A stretch of 64,000 nt of DNA from Gammaproteobacteria bacterium (GTDB lineage Bacteria > Pseudomonadota > Gammaproteobacteria > Chromatiales > Chromatiaceae), in assembly GCA_025458675.1 (NCBI GenBank), contig JALORY010000001.1, forward strand, positions 11,565 to 75,564, in the 5' to 3' direction. The notes under the pieces were generated by a model that did not search any database, was not told the origin of the DNA, and saw only the letters and a program-made list of their open reading frames with translations. Below, one piece after another: positions 1 to 64,000 of this stretch. How positions within the stretch are numbered: the first letter of the stretch is position 1; every line of letters begins with the position of its first letter. A program made the position numbers and the translations under genes.

Positions 1-809
1 ACGAGCTGGGCGCGCGGCGCGGCGTCGGCACCCTTCTTCGCCAGGTCCTGCTGCGCCTTCTTGTCGCTCGCGCCGAGGAACGCGACGATCTTGCGCAGCA
101 TCTCGGCCTCGATCTCGGGGTCGTTGGCGCGGGGAACCCACACCTCCTGCTCCGAGGTGCCGGTCGGACCCTTCTTGATCTCCTGCTCCATCCCGAAGTG
201 GGTCAGGTAGAGCTCCGTCGTGCCCGGCCGCTCGCCGCGCTCGATGCGCACCCGGAACTGGTCCCGGGTCGACGCCGAATAGAGCCCGTCGAAGACGCCG
301 CGCACCGCGTCGGTGATGAAGTCGGACTTGATGTCCGCGCGGTTCTCGAGCCACGCGGTGCGCATCACGCCCGACCCGGGGTCCTGCTCCTGCATCAGAA
401 TGCCGTTCTGCTGCCAGAACTCCACCATCCTGAACCAGACGTCGCTGGGCGGCGCCTGGATCTCCAGCCAGCGCCGATTGCCGTCACGCCGGATCTCGAC
501 CTTGTCGATCGCCGGCAGCACGTCCGACGCACCGGTCGTGGCGCTGGAGCGCCCGCCCGACCGCTTGTTCCGCTGGTCCGCGTAGTCGGAGTAGGTCGCC
601 GAGCCGGTTGGCGTCGCCTCCGGCAGGCTGAGCTCGCTGCCGCCGACGCGCGTCAGGTCGGGCGGAATCTCGAGGTCGCGGCCGACGTCCCGCTCGCGCT
701 TGTAGTCGACGCGCTTGTCGCCGACGACGGTGTCGCTCTTGGTGGTGCAGCCCGCCGCCGCGAGCGCCACTGAGGTTGCGAGCAGGACGTGCAGGAATCG
801 TGCGTTCAT
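1..809 (-). CDS. bamC: Outer membrane protein assembly factor BamC (NlpB) lipoprotein; C-terminal end runs off the window
   Basis: My own minus-strand translation from the ATG at 809 gives MNARFLHVLLATSVALAAAGC (lipobox) TTKSDTVVGDKRVDYKRERDVGRDLEIPPDL... It is absent from the ORF track because it leaves the window. It lies directly downstream of dapA, as in E. coli. Confidence 0.8.
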   Translation of the reverse strand, partial: MNARFLHVLLATSVALAAAGCTTKSDTVVGDKRVDYKRERDVGRDLEIPPDLTRVGGSELSLPEATPTGSATYSDYADQRNKRSGGRSSATTGASDVLPAIDKVEIRRDGNRRWLEIQAPPSDVWFRMVEFWQQNGILMQEQDPGSGVMRTAWLENRADIKSDFITDAVRGVFDGLYSASTRDQFRVRIERGERPGTTELYLTHFGMEQEIKKGPTGTSEQEVWVPRANDPEIEAEMLRKIVAFLGASDKKAQQDLAKKGADAAPRAQL

Positions 810-836
810 CGCGCCTCTCGAAGAGCTTCGGGTTCG

Positions 837-1712
837 TTAGAGGATGCCGGCCTGCCGCATCGCGTCGCGGACTGCCGGCTGCGCGGCCTCGGAGAGCCAG
901 GTCAGCGGCAGCCGGATGCCCGCGCCGATCCGGCCCATGGCGTGCAGCGCCCACTTCACCGGGATCGGGTTCGACTCGACGAAGAGCGCCTTGTGCAACC
1001 CGGCGAGCGTCGCGTCGATCGCCTCGGCCTCGCCGCGCTGCCCCGCGAGTGCGGCGACGCACATGCGGTGCATGGCGCCCGGGGCCACGTTGGCCGTGAC
1101 CGAGATGACGCCCTGCCCGCCCCCCAGGACCAGCTCCCGGCCGGTGGCGTCGTCCCCGCTGTAGATCGCGAACCCGGGCCCGGCGAGCGCGCGGATCCGG
1201 GGCAGCCGGGCGAGATCGCCGGTCGCCTCCTTGATCCCGACGATGTTCGGCACGGTGGCGAGCCGGCCCGCGGTCTCCGGCTGCATGTCGCAGCCGGTGC
1301 GGCCCGGCACGTTGTAGAGGATCTGCGGGATGTCGACCGCCTCTGCGACCGCCTTGTGGTGGCGGTACAGACCCTCCTGCGTCGGCTTGTTGTAGTACGG
1401 CGTCACGAGCAGGCAGGCGTCGGCGCCGGCCTCCCTGGCGCACTGCGTGAGCTCGATCGCCTCGGTGGTCGAGTTAGCCCCGGTCCCGGCGATCACGGGC
1501 ACGCGTCCGGCCGCCCGTTCCACGACGAGACGGATCACCCGGCAGTGCTCTTCCTCGTCCAGGGTGGCCGACTCGCCGGTCGTTCCGACGGCGACGATCG
1601 CGTCGGTCCCCTCGGCGACGTGCCAATCCACCAGGCGGCCGAGGGCATCGACGTCCAGGCTACCGTCCTCGGCCATCGGCGTGACCAGCGCGACCATGCT
1701 GCCCTGCAACAT
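837..1712 (-). CDS. dapA: 4-hydroxy-tetrahydrodipicolinate synthase
   Basis: C-terminal 291 aa of ORF 837..2075: [13 protein letters not shown]...[12 protein letters not shown]...VTPYYNKP...[10 protein letters not shown]. Start trimmed to the ATG at 1712; the upstream part of the ORF is Arg/Ser-rich junk. Confidence 0.95.
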
Positions 1713-1881
1713 CCCCACCCCCCGTGCGAGCGTAGCCGGGCATTCTATCGACCACCCTGCGCAGCGCCAAGGCGACGCGCAGGCGCCGCCGGGCCGGCCT
1801 GATGGCGCCATCAAAACGGCTGCCTTGCCGGCCGGCAGCCCTTTGGGTACACAGGAAGGCCCCTGCCCGGCCCGCGCCGCC

Positions 1882-2967
1882 ATGACCGACACCCCCGACT
1901 TCGTCCGCGAGATCCGCATCAACCCCATCGACCCGACCGAGTCCGTGCTCGTGTCGACCGCCCGCGGCATGCGGCCGCGCAAGGCCGAGGAGCGGGCGCC
2001 CCGCGACGAGCGCGAGCGCGTCGAGACCTGCCCCTTCTGCCGGGGCAACGAGGACAAGACGCCGCCGACGATCAAGGCCTACCCGGACGCCCGCGACTGG
2101 GACATCCGCATCGTGGAGAACCTGTTCCCCGTCCTCGGGGACGACCGCCCGCAGGGGTCCCTCGCCTTCGGGCTGCAGCAGGTGATCGACGGCTACGGGC
2201 GGCACGAGGTGGTGATCGACCACCCGAGCCACGGCATCTCGCTCCACCAGATGAGCCGCGAGCACCTCGCCAACCTGTTCCAGACCTACCAGGAGCGGAT
2301 GGCCGAGATGTACGCGGCGGACCCCCGTCTCAAGTACGTGCTGGTGTTCAAGAACTTCGGGCCGGCGGCGGGGGCGAGCATCCCCCACACGCACAGCCAG
2401 ATCATCGCGACCCCGGTGGTGCCCGAGAACGTCCAGAACGAGGTCTTCCACAGCCGCAACTACCACCGCAAGTTCAACCAGTGCGTCTTCTGCTCGCTGA
2501 TCGACGAGGCCCTGACCTACGAGGCGACGATCTACGACCGGCATTCGGGCGCGGTGCGGCGGCGCGTCAACGTCGGGCAGTACGTCGTGGAGCGGGGCGA
2601 GCGCTTCATCGCCATCAAGCCGTTCGCCAGCCGCTACGAGTGGGAGGTGCACGTGCTGCCCCTGCAGCACGCGGCCGACTTCCTGCGGGCGACCCGGGAG
2701 GACCTGGCCGACTTCGCGCGCGTGCTCCGCCGCACGATGGCCCGGCTCGACCAGGTGATCGGCGGCGCGCAGTACAACTTCTTCCTGCACTCCCTGCCGC
2801 ACGGCGAGGAGCACAAGGACTGCGGACCGTCGTACCACTGGCACCTCGAGATCTGCCCGCGCACCAGCATCCCGACCGGGTTCGAGCTCGGGTCCGGCCT
2901 GTTCGTCAGCACCATCAGCCCGGAGCGGGCGGCCGAACAGCTGCGGGCCGTCGCCCTCGAAGACTGA
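1882..2967 (+). CDS. GalT-family (HIT superfamily) nucleotidyltransferase/phosphorylase-like protein
   Basis: Within ORF 1447..2967, starting at MTDTPDF. It has a CPFCRGNE zinc-knuckle-like motif and an HTHSQ (HxHxQ) active-site motif typical of galactose-1-phosphate uridylyltransferase-type enzymes. Confidence 0.7.
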
Positions 2968-3046
2968 GCCAGGGGAGACAAGGCCTGCGGGCGGCCGCTA
3001 CACTCGCGGGCCTGGAAAGGCGACCCGAGACGCTTGGCGCTCCGTC

Positions 3047-3586
3047 ATGCACCCGAAGAAGACCTACCTCGTGATGTCCGCCCTGGGCAAGGACCGCCCC
3101 GGGATCGTCGATCAGCTGTCGAAGACCATCTTCGAGCTCGGCTGCAACATCGCCGACAGCCGGATGACGGTGCTCGGCGGCGAGTTCGCGATCCTGCTGA
3201 TGGTCGACGGGCAGTGGAACCAGCTTGCCAAGCTCGAGGACGCGATCCCCGAGCTCGAGCGCCGGCTGTCGCTCACCGTCATCACCCGCCGCACCGAGGA
3301 GCGCAAGCCGACCGGCGCGCAGCTGCCCTACGCCGTCGACGTCGTCGCGCTCGACCACCCCGGCATCGTCTACAACCTCGCGAGCTTCTTCTCCGAGCGC
3401 GGCATCAACATCGAGGACATGACGACCACCGGCTACGCCGCTGCTCACACCGGCGCGCCCATGTTCGCGGTCCACATGAGCGTCGGCATTCCCGCCGAGC
3501 TGCACATCGCGGCGCTGCGCGACGAGTTCATGGATTTCTGCGACTCCATGAACCTCGACGCGGTACTCGAGCCGATCAAGGGCTGA
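3047..3586 (+). CDS. gcvR: Glycine cleavage system transcriptional repressor (tandem ACT domains)
   Basis: ORF 3047..3586. ALGKDRPGIVDQLSKTIFELGCNIADSRMTVLGGEF resembles E. coli GcvR. The position between dapA and bcp matches the E. coli arrangement. Confidence 0.8.
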   Translation: MHPKKTYLVMSALGKDRPGIVDQLSKTIFELGCNIADSRMTVLGGEFAILLMVDGQWNQLAKLEDAIPELERRLSLTVITRRTEERKPTGAQLPYAVDVVALDHPGIVYNLASFFSERGINIEDMTTTGYAAAHTGAPMFAVHMSVGIPAELHIAALRDEFMDFCDSMNLDAVLEPIKG

Positions 3587-3594
3587 GCGCGCCG

Positions 3595-4071
3595 ATGGCC
3601 GAGCCCACGATCGGCAGTCAGGTACCCGACGTGGAGCTCGTGCTCACCGGCGGCGCGCGCCGCCGGCTGCGCGACTACCGCGGTCAGGTGCTGGTCCTCT
3701 ACTTCTATCCCAAGGCGAGCACCCCCGGCTGCACGCAGGAGGGCCTCGACTTCGGCGCGAGCGCCGACGCCTTCGCGCGCCACGGCGCCGCGATCCTCGG
3801 CGCGTCGCGCGACTCGCTGAAGGCGCAGGAGTCGTTCAAGGCGAAGCAGGGTTTCCCCTTCGAGCTCGTCGCCGACGCCGACGAGGCCCTCTGCCAGGCC
3901 TTCGGCGTCATCAAACAGAAGCAGATGTATGGCAAACAGGTGCGCGGCATCGAGCGCAGCACCTTTCTGATCGACGCCGAGGGGACGCTGCGGCGCGAGT
4001 GGCGCGGCGTCAAGGTCAAGGGGCACGTCGCCGAGGTGCTCGAGGCGGTCGCCGCCCACGTCGAGGGATGA
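3595..4071 (+). CDS. bcp: Thiol peroxidase / peroxiredoxin Bcp
   Basis: MAEPTIGSQVPDVEL...LYFYPKASTPGCTQEG (peroxidatic Cys motif), found inside ORF 3034..4071. ATG at 3595. Confidence 0.9.
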   Translation: MAEPTIGSQVPDVELVLTGGARRRLRDYRGQVLVLYFYPKASTPGCTQEGLDFGASADAFARHGAAILGASRDSLKAQESFKAKQGFPFELVADADEALCQAFGVIKQKQMYGKQVRGIERSTFLIDAEGTLRREWRGVKVKGHVAEVLEAVAAHVEG

Positions 4072-4090
4072 CCCCGGAAAACCGCCCTGC

Positions 4091-5503
4091 ATGATCCGCC
4101 GCCGCAAGTCCGAGGCGCGACGCACGTTCGTGCTCGACACGAACGTGCTGATGCACGACCCCTCCGCGATCTTCCGCTTCAAGGAGCACGACGTGTTCCT
4201 GCCGATGATCGTGCTCGAGGAGCTCGACAAGGGAAAGAAGGGCCTGTCCGAGGTGGCGCGCAACGTGCGCCAGGTCAGTCGATTCCTCGACGAGCTGATG
4301 GCCGGCGCGACCAAGGAGGAGATCGACCGCGGCCTGCCGCTGCCGGCGATGACCGGCTTCTACGACGGGGCGCAGGGCCGTGGCCGGCTGTACTTCCAGA
4401 CCCGCCTGCTGGCCGACGCCCTGCCCGACTCGCTGCCCGGCAACACGGCCGACAACGCCATCCTCGCCAACGCGCTCGCGCTCCAGCAGACGCTGCCGCC
4501 CGACACCGTGACGCTGGTGTCGAAGGACATCAACCTGCGGATCAAGGCCGCGGTCATCGGCATTCATGCCGAAGACTACTCGAGCGACCAGGTCCTCGAC
4601 GACGTCAACCTGCTCTACAGCGGCCAGACCGCGCTGCCGGCAGATTTCTGGGAGCAGCACAGCAAGCGCCTCGACTCGTGGCAGGAGGAAGGACGCACCT
4701 TCTACCGCGTCAGCGGGCCGGACGCCGCGTCGTGGTACCCGAGCCAGTGTCTCTGCCTGGACGGCGACGGCGGCTTCGAGGCCCTCGTCCGCCGCCGGGA
4801 GGGCGACGACGCGATCATCGAGCTGGTGCAGGACTTCCGTACCGCCAAGCACGCGGTATGGGGCATCACCGCCCGCAACCGGGAGCAGAACTTCGCGCTG
4901 AACCTGCTGACCGACCCGGGCATCGACTTCGTGACGCTGCTCGGCACGGCCGGCACCGGCAAGACGCTGCTCGCGCTCGCGGCCGCGCTCGCCCAGGTCC
5001 TCGATCGGGGGCTCTACCGCGAGATCATCATGACGCGGGTCACGGTCCCGGTCGGCGAGGACATCGGCTTCCTGCCCGGCACCGAAGAGGAGAAGATGAC
5101 CCCCTGGATGGGCGCCCTGATGGACAACCTCGAGGTGCTGACCCAGACCGAGGGCGGCGAGTGGGGCCGCGCCGCGACGGCGGAGCTGCTGCGCTCGCGC
5201 ATCCGCATCCAGTCGCTGAACTACATGCGCGGTCGGACCTTCCTGAGGAAGTTCATCATCCTGGACGAGGCGCAGAACCTCACGCCGAAGCAGATGAAGA
5301 CGCTGATCACGCGCGCCGGCCCGGGCACCAAGATGGTCTGCCTCGGCAACATCGCGCAGATCGACACGCCCTATCTCACCGAGACCACGTCCGGCCTGAC
5401 CTACGTCGTCGACCGGTTCAAGCCCTGGGCGCACGGCGGGCACATCACGCTGCTGCGCGGCGAACGCTCGCGGCTCGCCGACTTCGCCTCGGAGCACCTC
5501 TGA
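4091..5503 (+). CDS. PIN-domain PhoH-like ATPase (YlaK type)
   Basis: ORF 4091..5503. N-terminal PIN domain (FVLDTNVLMHD...VLEELD). C-terminal PhoH P-loop (LLGTAGTGKTLLALA ... IILDEAQNLTP). Confidence 0.88.
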   Translation: MIRRRKSEARRTFVLDTNVLMHDPSAIFRFKEHDVFLPMIVLEELDKGKKGLSEVARNVRQVSRFLDELMAGATKEEIDRGLPLPAMTGFYDGAQGRGRLYFQTRLLADALPDSLPGNTADNAILANALALQQTLPPDTVTLVSKDINLRIKAAVIGIHAEDYSSDQVLDDVNLLYSGQTALPADFWEQHSKRLDSWQEEGRTFYRVSGPDAASWYPSQCLCLDGDGGFEALVRRREGDDAIIELVQDFRTAKHAVWGITARNREQNFALNLLTDPGIDFVTLLGTAGTGKTLLALAAALAQVLDRGLYREIIMTRVTVPVGEDIGFLPGTEEEKMTPWMGALMDNLEVLTQTEGGEWGRAATAELLRSRIRIQSLNYMRGRTFLRKFIILDEAQNLTPKQMKTLITRAGPGTKMVCLGNIAQIDTPYLTETTSGLTYVVDRFKPWAHGGHITLLRGERSRLADFASEHL

Positions 5504-5513
5504 GAGCGGCGTC

Positions 5514-8261
<2,748 letters not shown>

Positions 8262-8383
8262 CGGCGGGCTGCGCGTCCTGGTTCCCCGGTCAATGGGTTG
8301 CCCATATGATAGCGGCGCCACCGCAGGGTTAATGAGGCCCGGTGGAGCAGCAGCCAGAGCAGCGGCAGAGGAAAGCCCAGACG

Positions 8384-10780
8384 ATGCCCGATTCGCCGAA
8401 TCCAGCCAGCACGCGGGACAGCTTCGTCCGCCAGCTCTCCGACCGCATCTTCGCCCTCCAGGAGAATTGGAAGGTCCTGGCCCAAGGGAAGTGGGAGCAC
8501 AGCGGCCTCGCAAGCCTCTACGACCGGCTGCGCGAGCTCTCCGAGCTCTGCCGCCGCTACGACGTGCCGCAGGTCAGCGAGAGCCTCGCGTCGCTCGAGG
8601 CCTACTTCAGCTCCTTCGTCGGCAGCCACGACCGCCCCTCCCTCGGCCAGATCGTCGAAATCGACGGCCTGCTGCGCGCCCTGCGCGCGGCGGCGGGCGC
8701 GGCCCGCGCCGGGCTGCCGGCGGAGGCGGCCGACTCCATCACGGTGTACCTGCTCGCCAAGGACGCCACCTCGCTCGGCGGCATCGCAGGCGCCCTGCGC
8801 GACATCGGCTGCGAGACGATGACGTTCAACAACACGCCGGACCTGGTCCGGGCGGTCAGCGACTCCAGCCCGCAGGCGATCGTGGCGGACACGTCGCTGC
8901 TGCCGACCATGCCGCCGCTGTCGGCCGAGCTGATCCGGCTCGCCACCCACCACGAGATCCGCATCCCGCTCGTCTTCCTGAGCAGCTCGAACGCGCTCGC
9001 GCTGCGCGTGGAGGCCATGCGCGCGGGGGGCACCGCCTACTTCGTGCGGCCCTTCGACGAGCGCGCGGTGGCGGCGCAGATCCGCGAGGTCGCGCGCCCG
9101 CGCCGCGAGGACCCCTTCCGCGTGCTGATCGTCGACGACGACCGCTACCAGGCCGACTTCGCGGCCACCATCCTGCGCAAGGCGGGCATGGAGACCAGCA
9201 TCGTCAACGAGCCGCTGCGCGTCATGGAGTCGCTGCACGAGTTCGACCCCGAGCTGATCCTCATGGACATCTACATGCCCGAGGTGGACGGCATCGAGCT
9301 CACGTCGGTCATTCGCGAGGACAACGACTTCGTCGCCGTGCCCATCGTCTTCCTCTCCGGCGAGCAGAACCCGGAGAAGCAGCTCAACGCCCTCAGCGTC
9401 GGCGGCGACGACTTCATCACCAAGCCGATCAACCCGCGGCACCTGGTGACCATCGTCACGAACCGCATCCGCCGCCTGCGCGCCACCCAGCGCGCCGAGA
9501 AGCCACAGCAGATCGTGGAGGCCGAGCGCCAGGGCCGGATGACCAAGGAGCGCCCCTTCCTCGACCGCGTCGCCAAGGCGCTCGAGGCCGAGGCGCCCGC
9601 GGACGAGGTGCAGGCGCTGCTCTGCGTCGAGGTCGACCAACCCGAGGCGCTGCGCGAGCAGGTCGGCATCGGCGGCATCGACGCCCTGGTCGCGCAGCTC
9701 GGCAACGTGGTGCTGGGCGAGCTGGGGGCTCAGGACATCGCCGCGAAGCTCGGCGACATCCGGCTCGGCGTGTTCGCGCGGCGGCCCTCCGCGGACGAGG
9801 TCGCCGCGCTCGCCGAGCAGATACGGGCGCGCGTCGCGGGACACGGCTTCGACGTCGAGGCCGGCGTGGGTCGCGTGACCGTCAGCATCGGCGTCTGCGT
9901 CGCCGATGGGTCGGTCGAGGATCCGAACGGCCTGGTCACCCGCGCCGGCGCCGCCTGCGCGGGCGCGCACGACGCCGGCGGGAACGCCGTCGTCCACTAC
10001 CGCCAGGACGACAAGACGGCGGCGCAGCGGCTGGCCGACGCCGAGCTCGTCAACCGCCTGCGCCAGGCGCTCGGCAGCGACGGCTTCGACGTCCAGTTCC
10101 AGCCGCTGCTCGACGTCGGCGGCGGCGCCAAGGACCACTACGAGCTCACGCTGCGCCTGCTCACCCCGCAGGGCGATCCGGTCGACCAGGACGCGCTGCG
10201 CGTGGTCGCGGGGCGCGCCGTCCTGCTCGACCGCCTCGACCGCCTCGCGGTGGAGAAGGGGCTGGGCGTGATCGGCGAGCGGCGCCGGCAGGGACACGAG
10301 ACGCACCTGTTCGTGAGCCAGTCGGCCCTCACGGCGACCGACCAGAACTTCGCGACCTGGCTGTCGGGTCGCCTGCGGGCGCGCCAGCTCGTCGGCACCG
10401 GGCTGGTGCTGCAGTTCCGTCTGCCCGAGCTCTCGGACCAGCTGAGCAGCGTGCGCACCGTGCTCGCGGCGCTCAAGGAGATGGGCGTGGCGATCGCCCT
10501 CAGCCGCTTCCCGGACAAGCCTGTCGCCTTGCGGGTGCTGCAGTTCCTGCAGGCCGACTACGTCCGCCTCGCCGACACCGTGGCCGCGGCCGACACGCCG
10601 GCGGTCAGCGCGATCGTGCGACAGGTGCACGAGGCGGGCGCCAAGGTCATCGTCGACGGCGTGGACGACCCCCGCGGCCTCGACAAGCACTGGTCGGCGG
10701 GCGTCGACCTGCTGCAGGGCAGCTTCATCCAGCGGCCGTCGGGCAGCATGGACTTCCGCTTCGAGCAGGCCGTGATGTAG
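8384..10780 (+). CDS. Response regulator with pseudo-REC, canonical REC, degenerate GGDEF-like and degenerate EAL domains
   Basis: ORF 8342..10780, where 8342 is GTG. An ATG at 8384 lies behind GAGGAAAG. Canonical REC: RVLIVDDD...LILMDIYMPEVDG...FITKP. EAL-like region: FQPLL..., with key residues substituted (see finding). Confidence 0.8.
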   Translation: MPDSPNPASTRDSFVRQLSDRIFALQENWKVLAQGKWEHSGLASLYDRLRELSELCRRYDVPQVSESLASLEAYFSSFVGSHDRPSLGQIVEIDGLLRALRAAAGAARAGLPAEAADSITVYLLAKDATSLGGIAGALRDIGCETMTFNNTPDLVRAVSDSSPQAIVADTSLLPTMPPLSAELIRLATHHEIRIPLVFLSSSNALALRVEAMRAGGTAYFVRPFDERAVAAQIREVARPRREDPFRVLIVDDDRYQADFAATILRKAGMETSIVNEPLRVMESLHEFDPELILMDIYMPEVDGIELTSVIREDNDFVAVPIVFLSGEQNPEKQLNALSVGGDDFITKPINPRHLVTIVTNRIRRLRATQRAEKPQQIVEAERQGRMTKERPFLDRVAKALEAEAPADEVQALLCVEVDQPEALREQVGIGGIDALVAQLGNVVLGELGAQDIAAKLGDIRLGVFARRPSADEVAALAEQIRARVAGHGFDVEAGVGRVTVSIGVCVADGSVEDPNGLVTRAGAACAGAHDAGGNAVVHYRQDDKTAAQRLADAELVNRLRQALGSDGFDVQFQPLLDVGGGAKDHYELTLRLLTPQGDPVDQDALRVVAGRAVLLDRLDRLAVEKGLGVIGERRRQGHETHLFVSQSALTATDQNFATWLSGRLRARQLVGTGLVLQFRLPELSDQLSSVRTVLAALKEMGVAIALSRFPDKPVALRVLQFLQADYVRLADTVAAADTPAVSAIVRQVHEAGAKVIVDGVDDPRGLDKHWSAGVDLLQGSFIQRPSGSMDFRFEQAVM

Positions 10781-10786
10781 GACGGC

Positions 10787-11464
10787 ATGCTGGACGGGAA
10801 CGAGACCACGGCGCTGCTCGGCCTGTTCCCGTTTCTCGCCGGGGCGGAGCCGCCGGCGCTCGCGCAGTTGCGCGCCCGGGGTCGGCGCGTGGCGCTCCCC
10901 CCCGACCACGGCGTCTGCGCCGAAGGCACCGCGTGCACGCACCTGCCGATGGTCCTGGCGGGAACGGCGCGCGTGTACAAGCTCGGCGAGAGCGGGCGCG
11001 AGATCACCCTGTACCGGATCGACGCCGGCCAGAGCTGCGTGCTGACGGCGTCCTGCATCCTGAGCGGACGGCGTTTTCCGGCCTTCGCGCGCAGCGAGAC
11101 GGCGGTCGAGGCCGTGCTGGTGCCCGCGCCGGCGCTGCTCGAGTGGTTCGGCACCGACTCGGCCTGGCGGACCTACCTCGTCGGCCTCGTCGCCGACCGG
11201 CTCGCCGACGTCATCAGCATCGTCGAGGAGGTCGCCTTCCGCCGGATGGACCACCGCGTCGGCGAGCACCTGCTGCGCGCCGGCGACGATGCCGGCACCG
11301 TGCGCCTCACGCACCAGCAGGTCGCGCACGACCTCGGCACGTCGCGCGAGGTGGTGACCCGGATTCTCAGCGACTTCGAGGCGAGGGGGCTGGTCGCGCT
11401 GGGCCGCGGGCGCATCGAGCTGCGCGACCGCGCCGGCCTGGCCGCGGTCGCCGGCGCAGCGTGA
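10787..11464 (+). CDS. Crp/Fnr family transcriptional regulator
   Basis: ORF 10787..11464. Has a cNMP-binding-like beta-barrel and a C-terminal HTH (THQQVAHDLGTSREVVTRILSDFEARGLV). Confidence 0.85.
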   Translation: MLDGNETTALLGLFPFLAGAEPPALAQLRARGRRVALPPDHGVCAEGTACTHLPMVLAGTARVYKLGESGREITLYRIDAGQSCVLTASCILSGRRFPAFARSETAVEAVLVPAPALLEWFGTDSAWRTYLVGLVADRLADVISIVEEVAFRRMDHRVGEHLLRAGDDAGTVRLTHQQVAHDLGTSREVVTRILSDFEARGLVALGRGRIELRDRAGLAAVAGAA

Positions 11465-11554
11465 CATAGTCACAGACGGCCAGGGACGCCGGCGCTAGAT
11501 TGGGGCCGTCGGGACGCGTTGTCCCGCCGTGTGCAACGTCTCCTGGAGGCAAAC

Positions 11555-11743
11555 ATGAAACAGAACGTCGGTGGAGCGGACCGTATCGTCCGGATCGTCC
11601 TCGGGCTCGGGCTCATCGGCTGGGGCGTCGCGACCCAGAACTGGTGGGGCGCGGTCGGCGCTGTGCCGCTGGCCACCGCGCTGATCGGCTGGTGCCCGGC
11701 CTACCTGCCCTTCGGGATCAGCACGAAGAAGCTCGTCGGCTGA
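11555..11743 (+). CDS. DUF2892 (YgaP-like) small membrane protein
   Basis: MKQNVGGADRIVRIVLGLGLIGWG...GWCPAYLPFGIST. ATG at 11555 is preceded by GGAGG. The track ORF starts earlier, at 11519. Confidence 0.75.
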   Translation: MKQNVGGADRIVRIVLGLGLIGWGVATQNWWGAVGAVPLATALIGWCPAYLPFGISTKKLVG

Positions 11744-11767
11744 CCCCGAAGCCGCTGCGGCGGCAGA

Positions 11768-12835
11768 TCAACCGGCCGGCGGCGCCCCCGCCGCCGGCCG
11801 CGGCCAGGCGCTCAGCACCGCACGCACGAGGGTGGCCAGCGGGATCGCGAAGAAGACGCCCCAGAAGCCCCAGATGCCGCCGAACACGAGGATCGCCACG
11901 ATGATGGCGACGGGGTGGATGTTGACCGCCTCGGAAAACAGCAGCGGCACCAGCACGTTGCCGTCGAGCACCTGGATCACCAGGTAGGCCACGGTCAGCC
12001 AGAGGAAATCCGGGCTCCACCCCCACTGGAACCAGGCGACCGCCACGACCGGGATGGTGACCACCACCGCCCCGATGTAGGGCACGATCACCGACAGGCC
12101 CACGAGCACCGACAGCAGCATGGCGTACTGCAGCCCGAAGGCCGTGAACGTGACCAGGCAGGCCGCCCAGATGATCACGATCTCCCAGAACTTGCCGCGG
12201 ACGTAGTTCGAGATCTGGCGGTCGACGTCGCCCCACACCTGCTTCGGAAAGGTCCGGTCCGGCGGCAGGAACTGCGAGAACCAGTCGATGATGAGGACCT
12301 TGTCCTTGAGGAAGAAGAACACGAGCAGCGGCATCAGGACGAGGTAGATCCCCGCGGTGATCAGGCCGACCACCGAGGCGACCGACATCGAGAGGATGCG
12401 CTGGCCGAGGTCGGCGATGCCCAGGCGCAGCGCGGTGAACACCTCCTGCACCTGGGCGGGCGACACCAGGTCCGGGTACTCCTCGGGCAGCTTCATGAGG
12501 ACCTGCTGGCCCTTCGTGACCATGCTCGGGAACTGGGCGACCAGGTCGCTTACCTGCCGCGAGACGAGCGGCAGGATGCCGAAGAAGAGCAGCACGACCC
12601 CCACCAGAAACACGAGGAACACGAGCAGCACCGCCGCGAGGCGGGGCCACCCCCGCCGCTCCAGAAAGCCGACCAGCCCTTCCAGCAGATAGGCGATGAC
12701 CACGCTCGCGAGCACGGGCGCGAGCATGTCGCCGAGATAGACGATGACGAGCAGGCCGATGCCGAGCAGCACGGTCAGCAGCACGACCTGCGGGTCGGAG
12801 AGGTTGCGCCGGAACCAGTCGGCGATGGGTAACAC
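11768..12835 (-). CDS. perM: AI-2E family transporter (PerM/YhhT-like permease)
   Basis: ORF 11768..12835. Polytopic membrane protein with motifs typical of the family (FFFLKD...; VPYIGAVV...; NVLVPLL). Confidence 0.85.
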   Translation of the reverse strand: MLPIADWFRRNLSDPQVVLLTVLLGIGLLVIVYLGDMLAPVLASVVIAYLLEGLVGFLERRGWPRLAAVLLVFLVFLVGVVLLFFGILPLVSRQVSDLVAQFPSMVTKGQQVLMKLPEEYPDLVSPAQVQEVFTALRLGIADLGQRILSMSVASVVGLITAGIYLVLMPLLVFFFLKDKVLIIDWFSQFLPPDRTFPKQVWGDVDRQISNYVRGKFWEIVIIWAACLVTFTAFGLQYAMLLSVLVGLSVIVPYIGAVVVTIPVVAVAWFQWGWSPDFLWLTVAYLVIQVLDGNVLVPLLFSEAVNIHPVAIIVAILVFGGIWGFWGVFFAIPLATLVRAVLSAWPRPAAGAPPAG

Positions 12836-12850
12836 GGTGAACCCGCTCCG

Positions 12851-13225
12851 TCAGCCGCGCGTGGCGCGGTGGCGCTCGTACTGGCGCAGGAAGAGCGCCT
12901 CGAGCTCGTCGATCACCTCGGCCGCCGCGCGCCCCTGCAGGATGTGCGCGCTCATGAGACCCGAGGTCTCGTGCAGCACGGCGCCCTTGTCGAGCATGTG
13001 GTAGGTCTGCGACAGGCGCCGTATGGCGGCGATCACGGACTCCTCCAGCGGCCGCGGGATCGCCAGTGGCTCGACCGCCGGGCCCACCTCCTCCGCGCCG
13101 CTGCCGCGCGCGGCGAGGAACTCGGCGAACGCGGTCAGCGCCCCGCGATCCGCCTCCGACAGCCGCGCGTAGAGCTGCAGCAGGTGCCGCTGCGCGGGCG
13201 GCAGGCTCGGCTTCGGCGGCAGCAT
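12851..13225 (-). CDS. Hypothetical protein (124 aa)
   Basis: ORF 12851..13225. It sits tightly between the LysR gene (3-nt gap) and perM (15-nt gap), and its composition is coding-like. I recognised no family. Confidence 0.55.
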   Translation of the reverse strand: MLPPKPSLPPAQRHLLQLYARLSEADRGALTAFAEFLAARGSGAEEVGPAVEPLAIPRPLEESVIAAIRRLSQTYHMLDKGAVLHETSGLMSAHILQGRAAAEVIDELEALFLRQYERHRATRG

Positions 13226-13228
13226 GCG

Positions 13229-14146
13229 TCAGCCCCCGCCCGGGCTCCCATGGCTCTTGCAGTACTGGCGGGCGAAGCTCAGCAACTCTTCCATCGCCCG
13301 CAGGCGGAACTTCTGCTTCTGGTGCACGAAGGAGAACGGCCGCTCGAGCGACGGCTCGAGCGGGATCGCGACCAGGGTGGCGAGCCTCAGCTCCTTCTGG
13401 ATGGTGGCGATGGACACGACGGAGATGCCCATGCCGGCCTCCACCGCGCCCTTGACCGCCTCGGGGCTGCCCAGCTCCATGGCGATGTTGAGGCCGACGT
13501 CGCAGACCGTGGCCTGACGGGCCAGGTACTCGCCGATCACTTCCCGGGTGCCCGACCCCTCCTCGCGGCAGATGAAGGGGTACTGCAGCAGCTCCGCCAT
13601 GGTGATGGTGCCGGCGGCGGCGCGCGGGTGATTCGGCGGCAGGATGGCGACGAGCTGATCGTTCCTGCACTGCTCGACGACGAGGTTCTTGTTGCTGACG
13701 GGTGCCTCGACCACGCCGAGGTCGATGGTGTTGTTCTCCACCATGGAGACCACCCCGTCGGTGTTCGAGACCTTGAGGTGCACGGTGACGTCGGGGTATT
13801 TCGCCCGGAAGTCGCCGAGCAGCGCCGGCAGCATGTACTCCGCGATGGTCGTGCTGGCCCCGATGGTCAACGCCCCGCTGATCTCGCCGGTCATCTCCCG
13901 GACCGAGTTTTCCATGTCCCCGTACAGATCGAAGATCCGGTTCGCGTACTCGTAGACCCGCTGGCCGGCCTCGGTCAGGCTGATGCGGTTGTGGGTCCGG
14001 TCGAACAGGCGGGTGTTGAAGTGCTCCTCCAGCTGACGGACCTGGAAGGTCACGGCGGGCTGGGTCATGTGCAGCGTCTCGGCCGCCTTCGTGAAGCTGA
14101 GGAGGCGGGCGACGGTGTGGAACACCTGCAGTCGGCGATCGGCCAT
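13229..14146 (-). CDS. LysR family transcriptional regulator
   Basis: ORF 13229..14146. N-terminal wHTH (FTKAAETLHMTQPAVTFQVRQLEEHF) plus a substrate-binding domain. Confidence 0.92.
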   Translation of the reverse strand: MADRRLQVFHTVARLLSFTKAAETLHMTQPAVTFQVRQLEEHFNTRLFDRTHNRISLTEAGQRVYEYANRIFDLYGDMENSVREMTGEISGALTIGASTTIAEYMLPALLGDFRAKYPDVTVHLKVSNTDGVVSMVENNTIDLGVVEAPVSNKNLVVEQCRNDQLVAILPPNHPRAAAGTITMAELLQYPFICREEGSGTREVIGEYLARQATVCDVGLNIAMELGSPEAVKGAVEAGMGISVVSIATIQKELRLATLVAIPLEPSLERPFSFVHQKQKFRLRAMEELLSFARQYCKSHGSPGGG

Positions 14147-14423
14147 GGCTTCCCGACGGTACGGCTTGGGAATAAAACAAACTTATACATCACAAAGTTG
14201 CGGCGTGCCAACCCGCGCGGCACACAAGCCCCCGTCCGGAATGGAAAATCTGCGGTTTCCTGATCTCGGGCAGGCTGCCCCGCGAGAAGCCGCGCACCAC
14301 GTCGGGGCAACCTATGGAGATTATTCAAAAATTATCATAGGCTCCTGATTGGCTTGACGAACGGCAGACATGCCCCCGGCCGTCATCGCGACCGGGATAC
14401 GACAGACTAGGGGAGAGAGACCA

Positions 14424-15665
14424 GTGAGAACCAACCTGCGCACGAGAGCGCTGACGGCAGCCGTCGGCGCGGTCCTGGCAACCACGGGGACCGCCATCCA
14501 GGCGAGCGGCTTCCAGCTGATGGAGCAGAGCGCGAGCGGCCTCGGCGTCGCCTTCGCCGGCATGGCCGCCGCGGCCCAGGACGCCAGCACCGCCTTCTGG
14601 AACCCCGCCGCCATGTCGCTCCTGCCGGGTGTGCAGGGCGCGGCGGTCCTCAGCTACGTCGCCCCGCACACGGAGTTCACGAGCGACAGCACCTCGCGGC
14701 CCAACAACCTCGGCGACGGCGGCAGCGACGGCGCGCCGAACGCGTGGGTGCCGGCGCTGCACGCGACCTGGATGCTGAGCCCGCAGTGGTCGGTGGGCCT
14801 CAGCGTCAACGCGCCCTTCGGCCTCACGACCGAGTGGGACACGCCGTGGAACGGGCAGACGTTCGCGGTCAAGTCGACGGTCGAGACCCTGAACATCAAC
14901 CCCAGCGCGTCCTTCAAGGTCAACGACCAGCTGTCGCTCGGGGCGGGGCTCAGCTACCAGCAGCTCAAGGCCGAGCTGACCAACGCGGTGGCTCCCGTCG
15001 CGAGAGCACCCATCGGCAAGGTCGAAGGCACGGACTGGGCGCTCGGCTGGAACGTCGGCGCCCTCATCGACTTCCAGCAGGGCACGCGGGTCGGCCTCAC
15101 CTATCGTTCGGCGATCGACTACACCGTGCAGGGCGGCGAGCTGTCGGTCGGCGGCGCGGACGTGACGCCGGTCACGGCGGACATCGAGCTGCCCGACACG
15201 TTCTCGATCGCCGTGTCGCACCAGCTCACGCCCGACACGCGGATCCTCGCGGACTGGACCTGGACCGGCTGGAGCACTATCCAGAACCTGACCGTGAAGC
15301 AGGCAACCGTCGGCATGATGATCAGCAACAGCCCGCTGAACTTCGACGACAGCTGGCGGGCCGGGCTGGGCGTCGAGCACCAGCTGAACCCGTCCTGGCT
15401 GCTGCGTGCCGGCGTCGCCTACGACAAGACGCCCGTGCAGGACGAGTTCCGCACGCCCCGCCTGCCCGACGAGGATCGGACCTGGCTCGCCATCGGCGCC
15501 CGGTATCAGCCCGACGCCAAGTCGCCGTGGTGGATCGACGTGGGCTACTCGTACCTGTGGGTGGACAACGCCACGAGCGAGCTCCGCAACGGCCCCCTGC
15601 GCCTCGACGGCGAGTACGACGCGAACATCAACCTCGTTGCCGCGCAGGTGTCGTTCAAGTACTGA
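14424..15665 (+). CDS. fadL: FadL/OmpP1 family outer-membrane hydrophobic compound transporter
   Basis: ORF 14370..15665. ASGFQLMEQSASGLGVAFAG...FWNPA and the C-terminal ...AAQVSFKY are typical of the family. Probable GTG start at 14424 follows GGGGAGAGAGA and gives a signal peptide. Confidence 0.85.
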   Translation: MRTNLRTRALTAAVGAVLATTGTAIQASGFQLMEQSASGLGVAFAGMAAAAQDASTAFWNPAAMSLLPGVQGAAVLSYVAPHTEFTSDSTSRPNNLGDGGSDGAPNAWVPALHATWMLSPQWSVGLSVNAPFGLTTEWDTPWNGQTFAVKSTVETLNINPSASFKVNDQLSLGAGLSYQQLKAELTNAVAPVARAPIGKVEGTDWALGWNVGALIDFQQGTRVGLTYRSAIDYTVQGGELSVGGADVTPVTADIELPDTFSIAVSHQLTPDTRILADWTWTGWSTIQNLTVKQATVGMMISNSPLNFDDSWRAGLGVEHQLNPSWLLRAGVAYDKTPVQDEFRTPRLPDEDRTWLAIGARYQPDAKSPWWIDVGYSYLWVDNATSELRNGPLRLDGEYDANINLVAAQVSFKY

Positions 15666-15706
15666 CCGCGATCGGCGCCGGCACCCCGGCGCCGTCCCGG
15701 AAAGAA

Positions 15707-15731
15707 GAAAGCCGCCCGATGGGCGGCTTTC
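15707..15731. terminator. Perfect 11-bp hairpin between convergent fadL and the dsrE-like gene; probable bidirectional terminator
   Basis: GAAAGCCGCCC-GAT-GGGCGGCTTTC read directly from the sequence, with a T-rich flank on the minus-strand side. Confidence 0.6.
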
Positions 15732-15755
15732 TCGTTCCTGCCGGATCTGGCGGAC

Positions 15756-16235
15756 TCAGATGTACAGGCAGATGTCGGTCTCGCCAGCGAACTCGAAGAA
15801 GGTCGCCGCGCCGCCGTACTCCACGTTGTCGATGAAGTCGGCCGGGTCGAGATCGAACAGGTCCACCGTCATCTGGCAGGCGATGAACTTCACCTCGGCC
15901 TCCTGGCAGAGGGTGCGAAGGTCCTCGATGCTGGCCACGCCCTTGGCCGCCATCTTCTTCTTCATCATCATGGTCATCATCGCCTGCATGCCGGGCAGCG
16001 CCGTCAGCAGGACGGGGAACCACTTGTCCATCGCCATCGGCATGGGCATGCCGGGGTTGCCGAGCGGCGTCACCTCGAGGGCCAGGTTCTTGCGCAGCAG
16101 CTGCAGGCCATAGAAGGTGAAGAAGATCTGCACTTCGTAGCCGAGCGCCGCCGCGGTCGAGCCCAGGATGAAGGGCGGGTAAGCCCAGTCCAGCGAGCCC
16201 TTCGTAGCGATGATCGCGAGCTTCTTTTGATCCAT
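15756..16235 (-). CDS. DsrE/DsrF/DrsH-like (DsrE3-type) sulfur relay protein
   Basis: ORF 15756..16235. MDQKKLAIIATKGSLDWAYPPFILGSTAAALG...FIACQMTVDLF (conserved Cys). Immediately downstream of tusA. Confidence 0.8.
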   Translation of the reverse strand: MDQKKLAIIATKGSLDWAYPPFILGSTAAALGYEVQIFFTFYGLQLLRKNLALEVTPLGNPGMPMPMAMDKWFPVLLTALPGMQAMMTMMMKKKMAAKGVASIEDLRTLCQEAEVKFIACQMTVDLFDLDPADFIDNVEYGGAATFFEFAGETDICLYI

Positions 16236-16280
16236 CGTTGTCTCCTCCCGGTGTCGGGAATGGGCGTGCGGATCGGAAGG

Positions 16281-16511
16281 TCAGGCCTTCTTGATCAGGA
16301 AGTGGAACTTGCCGCCTTCCTCGCGCGACTCGAGCAGCTCGTTGCCGGTCTGCTTCGCGAAGGCCTCGAAGTCCTTAACCGAGCCGGGGTCGGTGGCGAT
16401 GATGTGCAGCACCTGGCCCGAGCCGAGACCGGCGAGGGTCTTCTTCGCGCGCAGGATTGGCAGGGGGCAGTTCAGACCGCTGGCATCCAACTCTTGGTCG
16501 AAGTTGGCCAT
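16281..16511 (-). CDS. tusA: Sulfurtransferase TusA family protein
   Basis: MANFDQELDASGLNCPLPILRAKK (CPxP motif). ATG at 16511 lies behind GGAGG. The track ORF 16281..16598 starts further upstream. Confidence 0.9.
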   Translation of the reverse strand: MANFDQELDASGLNCPLPILRAKKTLAGLGSGQVLHIIATDPGSVKDFEAFAKQTGNELLESREEGGKFHFLIKKA

Positions 16512-16669
16512 AAGAACCTCCAGAGTTCTCGGTTTGCGTTGAGGAAGGGCGGAAAAATTAGAAGTTGGTTTTATATTTGAACGACCGCGAAAAGGCAACG
16601 GGCGAACGCCCGCGGCGACGGATTCCCCCGACGCAGGTCAACAATTTGGCGCCGGCGGCGACGCCGCGG

Positions 16670-17008
16670 TCAGCGCTGGGGACTGCGGCTCGGCGGCAGA
16701 ATCTCGTAACCGTGGCGGGCCCAGTCCACGATCCCGCCGCGCAGGTTGATGACGTTGCGAAACCCCTGCTGCATGAGGAACGCGCAGGCGTGGAACGAGC
16801 GGGCGCCGCTGCGGCAGTAGAGCACCACGTCCTTGTCGCGAGGAAACTCCTGGGCGCGCAGGGGGATGAGGTGCATGGGCAGGTGCTCCGAGTTGGGCAG
16901 CACGCCCTGCAGCACCTCGGCCTCGCTGCGGATGTCGAGCAGCTTGAGGTCGTCCCCGCGCTCGAGCCGCGTCTTGAGCTCGTCAACCGACATTTCCTGG
17001 ACGAACAC
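16670..17008 (-). CDS. Single-domain rhodanese sulfurtransferase
   Basis: ORF 16670..17008 (GTG start behind AGGAAAG). Active-site loop is YCRSGARS. Confidence 0.88.
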   Translation of the reverse strand: MFVQEMSVDELKTRLERGDDLKLLDIRSEAEVLQGVLPNSEHLPMHLIPLRAQEFPRDKDVVLYCRSGARSFHACAFLMQQGFRNVINLRGGIVDWARHGYEILPPSRSPQR

Positions 17009-17052
17009 GGGGGCTTTCCTGTCGAATCTGAAGGGTCGCTACCGGCGAGCGC

Positions 17053-17070
17053 AATAGTTTATAAATAGTT
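17053..17070. promoter_or_regulatory. Direct repeat AATAGTT-N4-AATAGTT (11-bp phasing) in the AT-rich rhodanese/cysG divergent promoter region
   Basis: Read directly: aatagtt (17053-17059) and aatagtt (17064-17070), inside an unusually AT-rich patch of a GC-rich genome. Confidence 0.3.
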
Positions 17071-17168
17071 CTTAATATTCCACAAGCAACGGCAGCCGAT
17101 GGTCGGCCGTCGGGGCGCCGGATCGCCGCGCGCCGTTCCGCATCTGTGGGCAGACTCGAGGAATCGCA

Positions 17169-18608
17169 ATGGAGCTCTTCCCCCTGTTCCTTCGCGTCCG
17201 TGACCGGCTGGGCGTCGTGGTGGGCGGCGGCGAGGTCGCGAGCCGCAAGGTCGAACTGCTCTGCCAGGCCGGCGCGCGGGTCCGCGTCGTCTCCCCCGCG
17301 CTCGCGCCGACCCTCGCGCGCCTCGCTGCCGACGGCGTGATCGATCACGTCGCGCGCGCCTTCGAGGACGGCGACACGGCTGGCGCGGCGCTGGTCGTCG
17401 CCGGCACGTCGGACCCCGCGACCAACCGCCGGGTCGCCGCGGAGGCCAAGGCCGCCAACCTCCCGGTCAACGTGGTGGACGACCCGGACGAAGGGACCTT
17501 CATCGTGCCCTCGGTGATCGACCGATCGCCCGTCGTCGTCGCCGTTTCCTCGGGTGGAGCCTCGCCCGTGCTCGCGCGCCTGATCCGCACCCGGCTCGAG
17601 TCGGTGATTCCGGCCGCCTACGGGCGCCTCGGCGAGCTCGCCGCGCGTTACCGCGACCGCGTCAAGGCGACCTTCGCCGATCCCGCCGACCGCCGCCGGT
17701 TCTGGGACCGTGTCCTGCAGGGCGGCGTGGCGGAGCGCGTGTTCTCCGGACACCTGGCAGAAGCCGACGCGGTGATGGAGCGCGAGCTGGCGCAGGCCAG
17801 CCCCTCGCAGGGCATGGGTGAGGTCTACCTGGTGGGAGGCGGCCCCGGCGACCCCGACCTCCTCACCTTCCGCGCCCTGCGACTGATGCAGCAGGCCGAG
17901 GTCGTGGTCTACGACCGGCTCGTCGCCAAGGCGGTGCTGGACATGACCCGGCGCGATGCGCGGCGCATCTACGTCGGCAAGGAGCGCGACAACCACGCGA
18001 TGCGCCAGGAGGAGATCAACCGGCTGCTCGCAGACCTGGCGCGGCAGGGCAGGCGCGTCGTGCGCCTGAAGGGGGGCGACCCCTTCATCTTCGGCCGCGG
18101 CGGCGAGGAGATCGACACCCTCGCGGCGGAGGGCATCCCCTTCCAGGTGGTGCCCGGAATCACGGCGGCCTCCGGCTGCGCCGCCTACGCCGGCATCCCG
18201 CTCACGCACCGCGACTTCGCCCAGTCGGTCACCTTCGTGACCGGCCACCTCAAGGACGGCACCATCAACCTCAACTGGCAGCAACTCGCCCAACCCAGTC
18301 AGACCGTCGTCTTCTACATGGGGCTGCACGGACTGGACGTGATCTGCGAGCGGCTGATCGCCCACGGCGTCCGGCCTTCCATGCCCGCGGCGCTGGTGCA
18401 GCAGGGAACGACGCCGATGCAGCGCGTGCTGACGGGGACGCTGGACACCCTGCCCGGCATCGTGGCGCGGGAGCAGCCGAAACCCCCTACCCTGCTGATC
18501 GTCGGCGAGGTCGTCCAGCTCCAGGAGAAGCTGTCCTGGTTCCACGCGGAGCCCGGTTCCGCGCAGGGCGCGACCACCACGGTCGAGCCGGGGACGGCCC
18601 CGGCCTAG
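17169..18608 (+). CDS. cysG: Siroheme synthase (precorrin-2 dehydrogenase / ferrochelatase / uroporphyrinogen-III C-methyltransferase)
   Basis: ORF 17169..18608. N-terminal Rossmann fold ([13 protein letters not shown]) plus a C-terminal SUMT domain ([15 protein letters not shown]...[15 protein letters not shown]). Confidence 0.95.
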
Positions 18609-18612
18609 ACCG

Positions 18613-19092
18613 TCAGGCGGGCGACGCCTCCTTCGGCCGCAGCTGGTCGGGCCGAAGCCGCGGCGTGAAGTACTCGTCGGCGTCGTCGAGGTCGACCTCG
18701 CCCCCGGCACGGTCGACGAGAGCCTGCTCGTAGTCCTTCCAGCCCCGCAGCCCGCTCGCCAGCGAGGCCACGTTCGAATAGCCCAGCACCTGCATGGCGT
18801 GTGCGGCGAGGATGCTGCGGTTGCCCGAGCGGCAGACGATGACGATCTCGCGATCGCGGGCGCGCACGAGCTCGGGCACCGTCTCCTCGTAGTCCCACTC
18901 GCAGGCCGACTCGAGAATGCCGCGGGGCACGTTCAGCGATCCCGGAATGTGCATCGCGTCGAACTCGTAGGGCTCGCGGACATCGAGGACCAGGAGGTCC
19001 GGATTGGTTTGCTGCCGCTCCACGAGGTCCCACGGCATGATCTCGCGGATGCCGCTGAGGCACTCCCTGATGAGCTCCATGAACCGCTTCAT
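18613..19092 (-). CDS. Rhodanese-like domain protein
   Basis: ORF 18613..19092. LVLDVREPYEF...VCRSGNRS active-site loop. Confidence 0.85.
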   Translation of the reverse strand: MKRFMELIRECLSGIREIMPWDLVERQQTNPDLLVLDVREPYEFDAMHIPGSLNVPRGILESACEWDYEETVPELVRARDREIVIVCRSGNRSILAAHAMQVLGYSNVASLASGLRGWKDYEQALVDRAGGEVDLDDADEYFTPRLRPDQLRPKEASPA

Positions 19093-19125
19093 CCCAACGC
19101 CTCCCGCCGACCGGCGCCGCGCCGA

Positions 19126-19788
19126 TCAGTAGCTGTTGCCGCCCGTGCGCGGCGCGATGTTCTGCTCGACCGCGATCACCGCGGCCTCCACGCGCGAATG
19201 TACCGCGAGCTTGCGCAGGATGGCCTTGACGTGCAGCTTCACGGTGCCATCGGAGATCCCGAGGTTGCGCGCGATCACCTTGTTGCTCTGGCCCTCGGCG
19301 AGGTGACAGAGGATCTCCCGCTCGCGCGGCGTCAGCTCGGCGAGCGCCGGGGCGCGCGCCGGGGTCTGGCTGCGCTCCCCCTGCACGGCCTTCGCCAGGA
19401 CGCCCGTGAGCTCCTTCGCGACCACCGTCTCGCCCCCCGCGACCGCCGCGAGCGCCGCCACGAGCTCGTCCGGCTCCATGTCCTTCAGCAGGTAGCCGCG
19501 GGCCCCGCACTGCAGCGCGTCCACCACGTCCTTCTCGTCTCGACTGGTGGTGAGCATGACCACCGGGGTGCGGGCGTCCTGCGCGCGCAGCTCGCACAGC
19601 ACGGTCAGCCCGGACATCTCCGGCATGCGCATGTCGAGCAGGACCACGTCGGGGGCGCTCGCCCGCGCGAGCTCGATGCCGCGCCGGCAGTCGCCCACTG
19701 CGTCTATCACCTCGATGCCGCGGCGCTCGAGCAGTTCCCGCAGGCCGATGCGGAACAGGGCGTGGTCGTCGATCAGCAGGACCCGCAT
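19126..19788 (-). CDS. NarL/FixJ family response regulator (REC + LuxR-type HTH)
   Basis: ORF 19126..19788. MRVLLIDDH...VLLDMRMPEMSG...LTPREREILCHLAEGQSNKVIA. Confidence 0.92.
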   Translation of the reverse strand: MRVLLIDDHALFRIGLRELLERRGIEVIDAVGDCRRGIELARASAPDVVLLDMRMPEMSGLTVLCELRAQDARTPVVMLTTSRDEKDVVDALQCGARGYLLKDMEPDELVAALAAVAGGETVVAKELTGVLAKAVQGERSQTPARAPALAELTPREREILCHLAEGQSNKVIARNLGISDGTVKLHVKAILRKLAVHSRVEAAVIAVEQNIAPRTGGNSY

Positions 19789-19789
19789 G

Positions 19790-21421
19790 TCAGTTCTCCC
19801 GCGCCCGGCGCGGTCGTTCGGGGAGGCGGCCGGGCGCGTAGATCACCTCCACGCGCGTCCCTTCCCCGCGCTCGCTCTCGATGCGCAGCTGGCCGCCGAG
19901 CCGGCGCGCCCGCTCCTCCATGATCGACAGGCCGATGTGCTCGCCGGGCCGGCCGCGCTGGTTCGGCACGTCGAAGCCCACGCCGTCGTCCTCCACCAGC
20001 AGGAGATAGGGCCGGCCGGGCCGGCAGGCAAGCAGGACCCGCACGGTGTGCGCGTGCGCGTGCTTGCGGATGTTGGTCAGCGCCTCCTGGACGATGCGCA
20101 GCAGCTGCATCTCCTCGGCCGCCGAGAGGTTGGGCGCGCGGCACTCCTTCTGGAAGAAGACGTGCACGCCCGTGTCCCGACCGAACTGCTCGGTGAGCTT
20201 CTCCAGTGCCGGCACGAGGCCCCGCTGGTCGAGGGGCGCGCGGAAGCTGTTGAGCAGCTCCCGCAACTCGGTGTGCGCTTCCTCCACGGCGTTGCGGATG
20301 CGCGTCGCGTCGTCCAGCGCGGCAGGCGTCCCCGTCTGGCGCAACGTGTCCTCCAGCATGCGGACCTGGAAACGCAGGCTCGCGAGGGTCTGCGCCAGCG
20401 AGTCGTGGAGCTCGTGGGCCAGGGCGTTGCGCTCGTCGATGATCGACAGCCGCCGCGCCTCCGCGTCGGAGCGGTGCTTCGCGACCGCCACCCCCAGGTG
20501 CTGGCCGATGGTGGCGAGCAGCTCGCGAATGTCCTCGCGGCCAGAGATCCCCGGCCGGTCGACGCAGATGGAATAGCGGCCGAGGATATCGTCGTGGTAC
20601 GCGAGCGGCACCTCGAGCACCTCGACCTGCTCCTGACTGAACATGGGCCGGCCGTTGCGGCGCGAGCAGTCGGCGGCGTCGTGCCCGCAGACGACGTCGC
20701 CCGGTGTCAGCACCTTGCCGCAGGTGCAGAGCCCCAGGGGCAGCAGGTCCCGTTCGGCCCGGGCCACGTCGTCCGTCCCGATGCAGCCGACCAGCGCCAC
20801 GGTCCCGTCGACACCCTGCAGCCGCACGCTCGCCGCCCGGCCGTTCACCATCGCCTTCAGCACCCGCAGGAAGCGCAGCAGCAGCTCCTCGAGGTCGTGC
20901 GACTGGTTGATGGTGGCCGCGACGTCGTAGAGGATCTTGAGCGACGCCGTCTTCTGCGCCAGCCGCGCCGTCTGCCGCGCGACCCGGTTGTCCATGTCCT
21001 CGTACAGACCGTGGAGCTCCTGGCTCAGGCTGTCGATGTCGCGGGCCATCTCGCGCAGCACGCCGACGTTCTCGGTCGCGAGCGCGGCCCCGGGCTCGCC
21101 CTGGCAGACGCCGGCGACCGAGGACTCGAGCCGAACGAGGGGGGCGAGCAGGCGCGCATGGAAACGGCCGCCGGCGACGAGCAGGGCGACGAGGCTGGCG
21201 GCGAGCGCGCAGCACAACGCCACCGCCTGGGCGACGTGGTGGCCGCCCTCCTCCGCCAGGTAGACGGCGATCAGCACGCCGGACACCAGCCCGACCGCGA
21301 GCGCCACCGTCGGCCACAGCAGGCCCGCGTCGCGCAACAGGCGAAGCACGCGCGCGCCGGGCCGGGGCCTGGGCAACGCCCCTGCGCCTGGTCTTCGCGA
21401 CGGCTCCGGCCCCTGCTCCAT
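19790..21421 (-). CDS. NarX/NarQ-like sensor histidine kinase (2 TM, HAMP, Cys-containing GAF-like module, HisKA_3, HATPase) without a periplasmic sensor domain
   Basis: C-terminal 543 aa of ORF 19790..23197, from MEQGPEPS (ATG at 21421). H-box is ALAHELHDSLAQTL. The two TM helices are separated by only about 8 residues (AEEGGHHV). Confidence 0.85.
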   Translation of the reverse strand: MEQGPEPSRRPGAGALPRPRPGARVLRLLRDAGLLWPTVALAVGLVSGVLIAVYLAEEGGHHVAQAVALCCALAASLVALLVAGGRFHARLLAPLVRLESSVAGVCQGEPGAALATENVGVLREMARDIDSLSQELHGLYEDMDNRVARQTARLAQKTASLKILYDVAATINQSHDLEELLLRFLRVLKAMVNGRAASVRLQGVDGTVALVGCIGTDDVARAERDLLPLGLCTCGKVLTPGDVVCGHDAADCSRRNGRPMFSQEQVEVLEVPLAYHDDILGRYSICVDRPGISGREDIRELLATIGQHLGVAVAKHRSDAEARRLSIIDERNALAHELHDSLAQTLASLRFQVRMLEDTLRQTGTPAALDDATRIRNAVEEAHTELRELLNSFRAPLDQRGLVPALEKLTEQFGRDTGVHVFFQKECRAPNLSAAEEMQLLRIVQEALTNIRKHAHAHTVRVLLACRPGRPYLLLVEDDGVGFDVPNQRGRPGEHIGLSIMEERARRLGGQLRIESERGEGTRVEVIYAPGRLPERPRRAREN

Positions 21422-21459
21422 CGGTGTGCGCCACGCCCCGCTACGCGTCGCCGCGTAGC

Positions 21460-23247
21460 CTAGCACTGCTCCTTCTGCTGCAGGTCCCACATTCCGGCGT
21501 AGCGCCCGCCGAGAGCGAGCAGCTGGGGGTGACTGCCGTGCTCGACCACGCGACCGCCTTCCATGACCAGGATGAGGTCGGCGTCGACCACGGTGGACAG
21601 CCGATGGGCGATGACGAGGGTCGTGCGCTCCGCCGCCACCTGCGCGAGCGTTTCCTGGATCGCCTGCTCCGTCCGGCTGTCGAGCGAGGACGTCGCCTCG
21701 TCGAACACCAGGATCCGCGGCCGCTTGAGGATGGCGCGCGCAATCGCGACGCGCTGCTTCTCGCCGCCGGAGAGCTTGAGCCCGCGCTCGCCCACGACCG
21801 TGTCCCACCCTGCCGGCAGCGATTCGACGAACGCGCGGATGTGCGCGAGCGACGCCGCCTGCGCGACCTCGGCACGGGTCGCGTCGGGCCGGCCGTAGGC
21901 GATGTTGTAGTAGATCGTGTCGTTGAACAGCACCGTGTCCTGCGGCACGACGCCGATCGCCTCGCGCAGGCTGGCCTGCGTGACGTGACGGATGTCCTGC
22001 CCGTCGACCAGGATCGCCCCGGCCGTCACGTCGTAGAAGCGGAACAGCAGCCGGGCGAGCGTCGACTTGCCCGCGCCGCTGTGGCCCACGACGGCGAGCT
22101 TGCGCCCCGGCGGGATGGTGAAGTCCACGCCGTCGAGAATGACGCGCTCCGGCTGGTAAGCGAAGCGCACGTTCTCGAAGCGCACCTCGCCGGGCCCGTG
22201 CAGGAGCGGGCCCGCACCGGGCGCGTCGGTGACCTCTGGCCGCTGCTCCAGCAGCCGGAACACGAGGTCCATGTCGGCGAGCGAGTACTTGATCTGGCGG
22301 TAGACGATGCCGAGGAAGTTGAGCGGGATGAAGAGCTGCAGCAGGAACGCGTTGACGAGCACGAGGTCGCCCAGTGTCATCGACCCGTCGGCCACGCCCT
22401 GCGCCGCGTAGAACATGATGGCGGTCACGCCCACCGCGATGATCGCGCCCTGGCCGAAGTTGAGCAGCGACATCGAGGACTGGCTCTTGACCGCGTACTC
22501 CTCCCACTCGCGCAGGGTGGCGTCGTAGCGGCCGTGCTCGAGTCGCTCGTTGGTGAAGTACTTCACCGTCTCGTAGTTGATCAGGCTGTCGATCGCCTGG
22601 GTGTTGGCGGTCGAGTCGAGCCGGTTCATCTGGTGGCGGAAGTCCATGCGCCACTCGGTGATGGCGAAGGTGAAGGCGACGTAGACGGCCACGGTGCCGA
22701 AGGTGACGATCGCGAACACCGGCGCGTAGCGCGCGAGCAGGATGCCGGCGACGAGCGCGAACTCGACGAGGATGGGCAGCACGCTGAAGACGAGGTAGTT
22801 GAGGATGGTGCTGACCGAGCGCGCGCCGCGCTCCAGGTCGCGGCTGACGGCTCCGGTCTGGCGCTCGAGGTGAAAACGCAGCGACAGTGCGTGGAGGTGC
22901 TCGAGCACCCGCGTCGAGAGTCGTCGCATCGCCCGGAAACGCACCCGGGCGAACACGACGTCGCGCAGTTCGTTGAACAGCGAGGCCCCGAGCTTGAGCG
23001 CACCGTAGGCGGCGAGCAGCGCCAGCGGCAGGACCGCTGCCTGGCCGGGCGAGCCCTGGAGCGCGTCGACGATCCCCTTGAGAACCAGCGGCACGCCGAT
23101 GTTGGCGCCCTTGGAGAGAATCAGGCAGGCGAGCGCGAACAGCGCCCGCCCGCGGAACTCCCACAGGTACGGCAGCATGCCGCGCAGGTTGCGCCAATCC
23201 CTCGGTGCAGCAGGGGTTCCGGTCTCGGCGGTCAGCTCGTCTCGCAT
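21460..23247 (-). CDS. atm1: ABC transporter, fused permease/ATPase of the Atm1/HMT1 (ABCB) type
   Basis: ORF 21460..23286, where 23286 is TTG; an ATG at 23247 gives MRDELTAE. Contains LPYLWEF..., Walker A GHSGAGKST and LSGGEKQRVAIARAILKRPRILVFDEATSSLD. Confidence 0.85.
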   Translation of the reverse strand: MRDELTAETGTPAAPRDWRNLRGMLPYLWEFRGRALFALACLILSKGANIGVPLVLKGIVDALQGSPGQAAVLPLALLAAYGALKLGASLFNELRDVVFARVRFRAMRRLSTRVLEHLHALSLRFHLERQTGAVSRDLERGARSVSTILNYLVFSVLPILVEFALVAGILLARYAPVFAIVTFGTVAVYVAFTFAITEWRMDFRHQMNRLDSTANTQAIDSLINYETVKYFTNERLEHGRYDATLREWEEYAVKSQSSMSLLNFGQGAIIAVGVTAIMFYAAQGVADGSMTLGDLVLVNAFLLQLFIPLNFLGIVYRQIKYSLADMDLVFRLLEQRPEVTDAPGAGPLLHGPGEVRFENVRFAYQPERVILDGVDFTIPPGRKLAVVGHSGAGKSTLARLLFRFYDVTAGAILVDGQDIRHVTQASLREAIGVVPQDTVLFNDTIYYNIAYGRPDATRAEVAQAASLAHIRAFVESLPAGWDTVVGERGLKLSGGEKQRVAIARAILKRPRILVFDEATSSLDSRTEQAIQETLAQVAAERTTLVIAHRLSTVVDADLILVMEGGRVVEHGSHPQLLALGGRYAGMWDLQQKEQC

Positions 23248-23347
23248 GCTAGGATTCCGGCCGCCCCCGGCGCCGCCGCGCGGCAAGAGCGGAAGTTTAG
23301 CGGAAGGTCCCGCGCCGCGACCCCATTCTCCTCGTGGAGGTGCCCCC

Positions 23348-23662
23348 GTGTCCGAGTGCTCGCACCTCGAGCCCTACGCGCTCCAGGTCCTCGGCGACAG
23401 CATGGAGCCCGAGTTCCCCGACCAGTGCATCGTCGTCATCGAGCCGATCGACAAGGTCAGGAGCGGGGCGTACGTCTTCGCCGAGGTCGAAAATGTGCGC
23501 TGGTTCCGCCAGTACGTGAAGGACGAGGATGGCCGCGAATGGCTGATCGCCCTCAACGACCTCTATCCCGAGATCGACCTCACCGGCCTCGCGTGGCGCA
23601 TCCTCGGCGTCATCACGCAGCGCAACGTGAAGCGCAGGATCAAGCACTACGACAATTTCTGA
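23348..23662 (+). CDS. Stand-alone S24 (LexA/UmuD-like) peptidase domain protein
   Basis: Inside ORF 23078..23662. GTG at 23348 lies behind GGAGG. LQVLGDSMEPEF (catalytic Ser motif). No HTH domain and no umuC nearby. Confidence 0.65.
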   Translation: MSECSHLEPYALQVLGDSMEPEFPDQCIVVIEPIDKVRSGAYVFAEVENVRWFRQYVKDEDGREWLIALNDLYPEIDLTGLAWRILGVITQRNVKRRIKHYDNF

Positions 23663-23738
23663 CGACGGCCACAGCCCGCCCTTGGCGACACGCCGGGGCA
23701 TGCGCGACCGACACAGATTGAGAGACGCAAGCCGCGCG

Positions 23739-24488
23739 CTACGAAGCAACGCCCAGCCGCCCCGCCGCCTCCCGCCACAGCGCGGCGTAGGCCTCGGCGG
23801 CCTGGCTCGCCGGCGCGTACGCGGCGACCGGGGCGCGGTGCACGCCCATCTGCTCGACCTCGCTGCGGTAGGGAATCACCGTCGCGAGCATCGTCGCCCG
23901 CGGATCGGGCGCCGCGGCGAGGATGCCCTGGTGCAGCCGCTTGCGTCGGTCGGCCAGGGCGTAGAACGGCCACACGGCGACATCGCCCAACCCCTCCGCG
24001 GCGAGGAAGTCGAGCAGCTGGGTGAGCGTTCGCAGCGACAGCGGCGTGGGGATCACGGGCACGAGCAGCGCGTCCACCGCCCGGAAGACGTTCTCCGAGA
24101 CCAGCGTGAGGCTCGGCGGGCAATCGAGGATGAGCAGATCGTAGCCCTCGCGCACCGGCGCGATCAGCTGGCCCAGCTGCGCCTTCGGCTTCTTCGCCTC
24201 GTCGAGCAACAGGTCCATGCGCCGGTATGCGGGGTCGGCCGGGAGGATGTCCAGGCGCTCGAAGTCGCTGCCCTTGACCGCGTCGTCGAGAGGTCGCTTG
24301 CCGCGTAGCAGCTTCTTCGGCTTCGCGACCGCCGTGCGCACCCGCAGGTAGAACGACGCGGCGCCCTGGGGATCGAGATCCCACAGCAGGGTCCGCTGCC
24401 CGGCGGCTGCGCTCAGATAGGCGAGATTGACCGCGGTGGCCGTCTTTCCCACGCCCCCCTTGATGCTGTAGAGGGCGACGACCTTCAC
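23739..24488 (-). CDS. Orphan ParA/MinD-family ATPase
   Basis: C-terminal 249 aa of ORF 23739..25487. VKVVALYSIKGGVGKTATAVNLA carries the deviant Walker A motif (KGGxxGKT). GTG at 24488 overlaps the TGA of the upstream CHAD gene (GTGA). Confidence 0.85.
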   Translation of the reverse strand: MKVVALYSIKGGVGKTATAVNLAYLSAAAGQRTLLWDLDPQGAASFYLRVRTAVAKPKKLLRGKRPLDDAVKGSDFERLDILPADPAYRRMDLLLDEAKKPKAQLGQLIAPVREGYDLLILDCPPSLTLVSENVFRAVDALLVPVIPTPLSLRTLTQLLDFLAAEGLGDVAVWPFYALADRRKRLHQGILAAAPDPRATMLATVIPYRSEVEQMGVHRAPVAAYAPASQAAEAYAALWREAAGRLGVAS

Positions 24489-26059
24489 GCCGCCGGGTCC
24501 GCCGCCGGCTTGAACAGGGCGCGGTAGGCACCGCGGTTCTCTTCCGAATCCAGCGCGTCGAAGCGCGCGGCGAAGGCCGCCCGGGAGGCCGCCTGCCGGG
24601 CGCGCAGGCTGCCGACCAGCGCGCCGAGGGCGAGCAGCGTGCGGGCCGGCGCCCTCCCCTCCGCCGCCATGCGCTCGGCGAAGCCTTCGAGGTGCTGCGC
24701 CTGGACGGCGAGGTCCTGGTGCTCGCCGAGCACGTCGAGCAGGACCTTGAGCGCCTTGATGAGCGGATCCAGTCGCTCGGCGGGATACAGACTCGCGAAG
24801 AACTCCTGCAGGTAGCGCAGCTTCTTGCAGTCCTTGCGCAGCTCGTGCAGCACCTCGGGCGCCGGCGCCTCGACCGCGGCGCGTCCGTCCCGGATCACCC
24901 GCCGAAAGGCGCGCCAGATCCGCCGGCCGGCGAGCTCGCCGACGGGGAGCGCAGCATCGGGGGCCGCCTCCAGGTCGGGCTCCGCGTCGAGAAAATCGCG
25001 CCACTCGGTCATCAGGCCGCGGAAGCGTGGCGCGGCGAGCCGCCGCGCGAGCTGCGCCTGCTCGCGCCGGTGCTCGTCGAGCAGGAAGCCGCGGAAGGGC
25101 TCGAGGTCGCCCTGCAGGTCGACAGGCAGCTCGTCGTGGTACTCGGGCAGCTGCAGCAGGAAGACGTCCAGGTCGCGCGTGGGCCCGGTCACCTCGCCGA
25201 GCCAGCCGAACGCCTCGCGGAACTGCCGGACCCGCGCCTCCGGGAACACGTCCCGGATCTGCGTCAGGGCCGAACGGGTGCGGCGCACCGACACGCGCAG
25301 GTCGTGCAGGAACTCGGGATCCAGGCCCGCGCGCGTGCCGGCGACGTTGGCCTCGAGCGTCTCCAGCAGCTGCCGGTGGATCCGGCGAGCCGCCTCGGCA
25401 CCCGGAAGCTCGGGGGTCAGGCGAACGCGAATCTTGGACGAGTAGCCGCCGGGCGCGACCCCGAGCACGCGACAGACGGCCTCGCACTCGCAGCGTGGCA
25501 CCGCGCGCGCGGCGAAGCGCCGCTCGAGCTGCGCCGCGACCGCGTCGGCCGAATCGTCGTAACCCTTCAGCGGCTCGAGGATCAACCGCCGGGGCAAGGG
25601 CACGCGCAGCCGCGGGGTCCCCTCGGTTGCCACCGCGTGACCGTCCTCCTCCGCCAGGCGCAGGACCGTCTTCCCGTCACCGTCGACCAGGCGCCAGCGG
25701 CGGACGCGGGCCTCGAGGCCGGCCCTCGCCAGCAGCACCCGCGGCGCCAGCAGATCGGCCAGCGCGTCGCGCAGCGCCCCGGGGGGCAGATCGTCGACCC
25801 CGATCGGAAACTCGGCCAGAGCCGGTGCCGCGATCACGGCACCGTCGCGGGAGCAGAGCTCCCAGTGCCGCTTCGCGCCCTCGGCGACCCGCGCCAGCCG
25901 CAGGCCCCGCGCGTGCAGACGCCAGTCGAAGCTGTCCGCGAACTCGTAGCGCCGCCGGCCCGCGGGCTCCTCGACGAGGGCCCAGCCGGGCCCCAACGCG
26001 TCGATCAGCGCGGCCGGCTCGAAAGGGGCGGGAATCTCGTGGATGTCGGGTCCGGGCAT
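24485..26059 (-). CDS. CYTH-like + CHAD domain protein (polyphosphate-associated family)
   Basis: ORF 24485..26104 trimmed to MPGPDIHE. The N-terminus (YEFADSFDWRLHARGLRLARV) resembles the CYTH core. The C-terminal helical CHAD region contains HDLRVSVRRTRSAL...LHELRKDCKKLRY...LGEHQD. Confidence 0.8.
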   Translation of the reverse strand: MPGPDIHEIPAPFEPAALIDALGPGWALVEEPAGRRRYEFADSFDWRLHARGLRLARVAEGAKRHWELCSRDGAVIAAPALAEFPIGVDDLPPGALRDALADLLAPRVLLARAGLEARVRRWRLVDGDGKTVLRLAEEDGHAVATEGTPRLRVPLPRRLILEPLKGYDDSADAVAAQLERRFAARAVPRCECEAVCRVLGVAPGGYSSKIRVRLTPELPGAEAARRIHRQLLETLEANVAGTRAGLDPEFLHDLRVSVRRTRSALTQIRDVFPEARVRQFREAFGWLGEVTGPTRDLDVFLLQLPEYHDELPVDLQGDLEPFRGFLLDEHRREQAQLARRLAAPRFRGLMTEWRDFLDAEPDLEAAPDAALPVGELAGRRIWRAFRRVIRDGRAAVEAPAPEVLHELRKDCKKLRYLQEFFASLYPAERLDPLIKALKVLLDVLGEHQDLAVQAQHLEGFAERMAAEGRAPARTLLALGALVGSLRARQAASRAAFAARFDALDSEENRGAYRALFKPAADPAA

Positions 26060-26150
26060 CGGCGGCCTCACCGGGCGGCACCGCCGACCGGCAGCGGCAA
26101 TCATGCCACGCCGCGCCCGGCGCCGGGTTACGGGCTCGCGGGACAGCGCC

Positions 26151-26876
26151 TCAGCCGGCGTCGAGGAAGCCGCTCGACAGGTGCTCTGCCTTCACGTAGC
26201 GCACGTCCTTGCCCTTGACCGCGTAGATCACGAACTCGGCGAGATTGGTGGCGTGATCGCCGACGCGCTCGAGGGCCTTGAGCACGAACACCGCCTCGAT
26301 GACGTGCCGCACATTGCGCGGGTCCTCGAACAGGAAGGTCGCGAGCCGCCGCAGGCCGGCGTGGAAGGCCTCGTTCAGCTGCTCGTCACCCTGCACGACG
26401 GCCACGGCCTTGTCGACGTCCAGCTCCTCCACCGCCTCGAGCGCGTCCTCGAGCAGCTCCACGGCGCTCGCCGCCATGTGTCGCGCGTCCTGGAACAGGG
26501 AGGGGATGGGCTGCAGGTCGTTCTCGCCGTAGACGCGGCTGACGACGTAGCCGAGCTTCTTGGTCTCGTCGGCCGCGCGCTCGAGATTGTTCACGGCCTG
26601 GGACATCGCCATCACGAAGCGCAGATCCGAGGCCACCGGCTGGCGGGTCGCCAGCAGCTCGAGGCAGAGCTCCTGGCCCTTCATGTCCAGCGTGTTGATG
26701 TCCCGATCGCGGTGCACGACCTGGCGCGCGAGCCCCGTGTCGCCCTCCTCGAGGGCCTGCGCCGCGTCCCGCACCTGCTGCAGGACGAGCCGCCCCATCT
26801 CGAGGACCAGGTCCTTGAGCGAGCCGAGCTGCGCGTCGAAGCGCTGGACGATGTGCCCGCCTTCCTTGCCGTTCAT
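26151..26876 (-). CDS. phoU: Phosphate signalling complex protein PhoU
   Basis: ORF 26151..26876. Shows the two PhoU repeats (..HRDRDINTLD.. / ..LERVGDHATNLAE..). Confidence 0.93.
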   Translation of the reverse strand: MNGKEGGHIVQRFDAQLGSLKDLVLEMGRLVLQQVRDAAQALEEGDTGLARQVVHRDRDINTLDMKGQELCLELLATRQPVASDLRFVMAMSQAVNNLERAADETKKLGYVVSRVYGENDLQPIPSLFQDARHMAASAVELLEDALEAVEELDVDKAVAVVQGDEQLNEAFHAGLRRLATFLFEDPRNVRHVIEAVFVLKALERVGDHATNLAEFVIYAVKGKDVRYVKAEHLSSGFLDAG

Positions 26877-26895
26877 GCCGCCTCCGCCGTCCGGA

Positions 26896-27771
26896 TCAGC
26901 CGAAGCGGCCGGTGATGTAGTCTTCCGTGAGCTTGTGGCGGGGATTGGTGAAGATCTGAGTGGTCTCGCCGACCTCGATGAGGTCGCCGAGGTGGAAATA
27001 GGCCGTGCGCTGCGAGACGCGCGCCGCCTGCTGCATCGAGTGCGTGACGATGCAGATCGTGTAGTTCTGTCGCAGCTCGTCGATCAGTTCCTCGATCTTC
27101 GCCGTGGCGATCGGATCGAGCGCCGAGCAGGGCTCGTCCATCAGGATCACCTCCGGCGACACCGCGATCGCGCGCGCGATGCACAGGCGCTGCTGCTGGC
27201 CGCCGGAGAGGCCGGTCCCGGGCTGGTCGAGTCGGTCCTTCACCTCGTCCCACAGCCCCGCGCGGCGCAGGCTGCTCTCGACGATCTCGTCGAGCTCCGC
27301 GCGCGACGCCGCGATGCCGTGGATGCGCGGGCCGTAGGCGATGTTGTCGTAGATGGGCTTCGGGAACGGGTTCGGCTTCTGGAACACCATGCCGACCTGG
27401 GCCCGCAGGACCACCGGGTCCATCTGCCGGTCGTACACGTCCTTGTCGTCGAGGGTGATGTGGCCCGTGACCCGGCATCCCTCGACCGTGTCGTTCATGC
27501 GGTTCAGGCAGCGCAGGAAGGTCGACTTGCCGCAGCCCGAGGGGCCGATCATGGCGATCACCTCGTTGCTGCCGATGTCGAGAGTGACGTTCTTGATCGC
27601 GTGCTTGTCGCCGTAGTAGACGTCGACGCCGCGCGTGCGCATCCGCGGATTGGCGACCGTCACCTCCCCGACCGTGCCGGAGAAGTTGCGGATCCTGAGG
27701 CCGTCCATCGCGTCAGCTCTGCCCGCCACGCCAGTCGCCGCGTCCGAAAGGGTGCCCATCGTAGCGTTCAT
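26896..27771 (-). CDS. pstB: Phosphate ABC transporter ATP-binding protein
   Basis: ORF 26896..27804, where 27804 is TTG; first ATG at 27771. [12 protein letters not shown]...[19 protein letters not shown]...[14 protein letters not shown]. Confidence 0.93.
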
Positions 27772-27808
27772 GTCGGTTTCTCGCTCTTGCTCGCGGTCAA
27801 TCAACGGC

Positions 27809-29122
27809 TTACCAGCGCCGTTCGAAGCGCTTGCGCAGGTAGACGGCCAGGGCGTTCATCGCGATGAGGAAGGCCAGCAGCACGATGATCGCGGCCGCCG
27901 TCTTCTCGACGAACGCGCGCTCGGGACTGTCGGCCCAGAGGTAGATCTGCACCGGCAGGAGGGTCGACGGGTCGAAGAAACCCTTCGGCACGTCCACGAC
28001 GAACGCCACCATGCCGATCATGAGCAGCGGCGCGGTCTCGCCCAGGGCGTGCGCCATGCCGATGATCATGCCCGTCATCATCCCGGGCATGGCGAGCGGC
28101 AGCACGTGGTGGAAGACGGTCTGCATCTTCGAGGCCCCGACGCCGAGCGCGGCCTCGCGGATGGACGGCGGCACCGACTTCAAGGCCGCGCGGCCGGCGA
28201 TGATGATCGTCGGCAGCACCATGAGCGCCAGGACCAGGCCGCCCACCACCGGTGCCGAGCGCGGCATCCCGAAGAAGTTGATGAGCACCGCGAGGCCCAG
28301 CAGGCCGAACACGATCGACGGCACCGCGGCCAGGTTGTTGATGTTGACCTCGATGAGGTCCGTCAGGCGGTTCTTCGGCGCGAACTCCTCGAGGTACACC
28401 GCCGCCGCCACCCCGATCGGGAAGGAGATCACCAGGCAGACCAGCAGCGTGTAGAACGAGCCCATGACCGCGCCGCCGATGCCCGCGAGCTCGGGCTCGC
28501 GCGAGTCGCCATTCGTGAAGAAGCGCCAGTTGAACCGGGTGTCGACGGCGCCCTTCTTCTCCAGCACGTCCAGCCAGCCGAGGACGCGATCGCTGACGCG
28601 GCGCTGATCCTCGGGGACCCTGCGGTCGATGTGCCCCTTCATGACCATGTCGACGTCGTCGGACGCGATCAGCCACAGGTCGCGCGTGGTCCCGACCAGG
28701 GACGGGTCCGCCTTTACCATGTCCTGCAGCTGGTACTCGGCACCGCTGCTGACCATCCCGAACAGTTCGCGAAGCTCGCTGCGCCCCGACACGTCGGGAA
28801 AGGCCGCCTGCATCGCCCTCTTGACCAGGGCGGCGTAGTCCGCGCCCGCGAGCGCCGCCGGGTCGCGCCGGCCCTCGGGGTCGAGCGCCTCCTGGTCGAA
28901 GGTCACCTGGACCTTCAGGTAGGTCTGCTCGAAGCCCGTGTAGCCGTTCAGGATGATGCTGAGGAAGAGCGAGCCGACGAAGGCGAGGCCCGTCAGCACG
29001 GCGAGCCGGCCCGTCAGGCGGAAACGGCGCTCCTTCGCGTAACGCCGCGGCAGCGAGGCCCGCACCGCGTCGATGGTTCGCCGGCGCGGTGCCCCGGCGG
29101 ACGATGGGTTGTCGTCACTCAT
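27809..29122 (-). CDS. pstA: Phosphate ABC transporter permease PstA (long form)
   Basis: ORF 27809..29122. Overlaps pstC by 8 nt. Permease motif region: [15 protein letters not shown]. Confidence 0.9.
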
Positions 29123-30524
29123 ACTGTTCCCGGTACTTGCGCACGACGTGCAGCGCGATGACGTTGAGGCCGAGGGTCACGACGAAGAGCACCAGGCCCA
29201 GCGCGAAGGCGGCCAGGGTCTTGGGGCTGTCGAACTCCTGGTCGCCCACCAGCAGGGTGACGATCTGGACCGTGACGGTCGTCACGCTGTCCAGCGGGTT
29301 TGCGGTGAGTTTGGCGGACAGCCCCGCCGCCATCACGACGATCATCGTCTCGCCGATGGCCCGCGACACCGCGAGCAGGATGCTGCCCACGATGCCGGGC
29401 AGCGCGGCCGGCAGCACCACCTGCCGCACGGTCTCGGACTGGGTGGCGCCGAGGGCGTACGAGGCGTCGCGCATGGACTGGGGCACCGCGTTGATGACGT
29501 CGTCCGACAGCGAGGAGACGAACGGGATGATCATGATGCCCATCACGAGGCCCGCCGCGAGCGCGCTCTCGGAGGCGACCTCGAGGCCGAGCGCCACGCC
29601 CGCGTCGCGCACCAGCGGGGCGACGGTGAGCGCGGCGAAGAAGCCGTAGACCACGGTCGGGATCCCCGCGAGGACCTCGAGCACGGGCTTGGCGACCGCC
29701 CGGAACTCGCGGGACGCGTACTCCGACAGGTAGATGGCGGCCATGAGACCGATCGGCACCGCCACCAGCATCGCGATCCCCGAGATCAGCAGCGTTCCGG
29801 TGAAGAGCGGCACGGCGCCGAAGGCCCCCGAGGATCCCGCCTGGTCGGCGCGCAACGCGATCTGGGGGCTCCAGTCCAGGCCGAACAGGAAGCTCGTCAT
29901 GGGCACGGTGCGGAAGAACAGGATGGACTCGAAGAGCACCGACAGGACGATGCCGACGGTCGTGAAGATCGCGATCAGCGACGCCACGATCAGCAGCACG
30001 TTGACGATCGCCTCGACGCGGTTGCGCGCGCGCAGCCGGGGCGAGATCTGACGCCACGCCAGCCCACCGCCGATGACGCCCAGCGACAGCACCACGACCG
30101 CCATCGCCGCGGCCGAGGTGCGCTCGAGGCTCTTCAGGTGGTCCGCCGCGGCCCGCAGCTCCGGCGTCACCTCGCGGGAGACCACGTTGCCGCTCGTGAG
30201 ATTGCGGACGTCGTTGAGCACGAGGCCGAGGCGGTCGGGGCCGAGCTGCTGCATCTCCTGGGGCAGGTCGCGCACGACGAGCTCGGTCACGATCGTGGAG
30301 CGGAACGCCACCCAGAGCGCGAGCACCAGCAGCGCCGGGATCAGGCACCAGAGCGCCGCGTACGACCCGTAGTAGCTGGGCAGGGAGTGCAGGTTCCGGA
30401 TGCCGCCCGCGCCGGCGGACACCGCCACCGACCGGCGACGGCCGAGCACATAGGCCACGGCCGTCAGGACCAGGAGCGCTGCGATCAGCAGGGGTGTGCT
30501 CATGGGAACACTCTGCGAGGCCAC
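29115..30524 (-). CDS. pstC: Phosphate ABC transporter permease PstC (long form)
   Basis: ORF 29115..30524 (GTG start; an alternative ATG at 30503 gives MSTPLLIA). Permease motif: MRDASYALGATQSET. Confidence 0.9.
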   Translation of the reverse strand: MASQSVPMSTPLLIAALLVLTAVAYVLGRRRSVAVSAGAGGIRNLHSLPSYYGSYAALWCLIPALLVLALWVAFRSTIVTELVVRDLPQEMQQLGPDRLGLVLNDVRNLTSGNVVSREVTPELRAAADHLKSLERTSAAAMAVVVLSLGVIGGGLAWRQISPRLRARNRVEAIVNVLLIVASLIAIFTTVGIVLSVLFESILFFRTVPMTSFLFGLDWSPQIALRADQAGSSGAFGAVPLFTGTLLISGIAMLVAVPIGLMAAIYLSEYASREFRAVAKPVLEVLAGIPTVVYGFFAALTVAPLVRDAGVALGLEVASESALAAGLVMGIMIIPFVSSLSDDVINAVPQSMRDASYALGATQSETVRQVVLPAALPGIVGSILLAVSRAIGETMIVVMAAGLSAKLTANPLDSVTTVTVQIVTLLVGDQEFDSPKTLAAFALGLVLFVVTLGLNVIALHVVRKYREQYE

Positions 30525-30595
30525 CCCGCCGCCCGGTCGCGGGAGGCGACCGGGACCGGCGCGGGGATGGCGATATTACCGCTTCGCGCGGCGGA

Positions 30596-31654
30596 TTAGT
30601 GCAGGCCTTCGCCCGTCATCACCTTGAGCTGCTGGGCGTCGGCCGCAAACTGCTTACGCTCGGCCTCGGGCATCGGGATCATGCCCTTCTCCGCCAGGTA
30701 GCCGTCCTTGCCCCAGGCCTTGTCGGACGTGAACTCCGTCAGATACTCGCGGATCCCCGGGATCACGTCCACGTGCGCCTTCTTGACGTAGAAGTAGAGC
30801 GGACGGGACACCTTGTATGCGCCGGCGGCGATGTTCTCGAAGGTGGGAAGCGCGCCCTCGACCTCCGAGCCCTTCACCTTGTCGGCGTTCTGGTCGAGAA
30901 AGCTGAAGCCGAAGACGCCGAAGGCGTTCTTGTTGGCGGCCAGCTTCTGCACGATCAGGTTGTCGTTCTCGCCCGCCTCGACGTAGGCGCCGTCCTCGCG
31001 GACGGTCATGCAGGCCTTCTTGAAGCCGTCCTTGTTCTCCTTCTCCATCGCCTTGATGAAATCGAACTTCTTGCAGCCCTCCTCCATCACCAGTTCGACG
31101 AAGGCGTCGCGCGTGCCGGAGGTCGGCGGGGGACCGAGGACCTCGATCTTGGTGTCCGGGAGATCCTTGCTGACGTCCTTCCAGGTCTTGTACGGGTTCG
31201 GGACCATCTTCGGGGCGCCGGTCGGGTCCGGGACTTCCTTCGACAGCGCCAGGTAGAGATCCTTGCGGCTGATCTTCATCAGGGGCGCGGCCTTCGCGTT
31301 GGCGAGGACGATGCCGTCGTAGCCGACCTTCATCTCGACGATGTTCGTGACGCCGTTCTTCTGGCAGGTCTCGAACTCGCCCTGCTTGATCCGCCGGGAG
31401 GCATTGGAGATGTCGGGGTGCTCGACGCCGATGCCGTTGCAGAACAGCTTCATGCCGCCGCCGGTGCCGGTCGACTCGATCTTGGGGGTCTTGATGCCCT
31501 TGGCCTTGCCGACCTTCTCGGCCACCACGGTCGCGAAGGGGTAGACGGTCGACGAGCCGACGATGCTGATGTAGTCGCGGCCGGCCGAGGCGTAGGCGCC
31601 GGTCGCGGCGACGGCGGTGGCGAGCACGGTGAGCTTCAGGGTCTTGCTGAGCAC
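30596..31654 (-). CDS. pstS: Phosphate ABC transporter substrate-binding protein (PstS family)
   Basis: Inside ORF 30596..32116. GTG at 31654 lies behind AGGAGG and gives VLSKTLKLTVLATAVAATGAYA (signal peptide). Contains GSSTVYPF...TGTGGG...SGTRDAF. Confidence 0.88.
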   Translation of the reverse strand: MLSKTLKLTVLATAVAATGAYASAGRDYISIVGSSTVYPFATVVAEKVGKAKGIKTPKIESTGTGGGMKLFCNGIGVEHPDISNASRRIKQGEFETCQKNGVTNIVEMKVGYDGIVLANAKAAPLMKISRKDLYLALSKEVPDPTGAPKMVPNPYKTWKDVSKDLPDTKIEVLGPPPTSGTRDAFVELVMEEGCKKFDFIKAMEKENKDGFKKACMTVREDGAYVEAGENDNLIVQKLAANKNAFGVFGFSFLDQNADKVKGSEVEGALPTFENIAAGAYKVSRPLYFYVKKAHVDVIPGIREYLTEFTSDKAWGKDGYLAEKGMIPMPEAERKQFAADAQQLKVMTGEGLH

Positions 31655-31764
31655 GAAGGCCTCCTGGAGAGCGTGGGTGCGGGCAGATGGCGGGCGCAGC
31701 CGCGGAGAGCGCGGTCCCCGGCCATCAGCGGTTGTCGAATGCGGCCGCAGCATACGCGTGAGCC

Positions 31765-31782
31765 ATGAAGGAAATGTGACAG
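31765..31782 (-). promoter_or_regulatory. Pho box (PhoB binding site) of the pstS promoter
   Basis: The minus strand reads CTGTCAC-ATTT-CCTTCAT, against the E. coli consensus CTGTCAT-A(A/T)A(T/A)-CTGTCA(C/T). It is followed 10 nt later by a TATGCT -10-like hexamer (31749-31754). Confidence 0.55.
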
Positions 31783-31812
31783 GCCCCTGCCCTTTCCGGC
31801 CCGCGGCGCGGC

Positions 31813-32211
31813 TCAGTGCTTGGTCGCCGAAGGCTTCGCCGCGGGCGGCGGCGCGTCGTCGCGCTCGGGTGCCTGCAGGGACCGCAGGACCGTGCGCACC
31901 GCGGTGAAGACGTCCTCCCCGGGGTGATCGGCGCAGTGCAGCGTGATGCGCCGCACGGCGCCGTCCAGCTGCAGGTTCCGCAACAGGTCGTCGCCGGTGG
32001 CGAGGTTGACGCCGGAGACGAAGCCGGCGATCCAGTCCGCGTAGCGGCGCAGTTCCAGGATCCCCGTGTCCTCGCCCCGGTCGGCGCTGCGGGCCGCGGC
32101 GGCGAGCGCTTCGCACCGCTTGACGCCGAAGCCGACGAGCCCCCCGGCGTCGGGTGCGGCCGCCGAGGCGGCCAGGGGAAGAAGCACGAGACCCGCGAGA
32201 TGGCGCCGCAT
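31813..32211 (-). CDS. Small secreted hypothetical protein (132 aa)
   Basis: MRRHLAGLVLLPLAASAAAPDAG... (signal peptide), inside ORF 31813..32502. Lies downstream of the LapD-like gene. No family recognised. Confidence 0.5.
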   Translation of the reverse strand: MRRHLAGLVLLPLAASAAAPDAGGLVGFGVKRCEALAAAARSADRGEDTGILELRRYADWIAGFVSGVNLATGDDLLRNLQLDGAVRRITLHCADHPGEDVFTAVRTVLRSLQAPERDDAPPPAAKPSATKH

Positions 32212-32257
32212 CGCAAACGCTCCTGCTGGACCGGTGGCGGACGCCCTCGCGCCCGGC

Positions 32258-34216
32258 TCAGCCCGGCCGGCCGAGATGGTAACCCTGGGCGCCGTCGACG
32301 CCGAGCCCCTCGAGCGCCTGCCACTGCGCCTCGGACTCGATGGCCTCCACGTACACGGGGATGCCGAGCCCGCGCGCAATGTGGGCCGCCGCCCGGACGT
32401 AGCAGCGGCTGTCGACGTGCCGCTCGAGCCGGGCCGCGAAGCTGCCGTCGATCTTGAGGTGGCACAGGGGCAGGCGGTGCAGGTAGTCGAACGACGCCGC
32501 ACCCGTGCCGAAGTGATCGACGGCGAGGCGCACGCCGAACGGGGCGAGGCGCTCGGCCAGCGCGGCGGCTTCGGGGACCGCAGCCTGCACGCCCGGGTCG
32601 GCGATCTCCAGGATGAGGCGACGCGCCTGGGCGGGACTCGCGCGCGCCGCCGACGCGAGCCATTCGGACATTCCCGGCGCTCGCAGGGAGCTCGGCGCGA
32701 GGTTCACCGCCATCGGCTGGTCGCCGGGGTGGTCGGCGAGGCGGCGCAGGGCCTCGGCGACCACCGCCCGGTCGACCTCCGCGGCCACGGCCGGGTCCCC
32801 GGCCGCGAGGAGCTCGCCGACCGGCATCAGCGGCTCGCTGCCGTTGCCTTCGATCCGCGCATAGGCCTCCAGGTGCCGCAGCGCCCGGCTGTCGTAGGCG
32901 ACCGCCGGCTGCAGCAGGAGCCGAAGGCCGCCACTGCGCAGGGCCGCGACCGTGGCATCCCGCCGGCCGCCGTCGTCCGGCTCGTGCCGCGGCCGCACCG
33001 GCCCCTCGCTCGGGCGGCCCGGCACGTTCCGCCACTCGGTCTTGCGCAGGTCGCGGTCCGCCTCCGCGAACAGGGCGGAGATGGTCTGACCGTGGAAATA
33101 CGCGCCGCCGGCATAGGTGACCAGCGAGGTCGGGAACCGCAGGCGCGAGGCCAACCGCCCGAGCGCGGCGTTGAGCGTGGCGACCCGCTCGCGCGTCGCC
33201 ACCGGACCGGCGCTCGGCACGAAGGCCGCGAACTCGCCTCCCGCCAGGTGGGCGATCAGGACCTCGGGCCCGTGACCCAGGGTGTCCTCGAGCAGGCGTG
33301 CGGTCTCGCGCAGGACATCGTCGCCGGCCGCATAGCCGAAGGTATCGTTGACGCCCTTCACGCCGTCGACCCGTGCCAGCAGAAGCGCCCCGGTCCAGGC
33401 CTGCTCGGGGTCCCGGCGCCGGTACTCGAGGATGTCGAGCAGCCAGCTGCGGGTGAGCAGGCCGGTCAGCTGATCGCGCGACGCGCGCTCGTGCAGTGTC
33501 GAGGCGAGCGCCTGCGCGCCCGTGAGCAACAGCCGCGAGCGCCGGCCGAGCTCCGCGAGCGCCGCCGACACGACGTCCCCGGCCGCGGCGTCTGCCCGGT
33601 CCGGAGCGGCGTCCCAGCGCAAGGCGTCCCTGGCCTTCGCCTCCAGCCCGCGCAGCGGCCGTGACACTGCGCCGACGGCGCTCCACACGCCGAGGAGCAG
33701 CGCCACGGCGGCAATCGCCGCCGGCACCGCGGTGTGCAGGACCGCCTCCCAGACGAGGTCCTGGCCTCTGGCAGCGTCGGCCAGGACGGTGACGCGGGCG
33801 GCCCCGCCGGTGCCGTCGATGTCGAGCGCGTGCGGGCTCGACGCCACCGGGAGCAGGTGTGCGAGCCAGGCGGGGCAACGCCGCGCCTGCCGGGCGCGCT
33901 CGCGCTGGACCCACGGGTCCGCGCCGGGCGTCGCCACGCTCGCGACCCGCAGGTGGCTGCGCGCAACGACGGTGTCCAGCGCCGCCGCGACGGCATCGCG
34001 GTCGCCGCGGGTCGTGGCAGGCCCCAGGCTGCCGGCCAGGTCGTGCGCCGCGTCGGCCGCGGCCGCCGACAGCTCCGCCTCGACGGCCCGGCGACTGCCC
34101 ATCGCCGTCGCCAGGAGCCCGACGACGTAGAGGGCCAGCACCAGCGCCCCGACGAGGAGGCGCAGCTGCCTCGCGAGCAGCGTTGCGCTGCGTTGTCGAG
34201 GCTCAGCGAGAGCCAC
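32258..34216 (-). CDS. LapD/MoxY-N-type membrane protein with degenerate GGDEF (AGGEF) and EAL domains
   Basis: ORF 32258..34342. Probable GTG start at 34216, but the start is uncertain. GGDEF-like region: HLAGGEFAAF. EAL region: LLLQPAV...HLEAYARI...AVNLAP...LILEIAD...LAVDHFGTG...HLKIDG...VEAIESE...GAQGYHLGRP. Confidence 0.8.
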   Translation of the reverse strand: MALAEPRQRSATLLARQLRLLVGALVLALYVVGLLATAMGSRRAVEAELSAAAADAAHDLAGSLGPATTRGDRDAVAAALDTVVARSHLRVASVATPGADPWVQRERARQARRCPAWLAHLLPVASSPHALDIDGTGGAARVTVLADAARGQDLVWEAVLHTAVPAAIAAVALLLGVWSAVGAVSRPLRGLEAKARDALRWDAAPDRADAAAGDVVSAALAELGRRSRLLLTGAQALASTLHERASRDQLTGLLTRSWLLDILEYRRRDPEQAWTGALLLARVDGVKGVNDTFGYAAGDDVLRETARLLEDTLGHGPEVLIAHLAGGEFAAFVPSAGPVATRERVATLNAALGRLASRLRFPTSLVTYAGGAYFHGQTISALFAEADRDLRKTEWRNVPGRPSEGPVRPRHEPDDGGRRDATVAALRSGGLRLLLQPAVAYDSRALRHLEAYARIEGNGSEPLMPVGELLAAGDPAVAAEVDRAVVAEALRRLADHPGDQPMAVNLAPSSLRAPGMSEWLASAARASPAQARRLILEIADPGVQAAVPEAAALAERLAPFGVRLAVDHFGTGAASFDYLHRLPLCHLKIDGSFAARLERHVDSRCYVRAAAHIARGLGIPVYVEAIESEAQWQALEGLGVDGAQGYHLGRPG

Positions 34217-34364
34217 CTGGCCTTCCCCTCCCCCATCGCGATCCGGCCCGCCGCCACATCGTAGCCCACGGCACCTCGAAGCCCGCGGTCCCGAGCGGCG
34301 GTTTGAGCGCATCAGCACGCGCCGATAGAATTCTGCGCTCACTCAAGCCTTGGCGCCTCCTTCC

Positions 34365-36098
34365 ATGCGCACCTCCACCTTCCCGCTCCAGACCCTCAAG
34401 GACACGCCCGCGGACGCCGAGATCGCGAGCCACCGACTCATGCTGCGGGCGGGCCTGATCCGCCGGCTCGCCTCCGGCCTCTACACCTGGCTGCCCCTGG
34501 GGCTGCGGGTGCTGCGGCGCGTGGAGACCATCGTCCGCGAGGAGATGGACGGCGCCGGGGCGCTCGAGGTGCTGATGCCTGCCGTCCAGCCAGCCGAACT
34601 TTGGCAGGAATCGGGCCGCTGGGAAAAGTACGGCCCGGAGCTCCTGCGGCTCAAGGACCGCCACCAGCGCGACTTCTGCTTCGGCCCCACGCACGAGGAG
34701 ATCATCACCGACCTCGCCCGCAACGAGCTGCGCAGCTACCGCCAGCTTCCGGTGACCTTCTATCAGATCCAGACCAAGTTCCGCGACGAGATCCGGCCGC
34801 GGTTCGGCGTGATGCGGGCCCGCGAGTTCCTGATGAAGGACGCGTACTCCTTCCACGCAGACCCGGCCTCGCTGCAGCAGACCTACGAGCTGATGCACGC
34901 GGCCTACAGCCGGATCTTCCGCCGCTGCGGCCTCGCGTTCCGCGCGGTGCACGCCGACACGGGCTCGATCGGCGGCAGCGCCTCGCACGAGTTCCACGTC
35001 CTCGCCGACGCCGGGGAGGACGCCATCGCCTTCTCGGACGGCAGCGGCTACGCGGCCAACGTCGAGCTCGCCGAGGCACTGGCGCCGGCCGGCGAGCGGC
35101 CCGCGCCCGGCGCGGCCATGACCGCCGTGGACACCCCCGGCCGGCACAGCATCGCAGAGGTGAGCGCTTTCCTGAACGTCCCGCCTGACCGGACGGCGAA
35201 GACGCTGATCGTCGAGGGCGCCGAGCCCGGGTCGGTGGTCGCGCTGGTGCTGCGCGGCGACCACGAGCTCAACCCGGTGAAGGCGGCCAAGCTGGCGGGC
35301 GTCGCCGACCCGCTGCGGCTCGCCGGCGAGCAGGCGGTGCGCGACGCGACCGGCTGCGCCCCCGGCTCGGTCGGTCCGGTCGGGCTCGCGATCCCGGTCG
35401 TCGTCGACCGCGCGGCCGCGCAGCTCGCCGACTTCGTCTGCGGCGCCAACCAGGACGGACGGCACCTGACGGGCGTCAACTGGGGCCGCGACCTGCCGGA
35501 GCCTGCCGTCGCCGACCTGCGCAACGTCGTCGCCGGCGACCCGAGCCCCGACGGCCGGGGAGCGCTCGTCATCGCCCGCGGCATCGAGGTCGGCCACATC
35601 TTCCAGCTCGGCACCAAGTACAGCGAGGCGATGAGTGCCACCGTCCTCGACGAGCAGGGCCGCAACGTCACGATGATCATGGGCTGCTACGGCATCGGCG
35701 TCTCGCGCGTCGTCGGCGCCGCCATCGAGCAGCACCACGACGACAAGGGCATCGCCTGGCCGGTCGCGCTCGCGCCCTTCCAGGTGGCGCTGATCCCGAT
35801 GCAGTACCACCGCTCGCACCGCGTCCGCGAGGCGACCGAGCAGCTCTACGCGGACCTGCGCACGGCGGGCATCGACGTGCTGCTCGACGACCGCGACGCC
35901 CGCCCCGGCGTGATGTTCGCGGACGCCGAGCTCATCGGCATACCGCACCGCGTCGTCGTCGGCGAGCGCGGGCTCGACGAGGGCAGGATCGAGTATCGCG
36001 GCCGCAAGGACGCGGAGAATGCGATGCTGCCGCGCGACGAGATCGTCGGGCTCCTGCGCGAGCGGATCGCCGCCGCGCTCGCGTCTGACGACGTTTGA
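34365..36098 (+). CDS. proS: Proline--tRNA ligase
   Basis: ORF 34350..36098. [46 protein letters not shown] is colinear with the E. coli ProS N-terminus, so the start is set at 34365. Confidence 0.96.
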
Positions 36099-36154
36099 CA
36101 GCCCGCCGGGCCGCTCCGACACTAGCGCACTCTTTGCCGACGACGGACGGACCG

Positions 36155-36670
36155 ATGGCACGCACCGAGAGCTTCAATCGCGAGCAGCTGCTCCAGTGCG
36201 GCCGGGGCGAGATGTTCGGCCCGGGCAACGCCCAGCTGCCCGTGCCAAACATGCTGATGACGGACCGCATCCTGCGGATCAGCGACGCGGGCGGCGCGCA
36301 CGGCAAGGGCGAGATCGTCGCCGAGCTCGACATCCACCCGGACCTCTGGTTCTTCGCCTGCCACTTCCCGGGCGACCCGGTGATGCCCGGCTGCCTCGGC
36401 CTGGATGCAATGTGGCAGATGGTCGGCTTCTACCTCGCGTGGATCGGCAATCCCGGCCGCGGCCGCGCGCTCGGCGTCGGCGAGGTGAAGTTCACCGGAC
36501 AGGTGCTGCCGACCGCGAAGAAGGTCACCTACACCATCGACGTCAAGCGCACCATCACGCGCAAGCTGGTGCTCGGCATCGCCGACGGCCGCATGGAGGT
36601 CGACGGCCGCGAGATCTACACCGCGAAGGATCTGCGCGTCGGGCTGTTCACCTCGACCGAGGGATTCTGA
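36155..36670 (+). CDS. fabA: 3-hydroxydecanoyl-ACP dehydratase/isomerase
   Basis: Inside ORF 36095..36670. [29 protein letters not shown]...[23 protein letters not shown]. Confidence 0.95.
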
Positions 36671-36678
36671 GGCGAGCC

Positions 36679-36704
36679 GCCCTCCCGCCGCGCGGCGGGA
36701 GGGC
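36679..36704. terminator. GC-rich perfect hairpin between convergent fabA and phoX
   Basis: GCCCTCCCGCC-GCGC-GGCGGGAGGGC read directly (11-bp stem). There is no clear U-tract, so function as an intrinsic terminator is uncertain. Confidence 0.45.
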
Positions 36705-36735
36705 GTCGTCCCTGGCTTCCGGCCGAGGGCCCGGC

Positions 36736-38769
36736 CTAGCGCCCGCGATCCCCGCGACGGTCCTGGTCGCGGTGCTCCTCGATGCGGCCACGGCGCTTGC
36801 CGTGATCGCTCTTCATCGCCGGGAGGGCGCCACCCTCGACGCCGATGTAGCCGATCGCGGCCTTGGTGCGGTTGTTCCACTTGGCATCGATGGCTGCGAG
36901 GACGTCAGCCTTGTCCCCGCCCGTGTAGTTCGCGATGCCGTTCTCCCCGGGGTGCTGGAAATTGCTGGTGATGTAGGCGAATCCGCTCTGGTCGGGGACG
37001 ATGGTCAGGCCGGTGGCCTCCGCCCCCATCGGGACGGACAGGATGCGCGAGAGCTTGCGGGTGTCGACGTTGAACGCCCAGACGTAGTTGTTGTTGCGCC
37101 GGCTGGTGTCCTCGCCGATGAACAGCGTCCGGATGGCCTCCACGTAGCGCAGGTTGTCGGGGCCGCAGGGCTTGTCCTGCTCGCAGGCATTCCCCTCGGC
37201 ATCCTTCTTGCCGCCCATCCAGCCCCCGACCAGTTCGGGAATCGACGCCAGCGTCGTGCCCACGTACTCGCTGTCGATACGGTTGCCCTGCGTGTCGCGC
37301 CGGTCCTTCGCGGTGCTCATCTCGAGGATGATGCCGCCGTCGTTGCGCGCAACCTGGATGTCGCCGGTCTTGTCGGCCATGCCCGCCTCGACGCGCGAGA
37401 TGGTCAGGTAGAACTTGCGGTCCATCTCGTTGAAGGCGACGTACTCCACCTTCGAGAACTCGGTCGTCGCCCCCTCGAGCGCCGCGTACCGCCGGCTCTC
37501 GAGGAACGCCGCCGCCTTCTCCATGCCCGGCTTCAGCTTGAGCCACTCGGTGCCCATGTAGGTGGTCACCTTCGTGTAGCCGATCTTCGGCGGACTGGCG
37601 GTCGAGGGGTCGGTCGTCGCCGCGTCGAAGATGTCGCTGAACTTGATGCCGCCGTCCACCAGCGCCGCGATCTCGTCGTCGGTGGCGTGGCCGAGCCGGA
37701 TCCACTGCAGATCGTAGCTCCCGCCGTGGTCGGCAGACGTCTGCTTCACCTTCGCGGCGTACAGCGTCCCCGCCGAGAGGTCCTTGGGCTTGTCCGCGAC
37801 GAACATGAAGAGCCCCGTGTTCTTGCCGTCGTCGCCCCCGACGTGGGTGCGGTCGTCGGACGCGAACTCGATCATCTCGCGCGCGTAGCGGCCCGGGGCG
37901 TAGTGCTTGACCACGGTCGCCTTGCCGTCCCTGCCCACCGTCACCTCGGGCACCAGGCCGTAGCGGTACGGGTTCGCCGCCTTCTCGTCGCCGAAGTAGT
38001 ACCTGCTGAAGCTCGCGATGTCGGTCCCGTCGTCGGAATCCCCTGCCTTCAGGTTGACGGGGGGATCCTGCAGCATCCCCTCGCGAACCTTCGCGTCCGG
38101 CTCGTACTCCTCGGAGCTGACGTGCGTGCCCCACGACGACGGCGTCGAGCCGCAGTGGATCCAGCCGCCGCCGACCTTGCCGAAGTCGACGTGACCATAG
38201 TCCACCGGCGTGAGCGCGCCGGTCCTCTTGTCCTGGTCGAGCTTGGCGACGCCGATGACGGTCGGCAGCTTGCTCCAGTAGCTCTCGGGCTTCACGCCAT
38301 CGAGCTTCGGCGGCAGCTCCTTGTATTCGAAGTTGACGACCAGCGAGAGCGGGCGCGCGATGGCCGGATTCAGCGCCTTCATGCCCGGGACGTCGAGCAG
38401 CGAGGTGCCGTCGGCCGCGTCCGAGGCCATCTGGTAGTCGACGGCGCCGCTCGGACCCTTCTCGTAGAGCGGCTTGCCGGTGACGTCGAAGAGGCCGCCG
38501 ATCACCTTGCCGTTGAGTGAATCGGTGGTGCCCATCAGCTGGTGATACGCGAGGTCGTGGACCTGCTCGACGGTCTGCCCCTTGGCGTTCACGTACGTGT
38601 ACTTCGCCTTGGCCGTGGTGTAGATGTCCGCCTTCTCGGCAGTCGTCGTCGGCGCCGGCATTCCGAAAAACTCCACCGATCGGACGACCGGCTGCGCACA
38701 GGTCGAGGCGGACAGAACGGTGAAGCCGAGCGCGGCAGCGACGGCAGCGGCGAGGGGTCTGGTCTTCAT
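36736..38769 (-). CDS. phoX: PhoX-family (DUF839) secreted alkaline phosphatase
   Basis: C-terminal 677 aa of ORF 36736..39705, from MKTRPLAAAVAAALGFTVLSA (signal peptide). Contains IHCGSTPSSWGTHVSSEEYEP and ...GPDNLRYV...IGEDT...SNFQHPGE, typical of PhoX. Confidence 0.82.
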   Translation of the reverse strand: MKTRPLAAAVAAALGFTVLSASTCAQPVVRSVEFFGMPAPTTTAEKADIYTTAKAKYTYVNAKGQTVEQVHDLAYHQLMGTTDSLNGKVIGGLFDVTGKPLYEKGPSGAVDYQMASDAADGTSLLDVPGMKALNPAIARPLSLVVNFEYKELPPKLDGVKPESYWSKLPTVIGVAKLDQDKRTGALTPVDYGHVDFGKVGGGWIHCGSTPSSWGTHVSSEEYEPDAKVREGMLQDPPVNLKAGDSDDGTDIASFSRYYFGDEKAANPYRYGLVPEVTVGRDGKATVVKHYAPGRYAREMIEFASDDRTHVGGDDGKNTGLFMFVADKPKDLSAGTLYAAKVKQTSADHGGSYDLQWIRLGHATDDEIAALVDGGIKFSDIFDAATTDPSTASPPKIGYTKVTTYMGTEWLKLKPGMEKAAAFLESRRYAALEGATTEFSKVEYVAFNEMDRKFYLTISRVEAGMADKTGDIQVARNDGGIILEMSTAKDRRDTQGNRIDSEYVGTTLASIPELVGGWMGGKKDAEGNACEQDKPCGPDNLRYVEAIRTLFIGEDTSRRNNNYVWAFNVDTRKLSRILSVPMGAEATGLTIVPDQSGFAYITSNFQHPGENGIANYTGGDKADVLAAIDAKWNNRTKAAIGYIGVEGGALPAMKSDHGKRRGRIEEHRDQDRRGDRGR

Positions 38770-38819
38770 GGGGACTCCGCGGGGTCTGGACTGGGGAGCC
38801 GCGATGCTAGGCGCAGCCT

Positions 38820-38837
38820 GTTGCACCCTCGTGTCAG
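38820..38837 (-). promoter_or_regulatory. Pho-box-like element upstream of phoX
   Basis: The minus strand reads CTGACAC-GAGG-GTGCAAC, followed 10 nt later by TAGCAT (38804-38809). The spacing matches that at pstS, but the second half-site is weak. Confidence 0.4.
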
Positions 38838-38994
38838 CGCCGGCCGCTGGCCGTGCCACGACGCCTGCCCGCCGTCGGGCTCCTGAATGGCGCAAGGGGG
38901 CGGGTTCACGATTCTGCAATCGCGGCGTCACGCGCTTGCCGCCGGCGTGCCATCCAATGGGGCGATCGACAGACCCCTCGATGGAGAAGCGCGG

Positions 38995-39714
38995 ATGCTG
39001 GACCCGGACAATACGATCGCCCAGAGCCCGTTCAGCCTCAGGCCCTCGCTGCTGCGCGACGTCCTGCGGCACGCGCGGCCCCTCGGCCACAACGAGGACC
39101 CCGAGACCCTCAATCTCGGCTTCGGTTTCCTGTACTACGGCCTCGTCCGCTCCCTGCGGCCGCAACACGTCCTGGTCATCGGCTCGGGGTTCGGGTTCAG
39201 CGTGACCTGCCTCGGCCTCGGCCTCAAGGACAACGCGGCCGGCCGGCTCACCTTCGTCGACCCGTCCTTCTCCGTCATCAAGGATGGCCCGCTGCAGACC
39301 TTCGGCGGCACCTCGCAGTGGGACGATCCGGAGCAGGTCAGGGCCCGTTTTGCGCGTTTCGGCCTCGCGGACATCGTCACCCACTACAAGCTGACGAGCG
39401 CCGAGTTTTTCCAGCGCTACCCCGTGCTGCACCAGCCCCCCGTCGACCTCGCCTTCATCGACGGCAACCACGCCTACGAGCACGTGCGCGACGACTTCGT
39501 CAACGTGCTGAGGACGGCGCGCAAGGGCAGCTACGTGCTGCTGCACGACAGCAACATCTACATCCGCGAGATGGTGCGACACGCCGGCGTCAAGCGCTGG
39601 CTCAAGCAGATCGGCAGGCACAAGGAGTTGTTCGAGATCGTCGACTTCCCGTTCTCGTCGGGCGTCGCACTCGTCCGCCTCCTGCGGAAGGACGCATGGA
39701 AGCATCTCGGCTGA
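38995..39714 (+). CDS. Class I SAM-dependent methyltransferase (Methyltransf_24/TylF-like)
   Basis: ORF 38887..39714. An ATG at 38995 lies behind GGAGAAG. VLVIGSGFGFS (SAM motif I)...FIDGNHAYEHVRDDF... Confidence 0.7.
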   Translation: MLDPDNTIAQSPFSLRPSLLRDVLRHARPLGHNEDPETLNLGFGFLYYGLVRSLRPQHVLVIGSGFGFSVTCLGLGLKDNAAGRLTFVDPSFSVIKDGPLQTFGGTSQWDDPEQVRARFARFGLADIVTHYKLTSAEFFQRYPVLHQPPVDLAFIDGNHAYEHVRDDFVNVLRTARKGSYVLLHDSNIYIREMVRHAGVKRWLKQIGRHKELFEIVDFPFSSGVALVRLLRKDAWKHLG

Positions 39715-40397
39715 CGCTGGTCGTCGGCGTGCTGCTCCTCACGCTGCTCGGCGCGTTCCTGTACTGGCGGTACGTCTGGTTCTTCCGCAATCCGCCACGC
39801 ACGCCGCCGGTGGCGGAAGGGATCCTGAGCCCCGCCGACGGCACGGTGGTGTACGTCAGGCGGGTGGCCCCGGGCGAGCAGGTCGTGGTGATCAAGGAGG
39901 GGCTCGCGGCGACCGTCGGGGACATCCTGAAGGCGGACGAGCACGAGCCGAAGATCGTGATCGGCATCTTCATGAGCCCGTTCGACGTCCACTACAACCG
40001 GGCGCCGCTGCCGGGGACGATCAGCATGATCCGGCACTACCCGGCGGAGGGCGAAAACCTCTACATGGGCACGATGCACCTGCGCATCCTGCTCGACTGG
40101 CCGCCCCTGTACGCCGGCAGCGCGCACATCGTGCAGAACGAGCGCACCGTCACGCGCTTCGAGGGCGAATACCGCGGCGCGCCGCTGCCCGCCTACGTCG
40201 TGCAGATCGGCTCGCGCGGCGTGAACGGCATCGAGAGCCACTACGCGGTCGGCGACCCCGTGGCGCGCGGCGCCGTCTTCGGCATGATCCGCATCGGCTC
40301 GCAGGTGGACCTCGTCGTGCCGGCGCGGGAGGGCTTCTCGTTGAAGGTGGCGCCGGGCGACACGGTGCGCGCGGGGGAGACCATCCTCATCGAGTGA
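39696..40397 (+). CDS. Phosphatidylserine decarboxylase-related (pyruvoyl-type) membrane protein
   Basis: Inside ORF 38853..40397. MEASRLTLVVGVLLLTLLGAFLY (TM)...IGIFMSPFDVHYNRAPLPG...MIRIGSQVDL (GS self-cleavage-like motif). Overlaps the methyltransferase gene by 19 nt. Confidence 0.72.
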   Translation: MEASRLTLVVGVLLLTLLGAFLYWRYVWFFRNPPRTPPVAEGILSPADGTVVYVRRVAPGEQVVVIKEGLAATVGDILKADEHEPKIVIGIFMSPFDVHYNRAPLPGTISMIRHYPAEGENLYMGTMHLRILLDWPPLYAGSAHIVQNERTVTRFEGEYRGAPLPAYVVQIGSRGVNGIESHYAVGDPVARGAVFGMIRIGSQVDLVVPAREGFSLKVAPGDTVRAGETILIE

Positions 40398-40472
40398 CCG
40401 ACCACGACCGGCGCGCCTCGGCCGTGCGGCGCGGCGGCGTGGTCCCTTCGACCGCGAGTCGACCGGGGCCGG

Positions 40473-41600
40473 CTAACGCGCGACCGCCTCGCAGAGCGCG
40501 CGCTCGAACGCGGCGACCACGGCGTCCCAGCTGCGGGCCAGCATGCTGTCCCGCGCCGCGTCCCCCACGCGGCGGCGCCACCCGGCGCTGGCCGCGCCCA
40601 GCTGACGAACCGCCGCGACGTAGGCGCGGTCGTCCCCCGCAGGAACGCTCACGCCGTTGACGCCGTCGACGATCAGCTCGGCCGCCGCCGCGCTCCGGTA
40701 GGCGACGACCGGAAGGCCGCTGGCCATGGCCTCGGATACGACGTTTCCGTAGGTCTCGGTGAGACTCGGGAAGAGGAAGAGGTCCGCGCTGGCGTAGTGG
40801 GCCGCGAGGTCGGCGCCGCGGCGCCAGCCGGCGAAGTGCTGCGGCAGTGGCGCCGCGGCGAGCCGGGCGCGCGACGGCCCGTCACCGACCCACACGAGGC
40901 GCGCGGTCGGGGACCCCGCCCGGACCGCCTCGAAGCCGCGCGCCACCAGGTCGAGATTCTTCTCGGGGGCGAGGCGCCCGGCGTACAGGCACACGAGATC
41001 GGCGTCGCCCACACCCCAGGACCTGCGCAGCACGGCGGAACGTAGCGCGGGGTCGAAGAGGGCCGTGTCCACACCGCGGCCGACCACCCGCACCCCGGGG
41101 ACACCCTCCCCCGCCAGCTCGGCGGCGAGGGCCGCCGTGGGCACCAGCGTCGCCGCCGTCCGGCGGTGCAGCCCGCGCAGGTAGGCCGAGATGAGCGGGC
41201 GCAGCCAGCCGAGACCGTAGTGGGTGCTGTAGCGATCGAAGTTGGTGTGGAACCCCGAGGTGACGGGAATGCCGAGGGCGCAGGCGGCCCGTACGGCCGA
41301 CCAGCCGAGCGGCCCCTCGGTCACGACGTGGACGACGTCGGGCCGCTGCGTCCGCCAGCGGCGGCGGAGCCTTGCGCCGGCAGGCAGGCCGAAGCGCACC
41401 TCGGGATAGCCCGGCAGCGGCAGCCCCCGCACGGTGAAGTCGACGCCTGCGGCCTTCGCAGCATCCGGCCGCGGCCGCACGACGGTGACCCGGTGACCAC
41501 GCGCGCGCATGCCGTCGACGAGGCGCCCGACGGTCATGGCCACGCCGTTCAGCTCCGGCGGCGCGGTCTCGCTGACGATGTCGATCGTAAGCGTCGGCAC
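40473..41600 (-). CDS. Glycosyltransferase family 4 (GT-B)
   Basis: ORF 40473..41600 (GTG start). ...ELNGVAMTVGRL...; C-terminal FLFPSLTETYGNVVSEAMASGLPVV (EX7E region). Confidence 0.85.
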   Translation of the reverse strand: MPTLTIDIVSETAPPELNGVAMTVGRLVDGMRARGHRVTVVRPRPDAAKAAGVDFTVRGLPLPGYPEVRFGLPAGARLRRRWRTQRPDVVHVVTEGPLGWSAVRAACALGIPVTSGFHTNFDRYSTHYGLGWLRPLISAYLRGLHRRTAATLVPTAALAAELAGEGVPGVRVVGRGVDTALFDPALRSAVLRRSWGVGDADLVCLYAGRLAPEKNLDLVARGFEAVRAGSPTARLVWVGDGPSRARLAAAPLPQHFAGWRRGADLAAHYASADLFLFPSLTETYGNVVSEAMASGLPVVAYRSAAAAELIVDGVNGVSVPAGDDRAYVAAVRQLGAASAGWRRRVGDAARDSMLARSWDAVVAAFERALCEAVAR

Positions 41601-41603
41601 GGG

Positions 41604-42782
41604 TCAGGCGACGTCGGGCGTGGCCCGCTCCCGCGGCGCCTTGCGGCGCGGGCCCGCGAGGACCTGCCGGTAGCGTTCCGCCATCCGCCCCGCCATGGTG
41701 TCCTCCGACCAGGCCTGCGCGGTCTGCCGAGCCTGCGCGGCGAGGCGCGACGCCGCGTCCCGATCGGCGAGCAGCCGCCCCAGCGCCCGGCCGAACTCGC
41801 GCGGCGCGTCGGGCGGGACGATCGCACCGGCGGCACCCGCGAGGATGTCCACCGTCCCCATCGCGGCCAGTGCAACGACGGGAAGGCCCGCCGCCATGGC
41901 TTCCAGCAGGACGAGACCCTGGGTCTCGGTGCGCGATGCGAACGCGAAGGCGTCGGCGGCGGCGTAGCAGTCGGGCAGCTCCGTGACGCGGTCCAGGTAG
42001 CCGAGGAAGCGCACGGCGTCGGGGATCCCGAGGTCGCTGGCGTGCCTCCTGAGGTCGTTCATGGCCGGCCCCTCGCCGGTGATCAGCAGCAGCGCGTCGG
42101 GGCACTCGCGCCGCGCGTGGCTCAGCGCCTCGAGCAGGAAGCCGATGTTCTTCTCGTGCGCGACGCGCCCCACGAACAGCGCGAGCGGCCGGTCGGGGGC
42201 GATGCCGCGCGCGGCGCGAAAGGTGGCCCCGTCGCCGCGCGCGTAGCGATCCAGCGGAATGCCGGTGGGCAGGACCTGCCGCGGTGTCGTCACACCGTAG
42301 GCCGCGAGCCGATCGGCCATCGCCGTCGACGGCACGATCACCTCGTCGACCGCGTTGCACTGGTGGCGGGAGAAACGCCGGGCGAGCCCGCGCAGCCACG
42401 CCACAGGGAGCAGCGGCACGTAGTGCTGGAGGTACTCCTCGAACAGCGTGTGGTAGGTCGTCATCACGGGCAGGCCGTGGTGCCGGGCGGCGGCGAGCCC
42501 GGCGTAGTGCGCGACGAACGGCGTCTGCACGTGCACGAGATCGCAGTCCGCCGCCGCCTCGCGCGCTGCCCGATGCATCGCCCGCCACGACGCGAGGCGG
42601 TCCTCCGGATCCTTGGGCAGCGCCCGGCCCGCCACGCGCACCACGCCGGGCTCGTCCGGCTCGTCGCCGTAGCGCGGTGCGACGAGGCGCACTTCGACGC
42701 CGTGTGCGGCGAGGGCGCGACGGAACGTCTCGATCGAGCTCGACACCCCGTTGACGCGCGGGAAGTAGACGTCCGACACCAT
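41604..42782 (-). CDS. Glycosyltransferase family 4 (GT-B), second copy
   Basis: ORF 41604..42890 trimmed to MVSDVYFPRVNGVSSS (ATG at 42782). An alternative GTG at 42797 overlaps the upstream stop. FAFASRTETQGLVLLEAMAAGLPVV. Confidence 0.85.
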   Translation of the reverse strand: MVSDVYFPRVNGVSSSIETFRRALAAHGVEVRLVAPRYGDEPDEPGVVRVAGRALPKDPEDRLASWRAMHRAAREAAADCDLVHVQTPFVAHYAGLAAARHHGLPVMTTYHTLFEEYLQHYVPLLPVAWLRGLARRFSRHQCNAVDEVIVPSTAMADRLAAYGVTTPRQVLPTGIPLDRYARGDGATFRAARGIAPDRPLALFVGRVAHEKNIGFLLEALSHARRECPDALLLITGEGPAMNDLRRHASDLGIPDAVRFLGYLDRVTELPDCYAAADAFAFASRTETQGLVLLEAMAAGLPVVALAAMGTVDILAGAAGAIVPPDAPREFGRALGRLLADRDAASRLAAQARQTAQAWSEDTMAGRMAERYRQVLAGPRRKAPRERATPDVA

Positions 42783-42793
42783 GAGCACGCGGG

Positions 42794-43612
42794 TCACGAC
42801 GCGCTCTTCCGGCCGGCGGCGTCCGCGCCGACCCCGTCGGGCGCAGGCGCGGCGACGTCGTCCTCGACTGCCCGCGGGCTGCCATGCCACGCGACCAGTT
42901 CGAGGCGGCCGTCGAGGTGCTCGACGATGGCGGAGCAGGAGTCCACCCAGTCGCCGCAGTTCGCGTAGAGCAGACCGTCGATCTCCCTGATCGCGGCCCA
43001 GTGGATGTGGCCGCAGACGATGCCGTCGAGACCGCGCTCCCGGGCGTGGCGCAGGGCCGAGTCCTCGAAGTCGAAGATGAACGTGAGCGCCGTCTTGACC
43101 TTGCGCTTCGCATAGCCCGCCAGCGACCAGTAGCCGGCGACGCCGAACGACCGGCGCGCCCAGGAGAGCACGACGTTGAGGCGAACCAGGAGGTCGTAGG
43201 CGACATCCCCCAGCACCGCGACCCAGCGGTAGTGGCGGGTGACCTGATCGAAGACGTCGCCGTGCGTGAGCAGCAGGCGGCGGCCATCGACGGTTTCGTG
43301 GACCGCCTCCGCGCGGACCTCGATGTCGCCGAACGAGACGTCGAGGTAGTCGCGCACGGCCTCGTCGTGGTTGCCGGGGATGAACACGATGCGTTCACCG
43401 TGGCGCGCGCGGCGCAGCAGCTTCTGCACCACCGTGTTCTGCGCAGCGGACCACCAGACCCCGCGTCGCATCGCCCAGAAGTCGACGATGTCGCCGATGA
43501 GGTAGATCTGCTCGGCCGGGTGCTCGCGCAGGAAGTCCAGCAGACGCTGCGCCTGGCACGCCCGCGTCCCGAGGTGGATGTCGGACAGGAAGAGGGTGCG
43601 GACCCGCGGCAC
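42794..43612 (-). CDS. LpxH-like metallophosphoesterase, PlcP-type candidate phospholipase C
   Basis: C-terminal 272 aa of ORF 42794..44443. VRTLFLSDIHLG...YLIGDIVD...IPGNHD...THGD...CGHIH. Sits in an operon with glycosyltransferases rather than lpx genes. Confidence 0.7.
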   Translation of the reverse strand: MPRVRTLFLSDIHLGTRACQAQRLLDFLREHPAEQIYLIGDIVDFWAMRRGVWWSAAQNTVVQKLLRRARHGERIVFIPGNHDEAVRDYLDVSFGDIEVRAEAVHETVDGRRLLLTHGDVFDQVTRHYRWVAVLGDVAYDLLVRLNVVLSWARRSFGVAGYWSLAGYAKRKVKTALTFIFDFEDSALRHARERGLDGIVCGHIHWAAIREIDGLLYANCGDWVDSCSAIVEHLDGRLELVAWHGSPRAVEDDVAAPAPDGVGADAAGRKSAS

Positions 43613-43623
43613 GCGGGCACCCG

Positions 43624-44397
43624 TCAGGCCGGTTCGCCGAGAAAGCGCTTCGCGTACCGGTCCGCGACCCGCGTCATGGGCATGAGGATCGGCAGGTCCG
43701 CGGTGTTGAAGTCCGGGTCCCACGCCGGCGCGCCGCAGATCCAGGCGCCGGCGCGCAGGTAGCCCTTGATGAGCGGCGGTGCCTCGACCTCGAGATCGCG
43801 GCGCAGCCCGGCGAGCGGCAGCGGGCAGTGGGGAAAGACGCGGTACTCGGCGGGCGACAGCCGGCTGCCCGGACCGGTGCTCAGGGCCGTGTAGAGGCTC
43901 GCCGCGCGGTGGCCACCGTCGGCCATGCTGACGGAGGCGCAACCCATGAGGTAGTCGTAGCCGTGGTCCTGCATGAAGCGGGCGAGCCCCGACCACAGCA
44001 GGGTGATGGTCACGCCCGTGCGGTGGTCCGGGTGCACGCAGGAGCGGCCGATCTCGACGAGCCGTGGCCGCAGGGCCTCGAGGCGGCTGAGGTCGAACTC
44101 GCTCTCCGAGTAGTAGCCGATCGCGCGGGCATTCTCGGGCGTGAGGATGCGGTAGGTGCCGACGACCTCGCCGTTCGCCTCGTCGCGCACGACGAGGTGC
44201 TGGCACAAGGGGTCGTAGGCATCGTGATCGACCCCCGGCACGTCCGTGGCGAGAGTCGCGCCCATCTCGCCGGCGAACACCCGGTAGCGCAGGCGCTGCG
44301 CCGCGCGGACGATGTCGGCGGACTCGGCGATGCCCACCGAGAGGCTCGGCCGGGCGGGACGATTGCGGCGCGGTGGGGCGGCGGTTGCCTGTTCCAT
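43624..44397 (-). CDS. GNAT-type N-acyltransferase, OlsB-like (N-acyl amino acid / ornithine lipid synthase family)
   Basis: ORF 43624..44415, where 44415 is GTG; an ATG at 44397 lies behind GGAAGGAA. AQRLRYRVFAGEMGA...HLVVRD...VVGTYRIL...SESEFDL...EIGRSCVHPDHR...APPLIKGYLRAGA. Confidence 0.75.
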   Translation of the reverse strand: MEQATAAPPRRNRPARPSLSVGIAESADIVRAAQRLRYRVFAGEMGATLATDVPGVDHDAYDPLCQHLVVRDEANGEVVGTYRILTPENARAIGYYSESEFDLSRLEALRPRLVEIGRSCVHPDHRTGVTITLLWSGLARFMQDHGYDYLMGCASVSMADGGHRAASLYTALSTGPGSRLSPAEYRVFPHCPLPLAGLRRDLEVEAPPLIKGYLRAGAWICGAPAWDPDFNTADLPILMPMTRVADRYAKRFLGEPA

Positions 44398-44516
44398 CGA
44401 TTCCTTCCGGTGCACGTGGCGGGACCGGGAGGAAAGTACGCAAGCGACGTTACAGGCGGGTTGCCGCCCTCTTACGCAGGCGTTGCAAGTGAGGCCCGAC
44501 GAGATGGCGGCCGCGG

Positions 44517-44545
44517 CAAAGAAAAACCCCGGCGGGGAGCCGGGG
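44517..44545 (-). terminator. Rho-independent terminator downstream of the small repeat protein gene
   Basis: The minus-strand RNA reads CCCCGGC-UCCCC-GCCGGGG followed by UUUUUCUUUG. Confidence 0.65.
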
Positions 44546-44590
44546 CAAGGGCAGGGATCTGGCAGACGGTCCGGGACCCGGAACCGCCGG

Positions 44591-44905
44591 TTAGAGACCC
44601 AGGTAATGATCGCGGCCGTAGCCGGCGAGGACCCGCTTCAGCTCATCGGGCGTCTCGGCGCGGTAGTCGCTGACCGGCGCGGCGACCGTCGCCGTGGTGG
44701 CCTCGCCGTAGTAGGCGTAGACGACGCTCGGGTCGGGGCAGCCCGCGAGCTGACTGGCGGCCGGTGCCGGCTCGCTCGCCTCCGTGGTGTAGGCACCGTA
44801 GTAGGGGTAGGCGACACAGACGTCGACGCAGCCCGCCGCCGCGACGGGCGCGGCGGCAGCGGCGAGGACGAGGGTCGCGGCGGAGAGGGTTGAAAGCTTG
44901 GTCAT
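44591..44905 (-). CDS. Small exported protein with an internal C...V(A/V)Y(P/A)YYG(A/E)..TT repeat
   Basis: ORF 44591..44917. An ATG at 44905 lies behind GGAG. MTKLSTLSAATLVLAAAAAPVAAAGC (signal peptide, possibly a lipobox). Two copies of a Cys...YxYYG motif. No family recognised. Confidence 0.55.
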   Translation of the reverse strand: MTKLSTLSAATLVLAAAAAPVAAAGCVDVCVAYPYYGAYTTEASEPAPAASQLAGCPDPSVVYAYYGEATTATVAAPVSDYRAETPDELKRVLAGYGRDHYLGL

Positions 44906-45026
44906 GATTCGCTCCATAACTCTATTTAAGTGTATGAGCGAATACTAATTAATAAATCACGCCCTGTCCACGAAAAGTTCGTTTCGCTTTGATTTCAAAG
45001 CAGAAACACAGGACGCTGCGGCGCCG

Positions 45027-46877
45027 TCAGGCGAGCTCCGACACGGCGAGGCGACGCAACATGGCCATCCGCTTGTCGAGGTGCTGATCCATCCGCGACA
45101 GGATTCCGCTCAGGAAGCGCACGGTTTCGACGATGTAGGGCCCCTTGTTGAGCATCGCGCACTCGGCCCGGCTGCTCATCACCGCGTCCGAGATCTCCGC
45201 CCGCGACGGCGCTCCTTTCTTCGCCATGCCCTCGAGGATCTGGGTCGCCCAGATCACCGGGACGTGCGCCGCCTCGCAGAGCCAGAGGATCTCCTCCTGG
45301 ACCTCCGACAGTCGCTCGAAGCCGACCTCCACGGCGAGGTCGCCCCGCGCCACCATGACCCCCACCGGAGGCGAGCGCAGGGCGGCGAGCAGAATCCGGG
45401 GCAGGTTTTCGAAGGCCTGGCGGTTCTCGATCTTGAGCACGACGCCGAGGCGCCCCGCGTCGAGCCGCCGCAGCTCGCGCTGGAGCGCGAGGATGTCCGC
45501 CGGCCCGCGCAGGAACGACAGCGCCACCATGTCGACGAAACCGACGACCTGCTCGAGGTCCGCGACGTCCTTCGGCGTGAGCGCGGAGGTCGCGAGATCG
45601 GTGTCGGGAAAGTTGATGCCCTTCTCCGCCCGCAGCCGCGCGCCGTGCGGCCCCGTGTGGGTGATGCGCACCCGGATGACCGCGCCGTCGTTTGCCGTGA
45701 CGATGCCGCCGATCTTCCCGTCGTCCAGCCACACGCTCTCCCCGGGCCGGACGGAGGTGAAGGCCGCGGCGAGCGTGCAGTGGATGCGGGCCGGTTCGAC
45801 GACCGCGCCGGCGGCGTCGCGCACCGCATCCCGCCCGGGCTCGTCCGCGCGCATCAGCAGCAGCTCGTCGTTGGGCAGCAGGCTGATCGGCGGCACGACC
45901 TCCGGAACCGGACCCACCGTGCCGGACGCCATCACGGTGCCGTCGCGCAGCAGCTCGACCACGGAATCGCCGCGCGCGTAAGTCACGCGTTCCGCCTCGG
46001 CGAGCAGCGAGGCGTCGTGCCGGGCGACGATCGCCAGGAAGCGCTCGCGCTCGCCGCCGTCCGTGAGGTGCAGCTCGTCCCCGGGGTGCGCCGCGTCGAG
46101 CACGGCGCCCGGGACGGGCAGCACCAGCCTCACGCCCGGCGGAGGCGGCGCCGGATTCTCGATCGGCGTCAGCCAGACCCGGGCCGGCGCCAAGAGGCGG
46201 CCGAGGTAGTCGCGCCGCGGCTGGATCTTGAGAACGCGGCCGGCGGCGCCGAGCCGGCCGGTGCGCAGCTTGGGCCCGGCGAGATCGGCCTGGACGCGGC
46301 AGCCGCGGCCCACCTCGCGTTCCGCCCGGCGCAGGTTGTCCACCATCGCCCGCCAGGCCGCCGCGTCGTCGTGCGCGCAGTTGATGCGCATGACGTCCAT
46401 GCCCGCCACCAGCAGCTTGCGGACCAGACCGGGATCCGTCGCCGCCTCGCTGGGCATGGTCACCATGATGCGCACGTGCCGGCCCTGCGGTGCCGGGCCG
46501 AGCAGCGTGCGCGCGTGCTCGCGCAGCAGCGTCGGGCCCGTGCGGAAGTCGACCGGAGAGCCGGCCGGGCGCTCGAGGTCCTGTCCCGTCAGGCGCGCCA
46601 GCACCTCGAGCACGGCGTCGAGACTCGCCAGCGTGTGCGCCTCGAGGATGCCGAGGGAGGACAGGCCGAGGCCGTGCAGCTCGCGCTGCAGGGCGCGTAT
46701 GTCGTGCTGCCGGAGCCCGAGGTAGTGCAGCAGATTGCGAGCGCTCGGCCGGTGCGCGGGCCCGACCTGCGCGAGCTCCGACGCGAACCGCTGCTCCAGG
46801 CGCACCGCGTCTTCCCTGAGCCGGACCAGCGCGGGCACCAGGGATTCGAAGTCGCTTACGGCGCTCGGCGGGCTCAT
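45027..46877 (-). CDS. Atypical pyruvate kinase-like protein (TIM barrel + enlarged B-like insert, N-terminal extension, no C-terminal regulatory domain)
   Basis: ORF 45027..46877. PK motifs: MDVMRINCAHD, DLAGPKLRTG, VMVARGDLAVEVG, ATQILEGM, PSRAEISD. Confidence 0.75.
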   Translation of the reverse strand: MSPPSAVSDFESLVPALVRLREDAVRLEQRFASELAQVGPAHRPSARNLLHYLGLRQHDIRALQRELHGLGLSSLGILEAHTLASLDAVLEVLARLTGQDLERPAGSPVDFRTGPTLLREHARTLLGPAPQGRHVRIMVTMPSEAATDPGLVRKLLVAGMDVMRINCAHDDAAAWRAMVDNLRRAEREVGRGCRVQADLAGPKLRTGRLGAAGRVLKIQPRRDYLGRLLAPARVWLTPIENPAPPPPGVRLVLPVPGAVLDAAHPGDELHLTDGGERERFLAIVARHDASLLAEAERVTYARGDSVVELLRDGTVMASGTVGPVPEVVPPISLLPNDELLLMRADEPGRDAVRDAAGAVVEPARIHCTLAAAFTSVRPGESVWLDDGKIGGIVTANDGAVIRVRITHTGPHGARLRAEKGINFPDTDLATSALTPKDVADLEQVVGFVDMVALSFLRGPADILALQRELRRLDAGRLGVVLKIENRQAFENLPRILLAALRSPPVGVMVARGDLAVEVGFERLSEVQEEILWLCEAAHVPVIWATQILEGMAKKGAPSRAEISDAVMSSRAECAMLNKGPYIVETVRFLSGILSRMDQHLDKRMAMLRRLAVSELA

Positions 46878-47008
46878 GTGGACGGTCGCGTCGGAGGGCG
46901 GCCGTCGAGGATAGCCGCGCGATGTTGCCGGACCGTGACGGCGCCGGGAGGCGCAAGGAGCGAAGGCCGCGGGCCTCGTGGCGCGCGGCCTTCGCTCGAC
47001 ACCCGGCC

Positions 47009-47593
47009 TCAGGCCAGGTCCGCAGTCAGCGCGTCGCGCACTGCCGGCTGCACCGGCTCCACCGCGTAGCGGTAGTTCTCGTGGTCGATACCGATGCTGA
47101 TCGCCGCACCGCCCTTCGCCGCCGCGACCATCGCCGGCGTCAGCTCGAAGCGGACGAAGTGCACCGACGAGGTCTTCTCGTCGTTCTCGCGCTCCAGGTC
47201 CTCGTCGGCGATCGCGTATGCCCGGTCGTGGCCACTCACCTGCACCCAGACCTTGTCCTCGATGCCGATCAGCCGGGCCAGCGCCACGCGCCGCTCCTCG
47301 ACGTCGGGAAACTCCACCATGAAGGTGGCCTTCCAGTTGCTTCCGTCGGGGATGAGCGGGTTGTACGCCGCCAGCTCGTCCTCGATCCCTGCCGCCTCGA
47401 ACACGCGCTCGATCCGGAGCATCTCCTGGATCTGGTACTGCACGGTGAGCGCGTCCTCGAAGTACAGCGTGGCGTTCGGACCCACCGGCACGTGGCGGTT
47501 CTTCTTGTGCGCCAGGACGCGGCGGCGGAACTCGGGCCGCGCCTCGGCGTACTGCTCGAGGCTGTAGAGGTCGTGGCGTGCAAGCTTGTTCAT
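47009..47593 (-). CDS. DUF3501 family protein
   Basis: ORF 47009..47608, ATG at 47593 (MNKLARHDLYSLEQY...). Lies 4 nt downstream of the Fe-S protein gene. This gene trio is a recurrent association as I recall it. Confidence 0.7.
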   Translation of the reverse strand: MNKLARHDLYSLEQYAEARPEFRRRVLAHKKNRHVPVGPNATLYFEDALTVQYQIQEMLRIERVFEAAGIEDELAAYNPLIPDGSNWKATFMVEFPDVEERRVALARLIGIEDKVWVQVSGHDRAYAIADEDLERENDEKTSSVHFVRFELTPAMVAAAKGGAAISIGIDHENYRYAVEPVQPAVRDALTADLA

Positions 47594-47597
47594 CGCG

Positions 47598-48932
47598 CTA
47601 GATTCCATAGGCCATTCTCAGGAGGGTGATGGGGTGCTTCGGGTGGCTGCCGTCGGCGAGGCCGTTCGCGATCTGGTGGCCGGCCATGGCGCAGTCGGCG
47701 CAGTAGTGGTCGGCGCCGAACTGCCTGACCTTGTTCGCGACGGGCCTGCCGATCTTCATCGAGATCTCGTGGTACTCCTTCTTCACCGCGTAGGTTCCGT
47801 CGTGCCCCGAGCAGCGTTCGATCACGTCGACCTGCGTGCCGGGGACGAGCTGCAGCGCGTCGCGGGTCTTGTTGCCGATGCGCTGCACGCGCTGGTGACA
47901 GGACGCCTGGTACGACACCTTGCCCAGCGGCTTGGCGAAGTCGGTGCGCAGTTTGCCGTCCTTGTGCCGCAGCATCAGGTACTCGAACGGGTCGTAGATG
48001 GCGTCGCGCACCTTGGCCACCTCCGGGTCGTCCGGAAACATGAGCGGCAGCTCCTGCTTGAACATCAGCACGCACGACGGAACGACGCCGACGATGTCCC
48101 AGCCCTCGTCGACCATCTTCGCGAGGACGGGGATGTTCTCCTCCTTCGCCGCAGCCACGGCCTCGAGGTCGCCGAGCTCCAGCTTCGGCATGCCGCAGCA
48201 GCGCTCCTTCGGGGCGATGGTCACCGGGATGCCGTTGTGCTCGAACACCGCGACGAGGTCCTCGCCGATCTGCGGCTCGTTGCGGTTGCCGTAGCAGGTG
48301 GCGAACAGAGCCACCCTGCCCCGCGTCGGTCCCGCGGCGACCGCGCCGTCGCCCGACTTGGGCGCGATGCGGCTGCGCATCGGACGGCTGTGGAACTTCG
48401 GCAGCGCCGCGTTGGCGTGCACGCCGAAGAACCGCTCGAGCTGCGCACGAAACGCCGGCACCGTGTTCATCTTGTTGACGACCTGCGACACGACCGGGAT
48501 CCCGGCGATCCTGCCGACCATGTCGGTGCTGCTCAGCACGCGGTCGCGCAGGCTCGCCCCTTCCTTCTTGTACTTGACGGCCTTCGCCTGAAGCATGAGG
48601 TGCGGGAAGTCGAGGTTCCACTCGTGCGGCGGCACGTAGGGGCACTTGGTCAGGAAGCACAGGTCGCAGAGGTAGCAGTGCTCCACGACCTTCCAGTAGT
48701 CGTCCTTCTTGACGCCGTCCATCTCCATCGAGTCAGACGAGTCGATCAGATCGAACAGCGCAGGGAAGGAGTTGCAGAGGCTGACGCAGCGGCGGCAGCC
48801 GTGGCAGATCTCGAACACCCGCTCCATCTCGGCGAGGACCTTGGCCTCGTCGTAGTAGGCGGGATTCTTCCAGTCGATCGGATGGCGGGTCGGGGCCTCG
48901 AGGCTCCCTTCCCGAGTGGACGTGCCGGCCAT
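47598..48932 (-). CDS. HdrD/GlpC-like (Fe-S)-binding oxidoreductase with CCG domains
   Basis: C-terminal 444 aa of ORF 47598..49148, from MAGTSTREG. Ferredoxin-type motifs CHGCRRCVSLC and CYLCDLCFLTKCP. CCG motif KERCCGMP. Confidence 0.82.
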   Translation of the reverse strand: MAGTSTREGSLEAPTRHPIDWKNPAYYDEAKVLAEMERVFEICHGCRRCVSLCNSFPALFDLIDSSDSMEMDGVKKDDYWKVVEHCYLCDLCFLTKCPYVPPHEWNLDFPHLMLQAKAVKYKKEGASLRDRVLSSTDMVGRIAGIPVVSQVVNKMNTVPAFRAQLERFFGVHANAALPKFHSRPMRSRIAPKSGDGAVAAGPTRGRVALFATCYGNRNEPQIGEDLVAVFEHNGIPVTIAPKERCCGMPKLELGDLEAVAAAKEENIPVLAKMVDEGWDIVGVVPSCVLMFKQELPLMFPDDPEVAKVRDAIYDPFEYLMLRHKDGKLRTDFAKPLGKVSYQASCHQRVQRIGNKTRDALQLVPGTQVDVIERCSGHDGTYAVKKEYHEISMKIGRPVANKVRQFGADHYCADCAMAGHQIANGLADGSHPKHPITLLRMAYGI

Positions 48933-49041
48933 AGCGCACCTCTGCTGGCGTTTGCGGGTGCAGGCGGCCGACCGCGAGGGCGACTCGCCTGCGTCGGTTG
49001 GCGGCCCGCGGGGCGGCAACGTGCCGCCCCGCCGGCGTGGA

Positions 49042-49461
49042 TCAGCCCTCGAGCGAGTCGAGCGCCTTCTGGAAGCGGTTGGCGTGCGAGCGCTCGGCCT
49101 TCGCCAGCGTCTCGAACCAATCTGCGATCTCGTCGAAGCCTTCGTCACGGGCGGTCTTCGCCATGCCCGGGTACATATCGGTGTACTCGTGCGTCTCGCC
49201 GGCGATCGATGCCTTCAGGTTGTCGGAGGTGGAACCGATCGGCAGTCCGGTCGCCGGGTCGCCGACCTGCTCGAGGTACTCGAGGTGGCCGTGCGCGTGG
49301 CCGGTCTCACCCTCTGCCGTCGAGCGGAACACCGCGGCGACGTCGTTGTAGCCCTCGACGTCGGCCTTCGCAGCGAAGTACAGGTAACGGCGGTTCGCCT
49401 GGGACTCGCCCGCGAACGCCTCTTTCAGGCTGTGCTCGGTCTTGCTGCCCTTGAGTGCCAT
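49042..49461 (-). CDS. Rubrerythrin (erythrin-type, di-iron four-helix bundle, no rubredoxin domain)
   Basis: Inside ORF 49042..49923. [30 protein letters not shown]...[10 protein letters not shown]...GETHEYT...ERSHANRF (ExxH motifs). SD GGAGGAAAG. Confidence 0.9.
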
Positions 49462-49550
49462 GATCTTTCCTCCGTGGCTCGGTGAGCTGCAGTGCCGGAC
49501 CACCCGGCACGTGGCGCGCCAACGATAGGCTGACACGCCGAGTTGGCGAA

Positions 49551-49587
49551 ATTGTTTCTGCTTATGCCGCGGATAGCGAAAAACTAA
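49551..49587. promoter_or_regulatory. OxyR-type operator upstream of rubrerythrin
   Basis: Read directly: ATTG-N7-TTAT-N7-ATAG-N7-CTAA, against the OxyR consensus ATAG-N7-CTAT-N7-ATAG-N7-CTAT (13 of 16 positions). Lies about 90 nt upstream of the rubrerythrin ATG and overlaps the last codons of oxyR. Confidence 0.5.
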
Positions 49588-50543
49588 TCGCCCTCCCCGT
49601 CGCGCACCCCCCGCGACGCCCCGGCGGCCCGGATGCAGCTGATCTGGCAGCCCTGGATCGCGAGGCGCAGCGCGTCGATCGCACGTGGCCGGGGGAAGCT
49701 CTTGCGCCAGGCCAGCGCTACCCGCCGCACGGGCGCCTCGCCGGCGAAGCGCCGGATCGTGAGCAGCCGCTCCGTGAAGCGGTCGGCCCCGGCGGCGGTG
49801 CAGGGCAGCACGGTCACGCCGAGTCCGCCGGCGACCATGTAGCGGATCGTCTCGAGCGAACCGCCTTCGATCGACTGCGGCAGCCGCGCGTCCGGCCGCG
49901 GCTTGCGCAGGCAGTCCGGGCACACGTCGAGCACCTGCTCGCGGAAGCAGTGCCCGGCGCCGAGCAGCAGCACGTTCTCCGCCCGCAGGTCGTCGATGCC
50001 GATCTCCTCATTGAGCGTGAGCGGGTGCGCGCTCGGCAGCAGGACCACGAAGGGCTCGTCGTATACGGGCAGGGTGAGGATCCCCGGCTCGTCGAAGGGC
50101 AGCGAGATGACGATCACGTCCAGATCGCCCCGGCGCAGCCGATCCGCGAGCACCGCGGTGAAGTTCTCCTCGATCACCAGCGGCATCTGCGGCGCCCGGT
50201 CCGCGAGCAGCGGGACGAGGTGCGGCAGGAGGTAGGGGCCGATGGTGTAGATGGCGCCGAGCCGCAGCGGTCCCGCGAGCTGATCCTGGCCCTGGCGGGC
50301 CACCTGCTTGATCGCGCTGGCCTCCTCGAGGACGCGCTGCGCCTGGCTCACGACCATCTCGCCGGCGGGCGTCATCGTGACGTCGCCGTGACCGCGTTCG
50401 AAAAGGCTCACGCCGAGCTCGGTCTCCAGCTTCTTGACGGCCACGCTCAAGGTCGGCTGGCTGACGAAGCAGGCATCGGCCGCGCGCCCGAAGTGGCGCT
50501 CGCGTGCCACCGCGACGATGTAGCGGAGCTCGTTGAGGGTCAT
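49584..50543 (-). CDS. oxyR: Hydrogen peroxide-inducible genes activator OxyR (LysR family)
   Basis: ORF 49584..50585 trimmed to MTLNELRYIVAVARERHFGRAADACFVSQPTLS. Redox Cys pair context: GAGHCFREQVLDVCPD. Confidence 0.88.
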   Translation of the reverse strand: MTLNELRYIVAVARERHFGRAADACFVSQPTLSVAVKKLETELGVSLFERGHGDVTMTPAGEMVVSQAQRVLEEASAIKQVARQGQDQLAGPLRLGAIYTIGPYLLPHLVPLLADRAPQMPLVIEENFTAVLADRLRRGDLDVIVISLPFDEPGILTLPVYDEPFVVLLPSAHPLTLNEEIGIDDLRAENVLLLGAGHCFREQVLDVCPDCLRKPRPDARLPQSIEGGSLETIRYMVAGGLGVTVLPCTAAGADRFTERLLTIRRFAGEAPVRRVALAWRKSFPRPRAIDALRLAIQGCQISCIRAAGASRGVRDGEGD

Positions 50544-50639
50544 GCCGGTCTCCGGTACGGGGGCGCAAAAGGCGAAACCGATCACGCCACCGAGGAAAGG
50601 CGCCGATCGGTGGGCGCCACTCGATTACTATACCCAATC

Positions 50640-51500
50640 ATGCCCGCCCGGCCCCCCGTCATCGAGCCGCCCGCGGCTCCCCGCGCCCGCGGCGTCTTCG
50701 CCGGCCTGCCCCCGGGCACCGTGCGGCTGATCCAGATCACGGACCCGCACCTGTACGCCGATCCCGCCGCGACGCTGCTGGGCATCGACACGCTGGCGTC
50801 GCTCGACGCGGTGCTGCGGCTGATCCGCGAGGAAGCGCTGCCGGCGGACGCCCTGCTGGCGACCGGCGACCTCGTGCACGATGGCTCCGCGGCGGGCTAC
50901 GCGCGCCTGCGCGAGCGGCTCGCGGCGACCGTCCGCCCGGCGTACGCGCTGCCCGGCAACCACGACGACCCGGCGGCCATGGCGGCGGCCCTGCGGGAAC
51001 CGCCCGTCACGGCCTGCCGGCACGTCCGCTTCGGCGACTGGTCGCTCGTGCTGCTCGACTCGACCACCCCGGGGGAGGACGGCGGCTTCCTGACGGCGGG
51101 GGAGCTCGCCGCCCTCGACGAACACCTGCGGACCGGCGCGCGACACGCGGTGGTCTGCCTGCACCACCCGCCACTGCCGATCGGCAGCGCCTGGCTCGAC
51201 GACATGGCGCTGGCCAACGCCGACGCGCTCTTCGCGATCGTCGACCGCCACCCGTCGGTCCGCGGCGTCGTGTTCGGCCACATCCACCAGCCCTTCGACG
51301 CCACGCGCGGCGGCGTGCGCCTGCTGGGCACGCCCTCGACCTGCGTGCAGTTCGCCGAGGTGCGCCCGCGCTTCGGGGTCGACACGCAGCCCGCGGGCTA
51401 CCGCTGGCTGGGCCTGCTGCCCGACGGCGGAATCGCGACCGGCGTCAGGCGCCTGCCCGCCCCGGCCAGCGCGGTGCAGCTGGACGCCGCCGGATACTGA
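50640..51500 (+). CDS. cpdA: 3',5'-cyclic-nucleotide phosphodiesterase CpdA-like metallophosphoesterase
   Basis: Inside ORF 49482..51500. ATG at 50640. IQITDPHL...ATGDLVHDG...LPGNHDD...CLHHPP...FGHIH. Confidence 0.8.
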   Translation: MPARPPVIEPPAAPRARGVFAGLPPGTVRLIQITDPHLYADPAATLLGIDTLASLDAVLRLIREEALPADALLATGDLVHDGSAAGYARLRERLAATVRPAYALPGNHDDPAAMAAALREPPVTACRHVRFGDWSLVLLDSTTPGEDGGFLTAGELAALDEHLRTGARHAVVCLHHPPLPIGSAWLDDMALANADALFAIVDRHPSVRGVVFGHIHQPFDATRGGVRLLGTPSTCVQFAEVRPRFGVDTQPAGYRWLGLLPDGGIATGVRRLPAPASAVQLDAAGY

Positions 51501-51509
51501 GCCACGGCC

Positions 51510-51782
51510 TCAGCCCGTGACGAAGCCGGACAGCCCGGGCGGCCGCGGGATGGGCTCGCACTCGACGTCTGCCACGAGCGCGAGGTCGGGGCCGCGCCAG
51601 AGCCAGGCGCGCAGCGCGTCGACCGCCGCCTGCGGACCCGCCGCCAGCACCTCGACCCGGCCGTCGCGCAGATTGACCGCCCACCCCTCCACGCCGAGCC
51701 GGCGCGCCTGATCGCGGGTCGCGCCACGAAACCAGACCCCCTGGACCTTGCCCGACACCAGGCACCGCACGCAGACCGTCAT
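51510..51782 (-). CDS. Acylphosphatase
   Basis: C-terminal 90 aa of ORF 51510..52286. VSGKVQGVWFRGATRDQARRLGVEGWAVNLRDGRVE. Confidence 0.88.
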   Translation of the reverse strand: MTVCVRCLVSGKVQGVWFRGATRDQARRLGVEGWAVNLRDGRVEVLAAGPQAAVDALRAWLWRGPDLALVADVECEPIPRPPGLSGFVTG

Positions 51783-51941
51783 CGCTCCTCCCCCTTCGGC
51801 CTGGATTTTCGGCGCAGCCCGCCGCCACCGACAAGCAGGCAGGAAATGCCGGAACGGTCGTGTAAAGTACGTAGCCGCCCGCGCGGCGGCAGCTCGTAGG
51901 GCATCACGGGGCGCGAGACGGCAGATCGGACAGCTCGAGAC

Positions 51942-53534
51942 GTGAACGACGCGGCTCCCCACCCCGGCCCTCGCCTCACCGTGCCCAGCGCGGGCCGGAG
52001 CCTGCCCCCCGAAGCGATCGCCGACCCCGCGGCGCTGAGCGCCGAGGCGGTGACCCGCCTGCTGCTCGACCCCACCGCGGCGGCTGGCTGGCTCGCGCAA
52101 CAGCTCGCCCTCCTCAATCGGGCGCCGCTCGCGCCGGCGCGGCGCGAGGCCCTCGCGACCGCGATCGAGTCGCCCCTCGCCACGCTGCGGGACGTCGCCC
52201 AGACGCTGTCCTCCACCCTCGGCCCGTCGGCGCAGCTCGAGCGGCGCCCCTTCTTCGAGGCGATGGCGCGGCTCGCCACCGAGCACGCCTACGCCTGGAA
52301 GCTGACGCTCACCGACGCCGAGGGCACGGTCACGGCCACCGGGACGAAGGGGACGGCGTCACTCGCCAACGCCTTGCGGGCGCTCGAGCTCGAGGCGCTG
52401 CTGTCCTACGCGCTGTACCGATCGCTGCCGCCGCGGACGTGGCGCGAGGCGAACGAGATCGCCCGCCTCGCGGCGGCCCTCGGCTGTGCGGACGTGCCGG
52501 TGAACGTCGCCGACAGCGACGGCGCGCCGGGTCCGCAGACGATCGGCGGACTGTTCCTGCGGCTGCTGCTGACGCACCTGCTGCTGCCGCAGCGGCTGCC
52601 GCGCGGCGGGGTGTGGCTTGCGCACCGCTATCTCGAGCGGCACGCGGCACTCGGGCAGTTCGTCCCCGCGCGGCGCGACGCGGCGGGCGAGTTCCACCTG
52701 AGCGTCGACCTCGACGGGGCCATGCCGCGGGTGATCTCCTCCGAGACGCCGCACGAGCTCGAATCCCCGGCGGCGCGCCACATCCTGCTCACCCGGCTGT
52801 TCGCGCGGGTGCGCGGCGAGTTCGCTCTGCTCGAGCAGGGCACCCAGCCGCCGGGCCTCGACGACGTGCCGCTGGAGCTCGCGCGACAGGTCCTGCGGAG
52901 CATGCTGGTCGCCTGGTACCTGCGCCCCCCGCGGCAGGCCAAGCGCGAGACGGCGGCCGGCTGGCTGAACGCGGTGGTGGGCTTCGAGCAGGTCGCGGGC
53001 GCGGCACCGCCCGGCGCTGCCGGGACGGAAGGCGGCCCCGACCCGGTGCGCTGCTTCCAGCTCGACCAGAGCAGCAACGGCGTCGCCATCGAGTTCCGCG
53101 GCCAGTGGTCCGGCACGGTCCAGATTGGCCAGCTCCTGCTGCTGCAGCGCAAGGAGAACGATCTGCTCGCGATGCCGGAGCGCTTCGTCGCGGTCATCCG
53201 GCGCTTCGTGCTGCGTCCCGGCGACGTGCTGATGGCCGGCCTGCAACGGCTGCCGGGGCGGCCCGTGCCGGTGGACGTGCGCGACCCGAACGACCGCCTG
53301 CCGGGCCAGCGGGGGCTGCTGTTGCGGCGCGCGGGCCCCGGCAGGCTCGTGATCCTGCTGCCGACCGGCAGCTTCCAGCGCAATGCCGAGTACGCGATCG
53401 CCGGCGCGGAGGGCGACCTCGTGGCGCTGGCCGACAAGCTGCTGGAGCGTACCGAATTCTTCGACCGCATCGAGCTCTCGGCCGCCGAGCGGCTCACCGG
53501 CTCTCTTCCCCCCGCGGTGGTCGCCGCCCCCTAG
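51942..53534 (+). CDS. Hypothetical 530-aa protein with a C-terminal PilZ-like region
   Basis: ORF 51942..53534 (GTG start). RQAKR (RxxxR-like) followed by DQSSNG (DxSxxG). The spacing is longer than typical, so the PilZ call is tentative. Confidence 0.5.
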   Translation: MNDAAPHPGPRLTVPSAGRSLPPEAIADPAALSAEAVTRLLLDPTAAAGWLAQQLALLNRAPLAPARREALATAIESPLATLRDVAQTLSSTLGPSAQLERRPFFEAMARLATEHAYAWKLTLTDAEGTVTATGTKGTASLANALRALELEALLSYALYRSLPPRTWREANEIARLAAALGCADVPVNVADSDGAPGPQTIGGLFLRLLLTHLLLPQRLPRGGVWLAHRYLERHAALGQFVPARRDAAGEFHLSVDLDGAMPRVISSETPHELESPAARHILLTRLFARVRGEFALLEQGTQPPGLDDVPLELARQVLRSMLVAWYLRPPRQAKRETAAGWLNAVVGFEQVAGAAPPGAAGTEGGPDPVRCFQLDQSSNGVAIEFRGQWSGTVQIGQLLLLQRKENDLLAMPERFVAVIRRFVLRPGDVLMAGLQRLPGRPVPVDVRDPNDRLPGQRGLLLRRAGPGRLVILLPTGSFQRNAEYAIAGAEGDLVALADKLLERTEFFDRIELSAAERLTGSLPPAVVAAP

Positions 53535-53564
53535 CGCCGCAGCCGGCCGCGGGCCGTCTGCTAA

Positions 53565-54260
<696 letters not shown>

Positions 54261-54283
54261 CCCACACGCGGGACCCGCCGCGG

Positions 54284-54994
54284 ATGGCCGCGCAGCTCCC
54301 CCTGCAGATCGCCCTGCGGCCGGCCGCGCGGCTCGACGGCTTCGTCGCCGGCAGCAGCGGCGAGGCCCTGCACGCGGTCACGGCGATGGCGCGGGGCACG
54401 GGCGAGCGGTTTCTCTTCCTGCACGGCCCGGCCGGCACCGGCAAGACCCATCTCCTCGCCGGCGCCTGCAACCTGGCCGCGTCGCACGGCCTGCGCTGCG
54501 CCTTCCTGCCGCTGGCGGAGGCGATGGCGCTGTCCCCCGAGGCGCTCGACGGCCTCGAGGCGTTCGACCTCGTCTGCCTGGACGACGTGGACCGGGTGGC
54601 ATCCGATCCGGCGTGGGAGCGGGCCCTCTTCATCTTCTACAACGCCCTGCGGGAGCGGCCGGGGCGCCTCGTCGCGGCCGCGGCGGTGCCGCCCTCGGCC
54701 CTGCCGCTGCGGCTGCCGGACCTGAGCTCGCGGTTGGCGTGGGGCCTGACGCTGGCCGTGCAGCCCCTGGTCGGCGACGCACTCGCCCAGGCGCTGCGCA
54801 CCGCGGCGGCCGCGCGCGGCCTCGACCTCGGCGCCGAGGTCGCCGCCTACCTGCTGCGCCGCTTCCCCCGCAACCTGCCCGCGCTGCTCGCGCTGCTCGA
54901 GCGGCTCGACGACGCCTCGCTCGCCGCCAAGCGTCCCCTCACGGTGCCCTTCGTGCGGTCGATCCTCCGGGACGGCGCGCGTGCCGACCCGTGA
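54284..54994 (+). CDS. hda: DnaA regulatory inactivator Hda
   Basis: Inside ORF 52439..54994. MAAQLPLQIAL...FLFLHGPAGTGKTHLL...LDDVD... The wrbA-hda and DUF2066/purMN neighbourhood is as in Pseudomonas. Confidence 0.88.
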   Translation: MAAQLPLQIALRPAARLDGFVAGSSGEALHAVTAMARGTGERFLFLHGPAGTGKTHLLAGACNLAASHGLRCAFLPLAEAMALSPEALDGLEAFDLVCLDDVDRVASDPAWERALFIFYNALRERPGRLVAAAAVPPSALPLRLPDLSSRLAWGLTLAVQPLVGDALAQALRTAAAARGLDLGAEVAAYLLRRFPRNLPALLALLERLDDASLAAKRPLTVPFVRSILRDGARADP

Positions 54995-55004
54995 CGACGT
55001 CGGC

Positions 55005-55559
55005 TCAGCCGGCGCGCGGGTGACTCAGCGCGCGGCGACCCCACTCGACGACGTAGGCGACGCCGCTCGAGGCGGTGGTGGCGGCGACGATCCAGACCAC
55101 CACGTCGATCATGCCCGCCGGAAACCCCGCGCCCGCCTGGTGAGCGACCGCGAGCAGCACCAGCACGATCTGCATGAGGGTGTTCGCCTTGCTGAGGAGA
55201 ATCGGCTCGGCCTCCACCGGTGCGATGCGGAAGTGGTAGATGGCGGCGCCCGTGACGATCACGAGGTCGCGCAGGATGACCAGGGCGACGAGCCACCCCG
55301 GCAGCACGTCGAGCCAGCCGAGGCAGAGGAAGCTCACCACCAGCAGCAGCTTGTCCGCGATCGGGTCGAGCAGGCCGCCGAGCGCCGTCTGCCAGCCGAA
55401 GCGCTTGGCGAGTTGGCCGTCGAGCGCGTCGGAGAGTCCTGCGACGAGGAACAGCGCGAAGGCCGCGCCGTAGCGCCCGTCGAGCAGGAGCCACGCCGTC
55501 GGCGCGACGAGCAGCATGCGGACGACGGTGATCGCGTTGGGGATCTGCTCCGCTCTCAC
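55005..55559 (-). CDS. CDP-alcohol phosphatidyltransferase family protein
   Basis: ORF 55005..55559 (GTG start, in a GTGA overlap with the DUF2066 stop). IPNAITVVRMLL...GLSDALDGQLAKRF...GGLLDPIADKLL (D-G-x2-A-R...D-x3-D motif). Confidence 0.85.
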   Translation of the reverse strand: MRAEQIPNAITVVRMLLVAPTAWLLLDGRYGAAFALFLVAGLSDALDGQLAKRFGWQTALGGLLDPIADKLLLVVSFLCLGWLDVLPGWLVALVILRDLVIVTGAAIYHFRIAPVEAEPILLSKANTLMQIVLVLLAVAHQAGAGFPAGMIDVVVWIVAATTASSGVAYVVEWGRRALSHPRAG

Positions 55560-56227
55560 GGGCGCGCACGGTACGAGAGCCGCACGGCTCCCGGCCAGGC
55601 GCCGGGGGCCGCGGCCGTGTCCGGGGCGAGCGTCTCGCCCGCGCGGACGCCGCGGTCGAGCTCGTCGGCCCCGCCGCGGACGTCGACGTCGAGCACGAGG
55701 GCGTCGCCGCGGGCCGCCCGCACGGTGACGCGCTCGACGCCGGGCAGGCCCTGGAACTGCCGCACGACCCGCGCGTAGGTGGCGAGCGAGTCCACCCCTC
55801 GGACCTGCACCCGCACGCGGTCGGCGCTGCCCGAGAGCGGCCGGGGAGCGGCGTCCGGCGCCCGCGGCGCCTCTTCCTTGACCGCGAAGCCGCCGTCGCG
55901 CAGCACCGCATCCACGGCCGCCGGATCGAACGCCACGCGCAGCAGCCGGCCCGCCCCGCCGTCCGCCGGCCGGTACTGGTACTCGGCGACGAGGCTTCCC
56001 GGGTCCTTCACCTGGCGTGCCGCGCCGGCGGCGCGGGGATCGCCGCTCACCCGGACGAGCACGTCGCGCAGGGCGCGGCCGACGGCCTCGCTGCGCTGCG
56101 CCGCTTCCTCGCCGGCGACAGGGACCTCCGCCGCATAGGCGCTCCCGACTTCCGCGGCCAGCGCGGGTTGGGCGAGCGTGCCGACCACGGCGAAGACGAC
56201 GAGCAGGGCGCGTAGGGACTGAGACAT
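55556..56227 (-). CDS. DUF2066 family exported protein
   Basis: C-terminal 223 aa of ORF 55556..57643, from MSQSLRALLVVFAVVGTLAQPALA. Divergent from purM, as in pseudomonads. Confidence 0.65.
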   Translation of the reverse strand: MSQSLRALLVVFAVVGTLAQPALAAEVGSAYAAEVPVAGEEAAQRSEAVGRALRDVLVRVSGDPRAAGAARQVKDPGSLVAEYQYRPADGGAGRLLRVAFDPAAVDAVLRDGGFAVKEEAPRAPDAAPRPLSGSADRVRVQVRGVDSLATYARVVRQFQGLPGVERVTVRAARGDALVLDVDVRGGADELDRGVRAGETLAPDTAAAPGAWPGAVRLSYRARP

Positions 56228-56323
56228 GGCGGCGCAGGTGGCTGAGAATCGGGCGGATTCTAGCCCGCGGCCCAGGGGAAACAAGTAGAATCGCGCTCGC
56301 CGCGTCCAGCGCAGGAGCACGCC

Positions 56324-57376
56324 GTGGATCACAGCCGACCTTCCCTGTCCTACCGTGACGCCGGGGTGGACATCGACGCGGGCAATCGCCTCGTGGACCG
56401 CATCAAGCCGCTCGCCCAGGCGACCTTCCGCCCGGGCGTGCTCACCGGCCTCGGCGGGTTCGGCGCGTTGTTCGAGCTCCCGCTCGACCGCTACCGCCAC
56501 CCGGTCCTGGTGTCCGGCACGGACGGCGTCGGGACCAAGCTCAAGCTGGCGCAGGAGCTGGACCGCCACGACACCATCGGCATCGATCTCGTGGCGATGT
56601 GCGCGAACGACGTCGCAGTCACCGGCGCCGACCCGCTGTTCTTCCTCGACTACTACGCCTGCGGCCGGCTCGACGTCGACCGGGCGGCCACGGTGATCGC
56701 CGGCATCGCCAAGGGGTGCGAGCTCGCGGGCTGTGCGCTGACCGGCGGCGAGACGGCCGAGATGCCGGGCATGTACGCGGCGGACGACTATGACCTCGCC
56801 GGCTTCTGCGTCGGGATCGTCGAGCGGGACCGGCTGATCCGCCCCGAGCACGTGCGCCCGGGCGACGTCCTGCTCGGTCTCGCCTCCTCCGGCCCGCACA
56901 GCAACGGCTACTCGCTGGTGCGGCGCGTCCTGCAGGTGACCGGCGCGGCGCTCGACGCGCCCGTCGACGGCCGCACGCTCGGTGACGCCCTGCTCGCGCC
57001 CACCCGGATCTACGTGAAGCCGCTGCTCGCGCTCGCTCGGGAAGTGCAGGTGCGCGCGCTCGCGCACATCACGGGCGGCGGCCTGCTCGAGAACGTGCCG
57101 CGCGTGCTGCCCGAGGGCTGCGAGGCGGTGATCGATCTCGCCGCGTGGGAGCGCCCGGCGGTGTTCCGTTGGCTGCAGGACGCAGGCGGCATCGGCGAGA
57201 CGGAGATGTTGCGCACCTTCAATTGCGGCGTCGGTATGGTGGTCTGCGTCGCCGAGGCGGATGCCGACCGCGCGGCGGCGCTGCTCGAAGGACACGGCGA
57301 GACCGTGCACCGCCTCGGCTGGATTGCGGCCGCGGGCGGGGCGCCCCGGGTGCGGGTGCCGGGCATCGTCGAATGA
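56324..57376 (+). CDS. purM: Phosphoribosylformylglycinamidine cyclo-ligase
   Basis: ORF 56324..57376 (GTG start). [13 protein letters not shown]...[13 protein letters not shown]... Confidence 0.96.
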
Positions 57377-58038
57377 GCGCAGGCGCACGCCTGCCCGTGG
57401 TCGTGCTGATCTCCGGCGGCGGCACGAACCTCCAGGCCCTGATCGACGCGCAGCGGGCCGACGACTGTCCCTACGCCGTCGCGGCGGTGGTGAGCAACCG
57501 CCCGGACGCGTTCGGTCTCGAGCGCGCGGCTCGCGCCGGGATCCCGACCGAGACCGTCGACCACACCCGCTTCCCGGACCGCGCGCCCTTCGAAGACGCC
57601 CTGGCAGCAGCCGTCGACCGCCACGCCCCGGGGCTCGTCGCATTGGCCGGCTTCATGCGAATCCTCACGCCGGCCTTCGTCGCGCGCTACCGCGGCAGGA
57701 TGCTCAACATCCACCCCTCGCTGCTCCCGCGTTTCCGCGGCCTTCACACCCACCGGCGCGCGCTGGAGGCGGGAGAGATGGTCCACGGCGCGACCGTGCA
57801 CTTCGTCACGGAGGAACTGGACGGCGGGCCGCGCATCCTCCAGGCGCAGGTGCCGGTGCACCCGGACGACACGCCCGAGGTGCTGGCGGCCCGCGTGCTG
57901 GCGCGCGAGCACCGCATCTACCCCCTCGTCGTGCGCTGGTTCGCGGCGGGACGGCTGCGGCTCGGAGCCGCCGGCGCGGAGCTCGACGGCGCCACGCTGA
58001 CGGAGCCGCTGCAGCTCGACGCCCTTCCCGACGCATGA
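57373..58038 (+). CDS. purN: Phosphoribosylglycinamide formyltransferase
   Basis: Inside ORF 57145..58038. ATGA overlap with pur[18 protein letters not shown]...NIHPSLLP...[15 protein letters not shown]. Confidence 0.95.
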
Positions 58039-59042
58039 GCGACGAGCGCGCCGCCCCGGGCGAGGCCGGCCCCGCCGAGCCCACGCCGCGCAGCCTGCGC
58101 GGCAGCGCCGGACAGTGGCTCGCCGGCAGCGCCCTGCTGGCAGGCCTCGTCGGCGCGGTCCACTGGACGGTCGGCTGGCCGGCGCTGCTCGCGCCGTGGC
58201 GGGAGCTGCCGGCCACGCACCTCGCCGGGCTGCTCGCGCTCGCGGCGCTGAGCTACGTGCTGCGCGCGGTGCGGGCCCACGACGCGCTGCGCGCGCAGAC
58301 CGGCAGCCGCTTCCTCCCCATGCTGCGGGTGACCGTGCTGCACACCACCGCGAACAACCTCCTGCCCATGCGCCTCGGCGAGGCGGCCTTCCCGCTGCTC
58401 GTGCGCCGGTATTTCGGGCTGCGGCTGACCCGCGGGACGCTCGCGCTGGCCTGGATCCGCCTGATGGACCTGCACGTGCTGGCGCTGGTCGGGATCGTCG
58501 CCTGGCTGCTTTCGGCGGCGGACCGCCTGTTGCCGTCGATCGCCCTCGCTGCGGCGATCCTTGCCCTGCCGGCCGCCGTCCGCCTGCTGCCGATCGTGGC
58601 CCGGCGATTCACCGCGCGCGGGCTGGCCGGCCGCCTGCTGCGCGCGGTGCGCGACACCGGCCCGGCGGACGCCTTCGAGCTCGCCCGGCTCTACCTGTGG
58701 ACGGTGCTCAGCTGGGGCGCGAAGCTCGCGGCCTTCGCGGCGATCGTCGCGCACTTCCTGGACGCCCCGGCGGGAACCCTGCTCGCCGGGATCGTGGGCG
58801 CCGAGCTGAGCAGCGTACTGCCGTTCCACGGCGTGGCCGGCGCCGGCAGCTACGAGGCGGCGATGGTGGCGGCGCTCTACCCGCTGGGTGTGGCGCCGGC
58901 GGCGGCGCTCGGCGCCGCGGTGAACCTGCACCTCTTCCTGCTCGGCGTTACCCTACTCTCCAGCCTTGCCGCGCTCTTGATTCCCGTGCCGCCCGCCCGC
59001 GCGGCGGCCGATCCCGTTGCCGAGGACGCGAACCGTGCCTGA
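58035..59042 (+). CDS. UPF0104 / lysylphosphatidylglycerol-synthase-TM-like (flippase-like) membrane protein
   Basis: Inside ORF 57261..59042. ATGA overlap with purN. Polytopic, with ...NNLLPMRLGEAAFPLL... typical of the family. Confidence 0.7.
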   Translation: MSDERAAPGEAGPAEPTPRSLRGSAGQWLAGSALLAGLVGAVHWTVGWPALLAPWRELPATHLAGLLALAALSYVLRAVRAHDALRAQTGSRFLPMLRVTVLHTTANNLLPMRLGEAAFPLLVRRYFGLRLTRGTLALAWIRLMDLHVLALVGIVAWLLSAADRLLPSIALAAAILALPAAVRLLPIVARRFTARGLAGRLLRAVRDTGPADAFELARLYLWTVLSWGAKLAAFAAIVAHFLDAPAGTLLAGIVGAELSSVLPFHGVAGAGSYEAAMVAALYPLGVAPAAALGAAVNLHLFLLGVTLLSSLAALLIPVPPARAAADPVAEDANRA

Positions 59043-60042
59043 CCCCGCCAAGTCCCTGTCCGTGGTGATCCCGCTGTACGAGGAAGAGGACAACGTCGCC
59101 CCGCTCCTTGCGGCGGTCCACGCCGGTCTCGCCGACTACCCCGGTCCGTGGGAGCTCATCTGCGTCGACGACGGCAGCCGCGACGCCACCGGCCGGCGGC
59201 TCATCGAGGAGGCCGGGCGCTACGGGCGCCACGTGCGCGTCGTTCGCCTGCGCCGCAACTTCGGCCAGACCGCCGCGATGCAGGCGGGCATCGACGCCGC
59301 GCGCGGCGCGCTGATCGCGACGCTCGACGGCGACCTGCAGAACGATCCCGCGGACATCCCGCGCATGGTCCGGGAGCTCGAGGCGCGCGACCTCGACCTG
59401 CTGCAGGGCTGGCGCCGCCAGCGTCAGGACGAGTCCACCCGCAAGTTCTTCTCGCGCAGCGCCAACCGCCTGATCGGCCGGGTCACCGGCGTGAAGCTCC
59501 ACGACTACGGCTGCAGCCTCAAGATCTACCGCGCCGAGGTCATCAAGCAGGTGCGCCTGTTCGGCGAGATGCACCGCTTCATCCCCGTGTGGGTTGCCGG
59601 CGTGACGTCGCCGCAGCGCATCGGCGAGACCGAGGTGCATCATCGGGCCCGCGAGCGCGGCACCTCGAAGTACGGCCTGTCGCGCACCTTCCGGGTAATC
59701 CTCGACCTGCTCGCCGCGTTCTTCTTCCTGCGCTTCCGTGCCAGGCCCGGGCACTTCTTCGGCAGCTTCGGGCTCGTGCTCGGCGGCCTGGGCGGCCTGC
59801 TGCTCGTCTACCTCGCGGGGGTCAAGTTCATCGGCGGCGAGCACATCGGCCAGCGGCCGCTGCTGTTCGTCGCCATCCTGCTGTGCGTCGCCTCGCTGCA
59901 GTTCCTGACGACCGGCGTGCTGGCGGAGCTGCTGAGCCGGACCTTCTTCGAGTCGGCCGGGCGCGGGGTGCACACCGTGTGCTGGGAGCACGACCCGGAG
60001 CACGCGCAGTGGAAGGAGCCGCCGGCGGGCGCCGGGGCCTGA
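59035..60042 (+). CDS. Family 2 glycosyltransferase, ArnC/polyprenyl-phosphate glycosyltransferase-like
   Basis: ORF 59017..60042, where 59017 is TTG; a GTG at 59035 overlaps the upstream stop. LSVVIPLYEEEDN...VDDGSRD...LDGDLQNDP, plus two C-terminal TM helices. Confidence 0.85.
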   Translation: MPDPAKSLSVVIPLYEEEDNVAPLLAAVHAGLADYPGPWELICVDDGSRDATGRRLIEEAGRYGRHVRVVRLRRNFGQTAAMQAGIDAARGALIATLDGDLQNDPADIPRMVRELEARDLDLLQGWRRQRQDESTRKFFSRSANRLIGRVTGVKLHDYGCSLKIYRAEVIKQVRLFGEMHRFIPVWVAGVTSPQRIGETEVHHRARERGTSKYGLSRTFRVILDLLAAFFFLRFRARPGHFFGSFGLVLGGLGGLLLVYLAGVKFIGGEHIGQRPLLFVAILLCVASLQFLTTGVLAELLSRTFFESAGRGVHTVCWEHDPEHAQWKEPPAGAGA

Positions 60043-60085
60043 GCCCGTCGGTTGCTGCGAACGTCAGCCCGGGACGGGGCGCGGG

Positions 60086-60525
60086 TCAGGGCTTGGGGAG
60101 GGTGACGCCCTGCTGACCCTGGTACTTGCCGCCGCGGTCGCGGTACGAGGTCTCGCACGGCTCGTCCGACTCGAAGAACAGGATCTGCGCCACGCCCTCG
60201 TTCGCGTAGATCTTCGCGGGCAGCGGCGTCGTGTTGGAGAACTCGAGCGTGACGTGTCCCTCCCACTCCGGCTCGAGCGGCGTCACGTTGACGATGATGC
60301 CGCACCGGGCGTACGTCGACTTGCCCAGACAGATGGTCAGGACGTCGCGGGGAATGCGGAAGTACTCGACCGTGCGCGCGAGCGCGAAGGAGTTCGGCGG
60401 GATGATGCAGACGTCCGACTTCACGTCGACGAAGCTGTTCTGGTCGAAGTTCTTCGGGTCGACGATCGCCGAGTTGATGTTGGTGAAGATCTTGGGCGGA
60501 TCCACTTGTCGGACTTGATGCTCAT
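60086..60525 (-). pseudogene. dcd: dCTP deaminase with an internal out-of-frame deletion
   Basis: ATG at 60525 encodes the conserved [10 protein letters not shown], then runs into another frame and stops at 60421. A different frame (ORF 60086..60766) encodes [16 protein letters not shown]...[14 protein letters not shown]. The segment that normally lies between these two parts is missing. Confidence 0.7.
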
Positions 60526-60623
60526 GGGGCGGCCTCGCGGGGCGCGGTCGGTGCGGGCGGCATGGTACACCGCGCGGCGCGATCGGGGTGCGGGCAGCGC
60601 GCCGGGGCGTGGATAATCCCCCC

Positions 60624-62183
60624 ATGAACCGTGACCGCGCCTGGGACCTGATCGCCGTCGTCGCGCTCGCGCTGGCCTTCTGGTGGCAGCTCGGCGCACT
60701 GCCGCTGACCGACGTCGACGAAGGCGCGTTCAGCGAGGCAACCCGCGAGATGGTGGCGAGCGGCAACTACGTCTCGCCCAGGCTGGACGGCGAGCCGCGC
60801 CACGACAAGCCGATCCTCATCTACTGGCTGCAGGCCGGCGCCGTGCACGCGCTCGGCCTCTCGGAGCTCGCGCTCCGCCTGCCGTCCGCCCTCGCGGCGA
60901 CGCTCTGGGCCCTCGTCCTGTTCCGGTTCGTGCGCGTCCAGGCCGACCATGACACGGCGCGGGCCGCCGTCCTCGTGATGGTCCTCTCGGTCGCCGTCGG
61001 GCTGATCGCCAAGGCCGCGATCGCCGATGCCCTGCTGAACCTCTGGCTCGCCGCGGCCTTCTTCGACATCTGGCGGCACGCGCAGAGCCCCTCGCGCGCG
61101 ACCCTGCTGCGCGCCTACGTCTGGATGGGGCTCGGCTTCCTCACGAAGGGTCCGATCGCCGTCGCCCTCCCGGTGGCCGTCAGCCTCGCGTGGTTCGCGA
61201 GCGAGGGCCGGCTCCGCGACTGGCTGCGCGCCGCCTTCGCCCCCGCGGGCTGGCTCGTGTTCCTGGCCGTGGTGCTGCCGTGGCACGTCGCGGTGTACCT
61301 GGACCAGGGCAGCGCCTTCTTCGAGGGCTTCTACCTGCACCACAACGTCGGGCGCTACAGCGAGACCATGGAGGGCCACGGTGGCGCGCTCTGGTTCTAC
61401 GTCGTCTGGCTGCCCGTGATCCTGCTGCCCTACTCGGGACTGCTCGCGGTGGCGCTGGCGCGGCTGCGGGCCGACTGGGCCGACCCGCTGCGCCGCTACC
61501 TGTGGCTCTGGTTCGCGGTCGCGTTCGCGGTGTTCTCCCTGTCGAGCACACAGCTGCCGCACTACATGCTCTACGGGGCGACGCCGCTCTTCGTGCTGAT
61601 GGCGATGCACCGGGACGCGCTGCGCAGCCGTGTGCTCGCCTTCGGCCCGCCGCTGCTCGCGATGGCGCTGCTGCTGCTCGTGCCGGACGTCCTCGGCCTC
61701 GCGCAGACGCGCACGGCGCGACTCTACGACCGCGCGCTGATCGAGGCCGGCCTGCCGCTGTTCGACGCCGGCTACCGCGCGGCGATGGCGCTCGGCCTCG
61801 CCGCGATCGGCGCCGTGGCGCTGTGGCGGCGCGTGCCCCCCTTCGCCGGGCTCGTCACGAGCGGCTTCGTGCTCCTGATCGCGCTGTCCGGCTTCGTGGC
61901 GCCGCGGTACCTGTCGGTGGCGCAGGCGCCGGTCAGGGAGGCGGCCGCGGTCGCGCAGGCGAGCGGCGGGCCGGTGGTCGCTTACCGCGTCTACCTGTCG
62001 AGCTTCAGCGTCTACCGCCAGGCGCCGACGCTGCAGCGCGAGCCGCGGCCCGGCGATCTGGTGCTAACGCGCGTCGACCGGCTCGGCAGCCTCGAGCGCC
62101 TCCTCCCGGGCGTGCCGCACGAGATCCTCTTCCGGCGCGCCGGCGTCGTGCTGCTGCGCCTCGGCCCGGCGCCGTCCCCCTGA
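60624..62183 (+). CDS. ArnT/PMT-like GT-C glycosyltransferase (GT39/GT83-type)
   Basis: ORF 60588..62183, ATG at 60624. ...[16 protein letters not shown]...[12 protein letters not shown]... (DE/periplasmic loop 1 signature). Multi-TM. Confidence 0.82.
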
Positions 62184-62185
62184 GC

Positions 62186-63016
62186 ATGCACGGACTTCTG
62201 CTCGCCGTGCAGCGCGCTGCCGCTGCCGACGCCGCGACCGGCGCGCCGACGCGGGCGGTCGACTGGGCCATGGGGGTCGGCATCGGCGCCCTGGCCCTCG
62301 CCGGACTCGTCGTCTGGGCGGGAGGCGGACACCAGGCAGGCTTCGCCACGCTGAACGGCCTCGGCACCGCGCTGCCCGCGGCGTTCTGGCAGGGAGTCAC
62401 GCTGCTGGGCGACGGCGCGGCCGCGGCCTGCGTCCTGCTGCTGGTCGCCCGGCGTCACCCGCAGTGGCTCTGGGCCGCGGTGATCGCCACGGTCGTGGCG
62501 ACCCTCTACAGCCGCGGCCTCAAGGCGCTCCTCGACGTGCCGCGGCCACCGGCCGTGCTGCCCGAAGGCACGTACGCGCTCATCGGCCCGGCGCACCGGC
62601 GGAGCAGCTTCCCGTCCGGCCACACCCTGACCGCCTTCCTCGTGGCCGGCCTGCTCGCCGGCTACCGCCCGCGCTGGGCGCTCCCTGCGCTCGCGCTCGC
62701 GGCGCTCGCCGGCCTGAGCCGCGTCGCCGTCGGCGTGCACTGGCCGCTCGACGTGCTCGGCGGCGCCGCAGGCGGGCTGCTGGCGGCCTGGGTGGGCATG
62801 CACGTCGCCCGGCGCCGGCCCTGGGGCACCCGCCCGGTGCCCCACCTCGTGCTGGTGGCGGTGGCGACGACCGGCCCCCTCGTGCTGCTCTTCGACGACG
62901 GCGGCTACCCGGCCGGCGACTGGCTCCGGCTCCCGCTCGCGATCACCGCGCTCGCCGCCGCGGCGGCAGGCTACCTCGTCCCGCTCGCCCGCCGCCGCGC
63001 GCCGGGCGGTGCCTAG
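62186..63016 (+). CDS. PAP2-family membrane phosphatase (LpxE/LpxF-like candidate)
   Basis: Inside ORF 61190..63016. KALLDVPRP ... PSGH ... SRVAVGVHWPLD (the three PAP2 motifs). Confidence 0.85.
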   Translation: MHGLLLAVQRAAAADAATGAPTRAVDWAMGVGIGALALAGLVVWAGGGHQAGFATLNGLGTALPAAFWQGVTLLGDGAAAACVLLLVARRHPQWLWAAVIATVVATLYSRGLKALLDVPRPPAVLPEGTYALIGPAHRRSSFPSGHTLTAFLVAGLLAGYRPRWALPALALAALAGLSRVAVGVHWPLDVLGGAAGGLLAAWVGMHVARRRPWGTRPVPHLVLVAVATTGPLVLLFDDGGYPAGDWLRLPLAITALAAAAAGYLVPLARRRAPGGA

Positions 63017-64000
63017 GCCGCCGGCCTCCTGCGCCGCGCCACCGCGAGCGCCGCGAGGCCAAGACCGAGCAGGGCGAGGCTGGCCGGCTCCGGCACCCCG
63101 GGCGTCGGCGGCTCGGGCGGCAGGAAGCCCTTCACCACGACGATCTGGTTGGCGCCGCCGAAGGTCGAGAACAGGAAGTCGCCCGTGACCGGATCGATCG
63201 CGGCCCCCTCGGCGCCCGAAAGCCCGGTGATGAACGAGCGCCGCGTGTTGACGAGCGGGTTCCCGTCGGCATCCAGCTCGTACGCGCCGATGCTGCCGGC
63301 CGAGTACTCCGCGATCAGCATGCTGTCCACGTCGAACAACGCGTTGCTGTCGCTGATGAAGACGAAGCCCTCGGGGCCGCCCGGCACGTTCTGGGTGCCC
63401 GGCGCGACCGGATCGACGTCGACCTGCGTCACGCCGAGGAGGACGTAGGTGCCGCTGCCGTCCGGCGCCAGCGCGGCGTCGTACCACTGTCCGCCGGACC
63501 ACGAGACGAGCTTCACGCTCCCGGCGCCGGCAAAGCCCGACGGCACGAAACCGATCGCCGAGTTGGAGGACGCGGTCACGCCCGTCAGGTCGATGATCTT
63601 GTCCTCGTCGATGCTACCCGGCTTGGTCTGCCCCAGGCCATTCACCGGCCAGCGCGACGTGAAGAGCACGCCGCCCGGGCCGAAGACCACGCCCCCGTCG
63701 TTGTACTCGCCGATCGTGCCGCCGCGGAACGCCGACGCGGACCCCGAGAACCCGGTGATGTGCGAATCGGCGTCCCGCACCACGTCGATCTGGTAGATGC
63801 GTCCGGACGCAGTGTTCGCGCTGCCGCCGATGACGATCGTGTCGCTGTCGAGGAACGCCAGCCCGCCGTACGGCGTCGGCAGCCCCGGCACGGAGCCGAC
63901 GCTCGCCGCGCTGTACACGCCGGCGTAGAACGGATCGACCGTCAGCGCGCTGACCGGGGCGCTGGTGAGCGTCCCCGCCAGCAACGCGATTGAAACCCCG
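63013..64000 (-). CDS. PEP-CTERM-anchored exported protein; N-terminus beyond the window
   Basis: ORF 63013..63984. C-terminus is GVPEPASLALLGLGLAALAVARRRR (PEP-CTERM sorting signal). The reading frame stays open upstream of the TTG at 63984 to the window edge (..SIALLAGTLTSAPVSA looks like a signal peptide). Confidence 0.8.
   Translation of the reverse strand, partial: GVSIALLAGTLTSAPVSALTVDPFYAGVYSAASVGSVPGLPTPYGGLAFLDSDTIVIGGSANTASGRIYQIDVVRDADSHITGFSGSASAFRGGTIGEYNDGGVVFGPGGVLFTSRWPVNGLGQTKPGSIDEDKIIDLTGVTASSNSAIGFVPSGFAGAGSVKLVSWSGGQWYDAALAPDGSGTYVLLGVTQVDVDPVAPGTQNVPGGPEGFVFISDSNALFDVDSMLIAEYSAGSIGAYELDADGNPLVNTRRSFITGLSGAEGAAIDPVTGDFLFSTFGGANQIVVVKGFLPPEPPTPGVPEPASLALLGLGLAALAVARRRRPAA

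Follow-up and report, generated by a model that had tools for sequence, protein, structure and literature searches.

In this study, we have analysed a two-gene cassette that follows pstSCAB-phoU in a gammaproteobacterium and pairs a CHAD protein with a small ParA/MinD-type ATPase, and our comparisons demonstrate that this pairing, down to a 4-nt overlap of the two genes, is kept across bacterial phyla. By profile scores the ATPase belongs to a family of its own, its partner keeps the residues through which CHAD domains bind polyphosphate (polyP), and no ParB gene or parS site accompanies the pair. Based on our results, no better candidate than this cassette is at hand for an ATP-driven spacing and partition of polyP granules.

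Organization of the locus

A first-pass annotation of this DNA had placed a CHAD gene 91 nt past phoU, on the strand of pstSCAB-phoU, and had described a GTGA through which the stop codon of the CHAD gene overlaps the start codon of the ATPase gene. These coordinates and the overlap were confirmed, and all genes of the locus lie on the minus strand (Table 1). No terminator-like site was seen in the spacer between phoU and the CHAD gene, and the GGTGAGG within it sits 6 nt ahead of the ATG. An Rfam search of the window (the whole 64-kb stretch of DNA that was analysed) returned no match. Past the ATPase gene, the S24 peptidase-domain gene shows synteny with the pair among related Gammaproteobacteria, and so does the ABC exporter at loci L087, L088, L091, L095, L101 and L141 and in Sedimenticola. 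A link of the pair to defence systems was dropped, as PADLOC gave a weak P-loop match only.

Table 1. Features of the CHAD-ParA locus and its surroundings (positions in the window)
Feature	Position	Strand	Remarks
ABC exporter (ABC_membrane + ABC_tran)	21460..23247	-	downstream of the CHAD-ParA pair
S24 peptidase-domain protein, 104 aa	23348..23662	+	convergent with the ParA gene
ParA/MinD-type ATPase, 249 aa	23739..24488	-	AAA_31 3e-33, CbiA 5e-13
GTGA stop/start overlap (translational coupling)	24485..24488	-	CHAD TGA overlaps ParA GTG
CHAD gene, 524 aa	24485..26059	-	Pfam CHAD 3e-58
CHAD domain, residues about 207-516 of 524	24512..25441	-	predicted long type, central pore
N-terminal TTM/CYTH-like beta-barrel domain (predicted), about aa 1-205	25445..26059	-	without ExExK catalytic motif
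phoU-CHAD spacer, 91 nt	26060..26150	-	Shine-Dalgarno-like GGTGAGG
phoU	26151..26876	-	TIGR02135, 196 bits
pstB	26896-27771	-	gene call and Pfam family
pstA	27809-29122	-	gene call and Pfam family
pstC	29115-30503	-	gene call and Pfam family
pstS	30596-31654	-	gene call and Pfam family
Pho-box-like site CTGTCACATTTCCTTCAT	31765..31782	-	some 110 nt ahead of the start codon of pstS

Conservation of the CHAD-ParA pair

With the ATPase alone as seed, the same gene for an N-domain joined to CHAD was found directly upstream and on the same strand in 63 of 79 evaluable genomic loci, which were drawn from one-genome-per-species contigs, and the identical 4-nt NTGA overlap was present in 49 of these 63. 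With the CHAD protein alone as seed, the gene for this ParA lay directly downstream in 58 of 75 evaluable metagenomic loci (the same overlap in 43 of the 58). A lack of conservation of this adjacency would have counted against the first-pass annotation; instead, it is strongly conserved whichever gene serves as seed, and it spans phyla. Carriers include Gammaproteobacteria, many families of Actinomycetota, Planctomycetota and Dormiibacterota, so that four phyla at least have the cassette; among cultured organisms it is carried by Thiosocius teredinicola, Sedimenticola hydrogenitrophicus and, going by published work, Acidithiobacillus. The pairwise distances of the ParA and CHAD proteins correlate (r=0.90; Mantel 0/999), and in ParA and CHAD alike it is the same gammaproteobacterial pair that lies closest to the planctomycete pair. 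Judged from these distances, the two genes are inherited and transferred together.

Since 16 of the 79 ParAs have no adjacent CHAD gene, and 17 of the 75 CHAD proteins of the same architecture no ParA, the partnership is not obligatory in cis. No alternative partner of ParA was found at the CHAD-less loci, where the neighbours are unrelated (MFS, RmuC, OYE, formamidase, fasciclin), and no N- or C-terminal peptide was found that tells ParA-linked from ParA-less CHAD proteins. A search for a third conserved neighbour, using a GC3-based gene caller in place of six-frame ORFs, found none across lineages: conservation ends at closely related actinobacteria, and the flanks of the pair vary (flagellar, c-di-GMP, MFS and hydrolase genes). 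The functional unit is accordingly the CHAD-ParA pair itself. The third genes that raw six-frame ORF clusters had suggested were rejected, being artefacts that arise when the GC-rich ParA and CHAD genes are read in alternative frames.

Two independent long contigs (P0248 and P0365) carry CHAD, a linker and ParA in a single ORF, of 852 and 854 aa, and these may be real fusions. Two further fusions (L045 and L080) were set aside as probable assembly indels (a 1-nt difference from a sister locus; a 97%-identical unfused relative). The AF2 model of the P0248 fusion reached a pTM of 0.64 with a disordered linker, and the ParA-CHAD interface is therefore not confidently predicted.

The ATPase belongs to a distinct CHAD-linked ParA family

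The ATPase begins with VKVVALYSIKGGVGKT, which holds a deviant Walker A motif with the signature Lys10. This SIKGGVGKT motif, with K10 and K15, does not vary among the 27 family members compared (27 of 27), and the Walker A' motif D37-L-D39 (DLDPQ) and the Walker B motif LILD122CPPS are likewise invariant in the family. Together with the profile matches (Pfam AAA_31 2.8e-33, CbiA 4.8e-13), these motifs place the protein in the ParA/MinD superfamily; at only 249 aa it is without an N-terminal HTH extension, as the first-pass annotation had said. Its closest PDB relative is the ParA 8RAY (2.5e-24). Members reach 324-421 bits with the family profile, whereas the best solved Soj/ParA reaches 119 bits, and by these profile scores against PDB chains the ATPase belongs to a distinct orthologous family linked to CHAD. 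It is separate from Soj and plasmid ParAs, a grouping with which would have counted against the first-pass annotation. No NCBIfam equivalog (ParA_partition, RepA, SopA and PrgP included) was reached at its cutoff: the top partition score was 83 bits for NF041546 (cutoff 180), the others fell far below theirs, and the MinD equivalog TIGR01968 gave 33 bits (cutoff 213). The amphipathic C-terminal membrane helix of MinD is also absent, the C-terminal tails of the family being variable and not amphipathic.

Basic residues conserved in the family are R32, R49, K72, R89, R153, R181-K183 and R218. One residue of the invariant D180-R181-R182-K183 aligns with the Arg in the 'DGRT' segment of TtSoj, an Arg that we take to be the equivalent of the DNA-binding R189 of B. 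subtilis Soj. The position of the second Soj DNA-binding arginine, in the NVRLSEAP motif (presumably R218 in B. subtilis), is not conserved in the CHAD-linked family, where a family-specific 'S.IE.M...RAPV' stands at the place of the Soj 'NVRLSEAPS'.

Within +/-10 kb of the pair there is neither a ParB gene nor any gene of replication, conjugation, chemotaxis or carboxysomes, and no parS at up to 3 mismatches occurs in the whole window, which bears out the absence of such genes and sites reported earlier. No centromere-like repeats or repeat array were found at the locus. In adjacent genes, sites and curated family score alike, the ATPase does not match a ParABS system.

The partner keeps the polyphosphate-binding residues of CHAD

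The partner protein scores 197.8 bits with Pfam CHAD (PF05235; cutoff 25.6) and has relatives in 4,335 representative clusters at E<=1e-30. Its CHAD domain finds the PDB entries 3E0S, 6QV7 and 6QVA at 3e-49 (6.5e-78 with a profile) and is 35% identical to the CtCHAD of the polyP complex, a construct of residues 207-522 (PMC6537752). In the AF2 model (pLDDT 92), Foldseek aligns the domain to the Chlorobium CHAD structures (6QV7, 6QVA, 3E0S), polyP complex included, with TM 0.90-0.94 and an rmsd of about 2 Å, and the model predicts the two four-helix bundles and central basic pore of the long type. In CtCHAD, mutations of H253, R256, R260, R296 and R418/Y419 cut polyP binding up to 150-fold (PMC6537752). 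These residues correspond to H252, R255, R259, R295 and R415/Y416, invariant in 43 sequences, and by this alignment the domain keeps all mapped polyP-binding residues. The likeness to the Chlorobium tepidum protein thus extends from the long fold and its pore to every polyP-contacting residue, and the parent protein of CtCHAD is similar in length to the 524-aa protein.

The first-pass annotation had labelled the protein 'CYTH-CHAD'. The CHAD half of this label stands, whereas the CYTH half is a likeness of fold only. None of 43 family members (the CHAD protein and 42 homologues) matched Pfam CYTH (PF01928) at E<=1, and a sequence search of the PDB with the family profile brought up no TTM protein. 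By Foldseek, the N-terminal domain matches E. coli YgiF (5A60, full length, E 4e-9) as well as 2GFG, 2EEN, 7NS8 and 3SY3 at a target-normalised TM (TMt) of about 0.6, and the model predicts the eight-stranded beta-tunnel of CYTH/TTM proteins. The ExExK metal-binding catalytic motif is absent, strand 1 reading F.LP across the family, in which DSFDWRL, K130 and R107 are conserved. According to the model, the domain is TTM/CYTH-like at the level of fold, with the catalytic motif lost; because of this loss, and because Pfam CYTH does not recognise it, triphosphatase or cyclase activity is unlikely. The protein shares the two-domain TTM and CHAD layout of YgiF but differs from YgiF and the CHAD phosins in its N-terminal domain. 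In the literature searched, we found neither a ParA partner for CHAD proteins nor a role for them beyond polyP binding and granule localisation.

Links to phosphate genes

The site upstream of pstS, CTGTCAC-ATTT-CCTTCAT, agrees with the doubled E. coli consensus at 15/18 positions (3 mismatches). As the window holds 2 such matches against 1.8 expected, it is the position of the site that speaks for the Pho box claimed by the first-pass annotation, and not the match count. pstB-phoU precedes the pair in the closest clade only, where L086-L088 and L093 share the arrangement. In another clade PstS-like and PhoU-domain proteins follow the pair, and in Acidithiobacillus the order is ppk-parA-CHAD (PMC10892726, PMC6416229), so that the pair is linked to phosphate genes repeatedly and in independent ways. 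Neither phoU nor pstB was found near the pair in 80 genomic loci, and the pst-phoU linkage is specific to the source lineage. The claim that the pair is under Pho control accordingly narrows to this lineage at most. In the source organism, transcription from the putative Pho-regulated promoter probably runs on into the cassette, which would couple its expression to phosphate status.

Discussion

We lean towards the view that the pair is a self-contained, two-component positioning and partition system of the ParA type whose cargo is the polyP granule. The first-pass annotation had proposed granule positioning, and the proposal comes out partly supported: the function is one that we infer from the conserved adjacency, the distinct ParA family and the retained polyP residues. 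In our model, the 524-aa protein would use its CHAD domain, which is long and contains a pore, to coat polyP granules, while its degenerate, non-catalytic TTM-like domain would perhaps bind a polyP end or the ATPase. ATP-bound dimers of the 249-aa ATPase would bind the nucleoid non-specifically; the granule-bound CHAD protein would contact these dimers and stimulate ATP hydrolysis, leaving local zones depleted of ParA, and these zones would push granules apart and along the nucleoid in the manner of a Brownian ratchet, as McdAB does with carboxysomes. As an outcome, polyP granules would not merge, would lie at even distances and would be inherited in equal shares. According to reviews and a 2026 study, such granules appear ParA-positioned, yet no system of this kind is known; the spacing seen in the 2026 study is ParA-like, but no ParA is responsible for it in its organism. 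Because S. elongatus spaces polyP granules without a dedicated ParA (2026 study), ParA-independent spacing mechanisms exist. The discussion of the same study notes that deleting CHAD proteins (phosins) in several organisms did not substantially disrupt granule formation.

The closest parallel is McdA/McdB, where a small, HTH-less ParA-type ATPase is likewise encoded beside the binder of a non-DNA cytoplasmic inclusion made of protein or polymer, without ParB or centromere and with the nucleoid as the expected matrix. The conserved pairing of our ATPase with a putative cargo adaptor fits this plan, and McdA is a detectable relative (6NON/6NOO, which reach 57 bits with the family profile). It differs in several ways: the adaptor, TTM-like and CHAD, is unrelated to McdB, no carboxysome genes were found near the pair, the cargo would be a granule of inorganic polymer, the order is adaptor then ATPase with the overlap between them, and the ATPase, in which the classical signature lysine is retained, resembles Soj more than McdA (119 vs 57 bits). 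Soj/ParA proteins (8RAY, 1WCV/2BEK, 6IUB) are the best relatives in sequence and structure, similar in size (about 250 aa) and sharing the deviant Walker A, the Walker A'/B motifs and the arginine of 'DGRT', whereas the CHAD-linked family forms a separate orthologous group without ParB/parS, with a putative polyP-binding protein as partner. AlgP of P. aeruginosa and the PhaM/PhaF-type tethers (polyP/PHB) have the same proposed outcome, evenly spaced, non-coalescing and nucleoid-associated granules. These are single DNA-binding tethers without known energy input and unrelated in sequence, unlike the cassette, which would be a two-protein, ATP-consuming system.

The pair could instead regulate polyP metabolism, or the association of polyP with the nucleoid, rather than granule spacing, which we regard as unlikely. 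The ATPase would then be a nucleotide switch (FlhG/FleN, BcsQ-type) that recruits or releases the CHAD protein and hence governs access of PPK/PPX, or it would tether polyP to DNA and so modulate chromatin, two versions that share this low likelihood between them. Members of the ParA/MinD superfamily do serve as assembly regulators, and our family profile also matches FleN, BcsQ-type and MinD proteins; the nearest sequence relatives of the ATPase, however, are nucleoid-binding Soj-type ParAs. While the degenerate triphosphate tunnel could sense a phosphate ligand, CHAD domains are without enzymatic activity (PMC6537752). The links to ppk, phoU and pstS suit metabolism and positioning equally, and a polyP enzyme beside the pair is not conserved across lineages.

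More doubtful is a reversal of matrix and cargo, in which the basic surface of the ATPase dimer would itself bind polyP as its matrix, or the CHAD-marked granule would be a landmark for some other cargo. Such roles would suit the conserved basic residues, which could bind any polyanion, the displaced second Soj arginine and the family members without adjacent CHAD, but no third conserved gene for another cargo was found, and the ParA/MinD reviews searched hold no precedent. It is very improbable that the pair is an accessory of Pst/PhoU signalling, for example one that localises the transporter or modulates PhoR. This would explain its place at the end of pstSCAB-phoU, directly past phoU with no intervening terminator-like site, as well as the like arrangement in its nearest relatives and the PstS-like and PhoU-domain genes of a second lineage; yet the count of 0/80 for phoU/pstB and the unrelated contexts of most carriers speak against it, the sole invariant partner being the putative polyP-binding CHAD protein. 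Finally, that the ATPase is a leftover or active partition ATPase of a plasmid, ICE or chromosome, next to CHAD by accident, would suit its closest solved relatives, the chromosomal ParA/Soj proteins, and the source annotations of its family ('ParA family', 'chromosome partitioning protein'), but is effectively refuted by the comparative data: the missing ParB and parS, the pairing and 4-nt overlap kept across phyla, the unmet NCBIfam partition cutoffs, the score gap to Soj and plasmid ParAs, and the occurrence of CHAD relatives on 5 of 72,556 plasmids, all five non-mobilizable megaplasmids.

Returning to granule positioning, no ParA system for polyP granules has been proposed in the literature searched, and to this extent the novelty claimed by the first-pass annotation holds. 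The adjacency itself had already been drawn, uninterpreted, in two Acidithiobacillus papers. The cluster folD-ppk-parA-(CYTH-)CHAD, which we know from these papers alone, sets parA beside CYTH-CHAD and ppk1 and is conserved within the genus; there, ParA is assigned to the partition of plasmids or chromosomes and CHAD is seen as an adenylate cyclase or copper-related factor, and no joint function is proposed (PMC6416229, PMC10892726).

Conclusion

In conclusion, our results offer a concrete two-gene candidate for the spacing and inheritance of polyP granules, and its presence in cultured carriers makes the question of granule positioning directly testable. We see the chances as evenly balanced that the cassette is the first representative of a ParA-type partition system that is widespread, driven by ATP and dedicated to polyP granules, with the TTM-like-CHAD protein as a new class of cargo adaptor. 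A 2025 review names no mechanism but the passive tether AlgP and raises whether energy is used for granule positioning; if our model is true, the cassette would answer whether energy goes into positioning storage granules. PolyP granules would then be the second non-DNA, non-membrane inclusion with a ParA machine of its own, after carboxysomes, an inorganic polymer would join the cargo list of the ParA/MinD proteins, and CHAD phosins would gain the function of cargo adaptor, with relevance for phosphorus-accumulating organisms in wastewater treatment and for biomining.

Results

The CHAD protein gene behind pstSCAB-phoU and the ParA/MinD-type ATPase gene that follows it form a conserved pair, whichever of the two is used as seed. 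When the ParA alone served as seed, 80 loci at 49-58% identity were recovered from genomes sampled at one per species. Of the 79 that were evaluable, 63 carry a gene for the same type of N-domain + CHAD protein immediately upstream in the same orientation, with the identical four-base NTGA stop/start overlap in 49 of the 63. The loci come from Gammaproteobacteria (Chromatiaceae, Methylococcales, Thiotrichales, Pseudomonadales, Steroidobacteraceae and Halomonas), many families of Actinomycetota, Acidobacteriota, Planctomycetota, Dormiibacterota and Zetaproteobacteria. With CHAD-core patterns alone, metagenome contigs gave 75 loci extending at least 150 nt past the CHAD stop; a ParA of the same family is directly downstream in 58, with the 4-nt overlap in 43 of them. 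The first-pass annotation, which had read the pair as a candidate module positioning polyphosphate (polyP) granules under Pho control, had named conserved adjacency as its own test, and the adjacency is borne out from both sides. Pairwise CHAD and ParA distances correlate (r=0.90; Mantel 0/999), and the planctomycete pair has the same nearest gammaproteobacterial pair for CHAD as for ParA. No further neighbour is conserved across lineages: the recurrent ones (alpha/beta hydrolase, DUF3040, radical SAM, MFS) are restricted to closely related actinobacteria and are not phosphate-related. The pair is flanked by flagellar genes and fimV in a Chromatiaceae relative as well as in the culturable Thiosocius teredinicola (CP019936.1, around 3.48 Mb). 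In Sedimenticola hydrogenitrophicus, also a culturable carrier, its neighbours are c-di-GMP signalling genes on one side and, on the other, the S24-ABC exporter block known from the window. Since CHAD and ParA travel together with no other conserved neighbour, selection acts on the two of them as one unit, a self-contained cassette whose genes are translationally coupled.

In the window, whose DNA is GC-rich, the entire region of interest is on the minus strand. Gene order was taken from ORFs, their translations and searches with profiles, and is concordant with gene calls made separately on GCA_025491015.1 and GCA_025490995.1, two public assemblies that represent this organism, a Gammaproteobacteria MAG. 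The CHAD TGA and the ATPase GTG share a GTGA overlap, and the ATPase starts with VKVVALYSIKGGVGKT, a deviant Walker A motif that includes the signature lysine. Beyond it come an S24-peptidase-domain gene in convergent orientation and genes for an ABC exporter, a HisKA_3 kinase and a LuxR-type regulator. The 10 kb around the pair contain no gene for ParB, replication, conjugation, chemotaxis or carboxysomes, no parS (up to 3 mismatches) was found across the 64-kb window, and a repeat search at the locus found no centromere-like repeats. The initial description was accurate on gene order, overlap, Walker A motif and lack of ParB and parS. Its Pho box stands in part: a similar site, CTGTCACATTTCCTTCAT, is present about 110 nt 5' of the pstS start codon, but it has 3 mismatches, and 2 such matches in the window against 1.8 expected are not significant by count.

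Features of the window and of compared loci (L labels)
Feature	Coordinates	Strand	Remarks
LapD/MoxY_N-GGDEF-EAL protein	32258-34216	-	further out than the 132-aa protein gene
132-aa protein	31813-32211	-	no Pfam match; directly 5' of pstS promoter region
Pho-box-like site	31765-31782
pstS	30596-31654	-
pstC	29115-30503	-
pstA	27809-29122	-
pstB	26896-27771	-
phoU	26151-26876	-	TIGR02135, 196 bits
phoU-CHAD spacer	26060-26150	-	91 nt
CHAD protein gene	24485-26059	-	524 aa; Pfam CHAD 3e-58
ParA/MinD-type ATPase gene	23739-24488	-	249 aa; AAA_31 3e-33
S24 peptidase domain (LexA/UmuD-like) alone	23348-23662	+	104 aa; no HTH; convergent to ParA gene
ATM1-type ABC exporter	21460-23247	-	next after S24 gene
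Rhodaneses (two)	16670-17008; 18613-19092
cysG siroheme synthase	17169-18608	+
TusA	16281-16511
DsrE-family gene	15756-16235
Toluene_X/FadL-type outer-membrane protein	14424-15665
ABC exporter, two ORFs	L081:11242-12941		one public assembly
ABC exporter, intact	L082:11242-13029
PstS-like + PhoU-domain region	L160:7137-9320; L165:3123-5197
Single CHAD-ParA ORFs	L045:5306-7768; L080:5444-7771
CHAD protein, plasmid pTs417 (L168)	400687-402273		528 aa; no adjacent ParA

The CHAD-ParA-S24-ABC exporter block is syntenic in six further gammaproteobacterial loci (L087, L088, L091, L095, L101, L141) and in S. hydrogenitrophicus (L167). The exporter split in L081 is a frameshift or assembly error, and the window agrees with the intact version. 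A sulfur-trafficking gene cluster a few kb from the locus (14424-19092) is consistent with a sulfur-oxidising gammaproteobacterium.

No NCBIfam equivalog matches the ATPase at cutoff, the best being ParA_partition (83 versus 180 bits); MinD gives 33 bits against a cutoff of 213. On a profile of the CHAD-linked ParA family, 81 members from different phyla score 324-421 bits, whereas solved relatives reach at most 119: ParA 8RAY 119, Thermus thermophilus Soj 101, Helicobacter pylori Soj 87, archaeal MinD 62, McdA 57, FleN 50, P1 ParA 48 and E. coli MinD 35 bits. This gap excludes the ATPase as a Soj, plasmid ParA, McdA or MinD, bearing out the separation from Soj/plasmid ParA and McdA that had been put forward as a check; judged by these scores, the ATPases are a distinct orthologous family, closest to small Soj-type ParAs. 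Invariant residues include K10, K15, D37/D39 (Walker A'), D122 (Walker B) and the motif D180-R-R182-K183-x-x-H186. R182 aligns with the Arg of the 'DGRT' segment of T. thermophilus Soj, a position that would correspond to R189 of B. subtilis Soj, an arginine reported to bind DNA (Hester & Lutkenhaus 2007). For the other Soj arginine, that of the NVRLSEAP motif, the family alignment shows no conservation of position, and a MinD-like amphipathic helix is absent, the family's C-terminal tails being variable. Nucleoid binding by the ATPase is thus plausible.

The C-terminal ~310 residues of the CHAD protein match the Chlorobium tepidum CHAD (CtCHAD) structures (3e-49; 6.5e-78 when a family profile is used), and its AlphaFold2 model (pLDDT 92, pTM 0.85) superimposes on them with TM 0.90-0.94, including the polyP complex 6QVA. 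PolyP binding falls by as much as 150-fold when H253, R256, R260, R296 and R418/Y419 of CtCHAD are mutated (Lorenzo-Orts et al. 2019, PMC6537752), and the equivalents H252, R255, R259, R295 and R415/Y416 are invariant in 43 homologues. As the crystallised CtCHAD comprises residues 207-522 (Lorenzo-Orts et al. 2019, PMC6537752), the full Chlorobium protein (Q8KE09) shares the overall length and layout of ours. The CHAD family counts 4,335 representative clusters at E<=1e-30, and the best 150 of these are nearly all ~520 aa with a full-length match. The 'CYTH' domain of the first-pass annotation is undetectable by sequence: the N-terminal ~205 residues have no Pfam CYTH match in 43 homologues, even at E<=1, and no sequence match in the PDB. 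What stood is the fold. The modelled N-domain is a beta-barrel; Foldseek aligns the protein with full-length E. coli YgiF (triphosphate-tunnel (TTM) + CHAD; E 4e-9) and the N-domain with many triphosphate-tunnel proteins (target-normalised TM about 0.6). The strand-1 catalytic ExExK is missing from the family alignment, with DSFDWRL, R107, K130 and R134 conserved in its place, and the model points to a degenerate TTM-like domain that is probably non-catalytic.

The order pstB-phoU-CHAD-ParA occurs only in the closest clade (L086-L088, L093; CHAD 55-64% identical) and is absent from all 80 genomic loci. Phosphate genes recur near such CHAD genes in other, independent arrangements. In a separate lineage, the gene for a PstS-like binding protein, followed by that for a PhoU-domain protein, lies ~1 kb beyond the pair (L117, L156, L160, L165) or downstream of a CHAD gene without ParA (L100); the C-terminus of this PhoU-domain protein is weakly like low-molecular-weight phosphatase or ArsC (LMWPc), an unusual PhoU fusion. 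In Acidithiobacillus there is a conserved folD-ppk-parA-CHAD cluster (PMC6416229, PMC10892726). On pTs417, a 417-kb non-mobilizable megaplasmid of Candidatus Thiodictyon syntrophicum, pstS lies about 3 kb upstream of the CHAD gene. In the window, the stretch between phoU and the CHAD gene contains no terminator-like site, which makes read-through from the pst promoter into CHAD-ParA plausible.

Family ParAs without an adjacent CHAD gene (16 of 79 evaluable loci) belong to a basal gammaproteobacterial/Steroidobacteraceae clade, Halomonas and a few singletons, with unrelated neighbours. Those listed (L036, L068 and L073 from Halomonas; L035, L039, L041, L043, L047, L059, L064) score 324-343 bits on the family profile, partner absence referring to adjacent DNA only. 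Conversely, CHAD proteins of the same architecture lack ParA in 17 of 75 loci, the majority from one clade (L119, L122, L126-L128, L134-L136, L142, L149-L151) with N-termini reading MSLQFEFP.NLTAE.., which suggests that the ATPase was lost or relocated in that lineage. The related L140 has a ParA 61 nt away.

The single CHAD-ParA ORFs in L045 and L080 are best explained by assembly indels. P0248 (852 aa) and P0365 (854 aa), CHAD-linker-ParA proteins from two independent long contigs of a Streptosporangiaceae lineage, have ~35-aa linkers of different sequence; they may be genuine fusions and as such would be suggestive Rosetta-stone evidence. In the AlphaFold2 model of one fusion (pTM 0.64) the linker is disordered, so that the model is silent on the ParA-CHAD interface.

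Discussion

ParA/MinD ATPases position cargos and usually have the adaptor gene beside their own; CHAD is a polyP-binding domain, and proteins that contain it decorate granules. From these properties and the co-inheritance of the two genes without ParB or parS, we propose, with confidence a little above even, that the pair spaces and partitions polyP granules. The CHAD protein would mark the granules, ATP-bound ParA dimers would coat the nucleoid, and hydrolysis stimulated by the CHAD adaptor would generate ParA depletion zones that space and partition them. This would resemble McdAB in its depletion-zone spacing, the cargo being polyP granules rather than carboxysomes.

Among other explanations, a regulatory or tethering switch for polyP metabolism or chromatin is unlikely yet the most serious, and a reversal of the matrix and cargo roles is more doubtful still. 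That the pair is an accessory of Pst/PhoU signalling, as its place in the window might invite, we consider very improbable, as the pst-phoU linkage is lineage-restricted. We give almost no credence to a DNA partition remnant, against which stand the lack of a partition equivalog at cutoff, of nearby ParB and of parS, the pairing conserved in genomic and metagenome loci, the score gap to Soj/plasmid ParAs, and CHAD relatives in only 5 of 72,556 plasmids.

Concerning granule positioning by CHAD and ParA, we found no ParA system for polyP granules, proposed or characterised, in the open-access papers and bioRxiv preprints searched. PolyP is absent from a 2024 ParA/MinD review; a 2025 organelle-positioning review has AlgP as sole entry and raises whether energy is needed; a 2026 cyanobacterial study describes ParA-like granule spacing with McdA excluded. 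Among these sources, a parA beside CHAD is mentioned only for Acidithiobacillus, where ParA is treated as a DNA partition protein (PMC6416229, PMC10892726). Cargo positioning by ParA/MinD proteins is known; the new elements, somewhat favoured in our estimate, would be the cargo (the polyP granule) and the adaptor class (CHAD). The interest is high because a long-standing question of granule positioning becomes directly testable in cultured bacteria.
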